Source: Terriglobia bacterium (GTDB lineage Bacteria; Acidobacteriota; Terriglobia; JAJPHL01; JAPKYU01). From it: a stretch of 64,000 nucleotides of DNA. How positions within the stretch are numbered: position 1 is the first letter of the stretch; each line of letters opens with the position of its first letter. The notes under the pieces are model-generated. The model ran no database searches. It was not told where the DNA came from and saw only the letters and a list, made by a program, of their open reading frames with translations. The stretch lies in the NCBI GenBank assembly GCA_965223005.1, contig CBDCVK010000005.1:128001-192000 (forward strand), given 5' to 3'. This document shows positions 1-64,000 of this stretch, piece by piece. The translations under genes and the position numbers were made by a program.

Positions 1-1
1 C

Positions 2-238
2 TCTGTCACGGGAGTCAGGACTTTCCCGTTCTACCAGGAGAACATCGGGCTGATCAAGCGGACCAGTGTCACGGAACGCGTGAATGTCGAATGGCGGATT
101 GAGTTCTTCAACGTCCTCAACCGGGTTCGGTTCGGCAATCCTTCCATTGATATTGGCAATGCTACTACCTTTGGCACGATTGGCGGCCCGGGGAATTCTC
201 CTCGTCAGGGACAGATGGCATTGAAAATCAACTTCTAG
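2..238 (+). CDS. 3' end of TonB-dependent (Oar-like) outer-membrane receptor, partial at window edge
   Basis: Frame from nt 2 translates SVTGVRTFPFYQENIGLIKR...RVRFGNPS...NSPRQGQMALKINF*, nearly identical to the C-terminus of 2160..5714; terminal Phe typical of OM beta-barrels. Confidence 0.9.
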   Translation, partial: SVTGVRTFPFYQENIGLIKRTSVTERVNVEWRIEFFNVLNRVRFGNPSIDIGNATTFGTIGGPGNSPRQGQMALKINF

Positions 239-253
239 CTTCTACTTACACGC

Positions 254-324
254 ATCCGCCTCCAGACGCTCACACGTCTGGAGGCGGATTTTTTTTGCTT
301 TGTCCGCCCGGGACAAAGCAAAAA
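254..324 (+). terminator. Intrinsic terminator followed by a second hairpin
   Basis: atccgcctccagacg-ctcaca-cgtctggaggcggat then a T run; then ttttgctttgtcc-gcccg-ggacaaagcaaaa. Confidence 0.85.
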
Positions 325-507
325 TGAAGGTGCCGGTGAGGCACACAGGCCCCGCGGCGTTGCTGCCTGACCAGTGTATCTTGCCCTTCCGGCCAGCTCC
401 GCGGTAGCGGCGGGCGAAAGAACGACACTGTTGAACTTCAGTATTCCCCTGCCAGTGAAGGGGGCGTATGATGCGATGAACGACGCACCCGAACGGCGAG
501 GTTTCTT

Positions 508-1626
508 ATGGGAATCCGAAACGTGGCTTTGGCCCGAAACTTGGGTTTAGCATTGATAGTTTCTGTTTCTCTGCTGTGGGCGCAACAGGCGGACCTAGGA
601 GGGGAAAAGGAAGGCCGCCCGCGTGGCCCAGGCAGCCCGGAGGGACGGGCGCCGGGCCCCTCGATCCCCGGCCAAGACCCGTCCGACCGCGTTCCATTCA
701 TCAGGGGCCAAGGCCCCTCCGGGAGAATCTTAGGCGCGCCGTCTACTCACCTGCGCGTGGAACTCTACCGGGACATGATGCTCGCGGATACCACCATTAG
801 CAACCTGGACGGTACGTTCAAGTTTCAACAGCCGGAGTCTGGCAACCGTTTTGAAATCCGCGTGGACCTCGGTAACGGCCAGGAATACGTGGAACAGGTG
901 GATTTCTACCACGGCGCGCCGATCACGATCATCATCCGGCCAGAGAGAATCCGGAGAACCCAATTTGCTGGCGATAACACCGCGGGCGGCGGCGCCATCA
1001 TCAGTGTGGCCAGCCTGAATGTGCCCAAGAAGGCCGCCAAGGAATTTAGGAAAGCCCGCAAGGCCGCGCGAAAGAAGAAGTACGAGGAGGCCCTCGGGCG
1101 GCTGCAGAAAGCTACCGAGATGTATCCCCAGTATGCGGCAGCCTTTAACGAAATGGGAGTGATCTACCTGCGGCAAAATCAGCAGCCGGAGGCGCGCCAC
1201 GCCTTTGAGCAGGCGATCGCCGCCGACGCCGAATGGGTGCTTGCTTACCTGAGCTTGGCTTCTCTGCAAATGTCCGACAATCAACCGCAACAGTTGCTGG
1301 AAACCTCCAACAAAATCCTCCAGCTCCGGCCCACCCTGGGCCCGGGACATTTCTTCCACTCCTACGCCAACCTGTCGCTGGGCCGTCTGGAGGAAGCCGA
1401 AAAGAGCGCTCTACAAGCGGATCAACATGACCACCGTCAGGTGCCTCAGATCCACTTGTTGCTAGCCCAAATCTACTGGCAGAAGGGCAAGCTGGAGGAA
1501 GCGGAAAAGCAACTGCGCGCGTTTTTGCAAGAGAGCCCCAAGGGGCCCAACGCCGACAAAGTCCGGGCCGGAATCGCGGAGTTACAGCAGCAGGCGAAAG
1601 CGCAGCTCGAACAGCCAGAGCAATAA
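508..1626 (+). CDS. Secreted TPR-repeat protein with N-terminal beta-sandwich (carboxypeptidase-regulatory-like) region
   Basis: Signal peptide; SVASLNVPKKAAKEF motif followed by multiple TPR helices, a common Acidobacteria architecture. Confidence 0.8.
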   Translation: MGIRNVALARNLGLALIVSVSLLWAQQADLGGEKEGRPRGPGSPEGRAPGPSIPGQDPSDRVPFIRGQGPSGRILGAPSTHLRVELYRDMMLADTTISNLDGTFKFQQPESGNRFEIRVDLGNGQEYVEQVDFYHGAPITIIIRPERIRRTQFAGDNTAGGGAIISVASLNVPKKAAKEFRKARKAARKKKYEEALGRLQKATEMYPQYAAAFNEMGVIYLRQNQQPEARHAFEQAIAADAEWVLAYLSLASLQMSDNQPQQLLETSNKILQLRPTLGPGHFFHSYANLSLGRLEEAEKSALQADQHDHRQVPQIHLLLAQIYWQKGKLEEAEKQLRAFLQESPKGPNADKVRAGIAELQQQAKAQLEQPEQ

Positions 1627-1688
1627 CCCGCCGGGGCCAACCGCCACCTATGTATGCGCTGTTGCCAGCGGTAAAGGGAGGCCAACGC

Positions 1689-1790
1689 TGGCTCATCGAC
1701 GTCGGCTATCTGGGCAACAAGGGAACGCGGCTGACGAGCGGGGTGTTTAATCAAACCAAACTACAAAACGAACTCCTTCCTCGATCGCAC
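1689..1790 (+). pseudogene. Decayed internal fragment of a TonB-dependent receptor gene
   Basis: tggctcatcgacgtcggctatctgggcaacaagggaacgcggctgacgagcggggtgtttaatcaa encodes WLIDVGYLGNKGTRLTSGVFNQ, matching WLIDVAYVANKGTRLTSGIFNQ at ~4674-4740. Confidence 0.8.
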
Positions 1791-2078
1791 GTAACTATTT
1801 GATTTTAATATGACTAGTAGCCTCGGACAAGGTTCGGTCGGGGCGGCACATTCCGCTCTTACGTGGGCCATTGTTCAACACGAAGCTGCTTTCTTCCTCG
1901 GCCTCAGCCCGGTGAGGATTGAGAACATTCCTCCACCTTAGCCTCAGACTTGCCGCCCCCGGCTTCGAGGTACACGGCGTAATGTGGGAGCAGGCGCGAG
2001 CACTTGAGCGGGTGGGCGCCACCAGGGCGCATTTCTCGGCTAGTGGTGCTGTCGGCTAAACCACGCACAAAAAAACAC

Positions 2079-2108
2079 TTGACACAAGAAATTATACTAT
2101 CCTATTAT
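2079..2108 (+). promoter_or_regulatory. Candidate sigma70 promoter of the receptor gene
   Basis: TTGACA (2079) with TATTAT (2103), 18-nt spacer, and an upstream A-tract. Confidence 0.55.
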
Positions 2109-2159
2109 TCCTCCAGTTTTGGGCGGAAAGTCTAGCTTACGAACAGAGGAGTTTTGGTC

Positions 2160-5100
2160 ATGAGGAAGAGCCTGTCTTTTGGCTTGGTTTTTGTGTTGGC
2201 ATTTGCGCTGAACTTGCAGGCACAAGTGGGTGAGCGCGGAGTGATTCGGGGAACAGTGCTCGATCCCACGGGAGCGGCTGTCCCCGGAGCCACAGTCACA
2301 GTCACCAACATTACCACGGGCGTCTCCTTATCAACGACGACCAGCGGCTCCGGCCTGTACAACGTTGCTAACCTGCGGCCGGAGACCTACGTCGTGGCGG
2401 TGGAGCTGTCCGGCTTCAAGCGCTCAGTGCAAGACGGTGTCGTAGTGAACGTCTCGCAGGTGGTCGGTTTAGACTTCACGCTGGAACTGGGCGCGGTGGC
2501 CGAAAGCGTGGAGGTGACGGCGGCGGCGCCGCAACTGAGAACCGAGACCGCCGAGGTCGGGAGCGTCCTCCCTCAAGTCGTGATGACCGATCTCCCTATG
2601 GTGGTTTCTGGCCGCGGCCGCGAGCCGCTTCAATTCATTTTCCTGACGCCGGGCGCCTCTTCGGGCGGCACCTCTTCCCCTGACGGGAGTAGCAGTTCGC
2701 AGGTTGGCAGTACCTTCTTCCAAAGAATGAATGGTGGCCAGGTCTTTACGATGGAATTGCACCTGGACGGCCTGAGTATGCAAGCGGGGGTGTGGACCAA
2801 TACCGGCCGGGAATTGACCTTCGCACCCGAAGCGATTCAGGAAGCTTCGATGGCGCAAAGCACCGCCTCGGCGGAGACCTCCTCCGGTGGTGGTGTCGCA
2901 CGTTTCACCACAAAGTCCGGAACCAATGAGTGGCACGGGAACCTGTATGAATTCTGGCGGAACGACTACTTCGACGCGAGAGGTTTCTTCGCCACATCGG
3001 TCCCGAAGCGGCGCTGGAACGAGTTTGGAGGGAGTATAGGCGGCCCAGTTTTTAAGGATCGGACCTTCGTCTTTGTGAACCAGACCTACTTCAGACGGAG
3101 CGATGCCGGAGGGAGCGACTTTCTTTCGGTGCCGACTGCCGCCGCCAAGAGCGGCGATCTTTCTGGGATCCTGGGGGCTCCGATCGCAGGGACTCCCTAT
3201 CAGGCGAACCAAGTCTTCGACCCGGCAACCACCCGCGATGACGGGCAAGGCGGGCTCCTACGCGACCCGTTTGTCGGCAACATCATCCCATCGGACCGGA
3301 TCAGTCCCATATCGAAGAACATCAACGGCTTTCTCGCCAGTCCGACAAGTGCGGGCGAGTTCAACAATTTTCTGTCTACCTCCGCGCCGAGGAGCAAACT
3401 CTATAAGCTGACCATAAGAATGGATCATCGGATTAAAGACCGTCACAGCATCTACGGCATGTACAATTATGCTCCCGCGCCCAGGTTAGATGTCGGTGCC
3501 ATCCCCTTCCCGCACGGCCAGAACGCAAGGGGGACTTTCCACAATTTGGCCATTCGGGGCGCTTACGACTTCGTGATCTCGCCGACGGTGACCAATCATT
3601 TGTCGGGCGGCTTCAATCAGAACCCTGAGGGGTTCTTCATGCTAGGCGATGGAGACGGATGGGCGGACACACTGGGCTTCGGCATGCGGGGCCCGCAGGG
3701 GCAGGCTCCCTTCACCGGCCTCCATGACGGCGCCTTTCCCGACATCAACTTTGAGGCTGGAAGCTATGCTCGAATCAGCGGCTCCGGGGGCTCGATTGAT
3801 ACGAACACGAATTTCTATCAAAACGTCTACGTTTTTTCGGACACTCTGACGGTCCTTCGCGGCAAGCACAACATGAAGATCGGTATGGACTTCCGTACAA
3901 TCCACGTGGACCAGTTTTCGGCTCCCAGCAACGGGCGCTTTAATTTTAGGCGGACCCAGACTGGACTGCCTGGCGTGTCCGGAACGGGCCTTGATTGGGC
4001 GAGCTACTTGTTAGGCGATGTAGACTCGGCTGGGCTTCTGGACCCGGCATTTCAACCCGACGGACTATCGAGGTCTCGGGTCAATATGTTGGGAATCTAT
4101 TTCCAGGATGACATCAAGCTCAGCCCGACCCTCACGCTGAACATGGGTCTGCGGTGGGATATGTTCACTCCCATGCGCGATGTGAATGACAACTGGTCGG
4201 TGCTGGATCTCAACCTGCCCAACCCCGACGCCGGGGGACGGCCTGGTGCGCTGATCTTTGCTGGTCAAGGCGCGGGACGCACCGGAGCGAGCCGTTTGCT
4301 CGGCGCGGATAAGGTGGATATGACCAACTTTGCTCCGCGCATCGGTCTGGCCTGGAGGTTTGCGCCGTCGACGGTGCTTCGGGTCGGATACGGCGTCCAC
4401 TACTATGGGACGATGATCCACATGGCCGGAAACCTGCGGCGATCGGCGATCGGCTTTGAGGCCCTTCCCAGTTTAATATCGCCCGATAACGGCATCTCGC
4501 CTTCCTACAACTGGAGTGATCCCGCGACTCTGGGATTTCCAACCTATCGGAGGCCTCCGCTTATTGAGCCGGGCTTTGCCAATGGCGGCCGCGCCTGGGA
4601 GTTCCACGATACCGACAAGATACCTTACAGGCAGGAATGGAGCTTCAATATTCAGCACCAAATGCCCGGCAATTGGCTCATTGACGTCGCCTATGTGGCC
4701 AACAAGGGAACGCGGCTGACGAGCGGTATCTTTAATCAAAACCAGCTCAATCCGAGCTTCCTCTCGCTGGGGCCCGCAGGCCTGCTCACAAGAGACATTA
4801 ACGACCCTGCGGTTGCGGCGGCTGGCTTCTCGCCTCCCTACGCAGGATTCGAGGGCACCCTGGCCCAGTCCTTGCGGCCCTACCCGCAATACAACCTGGT
4901 CGGGACCGTTGGGGACATCGGCGGGGACTCGATTGACGCGGTTGGCATTGGAAACTCAACTTTCCACTCATTCCAAGCGAAGCTCGAGAGACGGCTCACG
5001 GGGGGCCTATACCTGCTGAGTTCGTTCCGCTGGTCCAAGATGTTGACCGACTCGGATTCCAATTGGGGCGCTTTCTGGTCGCCACGGGCGCGCGACTTTT

Positions 5101-5714
5101 ATAACCGGCAACTGGAAAAGGCGCTTGCGCCTTCCGACATCGCGGCGCGATGGGTCACGGGGTTCATGTATGAACTGCCGTTTGGTCCTGGAAAGCTGCT
5201 AGGCGGCGGTACCACCGGCGCTGCGGCCAAGGTGCTCGGCGGCTGGAAGCTCACCGGGGCCCTGACCTACCAGACAGGAAATCCGATCCAGGTGATTGCC
5301 CCCAACACCGTGGGCTTGTTTACTCGCCGCCAGCTTCCCAACGTAGTTTCGGGAGTGTCTCAGGGAGGGGCCAGCGGCGATTTCGACCCCGGCGTCGGTC
5401 TCGCGACGGCATCACGCGATAAGTTCCTCAACCCATCTGCTTTTGAGATTCCAGCCGACTTTACCTTCGGAAACGGGCCCTCTGTCACGGGTGTCAGGAC
5501 TTTCCCGTTTTACTCGGAGAACTTCGGGCTGATCAAGCGAACGGGCATCACGGAAAGGGTCAATATCGAATGGCGGCTTGAGTTCTTCAACGCTTTCAAC
5601 CGGGTTCGGTTCGGCAATCCTTCCATTGATGTGAGCCAACTTACCTTTGGCACGATTAGCGGCGCAGGGAATTCACCTCGCTCGGGACAGATGGCATTGA
5701 AGCTCAACTTCTAG
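2160..5714 (+). CDS. TonB-dependent/Oar-like outer-membrane receptor with carboxypeptidase-regulatory-like N-domain
   Basis: Signal peptide, GTVLDPTGAAVPGATV, TKSGTNEWHG, NFAPRIGLAW, C-terminal QMALKLNF; RBS gaggag before ATG 2160. Confidence 0.92.
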   Translation: MRKSLSFGLVFVLAFALNLQAQVGERGVIRGTVLDPTGAAVPGATVTVTNITTGVSLSTTTSGSGLYNVANLRPETYVVAVELSGFKRSVQDGVVVNVSQVVGLDFTLELGAVAESVEVTAAAPQLRTETAEVGSVLPQVVMTDLPMVVSGRGREPLQFIFLTPGASSGGTSSPDGSSSSQVGSTFFQRMNGGQVFTMELHLDGLSMQAGVWTNTGRELTFAPEAIQEASMAQSTASAETSSGGGVARFTTKSGTNEWHGNLYEFWRNDYFDARGFFATSVPKRRWNEFGGSIGGPVFKDRTFVFVNQTYFRRSDAGGSDFLSVPTAAAKSGDLSGILGAPIAGTPYQANQVFDPATTRDDGQGGLLRDPFVGNIIPSDRISPISKNINGFLASPTSAGEFNNFLSTSAPRSKLYKLTIRMDHRIKDRHSIYGMYNYAPAPRLDVGAIPFPHGQNARGTFHNLAIRGAYDFVISPTVTNHLSGGFNQNPEGFFMLGDGDGWADTLGFGMRGPQGQAPFTGLHDGAFPDINFEAGSYARISGSGGSIDTNTNFYQNVYVFSDTLTVLRGKHNMKIGMDFRTIHVDQFSAPSNGRFNFRRTQTGLPGVSGTGLDWASYLLGDVDSAGLLDPAFQPDGLSRSRVNMLGIYFQDDIKLSPTLTLNMGLRWDMFTPMRDVNDNWSVLDLNLPNPDAGGRPGALIFAGQGAGRTGASRLLGADKVDMTNFAPRIGLAWRFAPSTVLRVGYGVHYYGTMIHMAGNLRRSAIGFEALPSLISPDNGISPSYNWSDPATLGFPTYRRPPLIEPGFANGGRAWEFHDTDKIPYRQEWSFNIQHQMPGNWLIDVAYVANKGTRLTSGIFNQNQLNPSFLSLGPAGLLTRDINDPAVAAAGFSPPYAGFEGTLAQSLRPYPQYNLVGTVGDIGGDSIDAVGIGNSTFHSFQAKLERRLTGGLYLLSSFRWSKMLTDSDSNWGAFWSPRARDFYNRQLEKALAPSDIAARWVTGFMYELPFGPGKLLGGGTTGAAAKVLGGWKLTGALTYQTGNPIQVIAPNTVGLFTRRQLPNVVSGVSQGGASGDFDPGVGLATASRDKFLNPSAFEIPADFTFGNGPSVTGVRTFPFYSENFGLIKRTGITERVNIEWRLEFFNAFNRVRFGNPSIDVSQLTFGTISGAGNSPRSGQMALKLNF

Positions 5715-5731
5715 CTTCTACTTTCACGCAT

Positions 5732-5795
5732 CCGCCTCCAGACGGTCACAGGTCTGGAGGCGGTTTTTTTTGCTTTGTCCAGCCGGACAAAGCAA
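5732..5795 (+). terminator. Intrinsic terminator followed by a second hairpin
   Basis: ccgcctccagac...gtctggaggcgg then a T run; then ttgctttgtcc-agcc-ggacaaagcaa. Confidence 0.85.
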
Positions 5796-5925
5796 GAATG
5801 AACGCAGCGGTGAGGGACTTCCGCCCGCCATCCCCCGCCTTTTGGGTTGCCTACAGGCAACGTTATCCTTCCGGGAGAAACAGTCCGAACCTCCGGTTTG
5901 TGGCATGTTGTGGTGAAATAGATTC

Positions 5926-8900
5926 ATGTCTCTGAGCGCCTGGCTGCGGGTTGCCTCCATCGTACTGGCCTGCACGCTGGTCCAGACCGCCGGAGCCGCT
6001 CCGGCGGGAAGCGTGATTGTCGGCGAAGAGAAGCTCGTCTTGCCCACCTACACCTTGGCCAGAACGGAGCCGGCCCCGCCGCTATTTCCTCAGTACGACA
6101 GCGGCCTCTATCCTTACGCCTCCTTCGATCGCACTACGCTGAGCCGGACGCCGGAAGCCAAGACCTACCGCGCCATCGTGCTGGAGAACGAATACCTGCG
6201 GGTGACGTTGGTGCCCGAATTGGGCGGCCGCATCTGGTCGGCTACCGAGAAGGCCACCGGGCAGCCGGTGTTCTACGAAAACCACGTGGTCAAGCCCACC
6301 AATCGCAACCCCCGAGGAGGGTGGCCGGCGGGCGGCTTCGAGGTGTACGGGCCCTACGGCGCGCACACGCTCACCTATCCCGGCGAGCCGTGGGCTGACG
6401 CGGTGCTGCTGGGTCGCGACGGCAGCGTGGCCGTCGTGCTCTCCCACGTAGACCACCTGTTCCGCACCAAGCTGCTGGCCACTTTCCGACTCTACCCCCG
6501 CCGCTCCTACATCGAGGTCACGCTGAACCTCTTCAACCCCAACAGCACCCGCAAGCGCTACCTGCTCTGGACCAACGCCGCCATACCAGCCTCTGCGGGC
6601 ACCCGGTTCCTCTACCCGATGACACGCGCCCGCGCCTTGGGCTCTTCGCAGTGGAGCCCCTGGCCGGTGGCCGACGGCATCGACCAGAGCCGGTATCGTA
6701 ACCACCAGCGGGCGGCGGGCCTGCTCGCTCTCGATCTGGTCGACGACTACATTGGTTCCTACGACGCGGAAAAGGACCGCGGCCTGGTGCGCCACGCAAA
6801 CCGCTTTGTGGCCCGAGGCGCCGGGATCTGGACCTGGGGCGCCGGAGAGCCCGGACGCCAGCACGTTCCCACCTACACCGATGCCGACGGCCCCTACGTC
6901 GAGCTGCGCAGCGGTCGCTTCGCCGGGCATCGCCAGTACGAGTTCCTCGAGCCCGGCGCCGCCGATGGCTGGACCGAATACTGGTACCCGGTACGGGGCA
7001 TCGGCGGCTTCGTTACCGCCAACCTCAACGGTGCGCTGAACGTGGTGGAGAAACCCGGCGCGGTGATGGTGGGAATCTCCCCCACTCGCGTCTGGAAGCA
7101 GGCGGCGGTGCGGCTGCTGCATCGCGGTCGCGAAGTCGCCCAGGCCTCGGCTGACCTGTCTCCGAAGAAGCCGTGGCGGCGCGACTTCGTGCTCGGCCTC
7201 GTTGCGGGCTCGGCTACCCTGGTGGATGCGGTCGAAGTAACGGATGCCCAGGGTGCCACGCTGCTGCGTTGGACGCCGGCTCAGCCGGAAGAGCTGGCCA
7301 TCGATGCCCTGCCGCGAAACTTCGGCCCACTTGAGTCGCTTTCGGCCGACGAGGCGTATCGTAAGGGCGTCGCCGAAGTGAAGTCGGGCGATCCGGAGAG
7401 GGCTGCCTTAAGCTTCCGGGGGGCCCTACGAAGCGACGTCCGGTTCGCCCCTGCGCTGCTGGAACTGGGCTTGCTGGCCTTCGCGCGCGCGGACTGGGAA
7501 AGCGCCGAGCGAAGGTTCCGTGCGGCCATTGAGCGCGCCCCGGATTGGGGCGAAGTGCGCTACCACCTCGGCCTGGTGAAGCTGCAGCGTGGCCAGCGCG
7601 CCGCCGCGCGCCACCACCTCTACCAGGTGCTCCCCAGTTCGCAGAAGTACACCCGAGCGCAATTCGAGCTAGGTCGCGCGGAGCTGCTGGAAGGCCGCCC
7701 TGCGCCGGCCGCTCGACTGTTCCGCCGCGTACTGAAAGCCAATGGCCAGGATCGCAGCGCGCGCGAAGCCCTGGCCTATGTCCTGCGCCAGATGGAGCGC
7801 TCCCGCGAGGCAGCCAATGAGCTGGCGGCACTGGACGCGCTGGACCCGACTAACGCCTTGGTCGCCGCCGAAAAGGTGTTTGCCCGCACCGGTCCCACCA
7901 CCGCCGTGGACCAGCGCGTGGTGCGCCACGTCCAGGGCTATCTGGAACTAGCCGCCGCTTACATGCGCCTAGGGGCCTGGGAGGAGGCCGCCGAAATCGC
8001 CAGCCTCGGGCTGGCAGCTTCCGGCGTCCGCCACCCACTGCTGTTCTACTACCGCGCCTACGCGCGGGCCCAGCAAGCCACTGCTTCCCAGGCCGAAGCC
8101 GGCGAGATCCCACCTGCGGTTCGCAGGGATCTGGCGGAAGGCGCCTCCTGCCAACTGACGCTGGACGTCTGGCCATTTCGCTCTGAGGGAGTCGCCATCC
8201 TGCAGTTCGCCGCGCAAGCCAACCCCAGCGATTCAGTCGCTTCCTACCTGCTGGGCACGTTGCTGTGGGCGCTGGACCGGAAGCCGGAGGCACTGTCAGC
8301 CTGGCGCCAAGCACTCGCCGTCGACCAGACCCACCACCTGGCGTTTCGCTCCCTGGGCACGGCTGAAGTGGAGGTTGGCGATCAGGAAGCCGGCGGACAA
8401 ACCCTGGCTCGCGCCTACGAAATGGCTCCCGACGACATTTACACCGGGCTGGTGCTGGCGCGCGTATATGCGAAGCAGGACCGCACCCGAGAAGCCGAGG
8501 CGCTACTCGAGGACATGCCAGCCGACGATGATCGCGTGGTGGGACAACGCGCCGCGCTGTTGGCACAACAGGGACGTTGGGCTGAGGCCGCCGAACTGCT
8601 TCGTAGCCACCCCTTCCGCCCGCAACTGGTTGCGCGTTCGTTGCTGGACCTGTACCGGGAAGTTCACCTGGGCTGGGGAGTGGAGGCCGAGCGGCGCGGT
8701 GATCTGCCCGTGGCCGCGGCGCGCTTTGCTGCTGCCACCGAGCCACTCGCTCGCCTGGGGGCCAATGAGTCAGGAGGTCGGCCTGGGGCCCGCCTGCTGG
8801 CCTTCCAGCAGCGCTGGGAGCTGGCCGCCGCAGAGATCGCTAGTCCTGGGGCCGACAGTCCTGAGGAGCGTTTCTTCCGCGGCCAGGCTCTGACCCACCT

Positions 8901-9126
8901 CGGCCGCACCCAACAGGCCCAGCTGCTTCTGGGATCCGTGCGCAACGACGCCGAAAGCTTGGAGCGCGCCCCACGGCGCCAACAACGCGCCCAAGGTTCC
9001 TACCTGCGCGGGTTGTTGGCTCGCCATGCCGGCTGCCCGGCAGCTGCCCGCAACGCCTTCCAGCGAGCGTTAATCTTCGATGCCAGTCTGCTCAGCGCTC
9101 GTGTCGAGCTAGCCCGGTTGCCCTGA
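5926..9126 (+). CDS. DUF5107-domain protein with TPR repeats, exported
   Basis: Signal peptide; LENEYLRVTLVPELGGRI, WTNAA, WTWG, GPYVEL, WTEYWYP motifs; long TPR C-terminal half. Confidence 0.8.
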   Translation: MSLSAWLRVASIVLACTLVQTAGAAPAGSVIVGEEKLVLPTYTLARTEPAPPLFPQYDSGLYPYASFDRTTLSRTPEAKTYRAIVLENEYLRVTLVPELGGRIWSATEKATGQPVFYENHVVKPTNRNPRGGWPAGGFEVYGPYGAHTLTYPGEPWADAVLLGRDGSVAVVLSHVDHLFRTKLLATFRLYPRRSYIEVTLNLFNPNSTRKRYLLWTNAAIPASAGTRFLYPMTRARALGSSQWSPWPVADGIDQSRYRNHQRAAGLLALDLVDDYIGSYDAEKDRGLVRHANRFVARGAGIWTWGAGEPGRQHVPTYTDADGPYVELRSGRFAGHRQYEFLEPGAADGWTEYWYPVRGIGGFVTANLNGALNVVEKPGAVMVGISPTRVWKQAAVRLLHRGREVAQASADLSPKKPWRRDFVLGLVAGSATLVDAVEVTDAQGATLLRWTPAQPEELAIDALPRNFGPLESLSADEAYRKGVAEVKSGDPERAALSFRGALRSDVRFAPALLELGLLAFARADWESAERRFRAAIERAPDWGEVRYHLGLVKLQRGQRAAARHHLYQVLPSSQKYTRAQFELGRAELLEGRPAPAARLFRRVLKANGQDRSAREALAYVLRQMERSREAANELAALDALDPTNALVAAEKVFARTGPTTAVDQRVVRHVQGYLELAAAYMRLGAWEEAAEIASLGLAASGVRHPLLFYYRAYARAQQATASQAEAGEIPPAVRRDLAEGASCQLTLDVWPFRSEGVAILQFAAQANPSDSVASYLLGTLLWALDRKPEALSAWRQALAVDQTHHLAFRSLGTAEVEVGDQEAGGQTLARAYEMAPDDIYTGLVLARVYAKQDRTREAEALLEDMPADDDRVVGQRAALLAQQGRWAEAAELLRSHPFRPQLVARSLLDLYREVHLGWGVEAERRGDLPVAAARFAAATEPLARLGANESGGRPGARLLAFQQRWELAAAEIASPGADSPEERFFRGQALTHLGRTQQAQLLLGSVRNDAESLERAPRRQQRAQGSYLRGLLARHAGCPAAARNAFQRALIFDASLLSARVELARLP

Positions 9127-9151
9127 GCCTGCCCGGCTACAGGCTCATCGG

Positions 9152-10540
9152 TTACTCTACGCCCACCAAGGCCAGGACCAGCAGCATGGTGCGTTCGATG
9201 CCCGGCATCGTACCGGCCTTGTCCACGTTCACCCATTCGTCCAGGGAATGGCTGCGGCCACCTCGGCCGCCGGAGCCGACCGTGATGGCGGGAATCCCCA
9301 GGCTGATCGGCACATTGGCATCAGTGCTGCCGAAGCGCATCGCAGGCAAGTTCCCCAGAGCGCGGGTCACCGCCACGGCGGTTTCGACCAGCAGGGAGTC
9401 GGCGGGCGTCTGGCCGCCTTTGCGGTCCCCCACCAGCTTGGGTTCCACAACGATGCGGCCATACTCGGTGCTGCGCGCTTGGTTCTCTTCCCTGGCGCCT
9501 TCCTTGACCGCAGCCAGGAATTTCTGCTCGAGCCTGGCCAGCTCGGCCGGGGAGTCGGATCGCAAGTCCACCTCCATCCACACCGACTCGGGGAGGGCGT
9601 TCACTGAGGTGCCGCCGCCGTAACGACCCACGTTGAAGGTCGTCCTCGGATGCTCGGGCACCTTCAAGCGGCTGAAGCGTGCTACGGTGGCGGCCATGGC
9701 GAATGCCGGGTTCACCAAGCCGAAGGCACCATAGCTGTGGCCGCCCGGGCCGCGGTAGGTGACCCGGTAGCGCCGGCTAGCCACGCCGCCATTGGTGATT
9801 GCCGAATCCCCCAGCCCATCTATGGAAATGAACAGGTCCACCCGCTGGCGTAAGGGGCTCTTCTCGAACAGATAGCGGACGCCGCGCAGATCGCCCAGCC
9901 CCTCTTCGCCCACGTCGCCGACGAAGATGATGTCGCCGCCGGTGCGCACCGAGACGGCCTCTAGCGCCCGGATCAGCGCCAGCATGACCGTCAGGCCATG
10001 CCCATTGTCGCCGATGCCGGGGGCGGCGTAGATGCTTCCGTGTTTCCGGACCCGTGTCTTGGTCCCCTCAGGAAACACCGTATCCAGGTGCGCGGCCAGC
10101 ATCAGGGTGGGCCCGTCACCCGCGCCGGAACGCTCGCCTACGGCATTTCCCCCTTCGTCAATGTGGACGTTTTCCAGGCCCAGTCCGCGAAGGCGCTTGG
10201 CGAAGTACCGGGCGCGGGCTGCTTCTTTGAACGGCGGAGCGGGAATCTCGGTGAGGGCCACTAGGTCCTCGAGAATCTGGTCGTAGTGGTCACTCAAGTG
10301 CTTCAGCGCGGCTTCGACCGCCGGCCTCTTCGCCAGCGCCCGGATGTCGGCCTCAGTGGCAGCTTGAGGATGCCCCGCTGCAAGGCCCGTCGCAGGCGAG
10401 CCCAAGCAGAGCCACCAGGCCATGAAGACGGCCGCGGGCCGGATCGCGGCGGGATGCATGAGGCGCGCGCGTGTTGCGTTCTTGCGCTTCGCCGGTAAAA
10501 CTGGACCGCGCTGCCCTGCTGGACTCATTTGTCCTTCCAT
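9152..10540 (-). CDS. M20/M25/M40 family metallo-peptidase/hydrolase (start uncertain)
   Basis: AHLDTVF, GIGDN, GEEGLG, GGHS, GSTDAN, HSLDEW motifs; signal-like segment. Confidence 0.88.
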   Translation of the reverse strand: MEGQMSPAGQRGPVLPAKRKNATRARLMHPAAIRPAAVFMAWWLCLGSPATGLAAGHPQAATEADIRALAKRPAVEAALKHLSDHYDQILEDLVALTEIPAPPFKEAARARYFAKRLRGLGLENVHIDEGGNAVGERSGAGDGPTLMLAAHLDTVFPEGTKTRVRKHGSIYAAPGIGDNGHGLTVMLALIRALEAVSVRTGGDIIFVGDVGEEGLGDLRGVRYLFEKSPLRQRVDLFISIDGLGDSAITNGGVASRRYRVTYRGPGGHSYGAFGLVNPAFAMAATVARFSRLKVPEHPRTTFNVGRYGGGTSVNALPESVWMEVDLRSDSPAELARLEQKFLAAVKEGAREENQARSTEYGRIVVEPKLVGDRKGGQTPADSLLVETAVAVTRALGNLPAMRFGSTDANVPISLGIPAITVGSGGRGGRSHSLDEWVNVDKAGTMPGIERTMLLVLALVGVE

Positions 10541-10774
10541 CCCTCGAATTCCCTCCGGAATTCCTGGCTCAAGGGGGAGGTGCCGCAAGCGCACCGTAAG
10601 CATAGTGTAGCTCACTGGGAGTGAAGCTGTGCCATCGAGGCGGCAGTGTAGCACGCCGGATGCCCTCCGCTTGCGCGCAATTGACAAACTGCTTGGGCAA
10701 ATCCTCCATGAGTTGTTAGGTGCAAGGTGCGGCTACCGGCGCTAAAAGCTCAGTGAGTGGGCTATTATGGAGTC

Positions 10775-12424
10775 ATGGCGGAGCGAGACAAGCTGCTGGT
10801 GAACCAGGCTGAGACCCAGGCAGAGACCGGCGCCGACGAACGCGATGCCGAATTCACCACCATCAGCGGCCGGCCCGTCAACCGGCTCTACACACCCGAG
10901 CGCCTTTCCGGGTTCGAGTACGCCCGAGATTTAGGCGGTCCGGGCCAGTGGCCCTACACGCGCGGCGTCCATGCCACCATGTACCGCGGCAAGCTCTGGA
11001 CGATGCGGCAATTCTCCGGCTTCGCCACCCCGGAGCAAACGAACCAGCGCTACCGCTATCTGCTCGACCAGGGCCAGACAGGCCTTTCGGTGGCCTTCGA
11101 CCTGCCCACCCTAATGGGCTACGACGCCGACGACCCTACGTCGGAAGGCGAGGTGGGCAAATGTGGCGTGTCGGTCTCCTCGCTGGCCGACATGGAAACG
11201 CTGTTTGACGGAATCCCGCTGGACCAAGTCACTACCTCGATGACCATCAACTCCCCGGCCGCCATCCTCTGGGCGATGTACCTGGTGGTGGCCGAAAAGC
11301 AGGGCGCCGGCTGGGAAAACATCTCCGGCACTACCCAGAACGACATCCTTAAGGAATACATTGCGCAAAAGGAATACATCTTCCCGCCCCATCCTTCGAT
11401 GCGGCTCGTGGTGGACACGTTCGAGTTTGGCGCTCGCCACGCGCCCCACTGGAATACCATCTCCATCAGCGGCTACCACATCCGGGAAGCCGGTGCGACC
11501 GCGCTGCAGGAACTGGCTTTCACCCTGCGCGACGGCATCGAGTATGTCCAATGGGGCATCGAGCGAGGCCTCGAGGTGGATCAGTTCGGTCCTCGCCTCT
11601 CGTTCTTCTTCAACGCCCACAACGATTTCTTTGAGGAGATCGCCAAGTACCGCGCCGCCCGCAAGGTCTGGGCGCGGGTGATGCGCGAGCGATTCGGGGC
11701 CACGAACCCGCGCGCATGGGTGTGCCGTTTCCACACCCAGACCGCTGGCGTGTCGCTGACCGCGCAACAGCCCTACAACAACGTGGTCCGCACCGCCGTT
11801 CAGGCCCTGGCGGCCGTGCTCGGCGGCACGCAGTCGCTCCACACCAACTCGCTGGACGAAGCCTGGGCCCTGCCCACCGAAGAAGCCGTCACGCTGGCTC
11901 TCCGCACCCAGCAGGTTCTGGCCTACGAGTCCGGCGTCGCCGACACCGCGGACCCGCTGGGCGGCAGCTACTTTCTGGAGCGCCTGACGCTGGACATGGA
12001 ACAGGGCTGCTTCGACTACTTCGACAAGATTGACGCGCTGGGGGGAATGATCGCCGCCATCGAGAAGGGTTACCCCCAGCGGGAGATCGCCGAAGCCAGC
12101 TACCAGTTCCAGCGCGCTGTCGAGCAAAAGCGGAAAATCATCGTGGGTGTCAACGAGTTCGCCGCCGAGGAGAACCCCATCGCGACCCTGGTCATTGACG
12201 AAAGCGTGCGGCAGCAGCAGGCCGAAAAATTGCGGCGCCTGCGGAGCACGCGCGACAGCCGCCGGGCCAGCGAGACCCTGAGTGCCCTGGAACGTGCGGC
12301 GCGCGGCAGCGACAACCTGATGCCCTTGATTCTGGACTGTGTCCGCGCCTACGGCACCGTGGGCGAAATATGCGACGCTCTGCGGGGCATCTTCGGCACC
12401 TACGAGGAAGCCAGCATTTTATGA
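10775..12424 (+). CDS. icmA: B12-dependent acyl-CoA mutase large (substrate-binding) subunit, isobutyryl-CoA mutase-type signature
   Basis: [45 protein letters not shown]; no B12-binding domain. Confidence 0.85.
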
Positions 12425-12504
12425 CGAATGGATAGGGAACACAGATACAGCGAAACATGGAGAATGGCTACAAATAGATACCGCTCTTAATAACTACTTT
12501 CTGG

Positions 12505-12867
12505 ATGCGCCAATCTATGGCAAGTCCTCAGATAGCAATCCTGATTTCCCTGGCTGGCGTTTCGGCCGTCTTTGCGTTTGTGTGCGACGTCCTGTTATCC
12601 CGAAAAGCCAGTAAACTCCGGGAATGGCTGCAGCGGGAGCGTCCAGAACTCTGGTCGGAGTTGAATTTCGTCGTAAGAAACTGGAATGGTGGCCAGCCTG
12701 GCTTGAAGCTACTCTATCGCAGGAAGGCTGTCGGTCTTCCAGAGTTTGATATGCAGTATGAACAATTGCGTGCATTGGAACGGAAGCTTCTTTGGGGCGT
12801 AGGAATAGGTTCGGCCTCCATTGGCTTGGTCCTTGTAGGCTCCCGGTTTTGGGGCTGGCAGTGGTGA
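12505..12867 (+). CDS. Hypothetical two-TM membrane protein
   Basis: 120-aa ORF with N- and C-terminal hydrophobic helices in an AT-richer segment. Confidence 0.55.
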   Translation: MRQSMASPQIAILISLAGVSAVFAFVCDVLLSRKASKLREWLQRERPELWSELNFVVRNWNGGQPGLKLLYRRKAVGLPEFDMQYEQLRALERKLLWGVGIGSASIGLVLVGSRFWGWQW

Positions 12868-12940
12868 TAGTGTAGATGTGTTATAAATTGTTTTCAATTC
12901 GCTTGCAAGAAAATCGCCGCCGCCCTGCGGTGAATCGTCA

Positions 12941-13357
12941 ATGAATCCATCCAGGAAAATTCGGGTATTGGTTGCCAAACCCGGCCTGGACGGTCACGAC
13001 CGCGGGGCCAAGGTGATCGCTCGCGCCCTGCGCGACGCCGGCATGGAGGTGATCTACACCGGGTTGCGCCAGACGCCGGAGATGATTGCCACCGCCGCGC
13101 TGCAAGAGGACGTGGACGTGGTGGGCCTCTCCATCCTGTCGGGCGCGCACACCACCATCGTCCCGCGCGTCTGCGCCCTGCTGAAGGAGAAGGGGCTGGA
13201 CGACGTGCTGGTCCTGCTGGGGGGCATCATCCCCGACGCCGACATCCCCGCGCTGAAAGAGCAGGGTGTGACCGCGGTGTTCCAGCCCGGCGCCTCGATG
13301 GACAGTATCATCCAGTTCGTCCAGACTCATGTCTCGGAGCACCCTGCCCGCAGGTGA
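12941..13357 (+). CDS. icmB: Cobalamin-binding small subunit of acyl-CoA mutase
   Basis: [13 protein letters not shown] (DxHxxG) and GLSILSGAH motifs. Confidence 0.9.
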
Positions 13358-13408
13358 GGCCCCGCGGCAGGCTGCTCGAAGGCACATTTCCCGAAGGAGC
13401 AACTCCCT

Positions 13409-14680
13409 ATGCGTCCCGTCTACATGGTCGCGGGCGGAATCACCAAGTTTCGCAAAGCCGAGCCGGGTAAGAGCTTCCGGGTGATGGTCAAGGAGGCCTA
13501 TGACTACGCTCGGCGCGACGTGCCCAAGCTCACCGCCGACACGATTGACGGCACCGTGGTCAGCTACTTCTCCGACCACTTCACTCGCCAGTTGAAAGCC
13601 GGAGTGATGGCGGTGGACATGTGCGGCCTGGTGCCCAAGCCGACGGTGCGCATCGAGGGCGGCGGGGCCACCGGCGGCCTCTGTGTCCAGGAGGCCTGGC
13701 GCACCGTTGCCAGCGGCATGATGGATTGCGTGGTGGCTATGGGCTTCGAGACCATGTCCCGCGTCAACACCTGGAAGGGGAACGAATTCATCGCCTGTGC
13801 CTCCGACACCAACTTTGACTATCCGGTGGGCGGCTTCTACACTGGCTACTACGCGATGATGGTGGTGCGTCACATGCATGAGTTCGGCACCACCCGCCGG
13901 CAACTGGCCCTGGTGACGGTGAAAAACCACCGCAATGCGCTCCACAACAGGTGGGCGCAACACCACTACGACCTGACGGTGGAGGACGTGCTGAATTCCC
14001 CGATGGTAGCCTACCCGCTGACCATGCTCGACATCTGCACCATGTCGGACGGCGCGGCAGTCTGCATCCTGTGCTCGGAGGAGGTAGCCCAGCGAGTCTG
14101 CCGCCGCCCGGTGCTGGTGAAGGCGATCGGCGCCGGCTCCGACGCCATGCGCATGGCCGATCGCCCCCACGGGAAGGTCCCCCTGCTGCCCCATGAGGAC
14201 AAGAAGTGGTACAAGAACTTGAAATATCCCGGCGTACATTCCTTCCGCGCCGGGCGGACGGCCGCCATCAACGTATACAAGATGGCTGGCATCACCAACC
14301 CGGTTGAAGAGATCGACTTCATGGAGCTGCACGACGCCTACACCTCCAGCGAAATCCAGACCTACGAGGACATGGGCCTGTGTCGCTACGGTGAGGGCGG
14401 CAAGTTCATTGAGTCCGGGGCGCCGATGTTGGACGGAAACATTCCGGTCAACCCTTCCGGAGGACTGATTGCCTGCGGCCACCCGGTGGGAGCCACCGGC
14501 CTGATGCAAGCCGTGTTCGCCTTCTGGCAGTTGCAGGGCACCGTCGCTAAGCACAACGGCGGCGACGGCCGTATGCAGGTCAAGCCAAAGAAGAAGAAAA
14601 ATCGCCCCATGCGCGGCCTGATCCACAGCCACGCCGGCACCGGCACCTATGTGACCGCCACGCTGATGGAGAGCGTCTAG
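13409..14680 (+). CDS. SCP2-type/archaeal-like thiolase-fold protein lacking the nucleophile Cys
   Basis: SDGAA, ELHDAY, NPSGG, GHPVGATG motifs; EGGGATGG at the usual Cys position. Confidence 0.85.
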   Translation: MRPVYMVAGGITKFRKAEPGKSFRVMVKEAYDYARRDVPKLTADTIDGTVVSYFSDHFTRQLKAGVMAVDMCGLVPKPTVRIEGGGATGGLCVQEAWRTVASGMMDCVVAMGFETMSRVNTWKGNEFIACASDTNFDYPVGGFYTGYYAMMVVRHMHEFGTTRRQLALVTVKNHRNALHNRWAQHHYDLTVEDVLNSPMVAYPLTMLDICTMSDGAAVCILCSEEVAQRVCRRPVLVKAIGAGSDAMRMADRPHGKVPLLPHEDKKWYKNLKYPGVHSFRAGRTAAINVYKMAGITNPVEEIDFMELHDAYTSSEIQTYEDMGLCRYGEGGKFIESGAPMLDGNIPVNPSGGLIACGHPVGATGLMQAVFAFWQLQGTVAKHNGGDGRMQVKPKKKKNRPMRGLIHSHAGTGTYVTATLMESV

Positions 14681-14682
14681 CC

Positions 14683-15243
14683 ATGCTCAGAAAAAAAGCG
14701 AAGCCCTCCCGCCCGACCGGCTCCAAGCCCCGGTACGATAAGGTCCGGCTGCCGGAGTTGGACACCGGCACTGTGGTCTGGAACACGGACCCGCTGATCA
14801 TTCGCGCGCACTACGAAATTGATTACATCCACAGCTACGCGGAAGACACGCCGTTCTTCCTTGGCTTGTCGCAGGGAAAGTTGATGGGCAGCCGCTGCAC
14901 CCGCTGCCGGCACGCATTTGCCACCCCCCGCGCCTACTGCATGCAGTGCGGCGCTCAGACCAAATGGATCGAGCTTCCCCGTCAGGGACGCATCCACACC
15001 TGGACCACCTGCCACTTTGGCGGCGAGGAGTTTCTGAAAGAAACCCCGTTCAACCTGGTACTGGTGGAGTTTGAGAGAATCGACACGCTGCTGCTGTCCC
15101 GCCTGGTGGGCGTCACCCAGGAACAGATCCACGTGGGCATGGGCATCGCCGCGCGGTTCCGCCGCAATTCCCAGTTCAAGCCCACTGACGTCTACTTCGT
15201 CCCGGCCGAGCCCGCGGCCCGGAGGCGGAAAACGGCAGTCTGA
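14683..15243 (+). CDS. Zn-ribbon/OB-fold (DUF35) thiolase partner
   Basis: CTRC...PRAYCMQC zinc ribbon followed by GRIHTWT OB fold; directly after the thiolase. Confidence 0.88.
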   Translation: MLRKKAKPSRPTGSKPRYDKVRLPELDTGTVVWNTDPLIIRAHYEIDYIHSYAEDTPFFLGLSQGKLMGSRCTRCRHAFATPRAYCMQCGAQTKWIELPRQGRIHTWTTCHFGGEEFLKETPFNLVLVEFERIDTLLLSRLVGVTQEQIHVGMGIAARFRRNSQFKPTDVYFVPAEPAARRRKTAV

Positions 15244-15647
15244 TGCGCGACCCCGTGGAAAGCACCGTGCGCGTGCGGTATGCCGAAACGGACCAGATGG
15301 GCGTGGTCTACTACGGGCATTACTTCACCTATTTCGAGGTGGGGCGCGTGGAGTGGTGCAGGGCGCGCGGTTTCAATTATCGCGACATGGAGCGGGAGGA
15401 CGGCGCGCTGCTGGTGGTGGCCGAAGCGCGCTGCCGCTATAAGGCGCCCGCTCGCTTCGACGACCTGCTGCGAATTCGCACCTGGCTGAAGCACACCCGC
15501 CCCACCGTAATTGCCTTCGCCTACGAGCTGCACAATTCCGAGAGTGGCCAGTTGCTGGCCACCGGCGAAACCGTGCACTTCATCACCGACTCAAACCTGC
15601 AGCCACGTCCGCTATCGGAGAAGTATCGCGCTCTGTTCGGGCTTTAA
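15243..15647 (+). CDS. YbgC/FadM-type acyl-CoA thioesterase
   Basis: VRYAETDQMGVVYY motif. Confidence 0.9.
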   Translation: MRDPVESTVRVRYAETDQMGVVYYGHYFTYFEVGRVEWCRARGFNYRDMEREDGALLVVAEARCRYKAPARFDDLLRIRTWLKHTRPTVIAFAYELHNSESGQLLATGETVHFITDSNLQPRPLSEKYRALFGL

Positions 15648-15702
15648 CGCGGCCCGCCTTCCGCTGCGATAGAGTCACAGCCTATATAGGCGGGGTTTCG
15701 GC

Positions 15703-16773
15703 TCAAGGGCGCTGTGCGAAAAAGACTCCAACGGCCACGACGGCGCCTAACCCAAGGAAGGCCATCAAGATGATGATCAGTTCAGGAGTTCGGATAATAG
15801 CGAATGCCTCCGCGGCCGGCTGAGACACTAATACAGCCCAGCTCAAATTGCTGTAATCCTCCTTGAGCCCAGTGTCTGCAAAGCCGATGAGAGTTTCGCC
15901 TTGGTCCCTGACTTCGGAAACAATGTAACCTGTTTGGCGACTCCTTAGCACACCTAACGCATCGAAAACCGACACATATCCATCGGAGCGTACATTCGCC
16001 GAGAACGAAATATTCGGGCCGCTAACGATCCTCCCGTCACCACTCACCAAAATGACACGGCCCCGAGGGCCGACGTCGGCCCGCTCTAGGAGTGGCGTAA
16101 TGCTGGCAATGTCGATCATCGCGTGCAGCGCCCCTATAGACTGGGCTGAATCCTCCTCGAGGATGGGTACCCCAATCCCAATAAAGTTGATCCCCGTAGC
16201 CGGATCGTGCTCGATATCCAAGATGCTAATCACGCTCCTGCCTTCCGCATAGATGCTGCGCCAATCTTCTTCGTCCCCCTGAAAGTAATCGGAGGTTTTA
16301 TGAGTTGCCGCAACGGTGGCACCTTGCTCGTCGATCACCGTAATCCGCAGAAACTTGGGGTCGCGTTGAAGCATACGGCGAAGCTCACGCGAAGCCCGGT
16401 TAGACAGTACCCGGTCCACCAGCGGCTTCCCCTCGCCCTTGTTCCAGACCTCATCTCCCTTCTGCATTTTCGCGCTGATTGCAATATCGCTCATCCCCCG
16501 GTAAGACCGATTGGCAGCGACCAATACGTCGAGTACGGCAGGATTCGCTGCTATCAAAGTTATGTCTACTACAGTACTGTGGATGGAGTCAGAGATCGCG
16601 TCGGCGGTCGCGTGGGCGATCGTTGTGAAATGGCCACCGATCTCCCTCTCCGCGCTTCTAGCGGTTCGGTTAATCCCGTATAAAGCAACAAGGCTGATAG
16701 GAACGGCGATGACAAGCAGTACAACCAGCAACTTCCGCGCGGAAATTGCGAACTCAAATCTTTCCTGCAGCAT
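15703..16773 (-). CDS. Membrane-anchored Cache-domain sensor-like protein without cytoplasmic output domain
   Basis: TM-periplasmic-TM; ITVIDEQGATVAAT..SDYFQGDEEDW and WAVLVSQPAAEAF are dCache-like. Confidence 0.75.
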   Translation of the reverse strand: MLQERFEFAISARKLLVVLLVIAVPISLVALYGINRTARSAEREIGGHFTTIAHATADAISDSIHSTVVDITLIAANPAVLDVLVAANRSYRGMSDIAISAKMQKGDEVWNKGEGKPLVDRVLSNRASRELRRMLQRDPKFLRITVIDEQGATVAATHKTSDYFQGDEEDWRSIYAEGRSVISILDIEHDPATGINFIGIGVPILEEDSAQSIGALHAMIDIASITPLLERADVGPRGRVILVSGDGRIVSGPNISFSANVRSDGYVSVFDALGVLRSRQTGYIVSEVRDQGETLIGFADTGLKEDYSNLSWAVLVSQPAAEAFAIIRTPELIIILMAFLGLGAVVAVGVFFAQRP

Positions 16774-17112
16774 CGTGAGCCTCCTTGCCGGTTGAGCTAG
16801 TCAAAGTGACCTTGATTTGCATTCTACACCTTTTGCTTTTGGATTTCTTCTGTTGCCGATGCTTCGGCCGATGGCCTCATGTTCCATAAAAATACCGCAG
16901 TCCCTTAAGCCAACCACTGCACTTCGCCGGGGAACACCGCCGACACAAGCCGGAGCATTTGCTACAGAAAAGAAACAATATGGTGCCTTGCAAGCGGTAG
17001 ATTCGGTAACATGCGGGCGTGGCGGACATGGCGCGCATGAAGGATTCGGTCGCGGAAACACGTGCCCAACAGCGCTTAGCGGCCAATCAGACATGCTGAA
17101 CTCACAGGCATC

Positions 17113-17850
17113 ATGAAGATTTCGGCCACCATCATCGCCCTGAACGAGGAGCGCAATTTGCCGCGAGCCCTGGAGACGCTGGATTGCGCCGACGAGGTGG
17201 TCGTGGTGGACTCCGGCTCCACCGACCGCACCCGCGAGGTTGCTCACCGCTACGGCGCGCGCGTCATCGAGAATGCCTGGCCCGGCTACGCAGCCCAGAA
17301 GAACTTCGCCGCTGCGCAGGCCAGCCACGATTGGATTCTGTCGCTGGACGCCGACGAGGCGCTCGGCGAGAGTCTCTCGGCGGAAATCATGCGCCTGAAG
17401 CAGGAGGAGCCGCGTGCGGCCGGCTACCGCATGCCCCGCCGCGCCCAATATCTGGGTCGATGGATCCTGCACTCCGGCTGGTATCCCGACCATAAGCTGC
17501 GGCTCTACGATCGCCGCCGTGGGCGCTGGGCGGGACAATACATCCACGAAAGCGTCGAGGTAGAAGGACCCGTGGAGATGCTCGAGGCTGACCTGCTGCA
17601 CTACACCTGTGATTCGCTGAGCCAGCACATGCGCACTCTGGATCGCTACACTACGCTGGCCGCGCAGGAGCTGCGCACCCAGGGACGCCAGGCCACCGCG
17701 GCTCGCCTGATGCTGGCTCCACCCCTGACCTTCCTGAAGACCTACCTGCTGCAGCAAGGCTTTCGCGACGGCTATCCGGGACTGCTCATCTCGGCTATGG
17801 CCGCCTGGTACGTCTTCCTGAAGTGGGCCAAGACGCGAGAACCCGGATGA
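17113..17850 (+). CDS. GT2 glycosyltransferase (KdtX/LgtF-like)
   Basis: VDSGSTD, QKNFA, LDADE, WYPD..LRL motifs. Confidence 0.9.
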   Translation: MKISATIIALNEERNLPRALETLDCADEVVVVDSGSTDRTREVAHRYGARVIENAWPGYAAQKNFAAAQASHDWILSLDADEALGESLSAEIMRLKQEEPRAAGYRMPRRAQYLGRWILHSGWYPDHKLRLYDRRRGRWAGQYIHESVEVEGPVEMLEADLLHYTCDSLSQHMRTLDRYTTLAAQELRTQGRQATAARLMLAPPLTFLKTYLLQQGFRDGYPGLLISAMAAWYVFLKWAKTREPG

Positions 17851-18884
17851 ATATCCTTCACCTGGACAACGGGCGCCAGTTGCGCGGCGGTCAGTGGCAG
17901 GTGTTGCTCCTGATGCAGGCGCTAAGTCGGCGCGGGCACCGCCAGCAACTGCTGGCGCGGCCCGGATCTCCACTGCTCGAGCGGGCGCGGCGCGCCGGCT
18001 TCGCCGTTGAACCCTCACGCCTGGGCTGGCGTCTGCCTCCCGGGAGTGGCTTCCCTGCCGACCTGATTCACGCGCACGATGCCGCTTCGCACACGGCGGC
18101 CGTCCTGCGGCGCAGGCGGGCACCGCTAGTGGTCTCGCGGCGGGTCAGCTTTCCAGTGGGACGCGGATGGCTCTCGCGCTGGAAATACGCGCGCGCTGCA
18201 CACTACATCGCCGTGTCGCACTACGTCGCGCGTCAGCTGCGCTCGGTCGGCATCCCACAGGAACGCATCGCGGTAGTCCTCGATGGCGTTTCCCTGCCCG
18301 TCCTGACCCAGCGCGGCGAGCAGCGCGCGGCATTTCGCCGCCGCTGGAATCTCCCCGCCGAGACCTTCGTCGCCGGGACGTTGACGAGCCTGCGCGAGAA
18401 GCCGATCCTCCCGCTACTGGAGGCCGCAGAGGGTCGCCAGCGAATGCATCTCCTGGTCGCGTCCAGCGATACGGCAGATCTCTTAACCCGGCCCAGAGCC
18501 TTCGCCGGAGCCAGCAACATTCACTTCCTCCGTCCTGAAGCCGATGCCTCCCCGTTCCTGTTCGCGCTGGACGCGTTTGTGCACCTGTCAGACTCCGAAG
18601 GGCTGGGCTCGGCGTCGCTTCTGGCCATGGCCCACGGCCTGCCTGTGGTCGCCAGCAACGTCGGCGGCCTGCCGGAGATTGTGCTCGAGGGTGAAACCGG
18701 GCTGCTGGTGGAGAACCAGGCCGGCGAAGTGGGCGCGGGTCTGGAAAAGCTACTGGCGGACCGGGAACTGGCGGCAGGCATGGGTCGCCGGGCGCGCCAG
18801 TTCGTTGAGGCTCGGGCAACGGATGATATAATGGCTGAAGCTTCGGAGCGCGTGTACCTGGAGGCCCTTCGGAGTCTCAGTTGA
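17847..18884 (+). CDS. GT4 glycosyltransferase
   Basis: RGGQWQ, HAH, EGLG..LLAMAHGLPVVASNVGGLPE; ATGA overlap with GT2. Confidence 0.88.
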   Translation: MNILHLDNGRQLRGGQWQVLLLMQALSRRGHRQQLLARPGSPLLERARRAGFAVEPSRLGWRLPPGSGFPADLIHAHDAASHTAAVLRRRRAPLVVSRRVSFPVGRGWLSRWKYARAAHYIAVSHYVARQLRSVGIPQERIAVVLDGVSLPVLTQRGEQRAAFRRRWNLPAETFVAGTLTSLREKPILPLLEAAEGRQRMHLLVASSDTADLLTRPRAFAGASNIHFLRPEADASPFLFALDAFVHLSDSEGLGSASLLAMAHGLPVVASNVGGLPEIVLEGETGLLVENQAGEVGAGLEKLLADRELAAGMGRRARQFVEARATDDIMAEASERVYLEALRSLS

Positions 18885-18923
18885 ACTGAGGGGTTACAAG
18901 CAAGGACAATTCGCGCGTCAGAC

Positions 18924-19748
18924 GTGTTCCCACTTTCGGCATTCCTCTTCGGCCTGGTTATCGGCAGCTTCCTGAATGTGGTCATCCACCGCGTGCCGCG
19001 CGGGAAATCCGTTGTCGCTCCCCGCTCGCGGTGCCCGCACTGCGGCCACCAGATCGCCTGGTACGAGAACATTCCCCTGGCCAGCTACTTGGCGCTGCGA
19101 GGGCGTTGCAGCTCTTGCGGGGTGCCGATCTCTGTCCGGTACTTCATGGTGGAGTTGCTGACCGGAGCTATCTTTGCAATCCTGGCCGCCGTCTTCGGCT
19201 TCGGATTGCCGTTCCTCAAATACGCCCTGTTCGCCTCGCTGACCATTGCGCTGATGTTCATTGATCTTGCCGATCGCTTGCTCCCCGATGTCCTCACATT
19301 CCCGGGAATGGTGGCCGGGCTGGTTTTCAGCCTGCTGGTCCCGGTGGGCGACGGCAGCGCGGCGGCGCTGCTGCGAGTGGGTGGCTTGCGGCCGGACTCT
19401 TTGCAACTGCTGTCGCTGGCCGATGCCCTGTTGGGCGGCCTTGTCGGTGCGGGCGTACTCTGGTTTGTTGCGGAAGCCTACAAGCGGCTGCGGCATCGCG
19501 AGGGCCTGGGCTTTGGCGACGTGAAGCTAATGGCGCTGGTCGGCGCCTTCCTGGGGCCCGCACTGGCACTGCTGACCATCTTCCTGGGCTCGCTGCTCGG
19601 CACGGTGATTGGCGGCTCCTACATATTGCTCGGGGGGAAGGACAGCCAGTACGAATTGCCCTTCGGAACCTTTCTGGGTCTTACGGCGCTGGTCTCGGCG
19701 ATGTGGGGCAGGGAGATTGTGCATTGGTACCTGTTTCTCTCTTTCTAA
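18924..19748 (+). CDS. pilD: Prepilin peptidase (A24)
   Basis: GSFLNVVIHR, RSRCPHC, RGRCSSC, GFGDVKL, PFGTFL. Confidence 0.95.
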   Translation: MFPLSAFLFGLVIGSFLNVVIHRVPRGKSVVAPRSRCPHCGHQIAWYENIPLASYLALRGRCSSCGVPISVRYFMVELLTGAIFAILAAVFGFGLPFLKYALFASLTIALMFIDLADRLLPDVLTFPGMVAGLVFSLLVPVGDGSAAALLRVGGLRPDSLQLLSLADALLGGLVGAGVLWFVAEAYKRLRHREGLGFGDVKLMALVGAFLGPALALLTIFLGSLLGTVIGGSYILLGGKDSQYELPFGTFLGLTALVSAMWGREIVHWYLFLSF

Positions 19749-19793
19749 CTTGGCTGCCAGCGGTATTCCCCGACAGCCCCGGGGCGGGCGGCG

Positions 19794-21157
19794 ATGAGCC
19801 CCGGTCGCTACTCATCAATTTGCTGGCGTTGTCGGTGGTGGCGCTGGTTCTTCTGGTGGTAGCGATGCTGCTGGTACGCCGGGTTTTCAAGAAAGTTGAC
19901 GCCAAACCCAGCCTCGAACCGCAGTCGGGTACCGGCAGGACTGCGGACGATTCCGCCTTCGCTATGGCTGCCTTCCAGGGCGTCATCCAGCGTCTGCGCG
20001 AGCAGGAAAAGGAACTGGAGCGGTTGCACCACGCCGAGCGCCAGCGAGCCCAGCAGAGCGCTCAGCTCACCGCCGCCATCCTGCACAACCTGGCTACCGG
20101 AGTGCTGATGGTCAGCGCGCAGGAACTCATCACCGGGTCGAATCCGGCTGCGAAGGAGATGCTGGGACACCAGCTCCTGGAGGGGCGGAGTTTCCGCGAG
20201 GTCCTGGGACAGACCCGAGAGCTGTCCCACGCCACCTCGGCGCTGGCCGAGATGCTGGAAACCTGCCTGCACACAGGCCAGGGGTTCCATCGCATCACGG
20301 TGCCCTACCGCGCTCCCACGGGCGAAAACAAGGTTCTGGGGGTGGGCATGGCGCCGATTCAGCAGGAGAGCCGGGAGGGCGGTGTCATATGCCTGCTCAG
20401 CGACCTCACGGAGATGGCCGCCCTACAACAGCAGGTACGGCTGAAGGAAAGCCTGGCGGCGCTGGGCGAGATGTCGGCCGGGATCGCCCATGAATTCAAG
20501 AACTCGCTGGCCACAATTTCCGGCTACGGACAATTGATACGTCAGGAAGAGAGTCTGGAGACCGCACGCCAGCATGCGGCACGTCTGGTCGGCGAGACCC
20601 AGTTCCTCACTCAGGTCGTCAATGACTTTTTGAATTTCTCGCGCCTGCTGAACCTAGTCGCCTGCGACGTTTCTACGCGTGAGCTGATCGAGCGGAGCTT
20701 TCAGGAAATTGCCGGGCAAGGCGAGTTCCTTGGGGTGACGCTGGAGTTGGCCGGCGAGTTTCCTACCGTGACGGCCGACCAGACCCTACTGCGGCAGTGT
20801 TTTGCCAACCTGCTGCGCAACGGCTGCGAAGCGATTGCCCAGGGCGGCCGGCCCGGACGCATTGTTGTGGATGGCCAGTTGGAACGAACCGAGAGCAGTC
20901 CGATCCTCCGGCTGCGGTTCACCGACAATGGGCCGGGGATTCCCCCGGAGAACCTCGATAAAGTCTTTATTCCTTTCTTCACCACCAAGAACGAGGGAAC
21001 CGGTTTAGGGCTGGCGCTCGTCCATAAGATTGTGGTGAACCACAACGGGAAGATCCAGGTGGCAAGCGCGGCTGGCGGTGGGACCACCTTTACGGTGACG
21101 CTGCCGCTGGTGGCCACAGGCGCTCCGGCTCCATCAGGTGCAGGCGGTGGCACCTGA
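19794..21157 (+). CDS. PAS-containing sensor histidine kinase (PilS/NtrB-like); start uncertain
   Basis: AHEFKNSL H-box, NLLRN, DNGPGI, PFFTTK, GTGLGL; N-terminal TM. ATG at 19794 is one base out of frame at a C4 run. Confidence 0.85.
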
Positions 21158-21276
21158 GCAGCGCGTTTCCTTGATTTGCGCCACTGCGAGCGCTAAACTC
21201 GGCTTAGTCGAGAATGCGGGTCGTGAATTTGGGCCGCGATCTTGGCTACGGCACGCATGACGGAAGGACGGTTCTT

Positions 21277-21843
21277 ATGAACGGGCATCTCGGGCGAGTT
21301 TCCCAAATGCTGGTCCTGTTGGCAGCGCTGTTGCTGGCGGCGACTGCTTCGGCGCAGTCGCTCGGCGAGTTGGCACGCCGGGCACGGGTGAAAAAGGCCA
21401 GGCAGCCCAAGGCCACCCGCGTCTACACGAACGACACCCTGCCCGGGGGAGGTCGTATGAGCACCGCTGCGGTCACAACTGAGACGAAAGCCAAGCCTGG
21501 GGAAAAGGCAAAAGAAGACAAAACGGCGGAACCGGCAGAAGGCAAGAAGTCCCGGGCCGAACTAGAAAAGGAGTACCGCGAGAGGGCCGGCAAGCTGCGT
21601 GAGAACCTCACCCTCGAGGAGCGGAGACTGGAGGTGCTCAAGCGCGAATTTAACATGGCCAACGTGCAGTTTTACTCCGATCCTAACGCCGCGCTGCGCG
21701 AGCAAACTGCCCGCGCCGAACTCACAGCCCGCCAACAGGAGCTCGAACAGCAAAAGGCCGCCATTGCGGCCGCCCGGAAAGCCATCGCCGACCGCGAAGA
21801 GGAGTTGCGCCGAAAGGGACTACCGCCCGGTTGGGCCCGCTAA
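21277..21843 (+). CDS. Secreted coiled-coil hypothetical protein
   Basis: Signal peptide, SLGELARR..KV/RVYTND motif, charged helical C-terminus ending PGWAR. Confidence 0.75.
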   Translation: MNGHLGRVSQMLVLLAALLLAATASAQSLGELARRARVKKARQPKATRVYTNDTLPGGGRMSTAAVTTETKAKPGEKAKEDKTAEPAEGKKSRAELEKEYRERAGKLRENLTLEERRLEVLKREFNMANVQFYSDPNAALREQTARAELTARQQELEQQKAAIAAARKAIADREEELRRKGLPPGWAR

Positions 21844-21848
21844 TCGGG

Positions 21849-23234
21849 ATGGCCGAACCCCTCCTGCTGGTTGAGGACAAGGCCGAACTCCGCCAGATGC
21901 TGAAGCTGGCGCTGGAAAAAGCTGGGTTCCGCGTCGAGGATGCTGGCGACGGAACTCAGGCCTCTCACCTGCTCCATTCCCAACCCTTCTCCCTGCTGCT
22001 CACAGACCTGAAGCTGCCAGGCCGCTCCGGCCTGGAACTGCTTCGCCAGGCCCAGGAGATGGACCCCGGCATGCCGGTGGTGCTGCTAACCGCCTACGGC
22101 TCGATCGAGGAAGCCGTGCAGGCGATGAAGGGCGGAGCCTACGACTTCATCCAGAAGCCGGTGGACCTGGAACACCTAAAGCTGCTGCTGGAGCGCGCCC
22201 TGCTCCAGCGACAACTGGTGCGCGAGAACCTGCTGCTGAAGGAGGAAGCGGCAGTCCGGTATGGGTTTCCCCGTATCATCGCCGAGCATCCTTCGATGGT
22301 AGCAGTCGCCCGCGACGTGCAGCGCGTTGCTCCAACGGAAACCACTGTCTTGCTGTTGGGCGAAAGCGGCACCGGCAAAGAACTATTCGCCCGTGCCATC
22401 CACTCTCTGAGCTCCCGCAAAGACAGGCTGTTTGTAGCCCTGAACTGTGCCGCCATCCCTGAGGGACTGGTGGAGAACGAACTGTTCGGGCACGAAAAGG
22501 GTGCCTACACCGGAGCTGGGGCGCGCAAGATCGGCAAGTTCGAGTTGGCCCACCGCGGCACCATCTTCCTGGACGAGATCGGTGAGTTGCCGCTGGCGGT
22601 GCAGTCCAAGATTCTGCGAGTGTTGGAAGAGCGCGCCTTCGAGCGGGTGGGCGGCCTCCAGCGGATCGAGGTGGATGTGCGCATTCTGGTCGCCACCAAC
22701 CGCGACCTGCGCCAGGCGGTCGCGGAAAAGAGCTTCCGGGAAGATTTGTACTTCCGCATATCTACCGTTCCCATCACCATCCCGCCGTTGCGCGAGCGCG
22801 ACGCCGACATCTTGCTACTGGCCCGTGCTTTCCTGCACCACTACGCCGGCGAATTCCGAAAGGGTGGCCTGCGGCTTTCGCCGCAAGCTGAGAAGGCCCT
22901 ACTGGCCTACTACTGGCCTGGCAACGTCCGGGAATTGCAGAATAGCATCGAGCGCGCCGTCATCCTTTGCGACCGGGCCTCCGCCTGCATCCAGCCCGAA
23001 GACCTGGTTCTGCAGGCTCCGGCAGTTGCTCACTCCGAGCCGGAGCTGGGCCCCGAGCCGTTCAACTGGGTAGGACCGCTGGAGGAAGTCAGCCGGCGGG
23101 CCGTGACCCTGGTGGAAAAGGCCAAGATTCTGGGGGCCCTCAAGGAAGCGCGCTGGAATAAGATGAAAGCCGCCGAAAAACTGGGCATCGCGTACAAGAC
23201 TCTGCTGGCTAAGGCCCGCGCTTTGAACCTTTAG
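21849..23234 (+). CDS. Sigma54-dependent response regulator (PilR/NtrC family)
   Basis: REC domain, GESGTGKE, ELFGHEKGAYTGA, FLDEIG, WPGNVREL, C-terminal HTH. Confidence 0.93.
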   Translation: MAEPLLLVEDKAELRQMLKLALEKAGFRVEDAGDGTQASHLLHSQPFSLLLTDLKLPGRSGLELLRQAQEMDPGMPVVLLTAYGSIEEAVQAMKGGAYDFIQKPVDLEHLKLLLERALLQRQLVRENLLLKEEAAVRYGFPRIIAEHPSMVAVARDVQRVAPTETTVLLLGESGTGKELFARAIHSLSSRKDRLFVALNCAAIPEGLVENELFGHEKGAYTGAGARKIGKFELAHRGTIFLDEIGELPLAVQSKILRVLEERAFERVGGLQRIEVDVRILVATNRDLRQAVAEKSFREDLYFRISTVPITIPPLRERDADILLLARAFLHHYAGEFRKGGLRLSPQAEKALLAYYWPGNVRELQNSIERAVILCDRASACIQPEDLVLQAPAVAHSEPELGPEPFNWVGPLEEVSRRAVTLVEKAKILGALKEARWNKMKAAEKLGIAYKTLLAKARALNL

Positions 23235-23308
23235 TACAAAGTGCCCGCGGGCGCCTGTGACCGCGGAGACGGTAGCTATCGCACGCGACACGTCACTACC
23301 GAAAGCCG

Positions 23309-23770
23309 ATGCAACTGTTCACCGTCAAGGACACCACCTACGTACTGTTTGAGCCAGATCAGGAAGAGCTGCAGAAGATCGCTGCCGAGGCCGGCTTTCA
23401 GACCGAGATCCAGAAGCAGCAGCGGGCCTTGCTGATCTCGCTGCTCCCCGTCGAGCGGCGCCCTATGTTCTTTGACGCTGCCAACCCACGCCAGGTGGGC
23501 CGGCTGGCAGCGGCCCGCACCTTCGTCAGCGGGAGCACCGGCACGGTGTTCAACACCCCATTCGCCCTGGAACCGCTCAGCAGCGCGGGGATTGGGGTCC
23601 GCTTGGCCACGGAAGTGCGGCAGGACCTGACGCGCAATTTTCCGCACGGCCCCAGCGAAGCCTCACTAATGGAGTTGTTCCAGCAACTGGTCGAAGACCT
23701 GGCCGCCGGTATGGTGGGTGTCTGTGGCCTCTTCCCCCAGAATCAGCCTCCGTCCCATCTCTCTGCCTAG
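23309..23770 (+). CDS. Hypothetical protein
   Basis: 153-aa ORF with protein-like composition and no recognised motif. Confidence 0.6.
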   Translation: MQLFTVKDTTYVLFEPDQEELQKIAAEAGFQTEIQKQQRALLISLLPVERRPMFFDAANPRQVGRLAAARTFVSGSTGTVFNTPFALEPLSSAGIGVRLATEVRQDLTRNFPHGPSEASLMELFQQLVEDLAAGMVGVCGLFPQNQPPSHLSA

Positions 23771-23892
23771 CCCGCCACCAAGCAGCTCAGTGCTGCGCTT
23801 CGGTTGGCAAAGTGCTCCTGGGAAATCTTCCTTCTCCAGGCAGCACAAGGCCAGCACATGGGAGGAGTTGCGGGGTAAAGAACTGCTTGCGA

Positions 23893-24516
23893 TTACTGCT
23901 CAATGTAACCAAAGGCGACCAGACGGGCACGGATCTTTTCCGCCTCCTCCGGCCGGTCAGCAGGCGACCCGGGCGGTTCAATCAGCTGCAGTTGCTCCAG
24001 CTTGGCCAGAACGCGAGCGGCCGAGGCGGCCGGAGGTTCCCCGTCCGTCTCGAGCACCAATTCCGGATTGAGCGGCGCCTCGTAGGGATCATCAACTCCG
24101 GTGAAGTTCTTGATCTCGCCAGCGAGTGCTCGCTTGTACAGACCCTTAACATCGCGCTGGCTGCAAATTTCCACGGGAGCATTCACGTACATCTCCACAA
24201 AATTCTCAATGGTGGCACGAACTTTCTCGCGGGTGGCTCGGTAGGGGGAGATGGCGGCAGCGATGGCCGCCACACCATGCCTACTGAGGATCTGGCAGAG
24301 GAAACCGATGCGCAGGATGTTCGTGTCGCGATCCTCCTTGCTGAAGCCCAGGTTCTTGCACAAATGGGTGCGGACGACTTCGGCGTCCAGAACCTCGATG
24401 GCCCGCCCGCGGCGCATCAGTTCTTCGCCGACCAATTGCGCCAGCGTGGATTTACCTGAGCACGGCAGACCGGTGAACCACAGCGTAAACCCTTTGTTTC
24501 TCATGTTGGGATTCAT
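23893..24516 (-). CDS. cysC: Adenylyl-sulfate kinase with C-terminal extension
   Basis: WFTGLPCSGKST, LGFSKEDRDTN, RDVKGLY, FTGVDDPYEAP; ATGA overlap with sat. Confidence 0.95.
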   Translation of the reverse strand: MNPNMRNKGFTLWFTGLPCSGKSTLAQLVGEELMRRGRAIEVLDAEVVRTHLCKNLGFSKEDRDTNILRIGFLCQILSRHGVAAIAAAISPYRATREKVRATIENFVEMYVNAPVEICSQRDVKGLYKRALAGEIKNFTGVDDPYEAPLNPELVLETDGEPPAASAARVLAKLEQLQLIEPPGSPADRPEEAEKIRARLVAFGYIEQ

Positions 24517-25715
24517 CTGTTGGGATTGCCTGCCTCGCGGCAAGGGACTTGACTGCCGAGATCCTTCTGGCGGTAGGCCTCACGGAGGATTTCCCCCACT
24601 TCAGGCCGTGTGAACTCCACCGGCAGCTTCTGGCCGTCACGGAGCAGTTCGCGCACTTTGGTACCGCTCAGAATCAGCCGCTCCTGCGCCCCGTGCGGGC
24701 AGGTCTTCTCCGACGCGATTTGCCCGCACTTCTTGCAGTAAAAAGTGGCGCCGAAGAAAAGGGGCGTGATGTCCAGCTCGCCCGGCTCAAATTCAACAAA
24801 TTTCCTCTGTGCGTCATAGGGTCCGTAAAAATTGCCGACCCCGGCATGATCGCGACCAACGATGAAGTGTGTACAGCCATAGTTCTTACGGACCAGGGCA
24901 TGGAAGATCGCCTCGCGGGGACCCGCGTAGCGCATCGCCGCCGGATACAGGCTCAGGACGCAGTGCCGCGCTGGCAGCGCGTCACGCAGCAAGGCCAGGT
25001 AGCACTCCACGCGGACCTCAGCGGGCACGTCCTCTTCCTGAGTAGCGCCCACCAGAGGGTGGAGCAGCAGGCCATCGACGGTCTCCAGCGCGCATCTGAG
25101 TATGTACTCGTGAGCCCGGTGAATGGGATTGCGCGTTTGGAAGGCAACGATGGTGCGCCAGCGTCGGTAATCGAACAGGAACCGGGTTTCCTTCGGGTCC
25201 AGCGTGTATTTAGCGAAGGGTCCGCGGTCGGAGCGCTCTAGCAGACTGATGGGCCCGGCCAAGCAGTAGTCGCCGACACTGCGCAGGTAGCGGACGCCCG
25301 GGTGCTGGTCGCTGTCGGTCAGCAGCACGGCCTGCGCTTCGCGCTGCCGGTCATACTGGAACACCTCCTCGAGGTGGAGCACGGCGCGCAGGTGGCCCTG
25401 CGCGTCAGCCAGAGCCACCTCCTCGGGCCCCCCGAGTCGCTGGACCTCCTCTTTAGCGACTGCCAGGGTGACCGGGATGGTCCAGGGGAGGCCGCTGGTG
25501 AGCCGCTGCTGGGTCAGGACGCTTTCATAGTCACGCTGGCCCATAAAGCCCTCCAGCGGCGAGAAGGCGCCAATGGCGATCAGCTCTACGTCGGAGATCT
25601 GGCGCGAGTTCAACTGCAGGCGCGGCAGGCGTTCGGCCCGCTCGTGCCACTGCTGGCGCGCCTGATCTTCCAGCACGCGGTTGATTAGCCTGCCACCGTG
25701 AGGTCGGTTGGACAT
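24513..25715 (-). CDS. sat: Sulfate adenylyltransferase
   Basis: PHGG, FSPLEGFM, FQTRNPIHRAH, MRYAGPREA, GRDHAG; GGAGGA RBS. Confidence 0.96.
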   Translation of the reverse strand: MSNRPHGGRLINRVLEDQARQQWHERAERLPRLQLNSRQISDVELIAIGAFSPLEGFMGQRDYESVLTQQRLTSGLPWTIPVTLAVAKEEVQRLGGPEEVALADAQGHLRAVLHLEEVFQYDRQREAQAVLLTDSDQHPGVRYLRSVGDYCLAGPISLLERSDRGPFAKYTLDPKETRFLFDYRRWRTIVAFQTRNPIHRAHEYILRCALETVDGLLLHPLVGATQEEDVPAEVRVECYLALLRDALPARHCVLSLYPAAMRYAGPREAIFHALVRKNYGCTHFIVGRDHAGVGNFYGPYDAQRKFVEFEPGELDITPLFFGATFYCKKCGQIASEKTCPHGAQERLILSGTKVRELLRDGQKLPVEFTRPEVGEILREAYRQKDLGSQVPCREAGNPNR

Positions 25716-25985
25716 GATCCTCCAGGAATGGGACGCAACAGCGGAGCCTTGCAGCACTCAGACAGCCAAGGAGGAAAAGTCCTCACTGCCGCCCGTCTAG
25801 CACACCCCGGCCCTTCCAGCCTTCATACTGGGCGATCACCCCGTCAAAATCGACCGCAATCGTGCGCCGGGAATTTCTGCCTCTACTGGCCATTCGTCCC
25901 TTTGGAATCTAGTAACATACTCCAGCGGAAAGGGGAGCGTCAATTTGTTGCCTGACACCGGTCGCTGCCCGACGCCGGTCGAGCG

Positions 25986-27398
25986 ATGAGAATCTGCGTG
26001 CTGGGATTGGACTGCGCTGCCCCGGAAATCATCTTCGGGGACGAGCGGCTGCACAACATCCGACGGCTGATGCAGGCGGGTGTGTATGGGCGCCTGGAAA
26101 GCGTCATTCCACCCATCACGGTGCCGGCCTGGATGTGCATGGCAACGAGCCAGGATCCAGGGTCGCTCGGCGTCTACGGTTTCCGCAACCGGACCGACCA
26201 CTCCTACAGCCGGCTCAGCATTGCCAATTCCACTTCTATCCAGCAGGCGGCCATCTGGGATCACTTGGCGCGTCAGGGGAAGCGGTCCATCCTGGTGGGC
26301 GTACCACCAAACTACCCGCCCCGGCGCGTCCACGGCCTCAGCATCGGCTGCTTCCTGACGCCCGACCCGACCAGGGACCCCTTCACCTACCCGGCCAGCC
26401 TCCAGGCACAGATCCGTAAGCGGGTGGGGGAATACCCGGTGGACGTCAAGGGCTTCCGCACCGCGGACAAGCAGTGGCTGAAACAAGAAATTTTCCAGAT
26501 GAGTCAGAAGCAATGGCAGGTGGTGCGCTGGCTGCTCGCAGAGCAGGAGTGGGACTATTTTCACTTCGTGGATATCGGTCTGGACCGCGTGCACCATGGC
26601 TTCTGGCAATATTTTGACTCACAACACCGGCATTACGAAGCAGGAAACCCATATGAGAGTGTCATTCCGGAATACTATCGTTGGATTGACGAACAACTCG
26701 GCGCCGTCGTCGAGCTGCTGGATCGCGAGACAATTCTGCTGGTGGTGTCGGACCACGGAGCCCAGCGGTTGGACGGTGGCTTTGCGATCAACGAGTGGCT
26801 GATCCGCAAGGGGCTGCTGGTGGTAGAGGAGTTTCCCAACGCGGTCACGCCCTTCGAGAAGCTGAAGGTGAACTGGGCGAAAACCAAAGCGTGGAGCGAG
26901 GGCGGCTACTACGCCCGCGTGTTCTTCAACGTAAAGGGGCGCGAGCCGCAGGGTGTGGTTCCGCCGTCCGACTATGAGGCCCTGCAGGACGAGATGAAGG
27001 CCGAATTCGAGGCGCTTACCGACGACCGGGAACGGCCACTGAACTCGGTGGTTTTCAAACCACAGGAAATTTACCGGCATGTGCGGAACGTCGCGCCGGA
27101 CCTCATCGTGCACTTGGGTGGCCTGTATTGGCGCTCGATCGGTAGCGTGGGCTACGGGCGGGTGCACGTGGCGGAGAACGATACGGGTCCGGACGCCTGC
27201 AACCACTCCCAGTTCGGCATGTTCCTACTTGTGGCTCCCAACTGTCCGCCGAGCGGCCCCTACGGAGGCGCCGGCCTGCTGGATATCGCCCCGACGCTGC
27301 TGGATCTGGCCGGCTACGAAATCCCAGGGACTGTCCAGGGGCGCTCGCTGGTCAAAGGAATGGTCAGCAAGCAGGCGGACCTCGCCGGTCAGGGATGA
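25986..27398 (+). CDS. Alkaline-phosphatase superfamily (phosphodiesterase/NPP-like) protein, cytoplasmic
   Basis: LGLDC, PPITVPAW (Thr nucleophile), DRVHH, SDHG, DIAPT; no signal peptide. Confidence 0.88.
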   Translation: MRICVLGLDCAAPEIIFGDERLHNIRRLMQAGVYGRLESVIPPITVPAWMCMATSQDPGSLGVYGFRNRTDHSYSRLSIANSTSIQQAAIWDHLARQGKRSILVGVPPNYPPRRVHGLSIGCFLTPDPTRDPFTYPASLQAQIRKRVGEYPVDVKGFRTADKQWLKQEIFQMSQKQWQVVRWLLAEQEWDYFHFVDIGLDRVHHGFWQYFDSQHRHYEAGNPYESVIPEYYRWIDEQLGAVVELLDRETILLVVSDHGAQRLDGGFAINEWLIRKGLLVVEEFPNAVTPFEKLKVNWAKTKAWSEGGYYARVFFNVKGREPQGVVPPSDYEALQDEMKAEFEALTDDRERPLNSVVFKPQEIYRHVRNVAPDLIVHLGGLYWRSIGSVGYGRVHVAENDTGPDACNHSQFGMFLLVAPNCPPSGPYGGAGLLDIAPTLLDLAGYEIPGTVQGRSLVKGMVSKQADLAGQG

Positions 27399-27444
27399 TG
27401 GCAATACCAATGAACGCAAGCGAGAAACCTGGTAGACCAGCAAA

Positions 27445-29466
27445 ATGACAAGGGGCAGGCTTACAGGCGTTTCACGGGAGGCCAAGATGCTGGCGCTGGT
27501 CCTGGTGCTCTCCGCTGCCCTGGGAACCGCAGCCTGCTGGCTTGCCCCCCGGGGAAACGGCGTGCCCTCCAAGCAGGTGATCGTACTCGGACTCGATGGG
27601 ATGGACCCGGAACTTCTTCAGCGCTATATGCAGGAAGGCAAGCTGCCCAATTTTGCCAAGTTGGCCGCGAGCGGCAGCTTCCGCCGGCTGGGCACCAGCA
27701 CTCCGCCGCAAAGTCCGGTGGCCTGGTCCAACCTGATCACCGGCACCAATCCGGGCGTGCACGGCATCTTTGACTTCATCCACCGCGACCCGGACACTTT
27801 GGTTCCTTACTTTTCAACCTCTCGGGTGGAACCTCCCAAGTACACCCTGCGCTTAGGCCAGTGGGTGGTTCCCATTTCCGGCGGCCGGGTTAACCTTCTC
27901 CGGCAAGGGAAACCCTTTTGGGAAATCCTGGACGACCACGGGATTCCCGCAACCGTCCTCCGGATGCCCGCCAACTTCCCCCCAGTGGAGTCGAACGCAC
28001 GAACGTTCGCTGGCATGGGGACCCCCGATCTTTTGGGGACTTACGGGACATTCTTCTTCTTCACCGACGACCCGCTTATCGAGGCCGGCCCGGTGAGCGG
28101 AGGGCGGATCTACTCGGTGAACGTAGAGGGCGGGCGTGTGGACGCAAGGCTGGAAGGCCCGCGCAACCCGTTTCGCCAGGGTGAACCTCCCGCGACAGCG
28201 GATTTCGCTGTTTGGCTCGACCCGCAGGAACCGGCGGTAAAAATTGCGATTCAAGATCAGGAGATTCTTCTCAAGGAAGGGGAATGGAGCGATTGGGTGC
28301 CGCTGTCGTTCGAGCTGATCCCCTATCTGGAGAGCGTAGCGGGCATTTGCAAGTTTTACCTGAAGCAGGTGCGTCCGCAGTTTCAGCTCTATGTCACCCC
28401 CATCAATCTCGATCCTTCGAGGCCGGCTTTGCCTTTGTCTACCCCCAAGCGCTACGCGCGTCAGCTTTCGAAGCAAGTCGGTTACTTCTATACCCAAGGG
28501 ATCGCCGAGGACACCAAAGCCCTCTCCAGCGGTATCTGGACCGATAAGGAATACGTGCAGCAGGCACGCATGGTGCTGGACGAGCGCCTAAGAATTTTTG
28601 ATATCGAACTCGGCCGCTTTCGTAACGGACTGTTTTTCTTCTATTTCTCCACCTTGGATCAGAATGCGCATATGCTCTGGCGGGCCATGGACGAGCGCCA
28701 TCCCGCTTACGAAACGCAACTGGCAGCCGATTTCGGTGGCGTCCTAGAAGACTTGTATCAGGAAATGGATCGGGTTGTGGGCAAAGTATTGGCGAAACTG
28801 GATCGGCACGCCACCCTGTTGGTAGTGTCGGATCACGGCTTCGCGCCCTATTATCGTTCCCTCAATCTAAACGCCTGGTTGCTGGAAAACGGCTACCTGG
28901 CACTGGAGCCGGGAACGGAACGCGGCGAAAGCGAATTCCTACGCGATGTGGATTGGTCCAGGACGCGCGCCTATGGGCTGGGGCTAAACGCCCTGTATCT
29001 GAACCTGGAGGGCCGGGAGCGTTACGGCATTGTGCCGCCGGGAACACAAGCCCAGGCGCTGCGGGCGGAGATCGCAGCCCGCCTGGAGGAGCTGCGCGAT
29101 CCGCTCACCGAGTCGCCTGTGGTGGCCCGGGCCCACCAGGCGACTGAGGTGTATTCAGGTCCGAAAGTCCGCGACGCGCCGGACCTGCTCATTGGCTATG
29201 CGCGCGGCTACCGGGTCGGCTGGGCTTCTGTGCTGGGAGGAGTTTCCCGGGTGACGTTGGAAGACAATACCGAGCCGTGGAGTGGCGACCATTGCGTGGA
29301 GCCTGCGTTGGTGCCGGGAGTCCTGCTGAGCAACAAAAAGATCGCGGCCGAATCACCCGAGCTGAGAGACGTGGCTCCCACGATCCTGGCCGAATTTCAG
29401 GTCGCCAAACCAGATAACATGGAAGGCAGGTCGTTGTTCGGGGCCCAATCAATGGGTTCACGCTAG
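27445..29466 (+). CDS. Alkaline-phosphatase superfamily protein with N-terminal signal/anchor
   Basis: GLDGMDPEL, PPQSPVAWS, DQNAHM, SDHGF, WSGDHC, DVAPT. Confidence 0.88.
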   Translation: MTRGRLTGVSREAKMLALVLVLSAALGTAACWLAPRGNGVPSKQVIVLGLDGMDPELLQRYMQEGKLPNFAKLAASGSFRRLGTSTPPQSPVAWSNLITGTNPGVHGIFDFIHRDPDTLVPYFSTSRVEPPKYTLRLGQWVVPISGGRVNLLRQGKPFWEILDDHGIPATVLRMPANFPPVESNARTFAGMGTPDLLGTYGTFFFFTDDPLIEAGPVSGGRIYSVNVEGGRVDARLEGPRNPFRQGEPPATADFAVWLDPQEPAVKIAIQDQEILLKEGEWSDWVPLSFELIPYLESVAGICKFYLKQVRPQFQLYVTPINLDPSRPALPLSTPKRYARQLSKQVGYFYTQGIAEDTKALSSGIWTDKEYVQQARMVLDERLRIFDIELGRFRNGLFFFYFSTLDQNAHMLWRAMDERHPAYETQLAADFGGVLEDLYQEMDRVVGKVLAKLDRHATLLVVSDHGFAPYYRSLNLNAWLLENGYLALEPGTERGESEFLRDVDWSRTRAYGLGLNALYLNLEGRERYGIVPPGTQAQALRAEIAARLEELRDPLTESPVVARAHQATEVYSGPKVRDAPDLLIGYARGYRVGWASVLGGVSRVTLEDNTEPWSGDHCVEPALVPGVLLSNKKIAAESPELRDVAPTILAEFQVAKPDNMEGRSLFGAQSMGSR

Positions 29467-29490
29467 GCTGCCCCGCCGAGGAGGCACAGC

Positions 29491-29697
29491 ATGTTCGGTC
29501 CGCGCATCAAGATTGATGACGAGTTGTTTGATAAGGTGAAGACCTGCGCCGAAAAGGCCGGCTACGCCTCGGCGGAGGAGTTCGTCACCCACCTGCTGGA
29601 AAAAGAGGTCGCCCGCCTCCTTGGTTCGGAGGAAGAAGGCCGCGATCCTGAGGAAGAAGTGAAAAAGCGGCTGCAAGGCCTGGGCTATATCGAGTGA
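29491..29697 (+). CDS. Small RHH/CopG-like protein with C-terminal RLxxLGY motif
   Basis: Strong RBS (gaggagg); beta-helix-helix pattern IKIDDELFDKV..AGYASAEEFV..LL; ends EEEVKKRLQGLGYIE. Confidence 0.8.
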   Translation: MFGPRIKIDDELFDKVKTCAEKAGYASAEEFVTHLLEKEVARLLGSEEEGRDPEEEVKKRLQGLGYIE

Positions 29698-29751
29698 AGA
29701 GTTGTTGGCCGGCAACACGCCGGAAGAGGAACGCGGTTCAAGGCGCCCCCG

Positions 29752-30570
29752 ATGCCGTTTTTTCTGTCCCTTGTGAATGGCCTCTTTGATCTTCTGTTTT
29801 GGCCCTTCCGGACGCTGGACCCGCGCTACGGTTTGGCAGCCTTTTCCTTGTTGACTGGCGCCTTTCTGGTGTTGGTATTCCGGCACGCCTCCAACCAGCA
29901 GGCCATACGGCAGGTGAAAGACCGGCTGCAAGCGCAAGTGCTGGCGGTCCGGCTGTATCAGGACCAGTTGGGAGCGGTGCTGCGGTCTTACGGACGCATC
30001 CTGCGTTGCACGCTCACCTACCTGCGGTATTGCCTGAAGCCCCTGGCAGTGATGCTGGTGCCGATGGTGTTACTGCTGGCGCAGGTTGAGCTGCGCCTGG
30101 GCCGGGCTGCCCTCCAGCCACGCGACACGTTTCTACTCCAAGCCCGTCTGGACGGGGGCGTTTCGGCGGACCAGGTGGCGCTTCGCCTGCCCGATGGATT
30201 GGCGCTCTCCGCCCCGCCGGTGCGAATTCCGGAGCAGAAGGAAATCAGCTGGCGGATTCGAGCCGAAACTTACGGGAACTTTCCGATCGAGGTGATGGCT
30301 GCAGGCCAGAGCTTCACAAAACAGGTGACGGTCGCGCCTGATCTGGCCCGGCTCTCCTCCGCACGTCTCCAGAGCAACTTGCTCCAGGCGCTGCTACATC
30401 CCGGGGAACTCCCCTTGCCTGCCGATGGCCCGTTGGAAGCAATTCAGGTGAGGTACCCGCCGCGCAGCATCGAGCTGGGACCGTACCGGGGACACTGGCT
30501 GATTCCGTTTTTTGTTCTTGTAATGGTCTGGACGCTAGCGGCGAAGGCCGTGACCAGAACTCAGTTCTAA
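29752..30570 (+). CDS. Membrane protein resembling DUF106/EMC3/TMCO1 (Oxa1 superfamily) with a soluble insert
   Basis: Amphipathic N-helix, TM1, coiled-coil (NQQAIRQVKDRLQ), KPLAVMLVP TM2, beta-rich insert, C-terminal W-containing TM. Confidence 0.6.
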   Translation: MPFFLSLVNGLFDLLFWPFRTLDPRYGLAAFSLLTGAFLVLVFRHASNQQAIRQVKDRLQAQVLAVRLYQDQLGAVLRSYGRILRCTLTYLRYCLKPLAVMLVPMVLLLAQVELRLGRAALQPRDTFLLQARLDGGVSADQVALRLPDGLALSAPPVRIPEQKEISWRIRAETYGNFPIEVMAAGQSFTKQVTVAPDLARLSSARLQSNLLQALLHPGELPLPADGPLEAIQVRYPPRSIELGPYRGHWLIPFFVLVMVWTLAAKAVTRTQF

Positions 30571-30580
30571 CGCCCTTCCC

Positions 30581-32704
30581 ATGATTTCGAGGCACCCGAA
30601 GACCTCACGCGCCCGACGCCTGCTGGCAGGCACGCTTGCTGCCCTGTTGCTATGGCCCGGGGTAGCTTGGGGGTACGTTGGCCCCGGGGCTGGCTTCGCG
30701 GTCCTGTCATCGTTTTTGACCCTCTTCTTGGCGTTTCTGTATTCCCTATTCGCTCTGTTGAGCTGGCCGCTGAGACAGCTTCGCCGACTGCTGCGCCGCC
30801 GCAAAGTTCTTCGCAAAGCCCGCGTGCGACGGGTGGTCATCCTGGGCCTAGATGGCATGGACCCCGAGCTAGCCACAAGGTACATGCAGGAGGGCAAGTT
30901 GCCTCATCTGGCAGCGCTACGCGATCGAGGCACCTTTCTCCCTTTGCAGACTACTTGCCCGCCGATTTCTCCGGTAGCCTGGTCCTCGTTTCAAACCGGC
31001 GTCAATCCCGGCAAGCACAACATCTACGACTTCCTGGCCAGAGATTGCGCCACCTATCTTCCCTACCTCTCCTCGGTCGAGATTCGGGGGCCGCGCCGGA
31101 GCCTTGCGCTGGGCAAGTACGCGATTCCGCTGGGCCGCTCTCGTAGCAGGCTGTTGCGCAAGGCCAAGTCCTTCTGGCACTACCTGGCTGAGGCAGACAT
31201 TTTCTGCTCCGTGATTCGCGTACCGATCACTTTTCCCGCCGAAAAATTCTCCGGCGTGTTGCTGGCGAGCATGTGCGTCCCGGACCTGAAGGGTAGCCAG
31301 GGAACCTTTTCTTTCTACACGACGCGCGACGGCCCTGCAGAAGGCCCACAGGGCGGCCTGCGCTTCCGGTTGCAGCCGGAGGGCGGCGGGTTCCGCTCCT
31401 ACATCCCTGGCCCGGAGAATCATTTGTTGAAGACGCAGCATAGCGAACTGCGCATCCCGTTCCGTGTGCGTGCAGATGCTGCCCGGAGCGAGGCGGAAAT
31501 CGAGATCCAGAGACAGCGCATCACCTTGCGCAAGGGGAAGTATTCCGAATGGGTCGAGTTGAAGTTCAAGGCCGGTCTGGGCATCAAGGTGCACGGCATT
31601 TGCCGCTTCTACTTGAAGGAACTCGAGCCACACCTGGAGCTCTACGTCACTCCCATCAACATCCATCCCGGAAAGCCTGCGCTACCGATCTCACACCCGT
31701 TCACCTACTCGATCTATCTATCCAAGCTCCTGGGGCCCTACGCCACGCTGGGGCTGGCTGAAGATACCTGGGCACTGAACGAAGGCGTGCTCGACGAGGA
31801 GGCCTTTCTCCGGCAGTGCTACCTGATTCACGAAGAGCGGGAACGCATGTTCTTCGACGCGCTGGAGAAGACGCCGCGCGGTCTTTGCGTCTGCGTGTTT
31901 GATATTACCGACCGGGTGCAGCATATGTTCTGGCGCTATCTGGACAGCGGCCATCCGGCCGACGGCAATGCCGGCGCGGCGAATCCGTTCAGGGGCGTCA
32001 TCGAGGAACTCTATCGCCGGATGGACGATCTGGTCGGTCGCACACTCCAGCAGATGGATGAGGAGTCCATTTTGTTGGTGATTTCTGACCACGGGTTCAA
32101 GTCCTTCGAGCGCGGCATCAACATCAACACTTGGCTTTGGCGAAACGGCTTTCTCGCGTTGCAGGACGGTGCACGGCCCGGCGCCGAGTGGCTTCGCAAC
32201 GTGGACTGGCAGCAGACCCGCGCCTACGCACTTGGACTCAGCGGCGTTTACATCAACCAAAAGGGGCGTGAGCGTGGCGGCATCGTCGCTGCGGGCCGAG
32301 AAACTGAGGAACTCAAGCGGGAATTATGTGAAAAGCTCGGCGGGCTGGTGGATCCTCAAACCGGCCGAGTGGCCATCCGCGAGGTGTTTGACAGTAGCAA
32401 TGTCTTTACCGGCCCCTATCGGGACAATGCGCCGGACCTGATCATCGGCTACAACGAGGGCTATCGCGCCGCCTGGGACTCTGTGACGGGCACGATCGGC
32501 AGTGAAGTGTTCCAGGACAACTGCAAGGCCTGGAGTGGCGACCACTGCATAGACCCGAGGCTGGTCCCCGGCGTGCTGTTCTCGGACAAAAAGATTCACT
32601 GCGAACGGCCCTCGCTGCTGGACATTGCGCCCACCGCGCTGGACCTGTTCGGCGTGCCGCTGCCGCCGCACTTCGAAGGCAAACCCTGGAGCATCGGTGA
32701 GTGA
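30581..32704 (+). CDS. Alkaline-phosphatase superfamily protein with signal peptide plus YVGPGAG-TM anchor
   Basis: Paralog of 27445: GLDGMDPEL, PPISPVAWS, DRVQHM, SDHGF, WSGDHC. Confidence 0.88.
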   Translation: MISRHPKTSRARRLLAGTLAALLLWPGVAWGYVGPGAGFAVLSSFLTLFLAFLYSLFALLSWPLRQLRRLLRRRKVLRKARVRRVVILGLDGMDPELATRYMQEGKLPHLAALRDRGTFLPLQTTCPPISPVAWSSFQTGVNPGKHNIYDFLARDCATYLPYLSSVEIRGPRRSLALGKYAIPLGRSRSRLLRKAKSFWHYLAEADIFCSVIRVPITFPAEKFSGVLLASMCVPDLKGSQGTFSFYTTRDGPAEGPQGGLRFRLQPEGGGFRSYIPGPENHLLKTQHSELRIPFRVRADAARSEAEIEIQRQRITLRKGKYSEWVELKFKAGLGIKVHGICRFYLKELEPHLELYVTPINIHPGKPALPISHPFTYSIYLSKLLGPYATLGLAEDTWALNEGVLDEEAFLRQCYLIHEERERMFFDALEKTPRGLCVCVFDITDRVQHMFWRYLDSGHPADGNAGAANPFRGVIEELYRRMDDLVGRTLQQMDEESILLVISDHGFKSFERGININTWLWRNGFLALQDGARPGAEWLRNVDWQQTRAYALGLSGVYINQKGRERGGIVAAGRETEELKRELCEKLGGLVDPQTGRVAIREVFDSSNVFTGPYRDNAPDLIIGYNEGYRAAWDSVTGTIGSEVFQDNCKAWSGDHCIDPRLVPGVLFSDKKIHCERPSLLDIAPTALDLFGVPLPPHFEGKPWSIGE

Positions 32705-32726
32705 GCCGGCAAGTCACGGAAAGGAA

Positions 32727-32804
32727 TGGTCGGGGCGAGAGGATTCGAACCTCCGGCCTCGTGCGCCCAAGGCACGCGCTCTAACCAGGCTGAGCTACGC
32801 CCCG
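32727..32804 (-). tRNA. tRNA-Pro(TGG)
   Basis: Reverse complement CGGGGCGTAGCTCAGCCTGGTTAGAGCG-CGTGC-CTTGGGC-GCACG-AGGCCGGAGGTTCGAATCCTCTCGCCCCGACCA; cloverleaf with encoded CCA. Confidence 0.97.
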
Positions 32805-32986
32805 CCCTCACTCAGGTGGCACATGATGCGCCGCCTGCCGCTGTCATAATTGTAGCCCAGGTTGTGGACGAAACAGGGGAGCCTCGTAGGAAGATGCAGG
32901 TCACTCGGAAGTTCACTCGCCGACCTTCACTCGACTACCGAGCGGCATGATAAGATGGGAGGAGAATTCCCGGACCATCTAGGCAT

Positions 32987-33775
32987 ATGGGCGACACTCC
33001 GCAGAGCACCAGCATCACCCGGATCGCCGTGGAAGAGTTTGCGGGGCAGTGCCGCCGCCACTTGGTTCCCCTGACCTCGCATCTGAGTTGTTTCCAGGCC
33101 GTCTCTTTGGACGCCGAGCAGCAGCGCCAGTTCTTGCAAGAACCAACGGAAGCCATCCCGACCGCGCTGCTGGAGCGGCTGGTGCCCTTGCGGCTGCTGC
33201 TGGTGCCGCATCTGGAGAAAGGAACGGTCGGCAGCCCCGGCCTGGTCGCCTTCGAGAAGCCCCCCAACCAGCGCTTGCTGCGCCGCACGATCTTCGACGT
33301 GCGCGAGGAAATGTTCCTGCTGTTTGCCGTTGAACAGCAAGACGTGGCGGACTACCACCACGAGCTGTTCAGCATGGTGTCTGGCTTGGCCTGCGGCGCG
33401 CTCCGTGAGGAAGAGTTTTTCCGTTTCTCTACCCAAGTTCTGGATGAGCTGAACCGCGGCACTCGAGGTGAGGTAGACGAAGCCAGCTTGCACTTGAAGC
33501 TGCAGTTACAGCGGCGCCAGCACCTTCCCGGCCGCAACACCAAGCTCATGCGCCGCTACGTACGCCAAGCGCTCGAAGACACGCTCACCCTGTTTCTGCA
33601 CGGACTCTGTTGCGACATCAATGTGGATCCCGGGCCGCAGCAACTGGCCTCGCGCTACCTGCGCCGACGCCTGGAGCTGCTGGCAGAGACCTTCCCGCCG
33701 AATCCCGGCTACCTGCTGTTTCCAGCCCCGAGCCAGAGCCCCACCGATACGGAAGACTCTGCCAGTAACCCCTAA
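32987..33775 (+). CDS. Conserved hypothetical protein
   Basis: 262-aa ORF; DTLTLFLHGLCCDI..PGP..LAS motif looks conserved; function not recognised. Confidence 0.7.
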   Translation: MGDTPQSTSITRIAVEEFAGQCRRHLVPLTSHLSCFQAVSLDAEQQRQFLQEPTEAIPTALLERLVPLRLLLVPHLEKGTVGSPGLVAFEKPPNQRLLRRTIFDVREEMFLLFAVEQQDVADYHHELFSMVSGLACGALREEEFFRFSTQVLDELNRGTRGEVDEASLHLKLQLQRRQHLPGRNTKLMRRYVRQALEDTLTLFLHGLCCDINVDPGPQQLASRYLRRRLELLAETFPPNPGYLLFPAPSQSPTDTEDSASNP

Positions 33776-33816
33776 GCCCGGACACAGAGGTATAATTGGG
33801 TAGAGGTGAACAGGGG

Positions 33817-34917
33817 ATGCCCACCCTGGCTGAAGTCCTGGCCCAGCACGTGCAAGAAGGCGTTTTATGGGAGCCACTGGAGCGCAACCGCATCCGCTGC
33901 TATGCCTGCGGCCACCAGTGTCCCATTCCGGAGGGGCAGCCGGGAGTATGCAAGGTGCGGTTCAACCGGGGCGGCCGACTGTACGTCCCCTGGGGCTACG
34001 TGGGCGGCATCCAGTGCGACCCCATCGAGAAGAAGCCGTTCTTCCACGTGCGGCCAGGCGCGCTGGCGTTCAGCTTCGGCATGCTGGGCTGCGACCTGCA
34101 CTGCTCTTACTGCCAGAACTGGGTGACTTCCCAGGCCATCCGCGACCCCGGTGCGGTAGCGCCGCCTGAGTTGACCAGCCCGCCCCAATTGGTGAAGCTT
34201 GCCCGCGAGATGGGAGGCGACGCGGTGGTCAGCACTTACAACGAGCCGCTGATCACCGCCGAGTGGGCTGTGGCCGTCTTCCAGGAGGCGCGCGCAGCCG
34301 GCCTGCTCACCGGCTTTGTCTCCAACGGCAACGCTACCCCGCAGGTATTGGAATACATCCGCCCCAGCGTGGATCTTTACAAGGTGGATCTGAAGAGCTT
34401 CGATGACCGCCACTATCGCCAACTGGGCGGGCGGCTGCAGCCCATCTTGGAGAGTATTCGGCTCATCCACCAGATGGGCTTCTGGCTGGAGATCGTCACC
34501 CTGGTCATTCCCGGCTTCAATGACTCCGATGAGGAGCTTACCAGGATGGCCGAGTTTCTAGCTGACATCTCGCCCGACATTCCCTGGCACGTCACTGCTT
34601 TCCACAAGGATTACAAGATGCTGGACCCGGACGACACGCCGCCACAGACGCTGGTTCGGGCCGCCCAGATCGGCAAGCGTGCCGGGCTGCGCTACGTCTA
34701 CGCCGGCAATCTGCCCGGGAGGGTGGGCAACCTGGAGAACACCTATTGCCCGGCATGCGGCGACTTGCTGGTGGAGCGTTACGGCTACCGCATCCGCGAC
34801 TACAGGCTGACCCGGGAGGGCCGCTGCCCCACTTGCTCTGCCGCTGTCCCGGGCCGCTGGGCCGAGTCCTTCCACCGACAGATCGCTGACCGCCCCTTCC
34901 TTCCGATTCTTCAGTAG
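33817..34917 (+). CDS. amrS: AmmeMemoRadiSam system radical SAM enzyme
   Basis: N-terminal CYACGHQC..GVCKVR, DPIEKKP, GCDLHCSYCQN (CxxxCxxC), TYNEP, YVYAGN; TATAAT at 33791. Confidence 0.9.
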   Translation: MPTLAEVLAQHVQEGVLWEPLERNRIRCYACGHQCPIPEGQPGVCKVRFNRGGRLYVPWGYVGGIQCDPIEKKPFFHVRPGALAFSFGMLGCDLHCSYCQNWVTSQAIRDPGAVAPPELTSPPQLVKLAREMGGDAVVSTYNEPLITAEWAVAVFQEARAAGLLTGFVSNGNATPQVLEYIRPSVDLYKVDLKSFDDRHYRQLGGRLQPILESIRLIHQMGFWLEIVTLVIPGFNDSDEELTRMAEFLADISPDIPWHVTAFHKDYKMLDPDDTPPQTLVRAAQIGKRAGLRYVYAGNLPGRVGNLENTYCPACGDLLVERYGYRIRDYRLTREGRCPTCSAAVPGRWAESFHRQIADRPFLPILQ

Positions 34918-35076
34918 CCGGTTCTTCAGTTGCTGGCCTTGTGCTAGGGAACCTCAAGAAGAGTGGTCAATGGGGGGGCAATCGGAAATCAAGTTGGCTT
35001 GCTTTTTCCGTCTGCTGAGAAGAACTCTCCGCACCCTTGGCCATCAAGCTGCTTCCCTGCAGCTTTCTATCTGAAG

Positions 35077-36357
35077 CTATTGGTGAAGCTCGGCGCTGAG
35101 AGCCTGGGGGCCGCGCGCCTGGTAGAACCGCAACAGGCGAATCATCTCCGAGGAAGGAGGCAGCACGCTTCCCAGTCCGGCATCTTCCAAGGCAGACCGC
35201 TCGGGAACCCAGATCCTTCCATCGCTAAGTTGCACCGCGCGCAAATACACACGGCCTGAAAGGAGAGGCTCAGAGGCGTCCGAGCCAGTCTCCAGCACTG
35301 CCGAATCACTCCACCCGAAGGACTCACCCGGCGGCAAGACGAGGACGCGACTTGCCGACGCTCTGCCGGAGCCAGAAATGGTGGCAGCACGAGACTCCCG
35401 TCCCGAAGCGCCTTCGAACAGCCAGGCAACTTGGAAGTCGACAATCCCGGTTCCAGCGCGGTTGCGCACCTCCAGTGCGGGGTCAACCAAGCCGGATTTC
35501 GGGCCAGATTCATAGACGCTCGCTCGCGCCCACACAATCTCCAGCGGTGCGTCGGGAAAGCGCACGACGCGGAAATTGGCCTTCTGGGCCAGCTTGCGGG
35601 CGCGCACAGCTGCAGCTCCGGCCAACACCCGGGGAGTCCCCTGTGCCGAACTGGGTCCAGGCCCGGCCGCTTGGCTGGCCCATTTCTCGAGCATCCGAAT
35701 CAGGTGGGAAAATCCCGCCCTCTGAAACACGCCCTGCAGATAGCGGCGGTCGCGGGCAGACTCGGCCTGGTTAATCCGCATGGTACCGAGCACCCGCATC
35801 CGGTCGGGACCGTAGGCGGACCCATCGGCAAACAGCACGGAATCCAGCTGCATGCGCACCGAGGTGGGGAGGTCCACAGGACGCGCCCGCGAGGTGCGGG
35901 GAGGCAGTTCGATTTCCACGCGCATCCGTGCCGGCACGGCGTAGGTTTCGCCGGGCGCTAAGCGAATCCCGGATACGGCGTTCAGCCCTCCCGTGCCGGG
36001 CGTGCTGAAACCGTAGCTCAGGGCCAGCGCCAGCCCTTCGATAGGTTTAGGCGAGCGGTTGCGCACCGTCAGCCGCAAGTCCAAGTCCATCAGCATGCCC
36101 TGCTCGCCGCGAGTGATGCGGCTGGAGCCGTAGTCGAGGTGAACCAATTCCAGCGGCCCAGACGTTGGGAGAACTACCCGCACGAAGCGGCGAGGGTCAA
36201 TGTCGGCCGGCCTGAGCGACGGGTGCGTGAACGGCGAGCGCGTGGTCTGGCCTGGTTGCGCCAGCAGCGCGGCCGGGGCTGCCAGCAGCAGCACTAGCAG
36301 GGAGCCCGCGAAGCGGGCCCATCGAAACCGGCAACAGGAGCGGCAACGGGTGCTCAC
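35077..36357 (-). CDS. Secreted hypothetical protein with two related beta-domains
   Basis: Signal peptide; repeated PLE(L/I)V...VRN...V(L/Q)(F/L)xDG units; coupled to the anti-sigma gene. Confidence 0.7.
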   Translation of the reverse strand: MSTRCRSCCRFRWARFAGSLLVLLLAAPAALLAQPGQTTRSPFTHPSLRPADIDPRRFVRVVLPTSGPLELVHLDYGSSRITRGEQGMLMDLDLRLTVRNRSPKPIEGLALALSYGFSTPGTGGLNAVSGIRLAPGETYAVPARMRVEIELPPRTSRARPVDLPTSVRMQLDSVLFADGSAYGPDRMRVLGTMRINQAESARDRRYLQGVFQRAGFSHLIRMLEKWASQAAGPGPSSAQGTPRVLAGAAAVRARKLAQKANFRVVRFPDAPLEIVWARASVYESGPKSGLVDPALEVRNRAGTGIVDFQVAWLFEGASGRESRAATISGSGRASASRVLVLPPGESFGWSDSAVLETGSDASEPLLSGRVYLRAVQLSDGRIWVPERSALEDAGLGSVLPPSSEMIRLLRFYQARGPQALSAELHQ

Positions 36358-36896
36358 CTTGCGCCCTCCAGTGAAACTCGGGTAATGGTTAGCGCGCCGG
36401 TGTCCGGGTCGGCGTAGGAAATGCCGAGGACTCCCGCGCCAGCCGACACTTCCACCGGCCCGCGGCGCATCCCGGTATAGAGCACCACGCGCTGGCGCCC
36501 CTGCGGACCGCTCAACTCGCCCACGATCGCCTCAGCGCTGGCGGAAGCCTGGTAGTCGAAGCGGGGAGGCAGCGGCGTCCGTTGTCCGATGAGCAACACC
36601 GCCAGGCAAATCAGCGCCAGCAAAGCCGCGGCCGGCGCCAACGGTTGTGGTATTCCAAAAACCTGGCGCGGCGCGTGCGTCGGGCCGGCCACAATTCTGG
36701 CCGCCAGCCACTCGGGCGTTTCCGGGATGCCCTGGCCGAGTCGCCGTAGCTCGCGGGAAACTTCTCCGTAGCCCTGGGCCTGCTCGGAACAAGCAGCGCA
36801 CCGCTGAAGGTGACGCTCTACCAGGTAGCGCTTCCAGCCCGGCAGATCGCCGGCATTCACCAGGGCAAGATCAAATTCAGAAGGATGCCAGATCAC
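36354..36896 (-). CDS. Zinc-finger (HxxxCxxC) anti-sigma factor
   Basis: HLQRCAAC motif plus a TM helix; GTG start overlapping the sigma stop, AAGGAG RBS. Confidence 0.8.
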   Translation of the reverse strand: MIWHPSEFDLALVNAGDLPGWKRYLVERHLQRCAACSEQAQGYGEVSRELRRLGQGIPETPEWLAARIVAGPTHAPRQVFGIPQPLAPAAALLALICLAVLLIGQRTPLPPRFDYQASASAEAIVGELSGPQGRQRVVLYTGMRRGPVEVSAGAGVLGISYADPDTGALTITRVSLEGAR

Positions 36897-37540
36897 AAAA
36901 TCTCCTTCGCTGGGTGCGCCACCCGAGCTTGAGTTTTCTCGAGGACACGGCGCAGCTTGATTCGAGCGCTGGCAATGTGGGTGCGCACGGTAATCTGGGA
37001 GCAACCCAGGACGCGGGCTACCTCAGCCCCGCTGAGGTCCTCCAGGTCGCGCAGCACGATCGCGGCCCGTTCTTTGGGACTCAGCACCCGGAGGGCTTCG
37101 TGCAGGCGCTGCTCCCGCTCCTGCCGAACCAGTTGCTGCTCGGGCGAAGGCGCCAGTGACGAGGGCTCCAGTTCTTCGCTCCACGGCTCAGTCCGGCGCT
37201 CGGCGGCGCGCCCCCGCTGGAAGTCAATGGCTGTGTTGGACGCGATGCGCAACAGCCAAGACAGTGCCCGATCCGGGTCACGCAACTGGTGCCGGCGCTG
37301 GAAGGCCTTAAGGAACACGTCCTGAGCCAGATCCTGAGCATCGGCGCGGTTGCCTACCATCCGGTACAGCAAGGCAAAGACGCGGCGCAGGTAGCACCGA
37401 ACCAGTTCGGAAAACCACTCTGGGGAGTCGGTCACAGAGACGGCGGTGGCTTGGCGAGCTTCGGCGACGGCGCCCGAGGGCACCCTCCCCGCCAGCGTCT
37501 CCGCCGCTGTGACCATCTCTCTTTGTTTAGGACGGTCCAT
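36893..37540 (-). CDS. ECF RNA polymerase sigma factor
   Basis: DAQDLAQDVFLKA, SWLLRIASN, LSPKERAAIVLR..EVARVLG..TVR. Confidence 0.92.
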   Translation of the reverse strand: MDRPKQREMVTAAETLAGRVPSGAVAEARQATAVSVTDSPEWFSELVRCYLRRVFALLYRMVGNRADAQDLAQDVFLKAFQRRHQLRDPDRALSWLLRIASNTAIDFQRGRAAERRTEPWSEELEPSSLAPSPEQQLVRQEREQRLHEALRVLSPKERAAIVLRDLEDLSGAEVARVLGCSQITVRTHIASARIKLRRVLEKTQARVAHPAKEIL

Positions 37541-37676
37541 CTTCGGCAACCGTTCAGACTGATTATCTCATTAACCGGCAGCGGGTTTCGCGACCCCGGG
37601 CGGCAGGTAACACCAGAAGAACAGGGACAGAATCTGAAGTGGCAGCGGGGGCGAGCCTTAGGGGCGCGTCTTAGGG

Positions 37677-38299
37677 ACGCATCTGAGGAGCACATCTGTC
37701 GACCTGGGGACCTGGCGTTTGGGGGTCAATTCGGCCGGAACGGCCTGAGACACCTCGGATACTACGGTGCTCGAAGGATGCAGGTGTACCTTCCCGTCCG
37801 GGCCCAGAATGTAGGGGTAGCCGGACGGGTCCATCGGCAGGCCCCGCAGCATTCCGGCCCCACCGGAACGGCAGCAGCGGGTTTCGCTGCGGATGGTGTA
37901 GAGACCTGCAGAAGCAAGGCCCGCAGCTTTCGGCCACCGAACTCGGAAGCCGACGAAAGCGACTGTTGAAGTCCGTCGCCAGCTTCTCCAGTTGTTCGAC
38001 ATCCTCTTCCGCCTTCAAGCCAGTCAGGTGACGCATCTCCAGGGCACCTGGCGTTTGGGGGTCAATTCGGCCGGAACGGCCTGAGAACCTCGGACGGTGC
38101 TCGAAGGATGCAGGTGTACCTTCCCGTCCGGGCCCAGAATGTAGGGGTAGCCGGACGGGTCCATCGGCAGGCCCCGCAGCATTCCGGCCCCAACCATTTC
38201 GGCCACCGAACTCGGAAGCCGACGAAAGCGACTGTTGAAGTCCGTCGCCAGCTTCTCCAGTTGTTCGACATCCTCTTCCGCCTTCAAGCCAGTCAGGTG
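37677..38299. repeat. Imperfect tandem duplication (37677-38030 and 38031-38299) of the 3' end of the PilG/XapA-like gene
   Basis: Two copies of acctggcgtttgggggtcaattcggccggaacgg...gccttcaagccagtcaggtg differing by indels and a ~60-nt insert. Confidence 0.9.
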
Positions 38300-38959
38300 G
38301 TCCAGGGCATTCTTGCGGATGTTGGGGTCCTTCGTGGATTCGTAGATTTCCCGCCAGAGGAAGCGCGAGGTTTCCCGCGAGCCTCCCTCCTGGGCGATCT
38401 TGGCCGCCATCACTCTCATCCAGTCGCGGGCCTTGGGATGCTTGCTTCCCTGGCGGTAGGCTTGGGAGGCTTTCTCGTAGTCCTTCATGTCCCAGTAATA
38501 GATAAAGCCGAGGTCGTGCCACAGGCGCCATTCCTCGGGGTTGGCTACGATGCCCCGGCGGATCAAGGCCACTGCCAGGTCAGGACGCCCGGCACCTCGG
38601 GGAGCCGGCTCTGCCAGGAAGATGGCGCCGAACTTGTAAGCAACCAATAGGTGCGGGTCCAGCGTGGTGGTCAAGTCGAGCAGGGGCCCCAGCAGCTCGA
38701 AGTTAGGATCCCGGTCGCGCCGCTTGCCACCGTAGTACTGCACGGCGCGCGTCCAATAGATGTTCGACAGCAGCGAGTCGTAGCCAAAACTCAACTTCTT
38801 CAGCAGCCCGCGCGAACGCAGAAGCAACACCTCCTTCTGCTGCTGCACGGTCTGTGTCTGCTCCTCAATGCGCACTTGAAGCGGATACACCGCCCCCAGC
38901 AGAACCGGCAGGGCCAGTACGGCGATCCAGATTTGTCCTGTGCGCCCGCGACTACTCAT
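38024..38959 (-). CDS. PilG/XapA-like membrane-anchored TPR protein (true 3' end uncertain)
   Basis: N-terminal TM; YWTRAVQYYG, TTLDP, PEEWRL..LGF motifs; downstream of the ABC genes in the pilin locus. Confidence 0.7.
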   Translation of the reverse strand: MSSRGRTGQIWIAVLALPVLLGAVYPLQVRIEEQTQTVQQQKEVLLLRSRGLLKKLSFGYDSLLSNIYWTRAVQYYGGKRRDRDPNFELLGPLLDLTTTLDPHLLVAYKFGAIFLAEPAPRGAGRPDLAVALIRRGIVANPEEWRLWHDLGFIYYWDMKDYEKASQAYRQGSKHPKARDWMRVMAAKIAQEGGSRETSRFLWREIYESTKDPNIRKNALDHLTGLKAEEDVEQLEKLATDFNSRFRRLPSSVAEMVGAGMLRGLPMDPSGYPYILGPDGKVHLHPSSTVRGSQAVPAELTPKRQVPWRCVT

Positions 38960-38960
38960 T

Positions 38961-39734
38961 TCACTTCAGGTTGCGGCTGGAGAAGATCGCCGAAGCGGCC
39001 AGCAACATCACGCTGATGTACAGGGCGGCGTAGCCCGTATTCAGCAGGACCAGCGACAGCGGGATGGGCCGTCCGTAGGCGGCGGCGGCAATTGCATTGA
39101 AATTGCTGAAATTTGGCAGCAGGTAGTACAGCACTACCGTGATCCTCTCCAACAGGGGATTCTCGGTCATGGCGCCGAAGGTCCGGATGTCCTGGGCAAA
39201 CAGCCCGGTGAGGTACAAACCGAGAGTGAACAAGGTGGACAGCAGCGGCGTCGAAAAGCAAGAAAACAACAGGGCCAGCGCCGTTACCAGCGCCAGCTTG
39301 AGCAAAATGAAGTAGATGGCGACCAGCACGGAGAGGGCGCTGCTGGGGAACGCGCGCGTGACGTAAAACAGCGCTGCTGCCAGTCCCACAGTCATGAGCG
39401 CCGTATTGACGGTCAGGGTTAGCAGCAGCCCGGCGTACTTACCCACCAGGAATTCCCAGCGGCGGATGGGCTTGGAGAGCAACGCGTATAAAGTGAACTT
39501 GTCGATCTCTTTGTAGACCAACCCAACCCCGATGAACACTGCCATCAACAAGCCGAACACTGAGATGGACGTCAGCCCGAGGTTGACGATCACGAGGCGC
39601 TCAATGTCGATCGAGATCTGGCCCACCAGCACGGCGGCGGCAATCATCAGCAGCGCGAAGAAGATCAGGTTGTAGAGCACACGGTCGCGCACCGCTTCGC
39701 GAAAGGTATTGACAGCAACCACCCAGCTCAACAT
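38961..39734 (-). CDS. ABC transporter permease (PilI-like)
   Basis: NTFREAVRDR, KEIDK.T..LLSKPIRRWEFLVGKY; multiple TMs; ATG at 39734. Confidence 0.88.
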   Translation of the reverse strand: MLSWVVAVNTFREAVRDRVLYNLIFFALLMIAAAVLVGQISIDIERLVIVNLGLTSISVFGLLMAVFIGVGLVYKEIDKFTLYALLSKPIRRWEFLVGKYAGLLLTLTVNTALMTVGLAAALFYVTRAFPSSALSVLVAIYFILLKLALVTALALLFSCFSTPLLSTLFTLGLYLTGLFAQDIRTFGAMTENPLLERITVVLYYLLPNFSNFNAIAAAAYGRPIPLSLVLLNTGYAALYISVMLLAASAIFSSRNLK

Positions 39735-39736
39735 GC

Positions 39737-40693
39737 TCAGCGCTCCACTTCGACGGCGTGCGGCGCCGACTGTTCCCGCCCGATCAGGCGCAGGAAGAAA
39801 TCTTCCAGCGTCGGCTTCAGTTGGGTCACCGAGAGGATGCGGGCCCTGCAGGCGCCCAGCCGCTCCAGCGTCGGGTAAAACTCCTCCTCGGGTACCTCGA
39901 TGCGGTACCGGGCCCCGGTCCGGGTGGCCCGAGACGCCAAAGTCGGCGGCAGCGAGGCATCGGCCGGCAACTCGAACAGAATCTCCAGGCCGTGCACCTG
40001 GATGGAGACGATTTCCTCTGGCGAGCCCACCCCCTGCAAGCGCCCGTTCACCAGCACGGCCACGCGGTCGCACAGCATTTCCGCATCAGACAGGATATGC
40101 GTGGAAAAGAAGACGGTGTGCCCCCGGCGCTTCAATTCGAGGATGATGTCGCGAACTTCGCGGCGGCCCAGCGGATCCAAACTCGACATCGGCTCGTCCA
40201 GAAACAGCACCTGCGGGTCGTGCAGGATCGCCTGGGCCAGTCCCACCCGTTGCAGCATTCCCTTGGAAAAAAGGCGAAGTTGCAGGTTGCCGGCCGATGC
40301 CAGCCCCACCAATTCCAGGAACTGCTCAACGCGCTGCCGGCGCTCCTTCACCCCGTAACCAAAGAAGCGCGCGAAGTAGTCGAGCAATTCCCGGGCCGTC
40401 AAGTAATCGTAGAAATACGGCTGCTCGGGCAGGTAGCCGATGTCGCGGTGCATGCTCACGTCTTCAATGGAGTGCCCCAGAATGCGCGCCTCCCCTGAGG
40501 TGGGAAAGATCAGTCCTGTCAGCAGTTTCAACGTTGTGGTCTTGCCGGCACCGTTGGGACCGAGAAAACCGAACACCTCGCCCTCCTGGACGGTCAGCGT
40601 CAACCCGTCCAGCGCCCGGCGCGGTCGTTTCCGCCAGAAACCGACCAGGTAGTCCTTGGTCAGTTGCTCGATTTCGATCGCCGGTCCTGCCAT
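39737..40693 (-). CDS. ABC transporter ATP-binding protein (PilH-like)
   Basis: GPNGAGKTT, FSKGMLQR, FLDEP, STHIL. Confidence 0.93.
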   Translation of the reverse strand: MAGPAIEIEQLTKDYLVGFWRKRPRRALDGLTLTVQEGEVFGFLGPNGAGKTTTLKLLTGLIFPTSGEARILGHSIEDVSMHRDIGYLPEQPYFYDYLTARELLDYFARFFGYGVKERRQRVEQFLELVGLASAGNLQLRLFSKGMLQRVGLAQAILHDPQVLFLDEPMSSLDPLGRREVRDIILELKRRGHTVFFSTHILSDAEMLCDRVAVLVNGRLQGVGSPEEIVSIQVHGLEILFELPADASLPPTLASRATRTGARYRIEVPEEEFYPTLERLGACRARILSVTQLKPTLEDFFLRLIGREQSAPHAVEVER

Positions 40694-40720
40694 TGCTCGA
40701 TTCCTATTCTGACAAGAACT

Positions 40721-43012
40721 TCATTGGGCCAGAAGCCGATCCTTTTGCAGCTCTCGGGCTCGCTGGCGTGCCTGTTGCGCACTCTGCTGGCGGTCCTGGG
40801 CCTGATACAGCTCCGCTAGGTTAAGCCACCCAGCCGGGTCCTCCGGCACCGATTGTACCGCCTGTTCCTGAAAAGAGACAGCGCGGCCCAGGTCTCCGAG
40901 GCTCCTCCAGGCGCGGGCCCGACCGACCGCTACCTGCACGCGAAACGCCTGCCCCAGGGGCGCCGCCGGGCCGCGGTAAGGGCTGCGTTTCTCCGCCTCC
41001 TCCCAAGCCCGAAGGGCTTGCCGCGGCTGCTTCATGGACAAGTACACCTCGCCCAGAACACGGTACATTTCATGCGCGGACACAGAATGACGGGCGGCGC
41101 GGCGGATCGCTTCGGCAGCTTCCGAATACTGCCCCTGCAGCGCCTGTGCCTGACCAATGGCGTACGAAGCCTGGTCGCTCGGCCGCAGGCGCAGGGCTGC
41201 TCGGTACTCCTGCTCGGCTTCGCGAATCCGGTCGCTGGCCTGTAAGACGGAGCCCTTCATCAGGTGTAGTTGCGGGTCGTCAGCGAAAATCCGTTGGGCC
41301 CGCTCCAGGGCCTGGAGCGCTTCCCCGTTCCGACCAAGGGCAAATAGCACCCAGCCAGCATTGGCATGGAAGTTATACAATTCGGCAGCGTTTCGAGAGC
41401 CGAACCTGGAGGTGGGCTTGGGCGGCGTAAACTGCGTGCTAGCGCAGTCAATCTGGAAGTGGTCCAGCCAGAACGCGTTCTCAGGCCGGTTACGCACGAA
41501 CAGCGCAGCCACCTCATCCAAGTAAACTGGCCGCCAGGTCTGACTCTCGCAAAATCGCCGCAACGCGATATTGCCCAGCCCAGCATAGCGCGCCACAGCC
41601 AGGATTACAGTGTTGACGCCCCAGCGCTCAGCCTGCTGCTGCCATTGCGGGGAATCGGGTGGCTGCAATAACAGTGCCTTGTGCTGGAAAAACAGCTCCG
41701 CGCCAAAGGGCACGGCGCGGCCGTCCAGCGACACCGGATAGTCCGGCCCCAGCCGCCAGGTTAAATAGCCGCCCAGGTTGAAGTCGTTCAGGATACGGCC
41801 CGGCAGGCGCTCTCGCAGCAGAAAAGCGGTAGCGCGCTCCGGGTACCACCAGGAAACGCCGGGGCCAAAACCCACGTTACCCACCACGCTGAGGTAATGG
41901 CGGTTGGAAACCAGATCGGCGGCCCGCACGCCAACCAAGCCTCCCAGAGCCACCAACGCCAGCAGAACGCCGGCCGCGGCCGGCCACTGTCGGCGCACCA
42001 GCCAGTTAGGTTTCCAGGGCCACGAAGCCAGCAGCTCCCCGCCGACCACGACCACCACTATGGCAAATAGCGCCTGCAAACGCAGGTAGCGCATGGAGCC
42101 GAACAGTGCGACGGCCAACAGGAGCACCGCTCCCGGTGACCTACGCCACAGGGCCACGCCGGCAGCCAGCACGCCCGCCACCAGCAACCACCAGAACGCG
42201 CTGTCAGGGTTCCGCCAGGCCAGCAGTTCCGACAGGCTGGCCCAGGAGACTCGGACCACCAGCCAGTCACCGACGTGCCCTTCCAGTGACTCCAGCAGGC
42301 GGCTCTGCCGGAACAACGCCGCATAGAGACGCGGCCCCCATGGATTCACCAGTGTGGCCAGTGCTGCCGTGGCCAGCCAGGGAGCGGCGCGCCGCAGGCG
42401 AGCCGAGGCCGGGGCGCGCTTCTCCGGGAACGGCAGCTCCAGAAGCTCCACCACTACGTAGGCGGCCAATAGCGCCACTCCCGCAACAAATCCCAGGTGT
42501 AGGTTGGCCCACAGGCACAGCAGCGGCGGCAGCAACCACAGGGGAGAAGGCCGGTCGCGGTAGTGGCGCCACAAGAGCACCAACACCGGAGCAAACAGCA
42601 GGGTGCTGAACAAATCGGCCCGCGGAGCTGTGCGAAAGGCCACCACGGGAACGGCCAGCACCGCCAGGGAGGCGCGCACCAGGGCTGCGGGGGCGGGGCC
42701 ACCTGCAGCTAGCAGCATCGCCACCGTCCCCGCGCACGCCGCCGCGGTCAGCCAGGAGATTGCCGCGTAGCCTCCAAGCCAGTGCGCCCCATAGAAGAGA
42801 ACCCCTGAAAAGGGCGGATAGATCCACTCCTGACCGCGGGCTGTGTAGGAAAGGACGTCGTGGGAAGGAATTTCTCTGTGCAGGAGGACGTAACGGCCGG
42901 TAGCCAGTTGCCACCCCAGGTCCGAGTCGCCCACTGTGCGCAGGCCGCTCAGAGCGGCATATAGGACGGCGAGGGTAGCTAGGGCGAGCAGCAATCGCCG
43001 CTGATGGGCCAT
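40721..43012 (-). CDS. Polytopic membrane protein, probable GT-C glycosyltransferase with C-terminal TPRs
   Basis: DxDLGWQLATG first-loop motif, WANLH, many TMs, GGYLTW..DGR, TPR tail. Confidence 0.7.
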   Translation of the reverse strand: MAHQRRLLLALATLAVLYAALSGLRTVGDSDLGWQLATGRYVLLHREIPSHDVLSYTARGQEWIYPPFSGVLFYGAHWLGGYAAISWLTAAACAGTVAMLLAAGGPAPAALVRASLAVLAVPVVAFRTAPRADLFSTLLFAPVLVLLWRHYRDRPSPLWLLPPLLCLWANLHLGFVAGVALLAAYVVVELLELPFPEKRAPASARLRRAAPWLATAALATLVNPWGPRLYAALFRQSRLLESLEGHVGDWLVVRVSWASLSELLAWRNPDSAFWWLLVAGVLAAGVALWRRSPGAVLLLAVALFGSMRYLRLQALFAIVVVVVGGELLASWPWKPNWLVRRQWPAAAGVLLALVALGGLVGVRAADLVSNRHYLSVVGNVGFGPGVSWWYPERATAFLLRERLPGRILNDFNLGGYLTWRLGPDYPVSLDGRAVPFGAELFFQHKALLLQPPDSPQWQQQAERWGVNTVILAVARYAGLGNIALRRFCESQTWRPVYLDEVAALFVRNRPENAFWLDHFQIDCASTQFTPPKPTSRFGSRNAAELYNFHANAGWVLFALGRNGEALQALERAQRIFADDPQLHLMKGSVLQASDRIREAEQEYRAALRLRPSDQASYAIGQAQALQGQYSEAAEAIRRAARHSVSAHEMYRVLGEVYLSMKQPRQALRAWEEAEKRSPYRGPAAPLGQAFRVQVAVGRARAWRSLGDLGRAVSFQEQAVQSVPEDPAGWLNLAELYQAQDRQQSAQQARQRARELQKDRLLAQ

Positions 43013-43037
43013 ATCCTGGCTTGACCCGCGCTACGCG

Positions 43038-43069
43038 TGAAGGGAGAACCCCGGAAGGTTCTCCCTTCA
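43038..43069 (-). terminator. Strong stem-loop downstream of the pilin gene (no U-tract; attenuator or mRNA stabiliser)
   Basis: tgaagggagaacc-ccggaa-ggttctcccttca perfect 13-bp inverted repeat. Confidence 0.6.
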
Positions 43070-43095
43070 TCGTCAAGACAAAAGCACCGGGCCGA

Positions 43096-43602
43096 CTAGA
43101 TCGGCGTGTCGGTGAGCGACGCGATGGTCGTAGGATTGAAACGGATTATATTGGCCTCGCTGCTGCAGAAGGAGCGCTGGCCGCTGGAGCCACGCGCGAC
43201 CGGATCCGAATTGGTTATGTACTGAGCGATAAACCCGAAAGTGGTGTTCGTGCCGGTCGGAGCAAAGGTGACGATGTACCCGCCCTTGGTAAACGTGGTG
43301 TTCGTACCCGTGCCCTCAAGCCCGCCAAGTACGGGGTCCACCAAATCGGCGCGGTTTGCATCGGCCTGGCTGCCGGCCGCCGGTGGGCCAAGACGGTTCA
43401 ACCCATCGGTGAAGCCCGAGTTATATGTAGAGGCGTAGGTGATCTCCGCGGTGTTCAACGTACGCAAGGAACTGGTGGTAGACGCCTCGTTGGCGGCAAT
43501 CCGAGACCTCAGCAGGTTTGGGATGGCGATAGCCGCGATGATCAGAATGATCGCCACCACGATCAACAACTCAATCAGTGAGAAGCCCTTCTGCTTCTTC
43601 AT
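43096..43602 (-). CDS. pilA: Type IV pilin (major pilin-like)
   Basis: MKKQKG/FSLIELLIVVAIILIIAAIAIP class III signal with Glu5. Confidence 0.93.
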   Translation of the reverse strand: MKKQKGFSLIELLIVVAIILIIAAIAIPNLLRSRIAANEASTTSSLRTLNTAEITYASTYNSGFTDGLNRLGPPAAGSQADANRADLVDPVLGGLEGTGTNTTFTKGGYIVTFAPTGTNTTFGFIAQYITNSDPVARGSSGQRSFCSSEANIIRFNPTTIASLTDTPI

Positions 43603-43688
43603 ATCTGTTTTTGCCCTTCCGCCCCCCTTCAAGGGGAGGCTGCATTGGTGTGTTATGGTTGCAGGATAAACCCCGCGCCGCTAAGAGT

Positions 43689-43705
43689 AGCAATCTCTGT
43701 TCCAA
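43689..43705 (-). promoter_or_regulatory. Sigma54 (-24/-12) promoter of the intact pilin
   Basis: Minus strand TTGGAACAGAGATTGCT, GG-N10-GC. Confidence 0.75.
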
Positions 43706-43806
43706 ACAGCAAGCTTCCTCCACGACCCACGGGGCAGGAATAAACTCAAACCAAGCAACAGGTTGGTTTCTACCGTCGCTTATGCAAACGCAAGCAACTC
43801 AGTAAG

Positions 43807-43823
43807 GTGACAAAAAGTGTCAC
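43807..43823. promoter_or_regulatory. Candidate bEBP (PilR-like) upstream activator site
   Basis: Perfect palindrome GTGACA-N5-TGTCAC about 100 nt upstream of the -24 element. Confidence 0.55.
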
Positions 43824-43889
43824 TCCGCGTGGACACTTCTTGGCGCCGCCCCAACCGTGGCGAAACGACGCGCTAAGCAGCGCAGCAGT

Positions 43890-44391
43890 CTAGATAACCG
43901 TGTCGGTAGCTGTCGCCGTGGTCGTGGGGTTAAAACGAATGACCAGGGGTTCGTTGGTAAAGAAGGAACGCTGGCCACTGGAGCCGCGCACCACTGGGTC
44001 GGCCGCGATCTGGTAGGCGGCAATGAACCCGAAGGTCATGTTGGTGCCAGTGGGAACGTACGAGAAACTATAGCCATTCTTGGTGAAGCTGGTAGCCGTG
44101 CCGCCCGTACTCATACCCGCCAGAATCGGGTCTACTATATCGGCGCGGTTGGCGTCGGCTGACGAGCCTGCCGTTGGCGGGCCCAGCCGGGTTAAGTTGT
44201 CCGTATAGCCCGAGTTATACGTGGCGTTGTATGTTAGCGGTGTTCACCGACCGCAAGGAGCTGACGGCAGACGCCTCGTTGGCGGCCAGCCGGGATCGCA
44301 ACAAATTAGGGATCGCAATCGCGGCAATAATCAAAATGATCGCTACCACGATCAGCAACTCGATCAGCGAGAAACCCCTCTGTTTGCCCAT
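43890..44391 (-). pseudogene. Second type IV pilin, frameshifted near 44231
   Basis: MGKQRG/FSLIELL...NTANI, then a shift to YNATYNSGYTDNLTRLGPP...PTTTATATDTVI; about 5 nt missing relative to the paralog. Confidence 0.85.
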
Positions 44392-44488
44392 CTTGGCTTT
44401 TCCCTCGCTTCCTTGGTAAGGGGGGAAGGCAATTTCAATTCCAATCTCCTGATTTGTCAACCAGTTTCTTTTGCAGAAGCTTTAACCC

Positions 44489-44505
44489 TGCATATCCGTT
44501 TCCAA
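44489..44505 (-). promoter_or_regulatory. Sigma54 promoter of the second pilin
   Basis: Minus strand TTGGAAACGGATATGCA, GG-N10-GC. Confidence 0.6.
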
Positions 44506-44519
44506 ATTTCAGACCTAAC

Positions 44520-44735
44520 CGTGTCCTGACCTCCGGCGCCGATATGCATGCTGGTTCCAGCCTCAGGACAGCCTTCCGGAGGTAGAAACCCAGTGGATCA
44601 GAACCAAAACCACCATTTTCAACTCTCGCTCAATAGGTTCTTTCGTGCCGATTTTCCAAGAATCACGAGTGACTACTGATGGCGGCCTGATCCTGGTGCG
44701 AGACTGGACGAACGGTTGCGTTCAGCGAGCTGCTC
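44520..44735 (+). mobile_element. IS1380-family transposase 5' remnant (boundaries approximate)
   Basis: From GTG 44593 with frameshifts: DQNQNHHFQLSLNRFFRADF/QESRVTTDGGLILVR/LDERL/FSEL, resembling the IS1380 N-terminal FQLSFN..DFQGSRVTSDGGL.L.RELDERL pattern. Confidence 0.7.
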
Positions 44736-46046
44736 GGGATGCAGAATCTTTCGAACTGCAGCGCGAAAGTTCAGGTAGTCGGGGTCATTCGGCCGCAGGA
44801 CCAGACCCTGCTGATACATGCGGTCAGCTTCCTCGTAGCGTCCGGTTATGAAATACAAGCGGCCCAGGCTCAGCACGGCGGTCTTGGAACTGGGGGTTAC
44901 GCGCAGGGTGTGAGTCCACAGCGTCTCCGCATGGCGCCAATTCAGAACGGCAGCCACCGAAAGCGCGCTCCATATCAGCAGCAACGCCAGCGCAGCCGCG
45001 GCCCCCGCTCGGTGGCGGGTCGCGTACCCGATCAGTAAGGCGAGGCCCAGGACCGCGACATACGCGTAGCGATCCTGCGCTTGCCGCAGAGGAGGCAGGA
45101 CGATGCTGGACGCCAGCGCAGGGGTCAAGGCTAGGAAGAGCAGTAGCAGCGCACGCCGCACTTCCTTGTGCCGAGTAGCGGCCCAGCCTGCCAGCGCACA
45201 GGCGAGCGCGAAGACCACCCAGGCGGTGGGCGGATGCGCCAGGTGATACTCAGGAGCTAGCGGCCACGGCCAAATCAGCTTCTTCGCGTACTGCAAGGCA
45301 ATTGCGCCGATGATGTCGATGTGCCCGAACACGGAGCGCTGGTGCAGCTGACCGACGGCAAGACCGAGCGCCGAGAAACGCAGCAGGAGCGTGGCGCCGG
45401 CAATGGCAAAGAATGCCCAGGCCCGCCAGCCGACAAACAGCGCCGCCATCAGCGGTAGCGCCAGGGTTGTTTCTTTCGTCAAGAAAGCGATGGCGGCGGC
45501 CAGGTAGCTGACAGCCAGCATCCATCTTGGGCCGGCCCGCGCCCGCAGCAGGGCGTAAAGGCTCAGCAACATCAAGGCGCCGGCCAGCACCTCGGAGAAG
45601 GCGGCCATCCAGGCCACCGCTTCCACGTGCAGGGGATGGACCAGGAAGAGGGCGGCCGTGAACCAGGCTACTCGGAGTTCGGCGAATTCCAGGACCAGCA
45701 AGAAGAGAAGCAGGCCGGCGGCGGCGTGCACGGCGACGGAAGCCAGGTGCAGTCCGAAGGGCTGCCGATCGGTAAGCCGGGCGAGCCAGGAATGAGCCAA
45801 AAACTGGATCGGACGGTAAACCACGTACTGCGCCTTTTCCGGATCAAATGGATGGGAGTCGAGGCTGAACACCGACGTCACGGTTTCCTTGAACAGTCGC
45901 GGGTTGTCGAAGTAGAGCCATTCGTCGTCCCAGATAAAGGCGCCGCCCAGCGAGTGTGCATAGACCAGACCGGTCAGCAGAACCAAAGCCACCACGCCCC
46001 GGCCTGGCGTCAGGCCCCGAAGGCTCATGAAGGTGGAGAAGCTCAT
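44673..46046 (-). CDS. TMTC/PMT-like GT-C glycosyltransferase with a single TPR, C-terminus running into the IS remnant
   Basis: FIWDD, YRP, HPLHVEAVAW, KE, PWPL, DRY.Y, W....LW motifs. Confidence 0.8.
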   Translation of the reverse strand: MSFSTFMSLRGLTPGRGVVALVLLTGLVYAHSLGGAFIWDDEWLYFDNPRLFKETVTSVFSLDSHPFDPEKAQYVVYRPIQFLAHSWLARLTDRQPFGLHLASVAVHAAAGLLLFLLVLEFAELRVAWFTAALFLVHPLHVEAVAWMAAFSEVLAGALMLLSLYALLRARAGPRWMLAVSYLAAAIAFLTKETTLALPLMAALFVGWRAWAFFAIAGATLLLRFSALGLAVGQLHQRSVFGHIDIIGAIALQYAKKLIWPWPLAPEYHLAHPPTAWVVFALACALAGWAATRHKEVRRALLLLFLALTPALASSIVLPPLRQAQDRYAYVAVLGLALLIGYATRHRAGAAAALALLLIWSALSVAAVLNWRHAETLWTHTLRVTPSSKTAVLSLGRLYFITGRYEEADRMYQQGLVLRPNDPDYLNFRAAVRKILHPEQLAERNRSSSLAPGSGRHQ

Positions 46047-46089
46047 TTTTTACGGCCACTATACTACGTAAGGATTGCACGGGCCGTCT

Positions 46090-46272
46090 ACGGGGGACGA
46101 TTCAGGACCTTGCGGAGCGCGGCGCGGGAGGCCAGGTAGTCGGGGTCATTGGGCTGCAGGACGAGGATCTGCTGCTAGATGCGAGCAGCTTCCTCGAAGC
46201 GTCCGGGCATAAAAGTGCCAGTCGCCCAGTGTGAGTACTGCGCTTTTGAAAATGGGGGTTTGATCGAGGTGA
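46090..46272 (-). pseudogene. Decayed copy of the 3' end of a TMTC-like gene
   Basis: caggtagtcggggtcatt..gcaggac..ctgctg..cagcttcctcg.agcgtccgg..gggggtt matches 44772-44900, with a stop codon and indels. Confidence 0.7.
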
Positions 46273-46297
46273 TGCCCGCGGCTGCGCCAGCCTCGCT

Positions 46298-46912
46298 TCA
46301 GCGCCCCTCTACCATGGTGAGGAAATATTGATGGAGGCGAGGGTCGGGGGTCAATTCCGGGTGGAACGTAGCGGCCAACAGGTACTGTTGGCGCACCAGC
46401 ACCGCCGAACCCCGGCATTCAGCCAGCACCTGAACTCCCGGCCCAACCCGTTCAATGATGGGCGCGCGGATAAAGACCATCTCCAATGAAGAATCGGACC
46501 AGCCGTCAGCGGGACTTTCTCGGGTGATGAAACTGGACAACTGGCGGCCATAACCATTGCGACGAACTGCAATGTCCATCAGAGCCAGGCTGCGTTGTGG
46601 GGGATTGCTGACCTCGCTGGCCATCAGGATGGCGCCGGCGCAGGTGCCGAAAAGCGGCCGACCCTTGGCCGCCATCTCGCGGATGGCTTCCAGCAAGCCG
46701 TCTTCGCCGAGGAACTTCAGCAACGTGGTGCTCTCGCCGCCAGGCAGAATGAGTCCATCCACCTGGGCCACCTGCCGCGCATGCTTCACCAGTACCGGCG
46801 TGGCCCCGACGTGGCGAAGGGCGCGGGCATGAGCCTCAAAATCACCCTGCACCGCAAGCACGCCGATGCGCGCGCCGTTCTTGCTCGGTTCCCGAGTTTC
46901 GGCTTCCCCCAT
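46298..46912 (-). CDS. pdxT: PLP synthase glutaminase subunit
   Basis: GVLAVQG, PGGEST, GTCAG, FIRAP, FHPELT. Confidence 0.96.
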   Translation of the reverse strand: MGEAETREPSKNGARIGVLAVQGDFEAHARALRHVGATPVLVKHARQVAQVDGLILPGGESTTLLKFLGEDGLLEAIREMAAKGRPLFGTCAGAILMASEVSNPPQRSLALMDIAVRRNGYGRQLSSFITRESPADGWSDSSLEMVFIRAPIIERVGPGVQVLAECRGSAVLVRQQYLLAATFHPELTPDPRLHQYFLTMVEGR

Positions 46913-46914
46913 CT

Positions 46915-47814
46915 CTACCAGCCGCGCGTTTGCAGCAGCTCCTTCTCCTCCAGGGCCGCGATGTCAAGCCCGCGCATGGCCTCCCCCAGCATTCCCGAGC
47001 ACTCCAGCAACATCTTCGGCTCATTGAAATGAGTCGTGGCGGTCACGACGGCGCGGGCGCGCACCTCCGGGTCCGAAGACTTAAAGATGCCCGAGCCGAC
47101 AAAAACCGCCTCGGCCCCCAACTGCATCACCAGCGCCGCGTCGGCGGGAGTCGCGATGCCGCCGGCAGAGAAATTGGGCACCGGCAAGCGGCCATTCTGG
47201 GCCACCCAGCGCACCACCTCCAGGGGCGCCCCCAGCTCTTTGGATTTCGCCACCAGCTCGTCCTCGCCCAGCACTGTCAACCGACGCATCTCGCCCACGA
47301 TGGCTCGTATGTGCCGCACCGCTTCCACCACGTTTCCCGAGCCGGCTTCCCCCTTGGTGCGGATCATGGCTGCGCCCTCGGCGATGCGCCGCAGCGCCTC
47401 ACCCAGGTTCCGCGCGCCGCAAACGAACGGCACCTTGAAGCCGCGCTTGTGGATGTGGTGCTGCTCGTCGGCCGGGGTCAGCACTTCGCTTTCGTCAATG
47501 AAGTCCACTTCCAGCGCCTCCAGCACCTGCGCCTCGGTGAAGTGTCCAATGCGCACCTTGGCCATCACCGGGATGGAGACGGTGCTCATGATGTCGCGGA
47601 TGGTCTTGACGGGGGCCATGCGGGCCACACCGCCTTCCCGCCGAATGTCAGCCGGCACCCGCTCCAGGGCCATCACTGCTACCGCCCCCGCCTTCTCGGC
47701 GATTTCCGCATGCTCGGCATTGATCACATCCATGATGACCCCGCCTTTGAGCATCTCTGCCAGTCCCACCTTCAGGCGGTACTGTTCGTCCAGGAAATTC
47801 CAGGGCTCTGCCAT
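46915..47814 (-). CDS. pdxS: PLP synthase lyase subunit
   Basis: [41 protein letters not shown]. Confidence 0.97.
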
Positions 47815-47819
47815 ATCTT

Positions 47820-47867
47820 CCCTCCCTAATGCTTCCGCTCAGACCCTCCCTAATGCTTCCGCTTAGA
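47820..47867. repeat. 24-bp tandem duplication covering the pdxS RBS
   Basis: ccctccctaatgcttccgct(c/t)aga occurs twice. Confidence 0.85.
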
Positions 47868-47938
47868 GGTAAATGTCTGGTGTGTTGGCGCGGAGCCATG
47901 CCACGGCGGATTCCCCAAATCATTTTACTACACGCCAG

Positions 47939-48925
47939 CTAATCCGTGCCGGAGGGCGCGACCTGCGCCATCTCGTCCAGGCTCAAGCCCTGCAGCAGCT
48001 CCACCCCGAAGCGCTCACTGAACCGGCGGGCGACCTCGGCGGGCAGGCTCTCCCCAACCGCAATCGCCTGCCGAAGGGATGTGCGGTCGAATTCGCCCGG
48101 CGTCTTGAGCAGCATGTCGTACAACGACGTGGCTGCGAACAAAAGTGAGGGACGAAAACGCGCGATGGCGCCAACCGCTGCCTCCGCTGTGACCTCTTGC
48201 GACTCCAGCACTGTCGCTGCGCCTGACGAAAGAGGCAAGGCCAAGCTGGCGAGCAGCCCCCAGGCCGACCAGATGGGAAGAGTCGAGTAGACACGATCCT
48301 GACAGTCAATATTAACTAAACGGCGGCCGACCTGCCGGCTGCTATGAAGCAGATGCTCCTGGCGGTAGTAGACATTTTGGAATTCGCCCCCGGGAGATGG
48401 CGCGTACAGGAGCACTACCGGGTCTTCGAGCGCCCCCGTTGGAGTTTCCGCGTGGGGTTCCACGTCCTCGATTCGGTGCCGCCACGACCACTCGGGCGCG
48501 GTCTCTCCCACTACCAGCAGTCCTTCGGGCCGAACATGCTGGCGGCACTGCTTCAGCTCGCCCAGCGCAAGCTCATCCACCACCAGCACCCGAGGCGCGC
48601 AATCCTGGATCAACGCCAGCAACTCGCTCGCCCGGGAAAGCGGGTTTACGGGCACAGCGACGGCGCCAAGTCGCAGCGCGCCCAGCAAGGCTGCCACCAG
48701 CTCCGGGCCGTTGGGTAGGGCCAGCAATACATGCTCCCGGCGGCCCACACTCAGGTCGCGAAATATTCCGGCAGCGCGGTTGCTCAGTTCCGTCAGTTCT
48801 CCATAAGTGTGAGTTGCGCCGGCAGTGAGCAACGCCGGCCGCTCTTCATGACCGGCTTCCAGGTGCCGGTCCAAGAACTGCCAGGCTAGGTTGCCTGATC
48901 CATCCATTTCATTCATTTCATCCAT
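47939..48925 (-). CDS. Truncated, degenerate AMP-binding (benzoate-CoA ligase-like) protein
   Basis: LDRHL..G..RPAL, TYGEL, GAVAVPVNP; P-loop degenerate and C-terminal domain absent. Confidence 0.7.
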   Translation of the reverse strand: MDEMNEMDGSGNLAWQFLDRHLEAGHEERPALLTAGATHTYGELTELSNRAAGIFRDLSVGRREHVLLALPNGPELVAALLGALRLGAVAVPVNPLSRASELLALIQDCAPRVLVVDELALGELKQCRQHVRPEGLLVVGETAPEWSWRHRIEDVEPHAETPTGALEDPVVLLYAPSPGGEFQNVYYRQEHLLHSSRQVGRRLVNIDCQDRVYSTLPIWSAWGLLASLALPLSSGAATVLESQEVTAEAAVGAIARFRPSLLFAATSLYDMLLKTPGEFDRTSLRQAIAVGESLPAEVARRFSERFGVELLQGLSLDEMAQVAPSGTD

Positions 48926-49022
48926 GCGGGCTAGCCTTTCTTTTCCCCTGCGGCGCTTCCAACGCCACTAAGACGAAGTGCCGGAACCACAACCAATTCG
49001 CGGACCGCTGACAGCAGCGGGG

Positions 49023-49676
49023 CTACAGGCCTTGCAGGAAGGGATTCTCGGCGCGCTCGCGGCCAATGGTGGTCAGCGGGCCGTGACCCGGCACCACCAC
49101 GGTGTCGTCGTCAAGCGCCAGCAATTTGGTTTGGAGCGAACGCAAGATTTGGTCGGTGTCGCCGCCGGGCAGATCCGTTCGTCCGATGCTGCCCTGAAAC
49201 AGGGTGTCGCCGGCGAACAACTTCTTGCTGCCTCCAGCGTCGGGAAAGTACAGGCAGACGCTGCCCTCCGTATGACCGGGGCTGTGAAGGACGCTGCCAG
49301 TAGCCGGCCCGACGCGTACCGTGTCGCCTTCCCGCAGCAGCGCGTCGGGCGCGTCGAGCGCTTCCGGCGCCTCGCTCTCGGGGAGCCCGATCATCTGCGC
49401 CTGCTGCGGCAGTGCTTGCGCCAGCCACAGGTCAGCCTCGTGCAAGTAGACCGGCGCGCCTGTGGCCTGCTTGAGCTTCCTGGCCCCCCCGATGTGATCA
49501 ATGTGGGCGTGGGTGACCGCGATCAAGGTGAGCTTCAGGCGGTGTCGGCGCAGCACTGCCAGGATGCGCTCGATCTCGTCGCCAGGGTCTATGACGATCG
49601 CTTCCCCGCCCTCCTGGTCGCCAAAGATCGAGCAATTGCACTGCAACAAGCCTACCGGCAGAATCTCGTGGATCAT
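49023..49676 (-). CDS. MBL-fold metallo-hydrolase (glyoxalase II family)
   Basis: THAHIDHIG, PGHTEG, GDTLF.GSIGRTD, PGHG. Confidence 0.93.
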   Translation of the reverse strand: MIHEILPVGLLQCNCSIFGDQEGGEAIVIDPGDEIERILAVLRRHRLKLTLIAVTHAHIDHIGGARKLKQATGAPVYLHEADLWLAQALPQQAQMIGLPESEAPEALDAPDALLREGDTVRVGPATGSVLHSPGHTEGSVCLYFPDAGGSKKLFAGDTLFQGSIGRTDLPGGDTDQILRSLQTKLLALDDDTVVVPGHGPLTTIGRERAENPFLQGL

Positions 49677-49825
49677 GCCACAGACGACCTCATGTTTAGC
49701 ACGGCATCCTCCTGGAGCTTTCATTATAGTGGGGGTGGCGTTATAGCGGCTGGAATGCCGCTTGCCAGTTTTACCCCCAAGGGTGTATTCAACCCTTAGG
49801 AGGTTGGTTGACAAGTCGGCTTGTC

Positions 49826-50887
49826 ATGCGCACTGTCCTCAACTCGGTTCACACCGCTGCGGGCGCGCAGTTCTGCGCTTACCACGGCTGGGAGATTCCG
49901 GAAAACTTTGGCAGCGTGGAGGCCGAATACCAGGCGCTGCGGCGCGCAGCGGGCATCGTGGACCTTTCCTTCCGTGGGAAGCTGGTCGCCACCGGAGAAG
50001 ACCGCGCGCGCTTCCTGCAAGGCATGGTGTCGAACGACGTGGAACAGCTTCAGCCCGGCCAAGGCAATTACTGCTTCCTGCTCAACGCCCAGGGACACAT
50101 CCTGGCTGACCTGAACGTGCTGGTCCAGCCCGAGCGTCTGCTGCTGGACTGCGAGCCGTTCCTCACCGAGGAGCTGCGGACGACGCTGGAGCGCTACATC
50201 ATCATGGACGAAGTGGAGTTGGAGGACCGCTCGGCGCATCTGGGGACGCTAGCGGTCGAGGGACCGGCAACTCCACAGGTGGTGTCGGCGGCGTTAGGCG
50301 TGGACGAACTACCGGCCGAGCCCCTGGCTCACCTGAGTCCGGACGGGAATCCCGACTTCCTGCTGGTCCGAACCGCTCTGACCGGGGAAGGGTTCTGGAT
50401 TGTGGCTCCGGTCGAGCGCCTACCGGAACTGTGGCAGGCGCTGGTGGAAGCAGCCCGCCCGCTGGGCGGACGGCCCGTGGGATTCGCGGCATTGGAAGTG
50501 GCTCGCATCGAGGCTGGCACCCCGCGCTACGGCGCCGACATCGAAGAGAACAACATCCCTCAGGAAACCGGCCAGTTCCGCGCCCTCAGCTTCACCAAGG
50601 GCTGCTACCTGGGACAGGAAATCGTCGAGCGCGTGCGCTCGCGGGGCAAAGTGAATCGCAAGATGGTGGGGCTGGTGGCACCGGCCGGGGCTCCGCTGCG
50701 GGTCGGGATGAAGATCGCGGCCGGCGACCGCGACATTGGCCGCGTCACGAGCGCCGCCCACTCCTTCGCCCTGGGCAAACCTATCGCCCTGGCCTACCTC
50801 CGCCACGAATTCTCCCAGCCAGGAGCGCAGGTCCAGGTGGAAGGCATGACAGCCGAAGTTTCCCCGCTTCCCTTCCCCGGAGTGTAA
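49826..50887 (+). CDS. ygfZ: Folate-binding YgfZ/GcvT-family protein
   Basis: KGCYLGQE motif and GcvT-like N-terminus. Confidence 0.85.
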   Translation: MRTVLNSVHTAAGAQFCAYHGWEIPENFGSVEAEYQALRRAAGIVDLSFRGKLVATGEDRARFLQGMVSNDVEQLQPGQGNYCFLLNAQGHILADLNVLVQPERLLLDCEPFLTEELRTTLERYIIMDEVELEDRSAHLGTLAVEGPATPQVVSAALGVDELPAEPLAHLSPDGNPDFLLVRTALTGEGFWIVAPVERLPELWQALVEAARPLGGRPVGFAALEVARIEAGTPRYGADIEENNIPQETGQFRALSFTKGCYLGQEIVERVRSRGKVNRKMVGLVAPAGAPLRVGMKIAAGDRDIGRVTSAAHSFALGKPIALAYLRHEFSQPGAQVQVEGMTAEVSPLPFPGV

Positions 50888-50901
50888 GTCACCTAACATT
50901 C

Positions 50902-51372
50902 CTAGATCCAGCGGCGGACAGTGCGCTTGTAGCGCAAGTATTCCTCGCCGAACTTGTTTTCCAAGTAGCGTTCCTCGCGGAGGATTACGCCGTAGTGCAT
51001 GACGGTCAGAGTCGGGGCGAACAACCCCAAAATCCAGATGCTGTCGGCCGCGATACCGACGCCCACGTACAAAAGACTCAACGAGATGTAGGACGGGTTG
51101 CGGGAAAAGCGATAAGGACCGCCGGTGATTAACACGGTAGTCGCCTGGCGCGGATCGAAATTCGTCCCCGCCCTGTGGAATTGGAGAAGGACAAAAGGCA
51201 TTATGCAGCCGCTGCCGGTAATTACCACAAACCCGATCCTGTACTGAACACTGTCTGGCAACAGCGGGAGGGGAAACAGGAGATCGAACGCGATCCCGAT
51301 CCCCAGGAACGCCAAGTAAATGACAGGAGGGAGAGCGATCACCCCAGCGGCATCTGTCTTGGCAGGGCTCAC
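50902..51372 (-). CDS. Isoprenylcysteine carboxyl methyltransferase/PEMT family membrane protein
   Basis: GPYRFSRNP.Y, EERYL..FGEEY..YK..VRRW. Confidence 0.88.
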   Translation of the reverse strand: MSPAKTDAAGVIALPPVIYLAFLGIGIAFDLLFPLPLLPDSVQYRIGFVVITGSGCIMPFVLLQFHRAGTNFDPRQATTVLITGGPYRFSRNPSYISLSLLYVGVGIAADSIWILGLFAPTLTVMHYGVILREERYLENKFGEEYLRYKRTVRRWI

Positions 51373-51375
51373 CGC

Positions 51376-51879
51376 TCAGGCCAGATTCAGGGCTTTTTTG
51401 AAGGAGCCGCGCTCGGCCTCGATCTTTTTTTGCAGCAGCGTGATGGCGTAGATCAACTGCTCGGGCCGGGGCGGGCAGCCGGGCACGTAGACGTCCACCG
51501 GGATGACCTGGTTGACTCCCTGCACCAGGGCGTAGTTGTTGAACACGCCGCCGGAGGTGGCGCAGGCCCCCATCGAGATCACCCACTTGGGCTCGGGCAT
51601 CTGCTCGTAAAGGTGGCGGATGACGGGCGCCATCTTTTGCGAGACGCGGCCGGCGATAATCATCAGGTCGGCCTGGCGGGGCGAGGCACGGAACACCTCG
51701 GCGCCGAAGCGGGCGATATCAAAGCGGGCGGCGCTCATCGACATCATCTCGATGGCGCAACAGGCCAGGCCGAAGGTCATCGGCCAAATCGACGACTTGC
51801 GCCCCCAGTTGACCACCTTGTCTAAGTTCGTGGTGAGGACGCCTTCCCAGCCCTGATCGCCGCTTTGCAGTGTGCCCAC
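51376..51879 (-). CDS. nuoB: NADH-quinone oxidoreductase subunit B
   Basis: [29 protein letters not shown]. Confidence 0.95.
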
Positions 51880-51903
51880 GTTATGATTTTATCCGGAAAC
51901 AGC

Positions 51904-52932
51904 TCAGGGGTGTAGCAGAATCTTGCCGAACAGCTCGCGCTGCTCCATGCGCCGGTGAGCTGCCTGCGCCTCGGCCAGCGGGAAGCGGCAGTCAATCACC
52001 GGCTTGAGCTGGCGCCGGAACAGGAACGGCAGCACTTCCAGCAACTCCGCTTTGCTGCCCATGAAGGAACCTAATAGGGAGAGCTGGCGAGCAAACAGGT
52101 AGCGAAGATCGACGCGCACGTCGGCGCCGGTGGTGGCGCCGCAGGTGACCAGCCGCCCGCCGGGCGCCAGGCACATCAGGCTCTTCTCCCAGGTGGCGGC
52201 GCCCACGTGCTCGAAGACCACGTCCACACCCCGCTTCTGAGTGAGTCGCTTCACTTCCTGGTAAAAATCCTGCGTGCTGTGATTGAGCACCTCGTTGGCG
52301 CCCAGTTCGCGTGCCTTGGCGAGCTTCGCCTCGGTGCCGGCGGTGGCGATCACGCGGGCCTCGAACAGCCTGGCGATCTGCACAGCAGCGCTGCCCACGC
52401 CGCTTCCCGCGCCCAGCACCAGCACCTCCTCGCCGGCGCGCAGCTGCGCGCGGTCAAGCAGCATGTGCCAAGCAGTGAGAAACACGAGCGGCACGGCGGA
52501 GGCCTCGTCAAACGAGAAATCGTCCGGGATCGGGATGGCGTTCACCTCCGGGGCCGTGACCAGCTCGGCGTAGCCACCATCGCGCACAATGCCGAAGATC
52601 GAGTACTGGCGGCAGAGATTGTCGCGGCCTTGCAGACAAGCCTGACAAAGTCCGCAACTATGGCCAGGGGCAATCAGGACGCGATCGCCGGGAGCGAGCT
52701 TGCTGACGCTTTCACCCACCCGGACGACTTCCCCGGCGATGTCGCTGCCCACAATGCGCGGCAGCAGCATCGGGCGGCCGGGCAGCCCGCGGCGCAGCCA
52801 CAGGTCCAGGTGGTTCATGGCGCAAGCGCGCACGCGCACCAGCACCTCGCCGGGCGGCACGGCCGGCTCCGGCGCATCTTCGTAGCGCAGCACCTCCGGC
52901 CCGCCATGCTCGTGAAATCGTACAGCCTTCAT
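51904..52932 (-). CDS. Zinc-binding alcohol dehydrogenase/quinone oxidoreductase (MDR)
   Basis: HGGPEVL, CGLCQAC..C structural Zn site, GAGSGVG, GKI. Confidence 0.9.
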   Translation of the reverse strand: MKAVRFHEHGGPEVLRYEDAPEPAVPPGEVLVRVRACAMNHLDLWLRRGLPGRPMLLPRIVGSDIAGEVVRVGESVSKLAPGDRVLIAPGHSCGLCQACLQGRDNLCRQYSIFGIVRDGGYAELVTAPEVNAIPIPDDFSFDEASAVPLVFLTAWHMLLDRAQLRAGEEVLVLGAGSGVGSAAVQIARLFEARVIATAGTEAKLAKARELGANEVLNHSTQDFYQEVKRLTQKRGVDVVFEHVGAATWEKSLMCLAPGGRLVTCGATTGADVRVDLRYLFARQLSLLGSFMGSKAELLEVLPFLFRRQLKPVIDCRFPLAEAQAAHRRMEQRELFGKILLHP

Positions 52933-53011
52933 CGTTTCCTCGGCAGAGCTTCAATCTGCCATAGCGGGCGGGTGATAGCGTCCAGGGCGGTCCAAGGCAT
53001 CCAGAGACAAT

Positions 53012-53698
53012 TCAAGCCTTGTCAGACTGGCGCAGGACGAAGGTTCCGATACGTTGGCGGTCTTCCGGGCTCAAGCGAGTGAAGCGGACCCCAACACGGT
53101 GTTGGCTGCCCAATCGGATCACAACCCCCTCTGCATTAATCGGGTCCGCACGCTTGGGCAGGCGGAAGAACACCCGCATTTCGCTGCCGGGAGGCGGCGC
53201 ACCCTCGGCTTGGAGATGAATTCCATCCTGGCTGATGTTAAGGGTTCTGCCTGTGATCTTGCGCATGCCCAATAGGCACTCCACTTCGGTCTCCAAGGCC
53301 GCGCGCAGTACCCGGCGGCGCTCTCCCAGCATGGCCCCGTGCACGGAGTTGAACAAGTGGGTCAGCTTTTGCTTATCGACAGGCTTGGCAAAAAAAAAGG
53401 TTGCCCCGGCATCAAACGCCAGTTTCATCGTTTGTTGCTCTATCGCTCTGGTGATGACCATCACGGGGGTAAATCGGTTCCAGGAAGACTGGCGGATCTG
53501 ACGAGTCAGCGTGAAGCCATCTACTTCGGGCATCAACAGCTCGAGAAAGATTCCGTCATACTTTTCCTTTTGGATCAAAATGGACGCCTGCCGGCTGTCG
53601 CTGACAGGCCGAGTCTCCACTTCCAGCGAAGTGAGAACGTCGCATATGAGATTCAGCACAGGGGCGTCGTCATCTACAACCAAGACTCGTAGCGCCAT
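53012..53698 (-). CDS. Response regulator receiver fused to PilZ domain
   Basis: VLVVDDD...KP receiver; RRVLR and NISQDG PilZ motifs. Confidence 0.88.
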   Translation of the reverse strand: MALRVLVVDDDAPVLNLICDVLTSLEVETRPVSDSRQASILIQKEKYDGIFLELLMPEVDGFTLTRQIRQSSWNRFTPVMVITRAIEQQTMKLAFDAGATFFFAKPVDKQKLTHLFNSVHGAMLGERRRVLRAALETEVECLLGMRKITGRTLNISQDGIHLQAEGAPPPGSEMRVFFRLPKRADPINAEGVVIRLGSQHRVGVRFTRLSPEDRQRIGTFVLRQSDKA

Positions 53699-53862
53699 AC
53701 CGGACGGGTCCTATCAGGCCTTTTCCGAAAATGAAGTATCGCATTTTTTCTGCGGAAACGTGGACTCTGTGACTCAGGTTTTGTGCGTTTCAGCCAATTT
53801 CCACTCGACACTTCCGTGGGAGAGTACCTCAGGTGCTGCCCAATCGTGTTAGCATAACTCCG

Positions 53863-54675
53863 ATGGACCTGTTGGAGGAACTGGTACGGCTGCGACGGGC
53901 CGGACAGAAGGCTGCCCTGGCCACGATCGTCGGCGTCCGCGGCTCCATCCCCAGCCACGAGAGCGCCAAGCTGCTGGTGCGCGAGGACGGCAGCATGCTG
54001 GGTACGGTCGGCGGCGGCTGCGTGGAAGCCGAGGTCTGGAACGCGGCGCGCGAAGTGATCGAAACCGAGAAGCCGCGCAAGATGTCTTTCAATCTCGCAG
54101 GCGAGGCCCTCTACGACAACGGTCTGATCTGCGGCGGCCAGCTGGACGTCTTCATCGAGGCCATCCTGCCGGTCCAGACGGCCTACATCTTCGGCGCCGG
54201 TCATGTTTCTCTGAGCCTCTCCAAGATGGCCTCGCTGGCCGGCTTCTGCACTGTAGTGGTGGACGACCGCGAGCAGTTCGCGAACCGCGAACGTTTCCCC
54301 GAGGCGGACGAAATCTATGCCGCGGAGTTTGAGGAGGTCTTCCCCAAGCTGACTGTCAACGACTCCTCGCACCTGGTCATCGTCACCCGCGGGCACAAGG
54401 ACGACATGCGTGTGTTGCGCTGGGCAGTGAGCACGCCGGCGCGCTACATTGGCATGATCGGCAGCAAGCGCAAGGCCATCGAGGTGCTGAAGACGCTGGA
54501 GAAGGAAGGCCTGCCGCGCCAGCAACTGGAGCGCCTCCACTCACCCATGGGCCTGGAGATCGGTGCCATTTCTCCTGAAGAGATCGCCGTCAGTGTGGTC
54601 GCCGAGATGATCGCCGCGCGTAGAGGCGCTCAGATCTCCCAGCCGGTCACCAAATCCATCTTCGCCGCCAGTTAG
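53863..54675 (+). CDS. xdhC: XdhC/CoxF molybdenum-cofactor insertion chaperone
   Basis: GTVGGGCVE, CGG, FGAGHV, VTRGH..D, YIGMIGS, PEEIAVS. Confidence 0.9.
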   Translation: MDLLEELVRLRRAGQKAALATIVGVRGSIPSHESAKLLVREDGSMLGTVGGGCVEAEVWNAAREVIETEKPRKMSFNLAGEALYDNGLICGGQLDVFIEAILPVQTAYIFGAGHVSLSLSKMASLAGFCTVVVDDREQFANRERFPEADEIYAAEFEEVFPKLTVNDSSHLVIVTRGHKDDMRVLRWAVSTPARYIGMIGSKRKAIEVLKTLEKEGLPRQQLERLHSPMGLEIGAISPEEIAVSVVAEMIAARRGAQISQPVTKSIFAAS

Positions 54676-54690
54676 GCGGACGGCCCTGTC

Positions 54691-55341
54691 ATGGTCCCCC
54701 AGCCGGGTTCAGCATCCACCACCGAACCGCAGCGGCCACCCGCCGGCGTGATCCTTTCCGCAGGCGAATCCTCCCGCATGGGCTCCCCCAAAGCGCTGCT
54801 TCCGTATCGCGGCACAACGTTTCTGGAACACCTGGTGTACCTGCTGCTGAGCCGGGTGGAGCCGCTGCTGGTGGTGCTGGGTCATGGTGCAGACCGCATC
54901 CGCGAGGCCGTGCGTCTGCCGCCACAGGTGCGTGTCTTGCTCAACCAGGACTATCGGCTGGGCCAGCTCTCCTCGCTGCAGACCGCCATCCGGGCGCTAG
55001 AAGGTAGCCCAGTCTCCGGGCTGCTGGTCGTTCCCGTGGACCATCCCTCCGTGGAACCGGAGGTGGTGGCGGCGCTGCTCAAGACCTTCGCCGCCGAACA
55101 GCCCGAAGTGCTGCTGCCGACCTTTGAAGGCCGGCGCGGTCATCCAGTAGTCTTCTCGGCTCGATTGTTTGCTGAACTGCTGGCCGCGCCGCTGGAGGAG
55201 GGCGCGCGCGTCGTGGTTCGCCGGCACGCCGCGCGCGAGCTGCCGGTCCATGACGCCGGCATCCTTGCCAACATTGACACCCCGGACAGCTATCGCCGAC
55301 TGGTGGGCGGCTCATTGCTTTCGGGATCCAAGTGTTGCTAG
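54691..55341 (+). CDS. mocA: Molybdenum cofactor cytidylyltransferase-like nucleotidyltransferase
   Basis: LSAGESSRMGSPKALL, GHPV, IDTP; adjacent to xdhC. Confidence 0.8.
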   Translation: MVPQPGSASTTEPQRPPAGVILSAGESSRMGSPKALLPYRGTTFLEHLVYLLLSRVEPLLVVLGHGADRIREAVRLPPQVRVLLNQDYRLGQLSSLQTAIRALEGSPVSGLLVVPVDHPSVEPEVVAALLKTFAAEQPEVLLPTFEGRRGHPVVFSARLFAELLAAPLEEGARVVVRRHAARELPVHDAGILANIDTPDSYRRLVGGSLLSGSKCC

Positions 55342-55368
55342 CCCTAAAACCTCATGAGGAGATGATTG

Positions 55369-55671
55369 ATGCTGTTCTTCGTGAAAGTACGCGTTGAGCC
55401 AAAAGAGCTGTCGCTAGATCAGTTGTGGGACATCTGGGAAGAAGAGAATGTAGCGAGCCTGAAGGCCAAAGCCGCCGGCAAGCTTGTTGGGCTTTACAAA
55501 GTGTCCGGGCAGCGCCGCGTGTTGGCCATCGTAAACGCGGAATCTCATGATGAACTGGACCAGATTCTGATGGCCAAGCTTCCCATGGCGCACTACCTGG
55601 AGATTGAGGAGATCGTGCCAGTGCGCGAGTATGAAGCCTTCTCTGCCGACATCAAACGCCGCTGGAAGTAA
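55369..55671 (+). CDS. Muconolactone delta-isomerase-like protein
   Basis: MLFFV..V, GKL..LYKVSG, ESHDELD..L..LP pattern; gaggag RBS. Confidence 0.7.
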   Translation: MLFFVKVRVEPKELSLDQLWDIWEEENVASLKAKAAGKLVGLYKVSGQRRVLAIVNAESHDELDQILMAKLPMAHYLEIEEIVPVREYEAFSADIKRRWK

Positions 55672-55741
55672 TGATTCCTCAGCGGTTTCCAAGCCGCGCG
55701 CGCAAGCAAGCGGTCCACGAAATCTGTTTCTCAGCACCCTG

Positions 55742-56938
55742 CTAGGAGCGGAGGCGCTGGAGGCGGCGGCCGGCTTCCTCCAGGGTTTCGTCTCGCTTGC
55801 AGAATGCAAAGCGCACTTGCTGGCGGCCGGCGGCCGGGTCGCGATAGAAGCTGGAGCCGGGCACCACGGCAATGCCGATTTCGCGCACCAGGTAGTCGGT
55901 AAATTCCACGTCACTCGCGAAGCCGAGGCGGGCGATGTCGGTCATGACGTAGTAGGCGCCCTCGGGCGGGTAGCAAAGGAAGCCAGCGGCCTCGAGATGG
56001 GGCAGCAGCAGGTCGCGGCGAGCGCGGTAGTCTGCGGCCAGGCGCTGGTAATATTCGTCGGGCAAGGCACAGGCCACGGCGCCGGCCTCCTGCAAGGGCG
56101 CGGCGGCGCCCACCGTGAGGAAGTCGTGCACCTTGCGGATGCCGGCGGTGAGCGCCGGGGCGGCAATGGCCCAACCCACTCGCCAACCGGTGACACTGTA
56201 GGTCTTGCCAATGCCGCTGATGATGACCGTGCGCTCGCGCATGCCGTCCAGGGTGGCCATGGACAGGTGAGGGCGGGGGCCGTAGACAATGTGCTCGTAG
56301 ATCTCATCCGTGAGGGCCACCACATTCCACTCGCAGCACAAGCGCGCAATCACCTCCAGCTCTTCCCTGGGAAAGACCTTGCCGGTGGGGTTGTTCGGAG
56401 TGTTCAGGATGATGGCCCGAGTGCGGTTGCTGAAGGCGGCGCGCAACTCGCGCTCGTCGAAGGTCCAGTCGGGCGGGCGCAGCTTCACAAAGCGCGGCAC
56501 GGCGCCTGACAGGATGGCGTCCGGGCCGTAGTTCTCGTAGAAGGGCTCAAAGATCACTACCTCCTCGCCTGGATCCACGATCGCAAGCAGCGAGGCGATC
56601 ATGGCCTCCGTGCAGCCGCAGGTGATGGTGACCTCGGTTTCCGGATCCACCTTCAGGCCCCCGTCAAGGCCCCCCTTGCCAAGGAAGCGCTGCGCCTTCG
56701 CCGCCACCGCCTCGCGCATCGAGCGCGCGCCCCAGGTGATCGCGTACTGATTGATGTCGGCGTCAATGGCGCGCTTGGCCGCTTCCTTGAGCTCGCGCGG
56801 GGCGGGAAAGTCGGGGAAACCCTGGGCCATGTTGACCGCTCCGTAGCGCATTGCCAGCCGGGTCATCTCGCGGATGACCGACTCGGTGAACTGACTCGCC
56901 TTGTGGGAGATCACCGCGCGTTTCAGCCCCGGCTGCAT
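55742..56938 (-). CDS. Class I/II PLP-dependent aminotransferase
   Basis: NMAQGFPDF, NTPNNPTG, DEIY, GKTYSVTGWRVG; start at MQPG. Confidence 0.92.
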   Translation of the reverse strand: MQPGLKRAVISHKASQFTESVIREMTRLAMRYGAVNMAQGFPDFPAPRELKEAAKRAIDADINQYAITWGARSMREAVAAKAQRFLGKGGLDGGLKVDPETEVTITCGCTEAMIASLLAIVDPGEEVVIFEPFYENYGPDAILSGAVPRFVKLRPPDWTFDERELRAAFSNRTRAIILNTPNNPTGKVFPREELEVIARLCCEWNVVALTDEIYEHIVYGPRPHLSMATLDGMRERTVIISGIGKTYSVTGWRVGWAIAAPALTAGIRKVHDFLTVGAAAPLQEAGAVACALPDEYYQRLAADYRARRDLLLPHLEAAGFLCYPPEGAYYVMTDIARLGFASDVEFTDYLVREIGIAVVPGSSFYRDPAAGRQQVRFAFCKRDETLEEAGRRLQRLRS

Positions 56939-57002
56939 CGGTTCTAGGTTATACAACACGCGAGAGCGAATGAAGTCCCTTCTGGCAGGCGGGAGCTTGC
57001 CG

Positions 57003-59354
57003 TTAGTGCTTGCCGGTGTAAAGACGGCGGTAGACGGCAACGTTGCGCAGGACCGCCTTAACGTAGTTGCGTGTTTCGGTGAAGGGGACGCTCTCGATGA
57101 ACTCGGCCGGATCGCGGTACTTCCCCCGGGCCAGCCAGGCGTCCACCCGGCCCGGACCGGCATTGTAGCTGGCCAGGGCCGCCTCCAGTCGCCCGTCATA
57201 GCGCCGAAGCACCTGGGAGAGGTACTGCGTGCCCAGCTCAACGTTAGTCTGTGGATCGAACAACCGCGTTCGGCTCGGCCGCGGCTTACCCATCTTGCGG
57301 GCCACGAGCCGGGCGGTGGAAGGCAGCAGTTGCATCAGGCCGCGGGCGCCGGCACGCAAGACGGCCCGCGGCTGGAAAGCCGACTCCTGCCGGATGAGGG
57401 CCGCAACCAGATACGGGTCCAGCCCGCGCCGTTCGGCCTCCGCTTCCACCAGCAGCCACCAAGGGAGCGGAAAAACCAGCTCCCACTCCTTCTGTCCCAG
57501 CTCTTCCGGGGGATAGGCGAGGTAGTTGGGGAATGCCTTGCGAAAATACCGGATGGCGTGCAAGAACCTGCCCCGGTTGTGTTCCAAGCGCGCCAGGTCC
57601 AGCTGCAGGTGGCGGAACGCGGTGGCGTCGTCCGCCGCGGATTGCAACTCCAGCGCCGCCAGGTCCAGCAGCCAGGCAGCCTCCAACGCCTGGGCGCGAA
57701 GCCGGCGCGCCAGGAATTCTACCGGCAGCCCCACTCCAATGGGGTCTGGCCGGTAGGTGGGCACGGCCGCCAAAACGCCGGCTACGTTGCTGGGCACGGT
57801 GCTCGCCGGTACCACCCAGCCGCCGCCCCGGCCGGCCGCAGCGGATCTATCGTTCAGCCTCCGCCTCGCCATCGTGCCGTAGAAATACTGCGGGAAATTC
57901 TCGCTGGTTTTGCGAAAGTAGGCCAGGGCGACGGCGGGTTGCTGGTTCTCGGCAAGGCGGCCAAGCCAGTACAACGCGGCTGCCACCGTCGTGCTGTTCG
58001 GGAAGCGGAGGACCTGTTGCTCCAACAGCCGCCGCGCCGACTCAAAACGTCCCGACCGGTAGTGCTTCCAGGCCACGCGCCAGTGCGCCCGCTCTGCATC
58101 CTTCCCGGATGAAAACTTCTGGTAGAGCGTTCGATAGTAGCTCTCGTAGAGGGCTTCGTCGCGCCTAAGGAAATAGAAGTTCCCTGCGGAAAACAGCGCC
58201 TTCCCATGCCAGGGAGAATCAGGAAACTCGCGGCCCAGGCGGCTTACTGTCTGGCGGAAAGCCGACGTCCGCCGCCGCCGGCGATGGCACTCTCCCAAGT
58301 AATAGAGGCGTTCGGCGGCAACCGAAGCGCTGGCCGGTCGCAGCCGCGGGAGCGAGGCGCAAGCCGTCCCCCTCCTCCTGCCGCGGTAAGCGGCGGCGGC
58401 GGCCCGGACCAGCGCGTCCTCGCGTTCGGCGCCCGAGACCGCGGTAGCCAGTTGCCGGTAGGCTTCCTGCGCCGCACGAAACTGCCGCGCTTCAAACAGC
58501 CGCTCCGCCCGTTGTTTGCGCAGGGCAACAGGTGCCGCAGGAATTTTCCTCTTGGCCTTACGTCTCAGTCGCTGGATTTCCTGCTCGGCCTGTTTGGCCT
58601 CCTGCGAGGCCGGATAAAGGTAGTAGGCCTGGCGGTACGCCTCGATGGCGGTGCGCCCATTGCCCGCCGCGGCATACGCCCGGCCCAGCAGCAGGTCCGC
58701 CTGTGGCCGCTTCAGGTCTCGCCCCGACGCTTTGAGAAACTGGACCGCGGCGGCAGGCTGAGCGGCCTGGATCAGGGTTTCGGCTTGTGCCGCCGCCGCC
58801 CGCGCCCGCAGCGAGCTATGCGGGTGTCGCTGCCGGAAGCCGTTCCACACCTGGAGAGCTTCCTGATGTCGCCCCAACTGGTGCAGTGCGCGCCCCAGGT
58901 AGTAGTCCAGATAGTCGCGCACCGGCGAGACGAGGTTTCGACCGCCGCGCAGAACGAGCACGGCATCCTCGAGTTCGCCTTCCTGAATGGCGCGGTAGCC
59001 GAGCGCCAAGTAGGCCAGGGCACCGGCCTGGTGGTTGGCATGCTTGGCGGCGAAGCGCAGCAGCGCTCGACGAGCATCGGGGGTGGGCGAATCCAGGAAA
59101 CTCTGGCTGGCTGTCCGAAGCCGGCTCATCACCGGGTCGGCGAGCAGTGGGTTGGCGTGAGGCCGGATCCCGGTGCCGGCAAGTGTGGACTGGGGCCGCG
59201 TCCGGGTCTTCTGCTTCGCGGGGCTCGCTGATCCCTTACGCCGCGCGCGCTGGGCCGCGTCTGCTGGCGGCGGCTCCAGCACCAAACCGAGGCCTACAAG
59301 CAGCAGGAGGAAGCAACCGAGGAAGAGGGCAAATGACCGTTGAAACCAACTCAT
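57003..59354 (-). CDS. slt: Soluble lytic transglycosylase (Slt70-like) with TPR superhelix
   Basis: IRQES, GARGLMQL, ASYNAG, ETRNYV; signal peptide. Confidence 0.9.
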   Translation of the reverse strand: MSWFQRSFALFLGCFLLLLVGLGLVLEPPPADAAQRARRKGSASPAKQKTRTRPQSTLAGTGIRPHANPLLADPVMSRLRTASQSFLDSPTPDARRALLRFAAKHANHQAGALAYLALGYRAIQEGELEDAVLVLRGGRNLVSPVRDYLDYYLGRALHQLGRHQEALQVWNGFRQRHPHSSLRARAAAAQAETLIQAAQPAAAVQFLKASGRDLKRPQADLLLGRAYAAAGNGRTAIEAYRQAYYLYPASQEAKQAEQEIQRLRRKAKRKIPAAPVALRKQRAERLFEARQFRAAQEAYRQLATAVSGAEREDALVRAAAAAYRGRRRGTACASLPRLRPASASVAAERLYYLGECHRRRRRTSAFRQTVSRLGREFPDSPWHGKALFSAGNFYFLRRDEALYESYYRTLYQKFSSGKDAERAHWRVAWKHYRSGRFESARRLLEQQVLRFPNSTTVAAALYWLGRLAENQQPAVALAYFRKTSENFPQYFYGTMARRRLNDRSAAAGRGGGWVVPASTVPSNVAGVLAAVPTYRPDPIGVGLPVEFLARRLRAQALEAAWLLDLAALELQSAADDATAFRHLQLDLARLEHNRGRFLHAIRYFRKAFPNYLAYPPEELGQKEWELVFPLPWWLLVEAEAERRGLDPYLVAALIRQESAFQPRAVLRAGARGLMQLLPSTARLVARKMGKPRPSRTRLFDPQTNVELGTQYLSQVLRRYDGRLEAALASYNAGPGRVDAWLARGKYRDPAEFIESVPFTETRNYVKAVLRNVAVYRRLYTGKH

Positions 59355-59523
59355 CGAGGCCCGCGGAAGTGCACTGCCTTCAACCCAGAGGGCCGGGATA
59401 CTCACCCCCCAGCACACCGGGGTCTTCGCCTGCGATGCGCCGCAGCATCTCCTGGCAGCGCTGTCAACTTCCCACCGGTCCCCTTGCCCACTGCCTACCG
59501 CCTGGGGCCCGGCGGCGGCGTGC

Positions 59524-59529
59524 TATAAT
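59524..59529 (+). promoter_or_regulatory. Extended -10 element of the ssrA promoter
   Basis: TGcTATAAT just upstream of the tmRNA 5' end. Confidence 0.65.
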
Positions 59530-59543
59530 CAAATTGAACCCGT

Positions 59544-59897
59544 GGGGGCGTCACGGATTCGACGGGATTGAACTGCTGCTAGAAGGCATGCCGGGGTCCA
59601 GGCACCCGAAATCGCTTGGGAACGAACAACTGCCAATAACCAATTGGCTTACGCTGCCTAATTAAAGGTGGCGCGTTACTTGGTGGCCGGCCCGCAGGCC
59701 GCTAGGTGGCGACGACTTTAGCGGGATAGCTGGTCATCCTCGGTCCGTGGGTGGCTGGCGAAATCTATCGGACTAGTCGGCTTAGATTCTTGTCCGTTCT
59801 AATCTGAGCTGGCGAAACCAATCGAACGCGACTAAGCATGTAGGCTTCTGGTTGTAGGCTCTTCCGGACGCGGGTTCGACTCCCGCCGCCTCCACCA
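59544..59897 (+). ncRNA. ssrA: tmRNA; tag peptide (A)ANNQLAYAA
   Basis: GGGGGCG..GGATTCGAC 5' end; GGACGCGGGTTCGACTCCCGCCGCCTCCACCA 3' end with G3:U pair; tag ORF 59632-59661. Confidence 0.96.
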
Positions 59898-60172
59898 TTG
59901 TTTCTCATTTAGAATCAATCAATTGACAACAGAGACTCCCAAGCGGAGGGGTAATCCTAGGGGACCCGCTCCGGGACTCTCGCTTTCTCTCCTGCAACCG
60001 ATCGTCGGTCCGCAGTGGTAGCCAATGGTGGCAGGGAGAGACCATGAAGATCTGCGATTGAGCCGACATCGCAGCTGGCGTATGCTTTTGCGCGAAAGGA
60101 AGCTCACATTGGAAACTCCGAGTCATTAGAGGCTCCGGGAGTCTTGGCAGAGCCACCGAGGGGAGGAGGATT

Positions 60173-61609
60173 ATGGAATACCAAATGTTGGTCAATGGAA
60201 CATGGGTTTCAGGCGGCGGAAGCATGCCCGTTTACAATCCCGCCAACGAGGAGGTGGTTGGGACGGTTCCCGTCCCCTCAGAGAGAGACGTCCAGAACGC
60301 TTTAGAAGGAGCCGCGCATGCGCAACGCAGCTGGGCAAGACGGACGGGTGTCGAAAGAGGAGCGGCCCTCAAGCGGTGGTGTGAGTTGGTATTAAAGAAC
60401 AGAGAGCGCTTGGCGCGCATCGTATCCCAGGAGCAGGGCAAGCCTTTATCCGAAGCCTTGGGAGAAGTCGATTTCGGCGCCAGTTGGATTGCCTACTATG
60501 CGGAATTCGATCGCCGGATTGAAGGCGATATATTGCCGTCAGACAATCCGGACGAGCAAATTTGGGTCCTGTCCCAGCCCGTGGGTGTGGTGGTGGGCAT
60601 CATTCCATGGAATTACCCGTCGGCGCTGACAGCCCGGAAAGTGGCTCCAGCCCTCATCGCGGGCAACAGTATTGTGCTCAAGCCCCACGAAGAGACTCCA
60701 CTATCGGCTCTGGAAATGGCAAAACTTGCTGAGGAGGCGGGCGTCCCGGCTGGTGTTTTTAGCGTTGTCACAGGGCCCGGCGAAACGGTGGGTGAAGCCC
60801 TGGTGAAGAGCCCCATTGCTCGACTCGTCACTTTTACGGGCAGCGTCCCGACGGGTAAGCAGATCATGCGCACCGCGGCCGATACGGTTAAGATGGTTTC
60901 GCTTGAAATGGGAGGCAAGGCTCCGTTCATCGTCATGGAGGATGCCAACGTCGATGCCGCGGTGAAGACTGCGGTCTTCTCGCGCTTTTTAAACTGTGGC
61001 CAGGTTTGTATCTGTAATGAGCGCACCTATGTCCACAAGAAAATTGCCGACCAGTTTCTTACTAAATTCCTTGCTGAGGTGAAGCAGTTAAGCGTGGGCG
61101 ATCCGCTCCAACAGGACGTTAAGGTCGGACCCAAGTTCAATCGCGAGGAGCTTGAGAAGGTCGAGCGCTACGTGGAGGAGGCACGAAACAATGGTGCGCG
61201 AATTTTGACTGGAGGAAAGCGGCTCAGCGACGGCGCCTTTTCGCGAGGGCACTGGTACGAGCCCACGGTCGTAACCGACATCCGTCAAGATATGAAAATC
61301 ATGCAGGAGGAGGTCTTCGGCCCCGTGATTCCGGTCATGGAGTTTTCCGACTTCGACGAAGGATTGAAGTTGGCGAATGACTCGCGCTATGGACTGGCAG
61401 CCTACTTCTTTTCAAACGACATGAACCGGATTATGCGCGTAGTTCGGGATCTGGAGTGTGGTGAGCTTTACATCAACCGCGGTCCCGGAGAGTCGATTCA
61501 CGGCTTCCATAGTGGGTGGAAACAGAGCGGGATTGGCGGCGACGATGGGAAATATGGCTTGGAGCACTACTTGCAAAGAAAAACTGTTTACATGAAGTAC
61601 CAATCCTGA
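60173..61609 (+). CDS. aldA: NAD-dependent aldehyde dehydrogenase (lactaldehyde dehydrogenase AldA-like)
   Basis: PWNYP, FTGS, LEMGGK, GQVCIC, EEVFGP, GWKQSGIGGDDGK. Confidence 0.85.
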   Translation: MEYQMLVNGTWVSGGGSMPVYNPANEEVVGTVPVPSERDVQNALEGAAHAQRSWARRTGVERGAALKRWCELVLKNRERLARIVSQEQGKPLSEALGEVDFGASWIAYYAEFDRRIEGDILPSDNPDEQIWVLSQPVGVVVGIIPWNYPSALTARKVAPALIAGNSIVLKPHEETPLSALEMAKLAEEAGVPAGVFSVVTGPGETVGEALVKSPIARLVTFTGSVPTGKQIMRTAADTVKMVSLEMGGKAPFIVMEDANVDAAVKTAVFSRFLNCGQVCICNERTYVHKKIADQFLTKFLAEVKQLSVGDPLQQDVKVGPKFNREELEKVERYVEEARNNGARILTGGKRLSDGAFSRGHWYEPTVVTDIRQDMKIMQEEVFGPVIPVMEFSDFDEGLKLANDSRYGLAAYFFSNDMNRIMRVVRDLECGELYINRGPGESIHGFHSGWKQSGIGGDDGKYGLEHYLQRKTVYMKYQS

Positions 61610-61660
61610 CAACCGCCCCTCCGCAGCTTAAGACTCGTGCTAGACTTAGGGAAGGGGCAC

Positions 61661-62488
61661 ATGTTCCGCCGGGCGACAATCGGGCTGCTGGTGCTGAGCC
61701 TACTGGTGTTGCTGAGCGTGCCGCCCGCTTTGATGGCCGCGCCTCCCGGCCGCCGCGGGTTTCGTGGCCACGGGCATGGCGGCCACGCCTTCAGGCAGGG
61801 CCACATTCGTGGAGGTTTTCGCTTCGGGCGTGTTGGGAGGGGGTTCACTCACTTTCGTGGCTTCGGTCACATCCGCCGTGGCGGATTCGGCTTCGGTTTC
61901 CGCACGCGCCACATCGGCTCTCCTCTCAGAATTCGTTCCGCTCACCCCCGCTCCCTTCGCGGGCCCCGGATTTACGGCTACCCGTACGGGTATGCTTATC
62001 CCTACGGGTCCTACTACGGCTACGGTTACGGGCTCGGCTCCTATGGCCTGGGCGGCGTGGCCGCCGTCGGCGTGCCGGTCATAGGGGGCTACGCCTCGGG
62101 CGCTCCGCCGCCGACGGTCATCATCATCCAGGAAGGGCCACAGAGACCGTCAGTCCACATGCCGGCGCCGCAGGCGCCGTACGAGCAACGCGGTGCGAGC
62201 CGACCACCGTCCGAGCGGCCCGACCGGCGTGAGCAGGAGGTTGGTCGCAGGTACCAAACCCGCCCGCCCCCTGTCCCGCCGGAACCCGTCCAGCCTCAAA
62301 CGTTGCTGGTCTTCAAGGACCGCTCTGTCTACTCGGTCGCCGAATACTGGAAAACGGGCGACCAGCTCTGCTTCCTCAACAGCTACGGGGTCGGCAAATG
62401 CGTCCCCGTGGACCAACTCGATCTGGCCTTCACCAAGGAGCTGAACCAAGGGCGCAACCTGAAGCTTGAGTTGAAGGGACCGCAGTAG
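61661..62488 (+). CDS. Secreted low-complexity (G/R/H/F then G/Y/P-rich) protein with small C-terminal domain
   Basis: Signal peptide, RGGF repeats, YGY repeats, C-terminal LLVFKD..YW..LDL..T..LN. Confidence 0.7.
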   Translation: MFRRATIGLLVLSLLVLLSVPPALMAAPPGRRGFRGHGHGGHAFRQGHIRGGFRFGRVGRGFTHFRGFGHIRRGGFGFGFRTRHIGSPLRIRSAHPRSLRGPRIYGYPYGYAYPYGSYYGYGYGLGSYGLGGVAAVGVPVIGGYASGAPPPTVIIIQEGPQRPSVHMPAPQAPYEQRGASRPPSERPDRREQEVGRRYQTRPPPVPPEPVQPQTLLVFKDRSVYSVAEYWKTGDQLCFLNSYGVGKCVPVDQLDLAFTKELNQGRNLKLELKGPQ

Positions 62489-62680
62489 CAGATCGCCTCC
62501 CCTAAGCTTCGGGTCGCGCAAACCTATGCAGGCGTGGGCATGCTTCCTGACGGGCTCGGCCCAACAAGTTGTAGAAGCCTGGTAGGCCGTGCCGCGGTGG
62601 AAAAGCGGGACACCTTCCGGTATCTTTTTCGCTCAAAGTAGAACCGGCTAGCTCAACGTAGCGCCCGGCGCTACGATCCT

Positions 62681-64000
62681 ATGGATACGAGTCGCCTCAA
62701 CCGGTATGTGGTCCTGGCGCTTTCTGTGCTGGCGTTGCTGTATGCGGCGCTGGCGGGCCTGCGCACTGTCGGCGATCTTGACATTGGCTGGCAGATGGCC
62801 ACCGGCCGCTACCTGGTCGAGCACCAGCAAGTTCCCTACCACGAGGTCTTCACCTACACCGCTCGCGGCCAGGAGTGGATCTACCCGCCCTTCTCCGGGC
62901 TGTTCTTCTACGGGCTGTACTCATTCGGTGGCTTCAGCATCCTGAGTTGGTTTTGCGCCGCGTCCTGCGCCGGTGTCGTGGCGCTGCTGCTGCGCGGCGC
63001 CAGCCTCGCCGGCCTGCCACATTGGCCGGCGCTGGCCCCGGCTCTGGCTATCGTGGCCGTGCCGGCGATTGCCTTGCGGGCCGCTCCGCGGGCCGACCTG
63101 TTCAGCACCGTCTTGTTCACCGCCTTCCTCAGCCTGCTGTGGCAGCAGTTCCGTCGAGGCCGCGCTCCCCTGTGGCTGCTGCCTCTGCTGATGCTGGCCT
63201 GGGTGAACCTGCACCTGGGATTCGCCGCCGGGTTGTTGGCGATTGCTGCCTATCTCTTGCTGGAGTTGCTGGAACTGCCCTTTGCCGAGCGGCGCGCCGC
63301 CGCGCTGGCGCGCCTGCGGCAATCGGCGGTATGGCCGGTGGCGACCGTTGCAGCCACCTTGGTCAATCCCTGGGGACCTGGCATCTATGCCGGATTGGTG
63401 CAGCAGGACCAGGTCTTGAAAGCCGTGGGTCCGTTCATCGGCTACTGGCGGAGCACGCCGCTTTCGCTGGCGGCCGCGGCCCAGGCACTGGCCTGGCGAA
63501 GCCCCGAAAGCGGCTACTGGTGGCTGCTGCTGGTCGGGCTGGTGCTCGGCGGCCTATCGGCATGGCGCAGGCAGTTCGGTGCAGCACTGGTTCTGGCCGG
63601 CGCGGTCGCGCTTTCCCTGAGCTATATCCGCTTCCAGGGACTGCTGGCGATCGTGGTGGTCCTTACAGCAGGCTGGCTGTGGCCTTTGCTCTTTCCGCGC
63701 CGGGTGGGCCAGGAAGGCCAGGCCGAGCGATGGCATCCGCGTCTGGCAACCGGCCTGACGCTCGCCCTGCTGGCGGCCATGGTGTCACTGGTTGGGTTCC
63801 GCGTCTCGGACCTGGTCTCGAACCGATACTACCTGTCCCGCGGCGATACTTCCGTCTTCGGCCCCGGCGTTTCCGGCTGGTTCCCGGAGCGGGCGACGTC
63901 CTTCATCCTTCGCGAGCGGCCCCCGGGACAGGTGTTTAACGACTACAACCTGGGTGGCTATCTCATCTGGCGCCTCGGCCCCTACTACCCGGTCTACTTC
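62681..64000 (+). CDS. GT-C-like membrane protein, paralog of 40721..43012, partial at window end
   Basis: Not in the ORF track; MDTSRLNR..LYAALAGLRTVGDLDIGWQMATGRY..WIYPPFSG..PRADLFST..WVNLHLG..NDYNLGGYLIWRLGP. Confidence 0.85.
   Translation, partial: MDTSRLNRYVVLALSVLALLYAALAGLRTVGDLDIGWQMATGRYLVEHQQVPYHEVFTYTARGQEWIYPPFSGLFFYGLYSFGGFSILSWFCAASCAGVVALLLRGASLAGLPHWPALAPALAIVAVPAIALRAAPRADLFSTVLFTAFLSLLWQQFRRGRAPLWLLPLLMLAWVNLHLGFAAGLLAIAAYLLLELLELPFAERRAAALARLRQSAVWPVATVAATLVNPWGPGIYAGLVQQDQVLKAVGPFIGYWRSTPLSLAAAAQALAWRSPESGYWWLLLVGLVLGGLSAWRRQFGAALVLAGAVALSLSYIRFQGLLAIVVVLTAGWLWPLLFPRRVGQEGQAERWHPRLATGLTLALLAAMVSLVGFRVSDLVSNRYYLSRGDTSVFGPGVSGWFPERATSFILRERPPGQVFNDYNLGGYLIWRLGPYYPVYF

Follow-up and report, generated by a model that had tools for sequence, protein, structure and literature searches.

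The sulfate-activation genes and their neighbors

What uses the activated sulfate that this locus can supply? In the window, the whole 64,000-nucleotide stretch analyzed here, cysC and sat are divergent from a tight run of five plus-strand genes that encode three alkaline-phosphatase-superfamily (AlkP) enzymes, a 68-aa protein, and a membrane protein. All seven genes, listed in Table 1, lie where the initial annotation had placed them, and spacing within the five-gene run is only 46, 24, 54, and 10 bp. The host is a soil bacterium. cysC and sat, the latter with an N-terminal PUA-like domain (PUA_2; PF14306 at 4.3e-53), are single copy in this genome, and their products can make PAPS. The gap between sat and AlkP1 is presumed to be a shared control region; a promoter scan and a sigma-54 pattern search of its 228 bp gave no more matches than chance.

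Table 1. Features of the locus, with window positions and best family assignments
Feature	Position	Strand	Assignment
cysC	23893-24543	-	APS kinase, APS to PAPS; PF01583 E 2.1e-59; NF002059 253.8 bits (cut-off 244)
sat	24513-25757	-	ATP sulfurylase; PF01747 1.3e-92; NF003166 529.4 bits (cut-off 387)
sat/AlkP1 divergent intergenic region	25758-25985		228 bp
AlkP1 ("AlkP1a")	25986-27398	+	PF01663 at 2.7e-41
AlkP2	27445-29466	+	PF01663 at 3.8e-34
68-aa ORF	29491-29697	+	No Pfam/NCBIfam match
272-aa membrane protein	29752-30570	+	No Pfam/NCBIfam match
AlkP3	30581-32704	+	PF01663 at 8.5e-28

The initial annotation had noted that neither cysH/cysIJ nor a P-loop sulfotransferase occurs in the window, and this is borne out: cysH and the sulfite reductase lie on two other contigs. 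The CysH protein carries the CC...CxxC...ECGLH pattern of the APS-reductase type. A sulfotransferase HMM and six Pfam sulfotransferase families, three of which had no positive control, detected no P-loop sulfotransferase in the genome; the assembly is only 96% complete, so one could sit in the missing part.

A conserved cassette linked to PAPS

We used the membrane protein as the marker of a four-gene cassette, which is present in 120 of the 401 genomes of the phylum Acidobacteriota. AlkP2 belongs to the cassette in 38 of 40 sampled loci, and homologs of the 68-aa protein in 37 of 40; because the arrangement recurs in many genomes, it is far beyond chance. The initial annotation had staked its reading on a conserved linkage to sat and cysC, and our survey found that linkage: at 10 of 40 loci, one or both genes lie within 10 kb of the cassette, and the arrangement is variously divergent, co-directional, or convergent. 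APS kinase is encoded in 114 of the 120 cassette genomes versus 132 of the 281 cassette-free genomes, and CysQ-like genes occur near the cassette at 6 of 41 loci. The proximity of sat-cysC to the AlkP genes in the window might still be an accident without functional meaning, as the 30 loci with neither gene within 10 kb would allow. However, chance placement in genomes of 2-8 Mb would put such genes inside a 20-kb stretch at well under 1 locus in 40, and both the near-universal APS kinase in cassette genomes and the closeness of AlkP1 to cysC (below) speak against it. We consider such an accident extremely improbable.

A P-loop sulfotransferase (PF13469 at 6.1e-10) stands beside or inside the cassette at 23 of 40 sampled loci. 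This small enzyme, whose motifs we take to be PAPS-binding, was found in 97 genomes, 81 of which also bear the cassette. Since it adjoins the cassette in most relatives, AlkP2 and AlkP3 need not be sulfotransferases. Most cassettes work with an ordinary P-loop enzyme, and the AlkP fold may not carry sulfate at all. Our best reading of the locus is as one variant of an envelope module that is conserved in Acidobacteriota and driven by PAPS.

AlkP1 accompanies cysC and alternates with the P-loop sulfotransferase

From its sequence, AlkP1 appears to be a cytoplasmic NPP-type enzyme of the alkaline phosphatase superfamily, with neither signal nor anchor. Its homologs are 72-89% identical and share an invariant T45 (in PPITVPAW), D9, D256-H257, and H407. 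Orthologs occur in 52 of 401 genomes, all 52 of which encode APS kinase (cysC). Where a cysC coordinate was listed (40 genomes), the two genes lie within 3 kb of each other in 36 and within 600 bp in 30, and the order sat>AlkP1>cysC is found at 7 of 20 AlkP1 loci. AlkP1 orthologs share operons with cysC and sat in many families. In Terriglobia, AlkP1 is accompanied by another AlkP gene and a sulfatase-like gene, outside the sat operon.

The distribution of AlkP1 led to several observations. First, 81 of the 120 cassette genomes have the sulfotransferase, 17 have AlkP1, none has both, and 22 have neither, counts that come from related genomes and hence are not independent. Second, switches between AlkP1 and the sulfotransferase are seen inside three families. 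Third, the 22 genomes with neither are so classed at the thresholds used; all four that were tested gave weak sulfotransferase-like matches. The two proteins do occur together in three cassette-free genomes, and one further genome has AlkP1 plus a different PF13469 protein. Finally, in four genomes with sat-AlkP1-cysC, where AlkP1 adjoins cysC, searches with the two most frequent sulfotransferase families (PF13469 and PF00685) and with PF01507 (CysH) all came back empty; the positive control for PF01507 matched in 14 of 14 genomes.

Because cassette genomes have AlkP1 only where the usual P-loop sulfotransferase is missing, we suggest that AlkP1 might stand in for that enzyme in the module. 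It would use PAPS through its Thr nucleophile, either as a non-canonical sulfotransferase or as a closely related PAPS-processing enzyme. The initial annotation had proposed non-canonical sulfotransfer for the AlkP proteins in general; the absence of co-occurrence with the sulfotransferase in cassette genomes and the four genomes just described support that idea, but for AlkP1 only, and the 23 loci with a P-loop enzyme make it unnecessary for AlkP2 and AlkP3. For any AlkP protein, sulfuryl transfer is something we infer. AlkP1 retains all of what we take to be the catalytic residues of NPPs, and NPP enzymes normally attack phosphorus, which on APS or PAPS means release of sulfate rather than its transfer; this combination counts against AlkP1 as a sulfotransferase. 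Its structure model is poor (pLDDT 57), so the active-site geometry lends the sulfotransferase idea no support.

In a different role, AlkP1 would help PAPS synthesis as a pyrophosphatase or nucleotide pyrophosphatase, pulling the unfavorable ATP sulfurylase reaction or trimming APS/PAPS pools. AlkP2 and AlkP3 would then be phosphodiesterases or phosphotransferases acting on phospho-compounds of the membrane or envelope, and the true sulfate-transferring enzyme of this genome would have gone unrecognized. Such a helper would fit the position of AlkP1 between sat and cysC, its membership of PF01663, the nucleotide pyrophosphatase family, with nucleophile and metal ligands conserved, and the PAPS synthase-pyrophosphatase fusions of some eukaryotes. 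However, five genomes with the sulfotransferase and a stand-alone cysC (~200-260 aa) have no AlkP1, so a split sat/cysC does not need it. A helper also leaves unexplained the mutual exclusion in cassette genomes, the GLGY tail that AlkP1 shares with the 68-aa protein (below), and the PAPS consumer in the four genomes that lack CysH as well as both of the most frequent sulfotransferase families, and it sits poorly with the location of the Terriglobia gene. We regard a helper role as unlikely.

We also weighed a sulfur-scavenging regulon, in which the AlkP and neighboring sulfatase-like proteins hydrolyze sulfate esters or similar compounds, sat activates the freed sulfate, and cysC and cysQ accompany assimilation. 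Sulfatase-domain membrane proteins (PF00884 at 1.4e-43) do flank the cassette at 11 of 41 loci, as well as many AlkP1 loci; one cassette locus has a PAPS_reduct gene and a sulfite reductase on the opposite flank of the cassette, another has Cys/Met PLP enzymes nearby, and sulfatases are among the weak PDB profile matches of AlkP1 and AlkP3. Yet AlkP1 is tied more tightly to cysC than to sat, the APS-type CysH of the window's genome does not need PAPS, and the CysH family is absent from the four AlkP1 genomes. A PAPS-dependent sulfotransferase is, moreover, a regular cassette member, the cytoplasm would be an odd site for such hydrolases (AlkP1 and the AlkP3 catalytic domain), and the nucleophiles are Ser/Thr rather than the Cys/Ser-x-Pro-x-Arg of type I sulfatases. 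Scavenging is, in our estimate, very unlikely.

The GLGY tail of the 68-aa protein

In the 68-aa cytoplasmic protein, a possible RHH N-terminal half is followed by an acidic linker and then by an invariant tail, RLxGLGY(I/V), at the C terminus; G63, L64, G65, and Y66 are unchanged in 18 sequences. Among the 37,365 ORFs of the genome, it alone ends in GLGY. The same acidic-linker RLxGLGY tail is found on AlkP1 orthologs at 58 of 90 loci without a separate small protein and at 0 of 11 loci with one, and the C terminus of the window's AlkP1 (...ADLAGQG) resembles a decayed LGY tail. The initial description of the 68-aa ORF as an RHH mini-protein has weak backing: PF01402 was matched weakly by 8 of 18 homologs (best E 0.0021) and PF07704, also weakly, by 9 of 18, but the window's own copy matches no RHH profile.

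A predicted complex of AlkP3 (residues 80-707) with the 68-aa protein scored 0.71, against 0.00 for the best of three controls. Among solved complexes, 58 of 80 reach this mark, compared with 2 of 110 mismatched pairs; these counts are rough since our own alignments were used. Contact agreement between runs was at least 92%, and partner pLDDT was at least 78. The interface joins tail residues 57-68 to AlkP3 residues 129, 448, 651, and 656, which adjoin S130, H448, and D654-H655. The model thus predicts that the invariant tail of the 68-aa protein docks over the active site of AlkP3. The weak RHH and NikR-type matches, together with this modeled placement of the tail, could also describe a repressor or inhibitor, whose tail plugs AlkP3 so that enzyme occupancy sets operon expression and no group is carried. 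DNA binding cannot be the core role of the tail, however, because the tail is fused to AlkP1 at 58 loci with no RHH domain, and the unmatched window copy argues in the same direction. We judge a mainly regulatory 68-aa protein quite unlikely.

AlkP2, AlkP3, and the membrane protein

AlkP2 and AlkP3 each contain an insert of ~240 residues. The N terminus of AlkP2 resembles a lipoprotein signal (...LGTAAC), and its orthologs bear lipobox or twin-arginine (RRDF) signals, which suggests an exported, periplasmic AlkP-superfamily enzyme. AlkP3 begins with a procoat-like hairpin, comprising a signal peptide, a conserved AY(V/I)GPGAGFA, one TM helix, and a basic linker (38 orthologs compared), and its residues D91, S130, D444, H448, D503-H504, and D654-H655 are invariant. 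This hairpin would keep the catalytic domain on the cytoplasmic face of the membrane.

The initial annotation had called the membrane protein Oxa1-like. That assignment stands: a profile of 18 homologs matches PDB 5c8j (MJ0480, Ylp1) at E 1.1e-8, which identifies the protein, at the level of sequence profiles, as a bacterial DUF106/Ylp1 (Oxa1-superfamily) homolog. The model (pLDDT 89) consists of TM1, a cytoplasmic coiled coil, TM2, a periplasmic Ig-like beta insert (~residues 120-247), and TM3. Its top structural match is 7tut_8 (Z 11.7, rmsd 3.3, 134 residues aligned), and Foldseek returned only Ig-like matches for the beta domain. The protein is a rare membrane-insertase relative.

We propose, at somewhat short of an even chance, a PAPS-driven envelope modification module with AlkP1 as the candidate PAPS-using step. 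The 68-aa protein would lay its tail over the AlkP3 catalytic pocket and so serve as a carrier, a mimic of the substrate, or a regulator. AlkP3 may be held at the inner membrane face by a hairpin of the type that Oxa1-type insertases handle, with the DUF106/Ylp1-like protein probably inserting or holding it, and AlkP2, exported, would work on the periplasmic side. Together, these proteins would hand a group that bears sulfate or depends on it to an acceptor in the membrane or envelope.

Comparison with known systems

Bacterial clusters for PAPS-dependent sulfation include NodPQ with NodH in rhizobia, CysDNC with Stf0 in mycobacteria, and RaxPQ with RaxST. Like these, the cassette places sulfate-activation genes beside a PAPS-using enzyme and a PAP phosphatase, and most relatives have a small P-loop sulfotransferase. 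Unlike them, the window's genome has no detectable P-loop sulfotransferase, and the conserved partners are enzymes of the AlkP fold, a membrane protein of the DUF106 type, and a mini-protein with a tail; our literature searches returned no described sulfation cluster with any of these three.

Within the NPP branch (PF01663; Xanthomonas NPP, ENPP1, PhnA), AlkP1-3 pass the Pfam cut-off and keep the Ser/Thr nucleophile and Asp/His metal ligands. Single-sequence searches found no solved relative, and profiles weakly matched ENPP1, bacterial NPP, and PhnA structures. In contrast to NPPs, their C-terminal parts match sulfatases more closely than NPPs, AlkP2 and AlkP3 carry the large insert, the catalytic domains of AlkP1 and AlkP3 are predicted to be cytoplasmic, and AlkP1 is operon-linked to sat/cysC. 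The AlkP superfamily catalyzes sulfuryl transfer via a covalent enzyme intermediate, a likeness to type I sulfatases and PAPS-independent arylsulfate sulfotransferases (ASSTs), and aryl sulfates such as sulfated tyrosine would be workable sulfuryl donors. The locus proteins differ from type I sulfatases in having no Cys/Ser-x-Pro-x-Arg formylglycine motif and in scoring 21.5 bits against PF00884, whose cut-off is 25. ASSTs have a different fold.

LtaS, EptA/MCR, and OpgB, membrane-tethered AlkP-fold enzymes in which a Ser/Thr nucleophile transfers a head group onto an acceptor in the envelope, serve as our working model for AlkP2 and AlkP3. They belong to the Sulfatase Pfam family and have five-helix anchors and periplasmic domains, whereas a single procoat-like hairpin tethers AlkP3, which appears to face the cytoplasm.

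The membrane protein shares the layout of TM1, coiled coil, TM2, and TM3 with Ylp1 (MJ0480, the homology noted above), EMC3, TMCO1, Get1, and YidC. Substrates of Oxa1-superfamily insertases are described in PMC5868721 as simple proteins with small translocated parts, a description that the AlkP3 hairpin would fit. The same paper presents DUF106 as an archaeal and eukaryotic family. Compared with DUF106 as described there, the membrane protein of this locus is bacterial, has a predicted Ig-like periplasmic insert, and is bound to particular enzymes by a shared operon.

Organization of the sat-cysC/AlkP region

The open reading frame (ORF) list and family scans reproduced the seven-gene sat-cysC/AlkP arrangement described in the initial annotation, in which sat and cysC stand beside genes for three AlkP-superfamily proteins (AlkP1, AlkP2, and AlkP3), a 68-aa protein, and a 272-aa membrane protein. 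The five plus-strand genes are separated by spacers of only 46, 24, 54, and 10 bp, and the gap between sat and AlkP1 is 228 bp. Besides their Pfam families (PF01747 and PF01583), Sat and CysC matched curated models for ATP sulfurylase (NF003166; 529.4 bits, cut-off 387) and APS kinase (NF002059; 253.8 bits, cut-off 244). Each is encoded once in the genome (3.24 Mb, 10 contigs, 96% complete), whose nearest named relative in the species collection is a Terriglobia MAG with a 97% identical AlkP1 (L075).

Genes of the sat-cysC/AlkP region and other features of the window
Feature	Position	Strand	Family match
ORFs of 190-560 aa (several)	12938-19496, 32987-33775, 35077-37004		no Pfam/NCBIfam match
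PAS histidine kinase	19703-21157	+	
sigma-54-dependent response regulator	21831-23234	+	
cysC	23893-24543	-	PF01583, E 2.1e-59
sat	24513-25757	-	PF01747, 1.3e-92, plus PUA_2
AlkP1	25986-27398	+	PF01663, 2.7e-41
AlkP2	27445-29466	+	PF01663, 3.8e-34
68-aa ORF	29491-29697	+	no family match
272-aa membrane protein	29752-30570	+	no family match
AlkP3	30581-32704	+	PF01663, 8.5e-28
AmmeMemoRadiSam-system radical SAM enzyme	33796-34917	+	TIGR04337, 1.2e-90
type IV pilin-like genes (two)	~43587, ~44376	-	

Scans for sigma-70 promoters and terminators, and a search for a sigma-54 pattern, gave matches no more numerous than in shuffled sequences. The kinase and response regulator lie upstream of cysC. 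A gene 69-71% identical to the radical SAM gene occurs 3-6 kb downstream of AlkP1 in two other loci (L084 and L143), which is probably plain synteny. Pilin genes do lie nearby, as first proposed (~11 kb from the cassette defined below, each with the prepilin motif ...GFSLIELLIVVAIILIIAAIAIPNLL), but nothing ties them to it.

A four-gene unit recurs across the Acidobacteriota

A search of 5.8 billion proteins gave 80 homologues of the membrane protein (E up to 0.001); apart from three labeled "DUF106" by JGI, none carries a useful name. With a profile built from 18 of them, the gene was detected in 120 of the 401 genomes sampled from the phylum, representing 78 of 228 genera (tallies over the 401 genomes count one unpublished genome, G049). 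We retrieved 40 loci of 20 kb each, picked by long contigs and family spread before their neighbors were inspected. The order AlkP3, AlkP2, small protein, membrane protein is shared by 34 of the 40 loci, and the small protein is present in 37; the conserved unit is therefore these four genes, hereafter the cassette. Only one locus, from the window's own class (L057), has the gene order of the window; the remaining five loci are partial. On this comparison, AlkP1 is an accessory to the four-gene unit, and the order in the window is a local rearrangement. Regulators resembling the window's PAS kinase and sigma-54 response regulator also lie near the cassette in two loci (L059 and L070). Even under an ordinary reading of its enzymes, the cassette (120/401 sampled genomes) would be a widespread, hitherto undescribed envelope module of the Acidobacteriota; searches of literature listings and abstracts turned up no account of it.

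The cassette is associated with PAPS synthesis and a P-loop sulfotransferase

sat and/or cysC lie within 10 kb of the cassette in 10 of the 40 loci, in divergent, co-directional, and convergent layouts. ORF clustering combined with Pfam searches identified three recurring neighbors: a P-loop sulfotransferase, a CysQ-like gene (6 loci), and sulfatase-domain membrane proteins (11 loci). The sulfotransferase (~205 aa; PF13469 at 6.1e-10, PF00685 at 2.9e-5) retains SGLPRSGTS and an Arg-x7-Ser pair, which we take to be the binding motifs for the 5'-phosphosulfate and the 3'-phosphate, respectively. Comparing its coordinates against the fetched ranges placed it within the locus in 23 of the 40 cases and elsewhere in the genome in 8; it was not found (E up to 1e-25) in 9. 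Conversely, 81 of the 97 genomes carrying this sulfotransferase have the cassette. APS kinase is encoded in 114/120 cassette genomes versus 132/281 others, and four of the six cassette genomes without it are less than 82% complete. At the level of gene content and neighborhood, these data establish a tie between the cassette and both PAPS synthesis and a PAPS-dependent sulfotransferase.

The AlkP proteins share a family, and AlkP1 is linked to cysC

All three AlkP proteins score well above the PF01663 cut-off of 23 bits (AlkP1, 142.7; AlkP2, 119.2; AlkP3, 98.4). Residues D9, T45, D196/D200, H203/H204, D256-H257, and H407 are invariant in 12 AlkP1 sequences, as are D91, S130, D444, H448, D503-H504, and D654-H655 in 20 AlkP3 sequences; by analogy to NPP, we presume that they form a Ser/Thr nucleophile and two-metal Asp/His ligands. 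The nucleophile contexts in the window are PPITVPAW, PPQSPVAW, and PPISPVAW. Type I (formylglycine) sulfatases differ in having their own Cys/Ser-x-Pro-x-Arg nucleophile motif, which is absent from the window's AlkP proteins, and AlkP1 fell below the cut-off for PF00884 (21.5 bits against 25). Single-sequence PDB searches with AlkP1 and AlkP3 were empty, and profiles gave weak local matches: for AlkP1, choline sulfatase (7.8e-4), followed by arylsulfatases and cofactor-independent phosphoglycerate mutase; for AlkP3, an S1_8A sulfatase over a C-terminal stretch (1.9e-6), ENPP1 in the center (1.4e-4), and PhnA and bacterial NPP at the N terminus. Judged by these profiles, the AlkP1/AlkP3 family sits between the NPP and sulfatase branches. 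An Atlas search returned generic PF01663 clusters only, and a poor structure model of AlkP1 (pLDDT 57) was set aside.

AlkP1 is unusually conserved (its best 120 matches, out of more than 5,000, are 72-89% identical), and a relative is encoded in at least 504 stretches of the species-genome collection. Among 80 such loci kept (mostly Terriglobia, some Binatia), 23 contain sat and/or cysC, a count to be read with only 52 of the 80 loci being full length. An apparent selenocysteine in four orthologues ("2 TGA" in the match) was rejected, as alignment puts the stops beyond the true C terminus. In the phylum sample, 52/401 genomes encode an AlkP1 orthologue (E up to 1e-100), and all 52 encode cysC. 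The two genes lie on one contig within 3 kb of each other in 36, and within 600 bp in 30, of the 40 genomes among these 52 whose cysC coordinate fell among 150 listed places. AlkP1 adjoins cysC in 16 of 20 further loci, drawn from the phylum list for family spread, and the order is sat, AlkP1, cysC in 7 of them. The conserved linkage to sat/cysC anticipated by the initial annotation thus holds, both for the cassette and, more closely, for AlkP1. Comparative genomics establishes AlkP1 as tightly operon-coupled to cysC; across a whole soil-bacterial clade, judging from gene order, sat and cysC share one operon with an AlkP-fold enzyme.

In Terriglobia, the gene preceding AlkP1 encodes a soluble AlkP of ~616 aa related to AlkP2 and AlkP3. 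Downstream of sat-AlkP1-cysC are an NAD-dependent sugar epimerase (L161:7769-8734) and two UDP-glucose/GDP-mannose dehydrogenases (L172:10170-13745). L163 (10634-12678) encodes a UDP-GlcNAc 2-epimerase, also downstream, and a PHP protein nearest to 3',5'-nucleoside bisphosphate phosphatase (1.6e-61, below the curated cut-off). Together, these downstream genes suggest that the acceptor may be a glycan. Because CysQ or PHP phosphatases stand beside AlkP1, AlkP1 itself is unlikely to be a PAP phosphatase.

Predicted topology and the DUF106-type membrane protein

The three AlkP proteins differ at their N termini. AlkP1 has no signal. AlkP2 orthologues carry lipobox or twin-arginine signals, so AlkP2 should be exported. 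AlkP3 orthologues begin with a signal peptide, a conserved AY(V/I)GPGAGFA, one transmembrane (TM) helix, and a basic run ahead of the catalytic GLDG; by the positive-inside rule, the catalytic domain would face the cytoplasm, held on a hairpin similar to that of phage procoat. A role of the AlkP proteins in sulfur scavenging would fit the sulfatases encoded nearby, but it clashes with this cytoplasmic location and with the coupling to cysC.

The membrane protein was modeled with high confidence (pLDDT 89; helices 24-46, 49-68, 73-116, and 250-268), with a predicted layout of TM1, a two-helix cytoplasmic coiled coil, TM2, a beta domain (~120-247), and TM3. A Foldseek search of the PDB with the membrane protein gave Ig-like matches alone, for the beta domain, every E above 0.001; its relationship was settled by VIA-align and a sequence profile. 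Among 48,161 chains, VIA-align ranked 7tut_8 first (Z 11.7, rmsd 3.3, 134 residues aligned), ahead of a runner-up with Z 8.5; 7tut is a multipass translocon, and its chain 8 is, we believe, TMCO1. The profile of 18 homologues matched MJ0480 (Ylp1; PDB 5c8j) over residues 5-120 (E 1.1e-8), with the last TM helix matched weakly. The window protein itself matched no Pfam family at E up to 0.01, PF01956 included, and a precomputed PF01956 match is present in 1 of the 80 homologues; lacking its own PF01956 match, the protein is placed only at the level of the Oxa1 superfamily. The Oxa1-like identity first proposed is nevertheless supported by the MJ0480 match, and the model carries DUF106-family features, as listed in PMC5868721.

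The small protein and AlkP1 orthologues share a GLGY tail

Across the phylum, copies of the small protein are ~54% identical, with G63, L64, G65, and Y66 invariant. The window protein did not match ribbon-helix-helix (RHH) models; matches among its homologues were weak (PF01402 in 8/18, best E 0.0021; PF07704 in 9/18, best 0.004), as were those to NikR N-terminal domains (E 0.15-0.22). Many AlkP1 orthologues end in the same module, in which acidic residues lead into RLxGLGY(I/V). In 101 AlkP1 genes with complete ends, this tail is present in 58 of 90 loci without a separate small protein and in none of the 11 with one. Alignment of these ends establishes a tail common to AlkP1 orthologues and the small protein. 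AlkP1 of the window ends in ...KQADLAGQG (27370-27398); most Terriglobia orthologues end in ...HDRLAGLGYV. The window end resembles a degenerate remnant of this tail, and its lineage has the separate small protein. Of the genome's 37,365 ORFs (50 aa or longer), only the small protein ends in GLGY. In another locus, a second small protein of 78 aa, ending in ...RKRLKGLGYL, adjoins the sulfotransferase (L038:16165-16398, minus strand).

A predicted complex of the small protein with AlkP3 (residues 80-707), both given as alignments, scored 0.71, and the best of three controls scored 0.00. Of 80 solved complexes, 58 reach this mark, as do 2 of 110 mismatched pairs; the calibration is rough here because our own alignments were used. 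Runs agreed on at least 92% of contacts, and partner pLDDT was at least 78. The small protein would contribute tail residues 57-68 and residues 21-34; the AlkP3 side includes residues 129, 448, 651, and 656, beside the invariant S130, H448, and D654-H655. The model supports binding of the small protein to AlkP3, and the cassette offers a simple, testable tail-in-active-site interaction.

AlkP1 and the P-loop sulfotransferase exclude each other in cassette genomes

Of the 120 genomes with the cassette, 81 encode the sulfotransferase and 17 encode AlkP1; no genome encodes both, and 22 encode neither. A naive Fisher test of this exclusion gave 3e-10, a value that is overstated since related genomes are not independent. 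The two genes also switch within three families (f73, f84, and f91), as they do between the window's genome and G048, a member of its class. Gene content establishes AlkP1 and the sulfotransferase as mutually exclusive in cassette genomes; they occur together in three genomes that are cassette-free.

Two other candidates were discarded. Split versus fused sat/cysC does not underlie the exclusion, as AlkP1 is missing from genomes that combine the sulfotransferase with a stand-alone cysC. AlkP1b, a cytoplasmic AlkP of ~430 aa (nucleophile context PEISAVSW, basic N terminus), lies beside 10 of 40 cassettes, often after AlkP1-cysC or before AlkP3, and also occurs in L155-L159, L164, and L171. As a replacement for the sulfotransferase it was rejected: the two are never together in a locus, but 5 of those 10 genomes have the sulfotransferase elsewhere.

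The initial annotation had noted no classical P-loop sulfotransferase in the window, and this absence extends to the searched genome, at its completeness of 96%. tblastn with all sulfotransferase cluster members, an HMM of 19 of them, and a search with profile A3 gave no match there, nor did PF13469 and PF00685, for which positive controls responded; PF03567, PF09037, PF17784, and PF19798 also gave no match, with controls absent or only below cut-off. The genome encodes a CysH (contig C2) with the pattern CC...CTYC...ECGLH, presumably a mark of iron-sulfur APS reductases; with a CysH of this type, sulfur assimilation should not need PAPS. In four genomes with AlkP1 and the cassette (G287, G382, G247, and G207; 94-96% complete), there was no match to PF13469 or PF00685, and none to PF01507 (CysH), whose control responded in 14/14 genomes and in the window's genome. 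The PF01507 search replaced an earlier, control-free one in five genomes, which used the window genome's CysH as query and found no match. A fifth AlkP1-plus-cassette genome (G046) carries a different PF13469 protein. With no match found to CysH or to either of the two commonest sulfotransferase families, the four genomes have the AlkP proteins as the only recognizable consumers of PAPS.

The main rival reading is that AlkP1 is a pyrophosphatase-type helper of Sat. Such a role accounts for the gene order, but it leaves unexplained the exclusion pattern, the tail, and the genomes that have no other PAPS consumer. We infer that AlkP1 uses PAPS.

Discussion

How PAPS use by AlkP1 might connect to the cassette is a matter for speculation, and the scheme that follows is, in our estimate, improbable: sulfate would be relayed on a protein, from AlkP1 or the P-loop enzyme to the GLGY tyrosine, then to AlkP3, and on to the envelope. 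AlkP1 would take the sulfuryl group off PAPS, as the small P-loop sulfotransferase would in most relatives, and put it on the invariant tyrosine of the tail, which the 68-aa protein bears in the window and which forms part of AlkP1 itself in most Terriglobia. With its sulfotyrosine, the tail would be an aryl sulfate donor and would next occupy the active site of membrane-held AlkP3; this enzyme would accept the group on Ser130 and hand it on to a carrier or acceptor in the membrane. Delivery in the periplasm, beyond the reach of PAPS, would fall to exported AlkP2, perhaps together with the DUF106 protein's groove.

P-loop sulfotransferases are generally regarded as necessary for PAPS-dependent sulfation, and among the literature listings and abstracts searched there was no report of a link between COG3379 or AlkP-family proteins and PAPS, sat, or cysC. 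Should AlkP1 indeed use PAPS, it would represent a new enzyme class for sulfation, and the annotation of COG3379-type "alkaline phosphatase family proteins", plentiful in soil metagenomes, would be affected. If the relay is also true, it would supply two firsts: an AlkP-fold enzyme acting as a PAPS-dependent sulfotransferase, and a sulfate donor borne on a protein or membrane for extracytoplasmic sulfation.

The membrane protein invites a comparison of its own. In PMC5868721, DUF106 is described as an archaeal and eukaryotic family whose substrates are simple proteins with small translocated parts, a description that the AlkP3 hairpin matches. By analogy, the membrane protein may insert AlkP3, and the cassette would supply a likely client for a bacterial DUF106/Ylp1 homologue.
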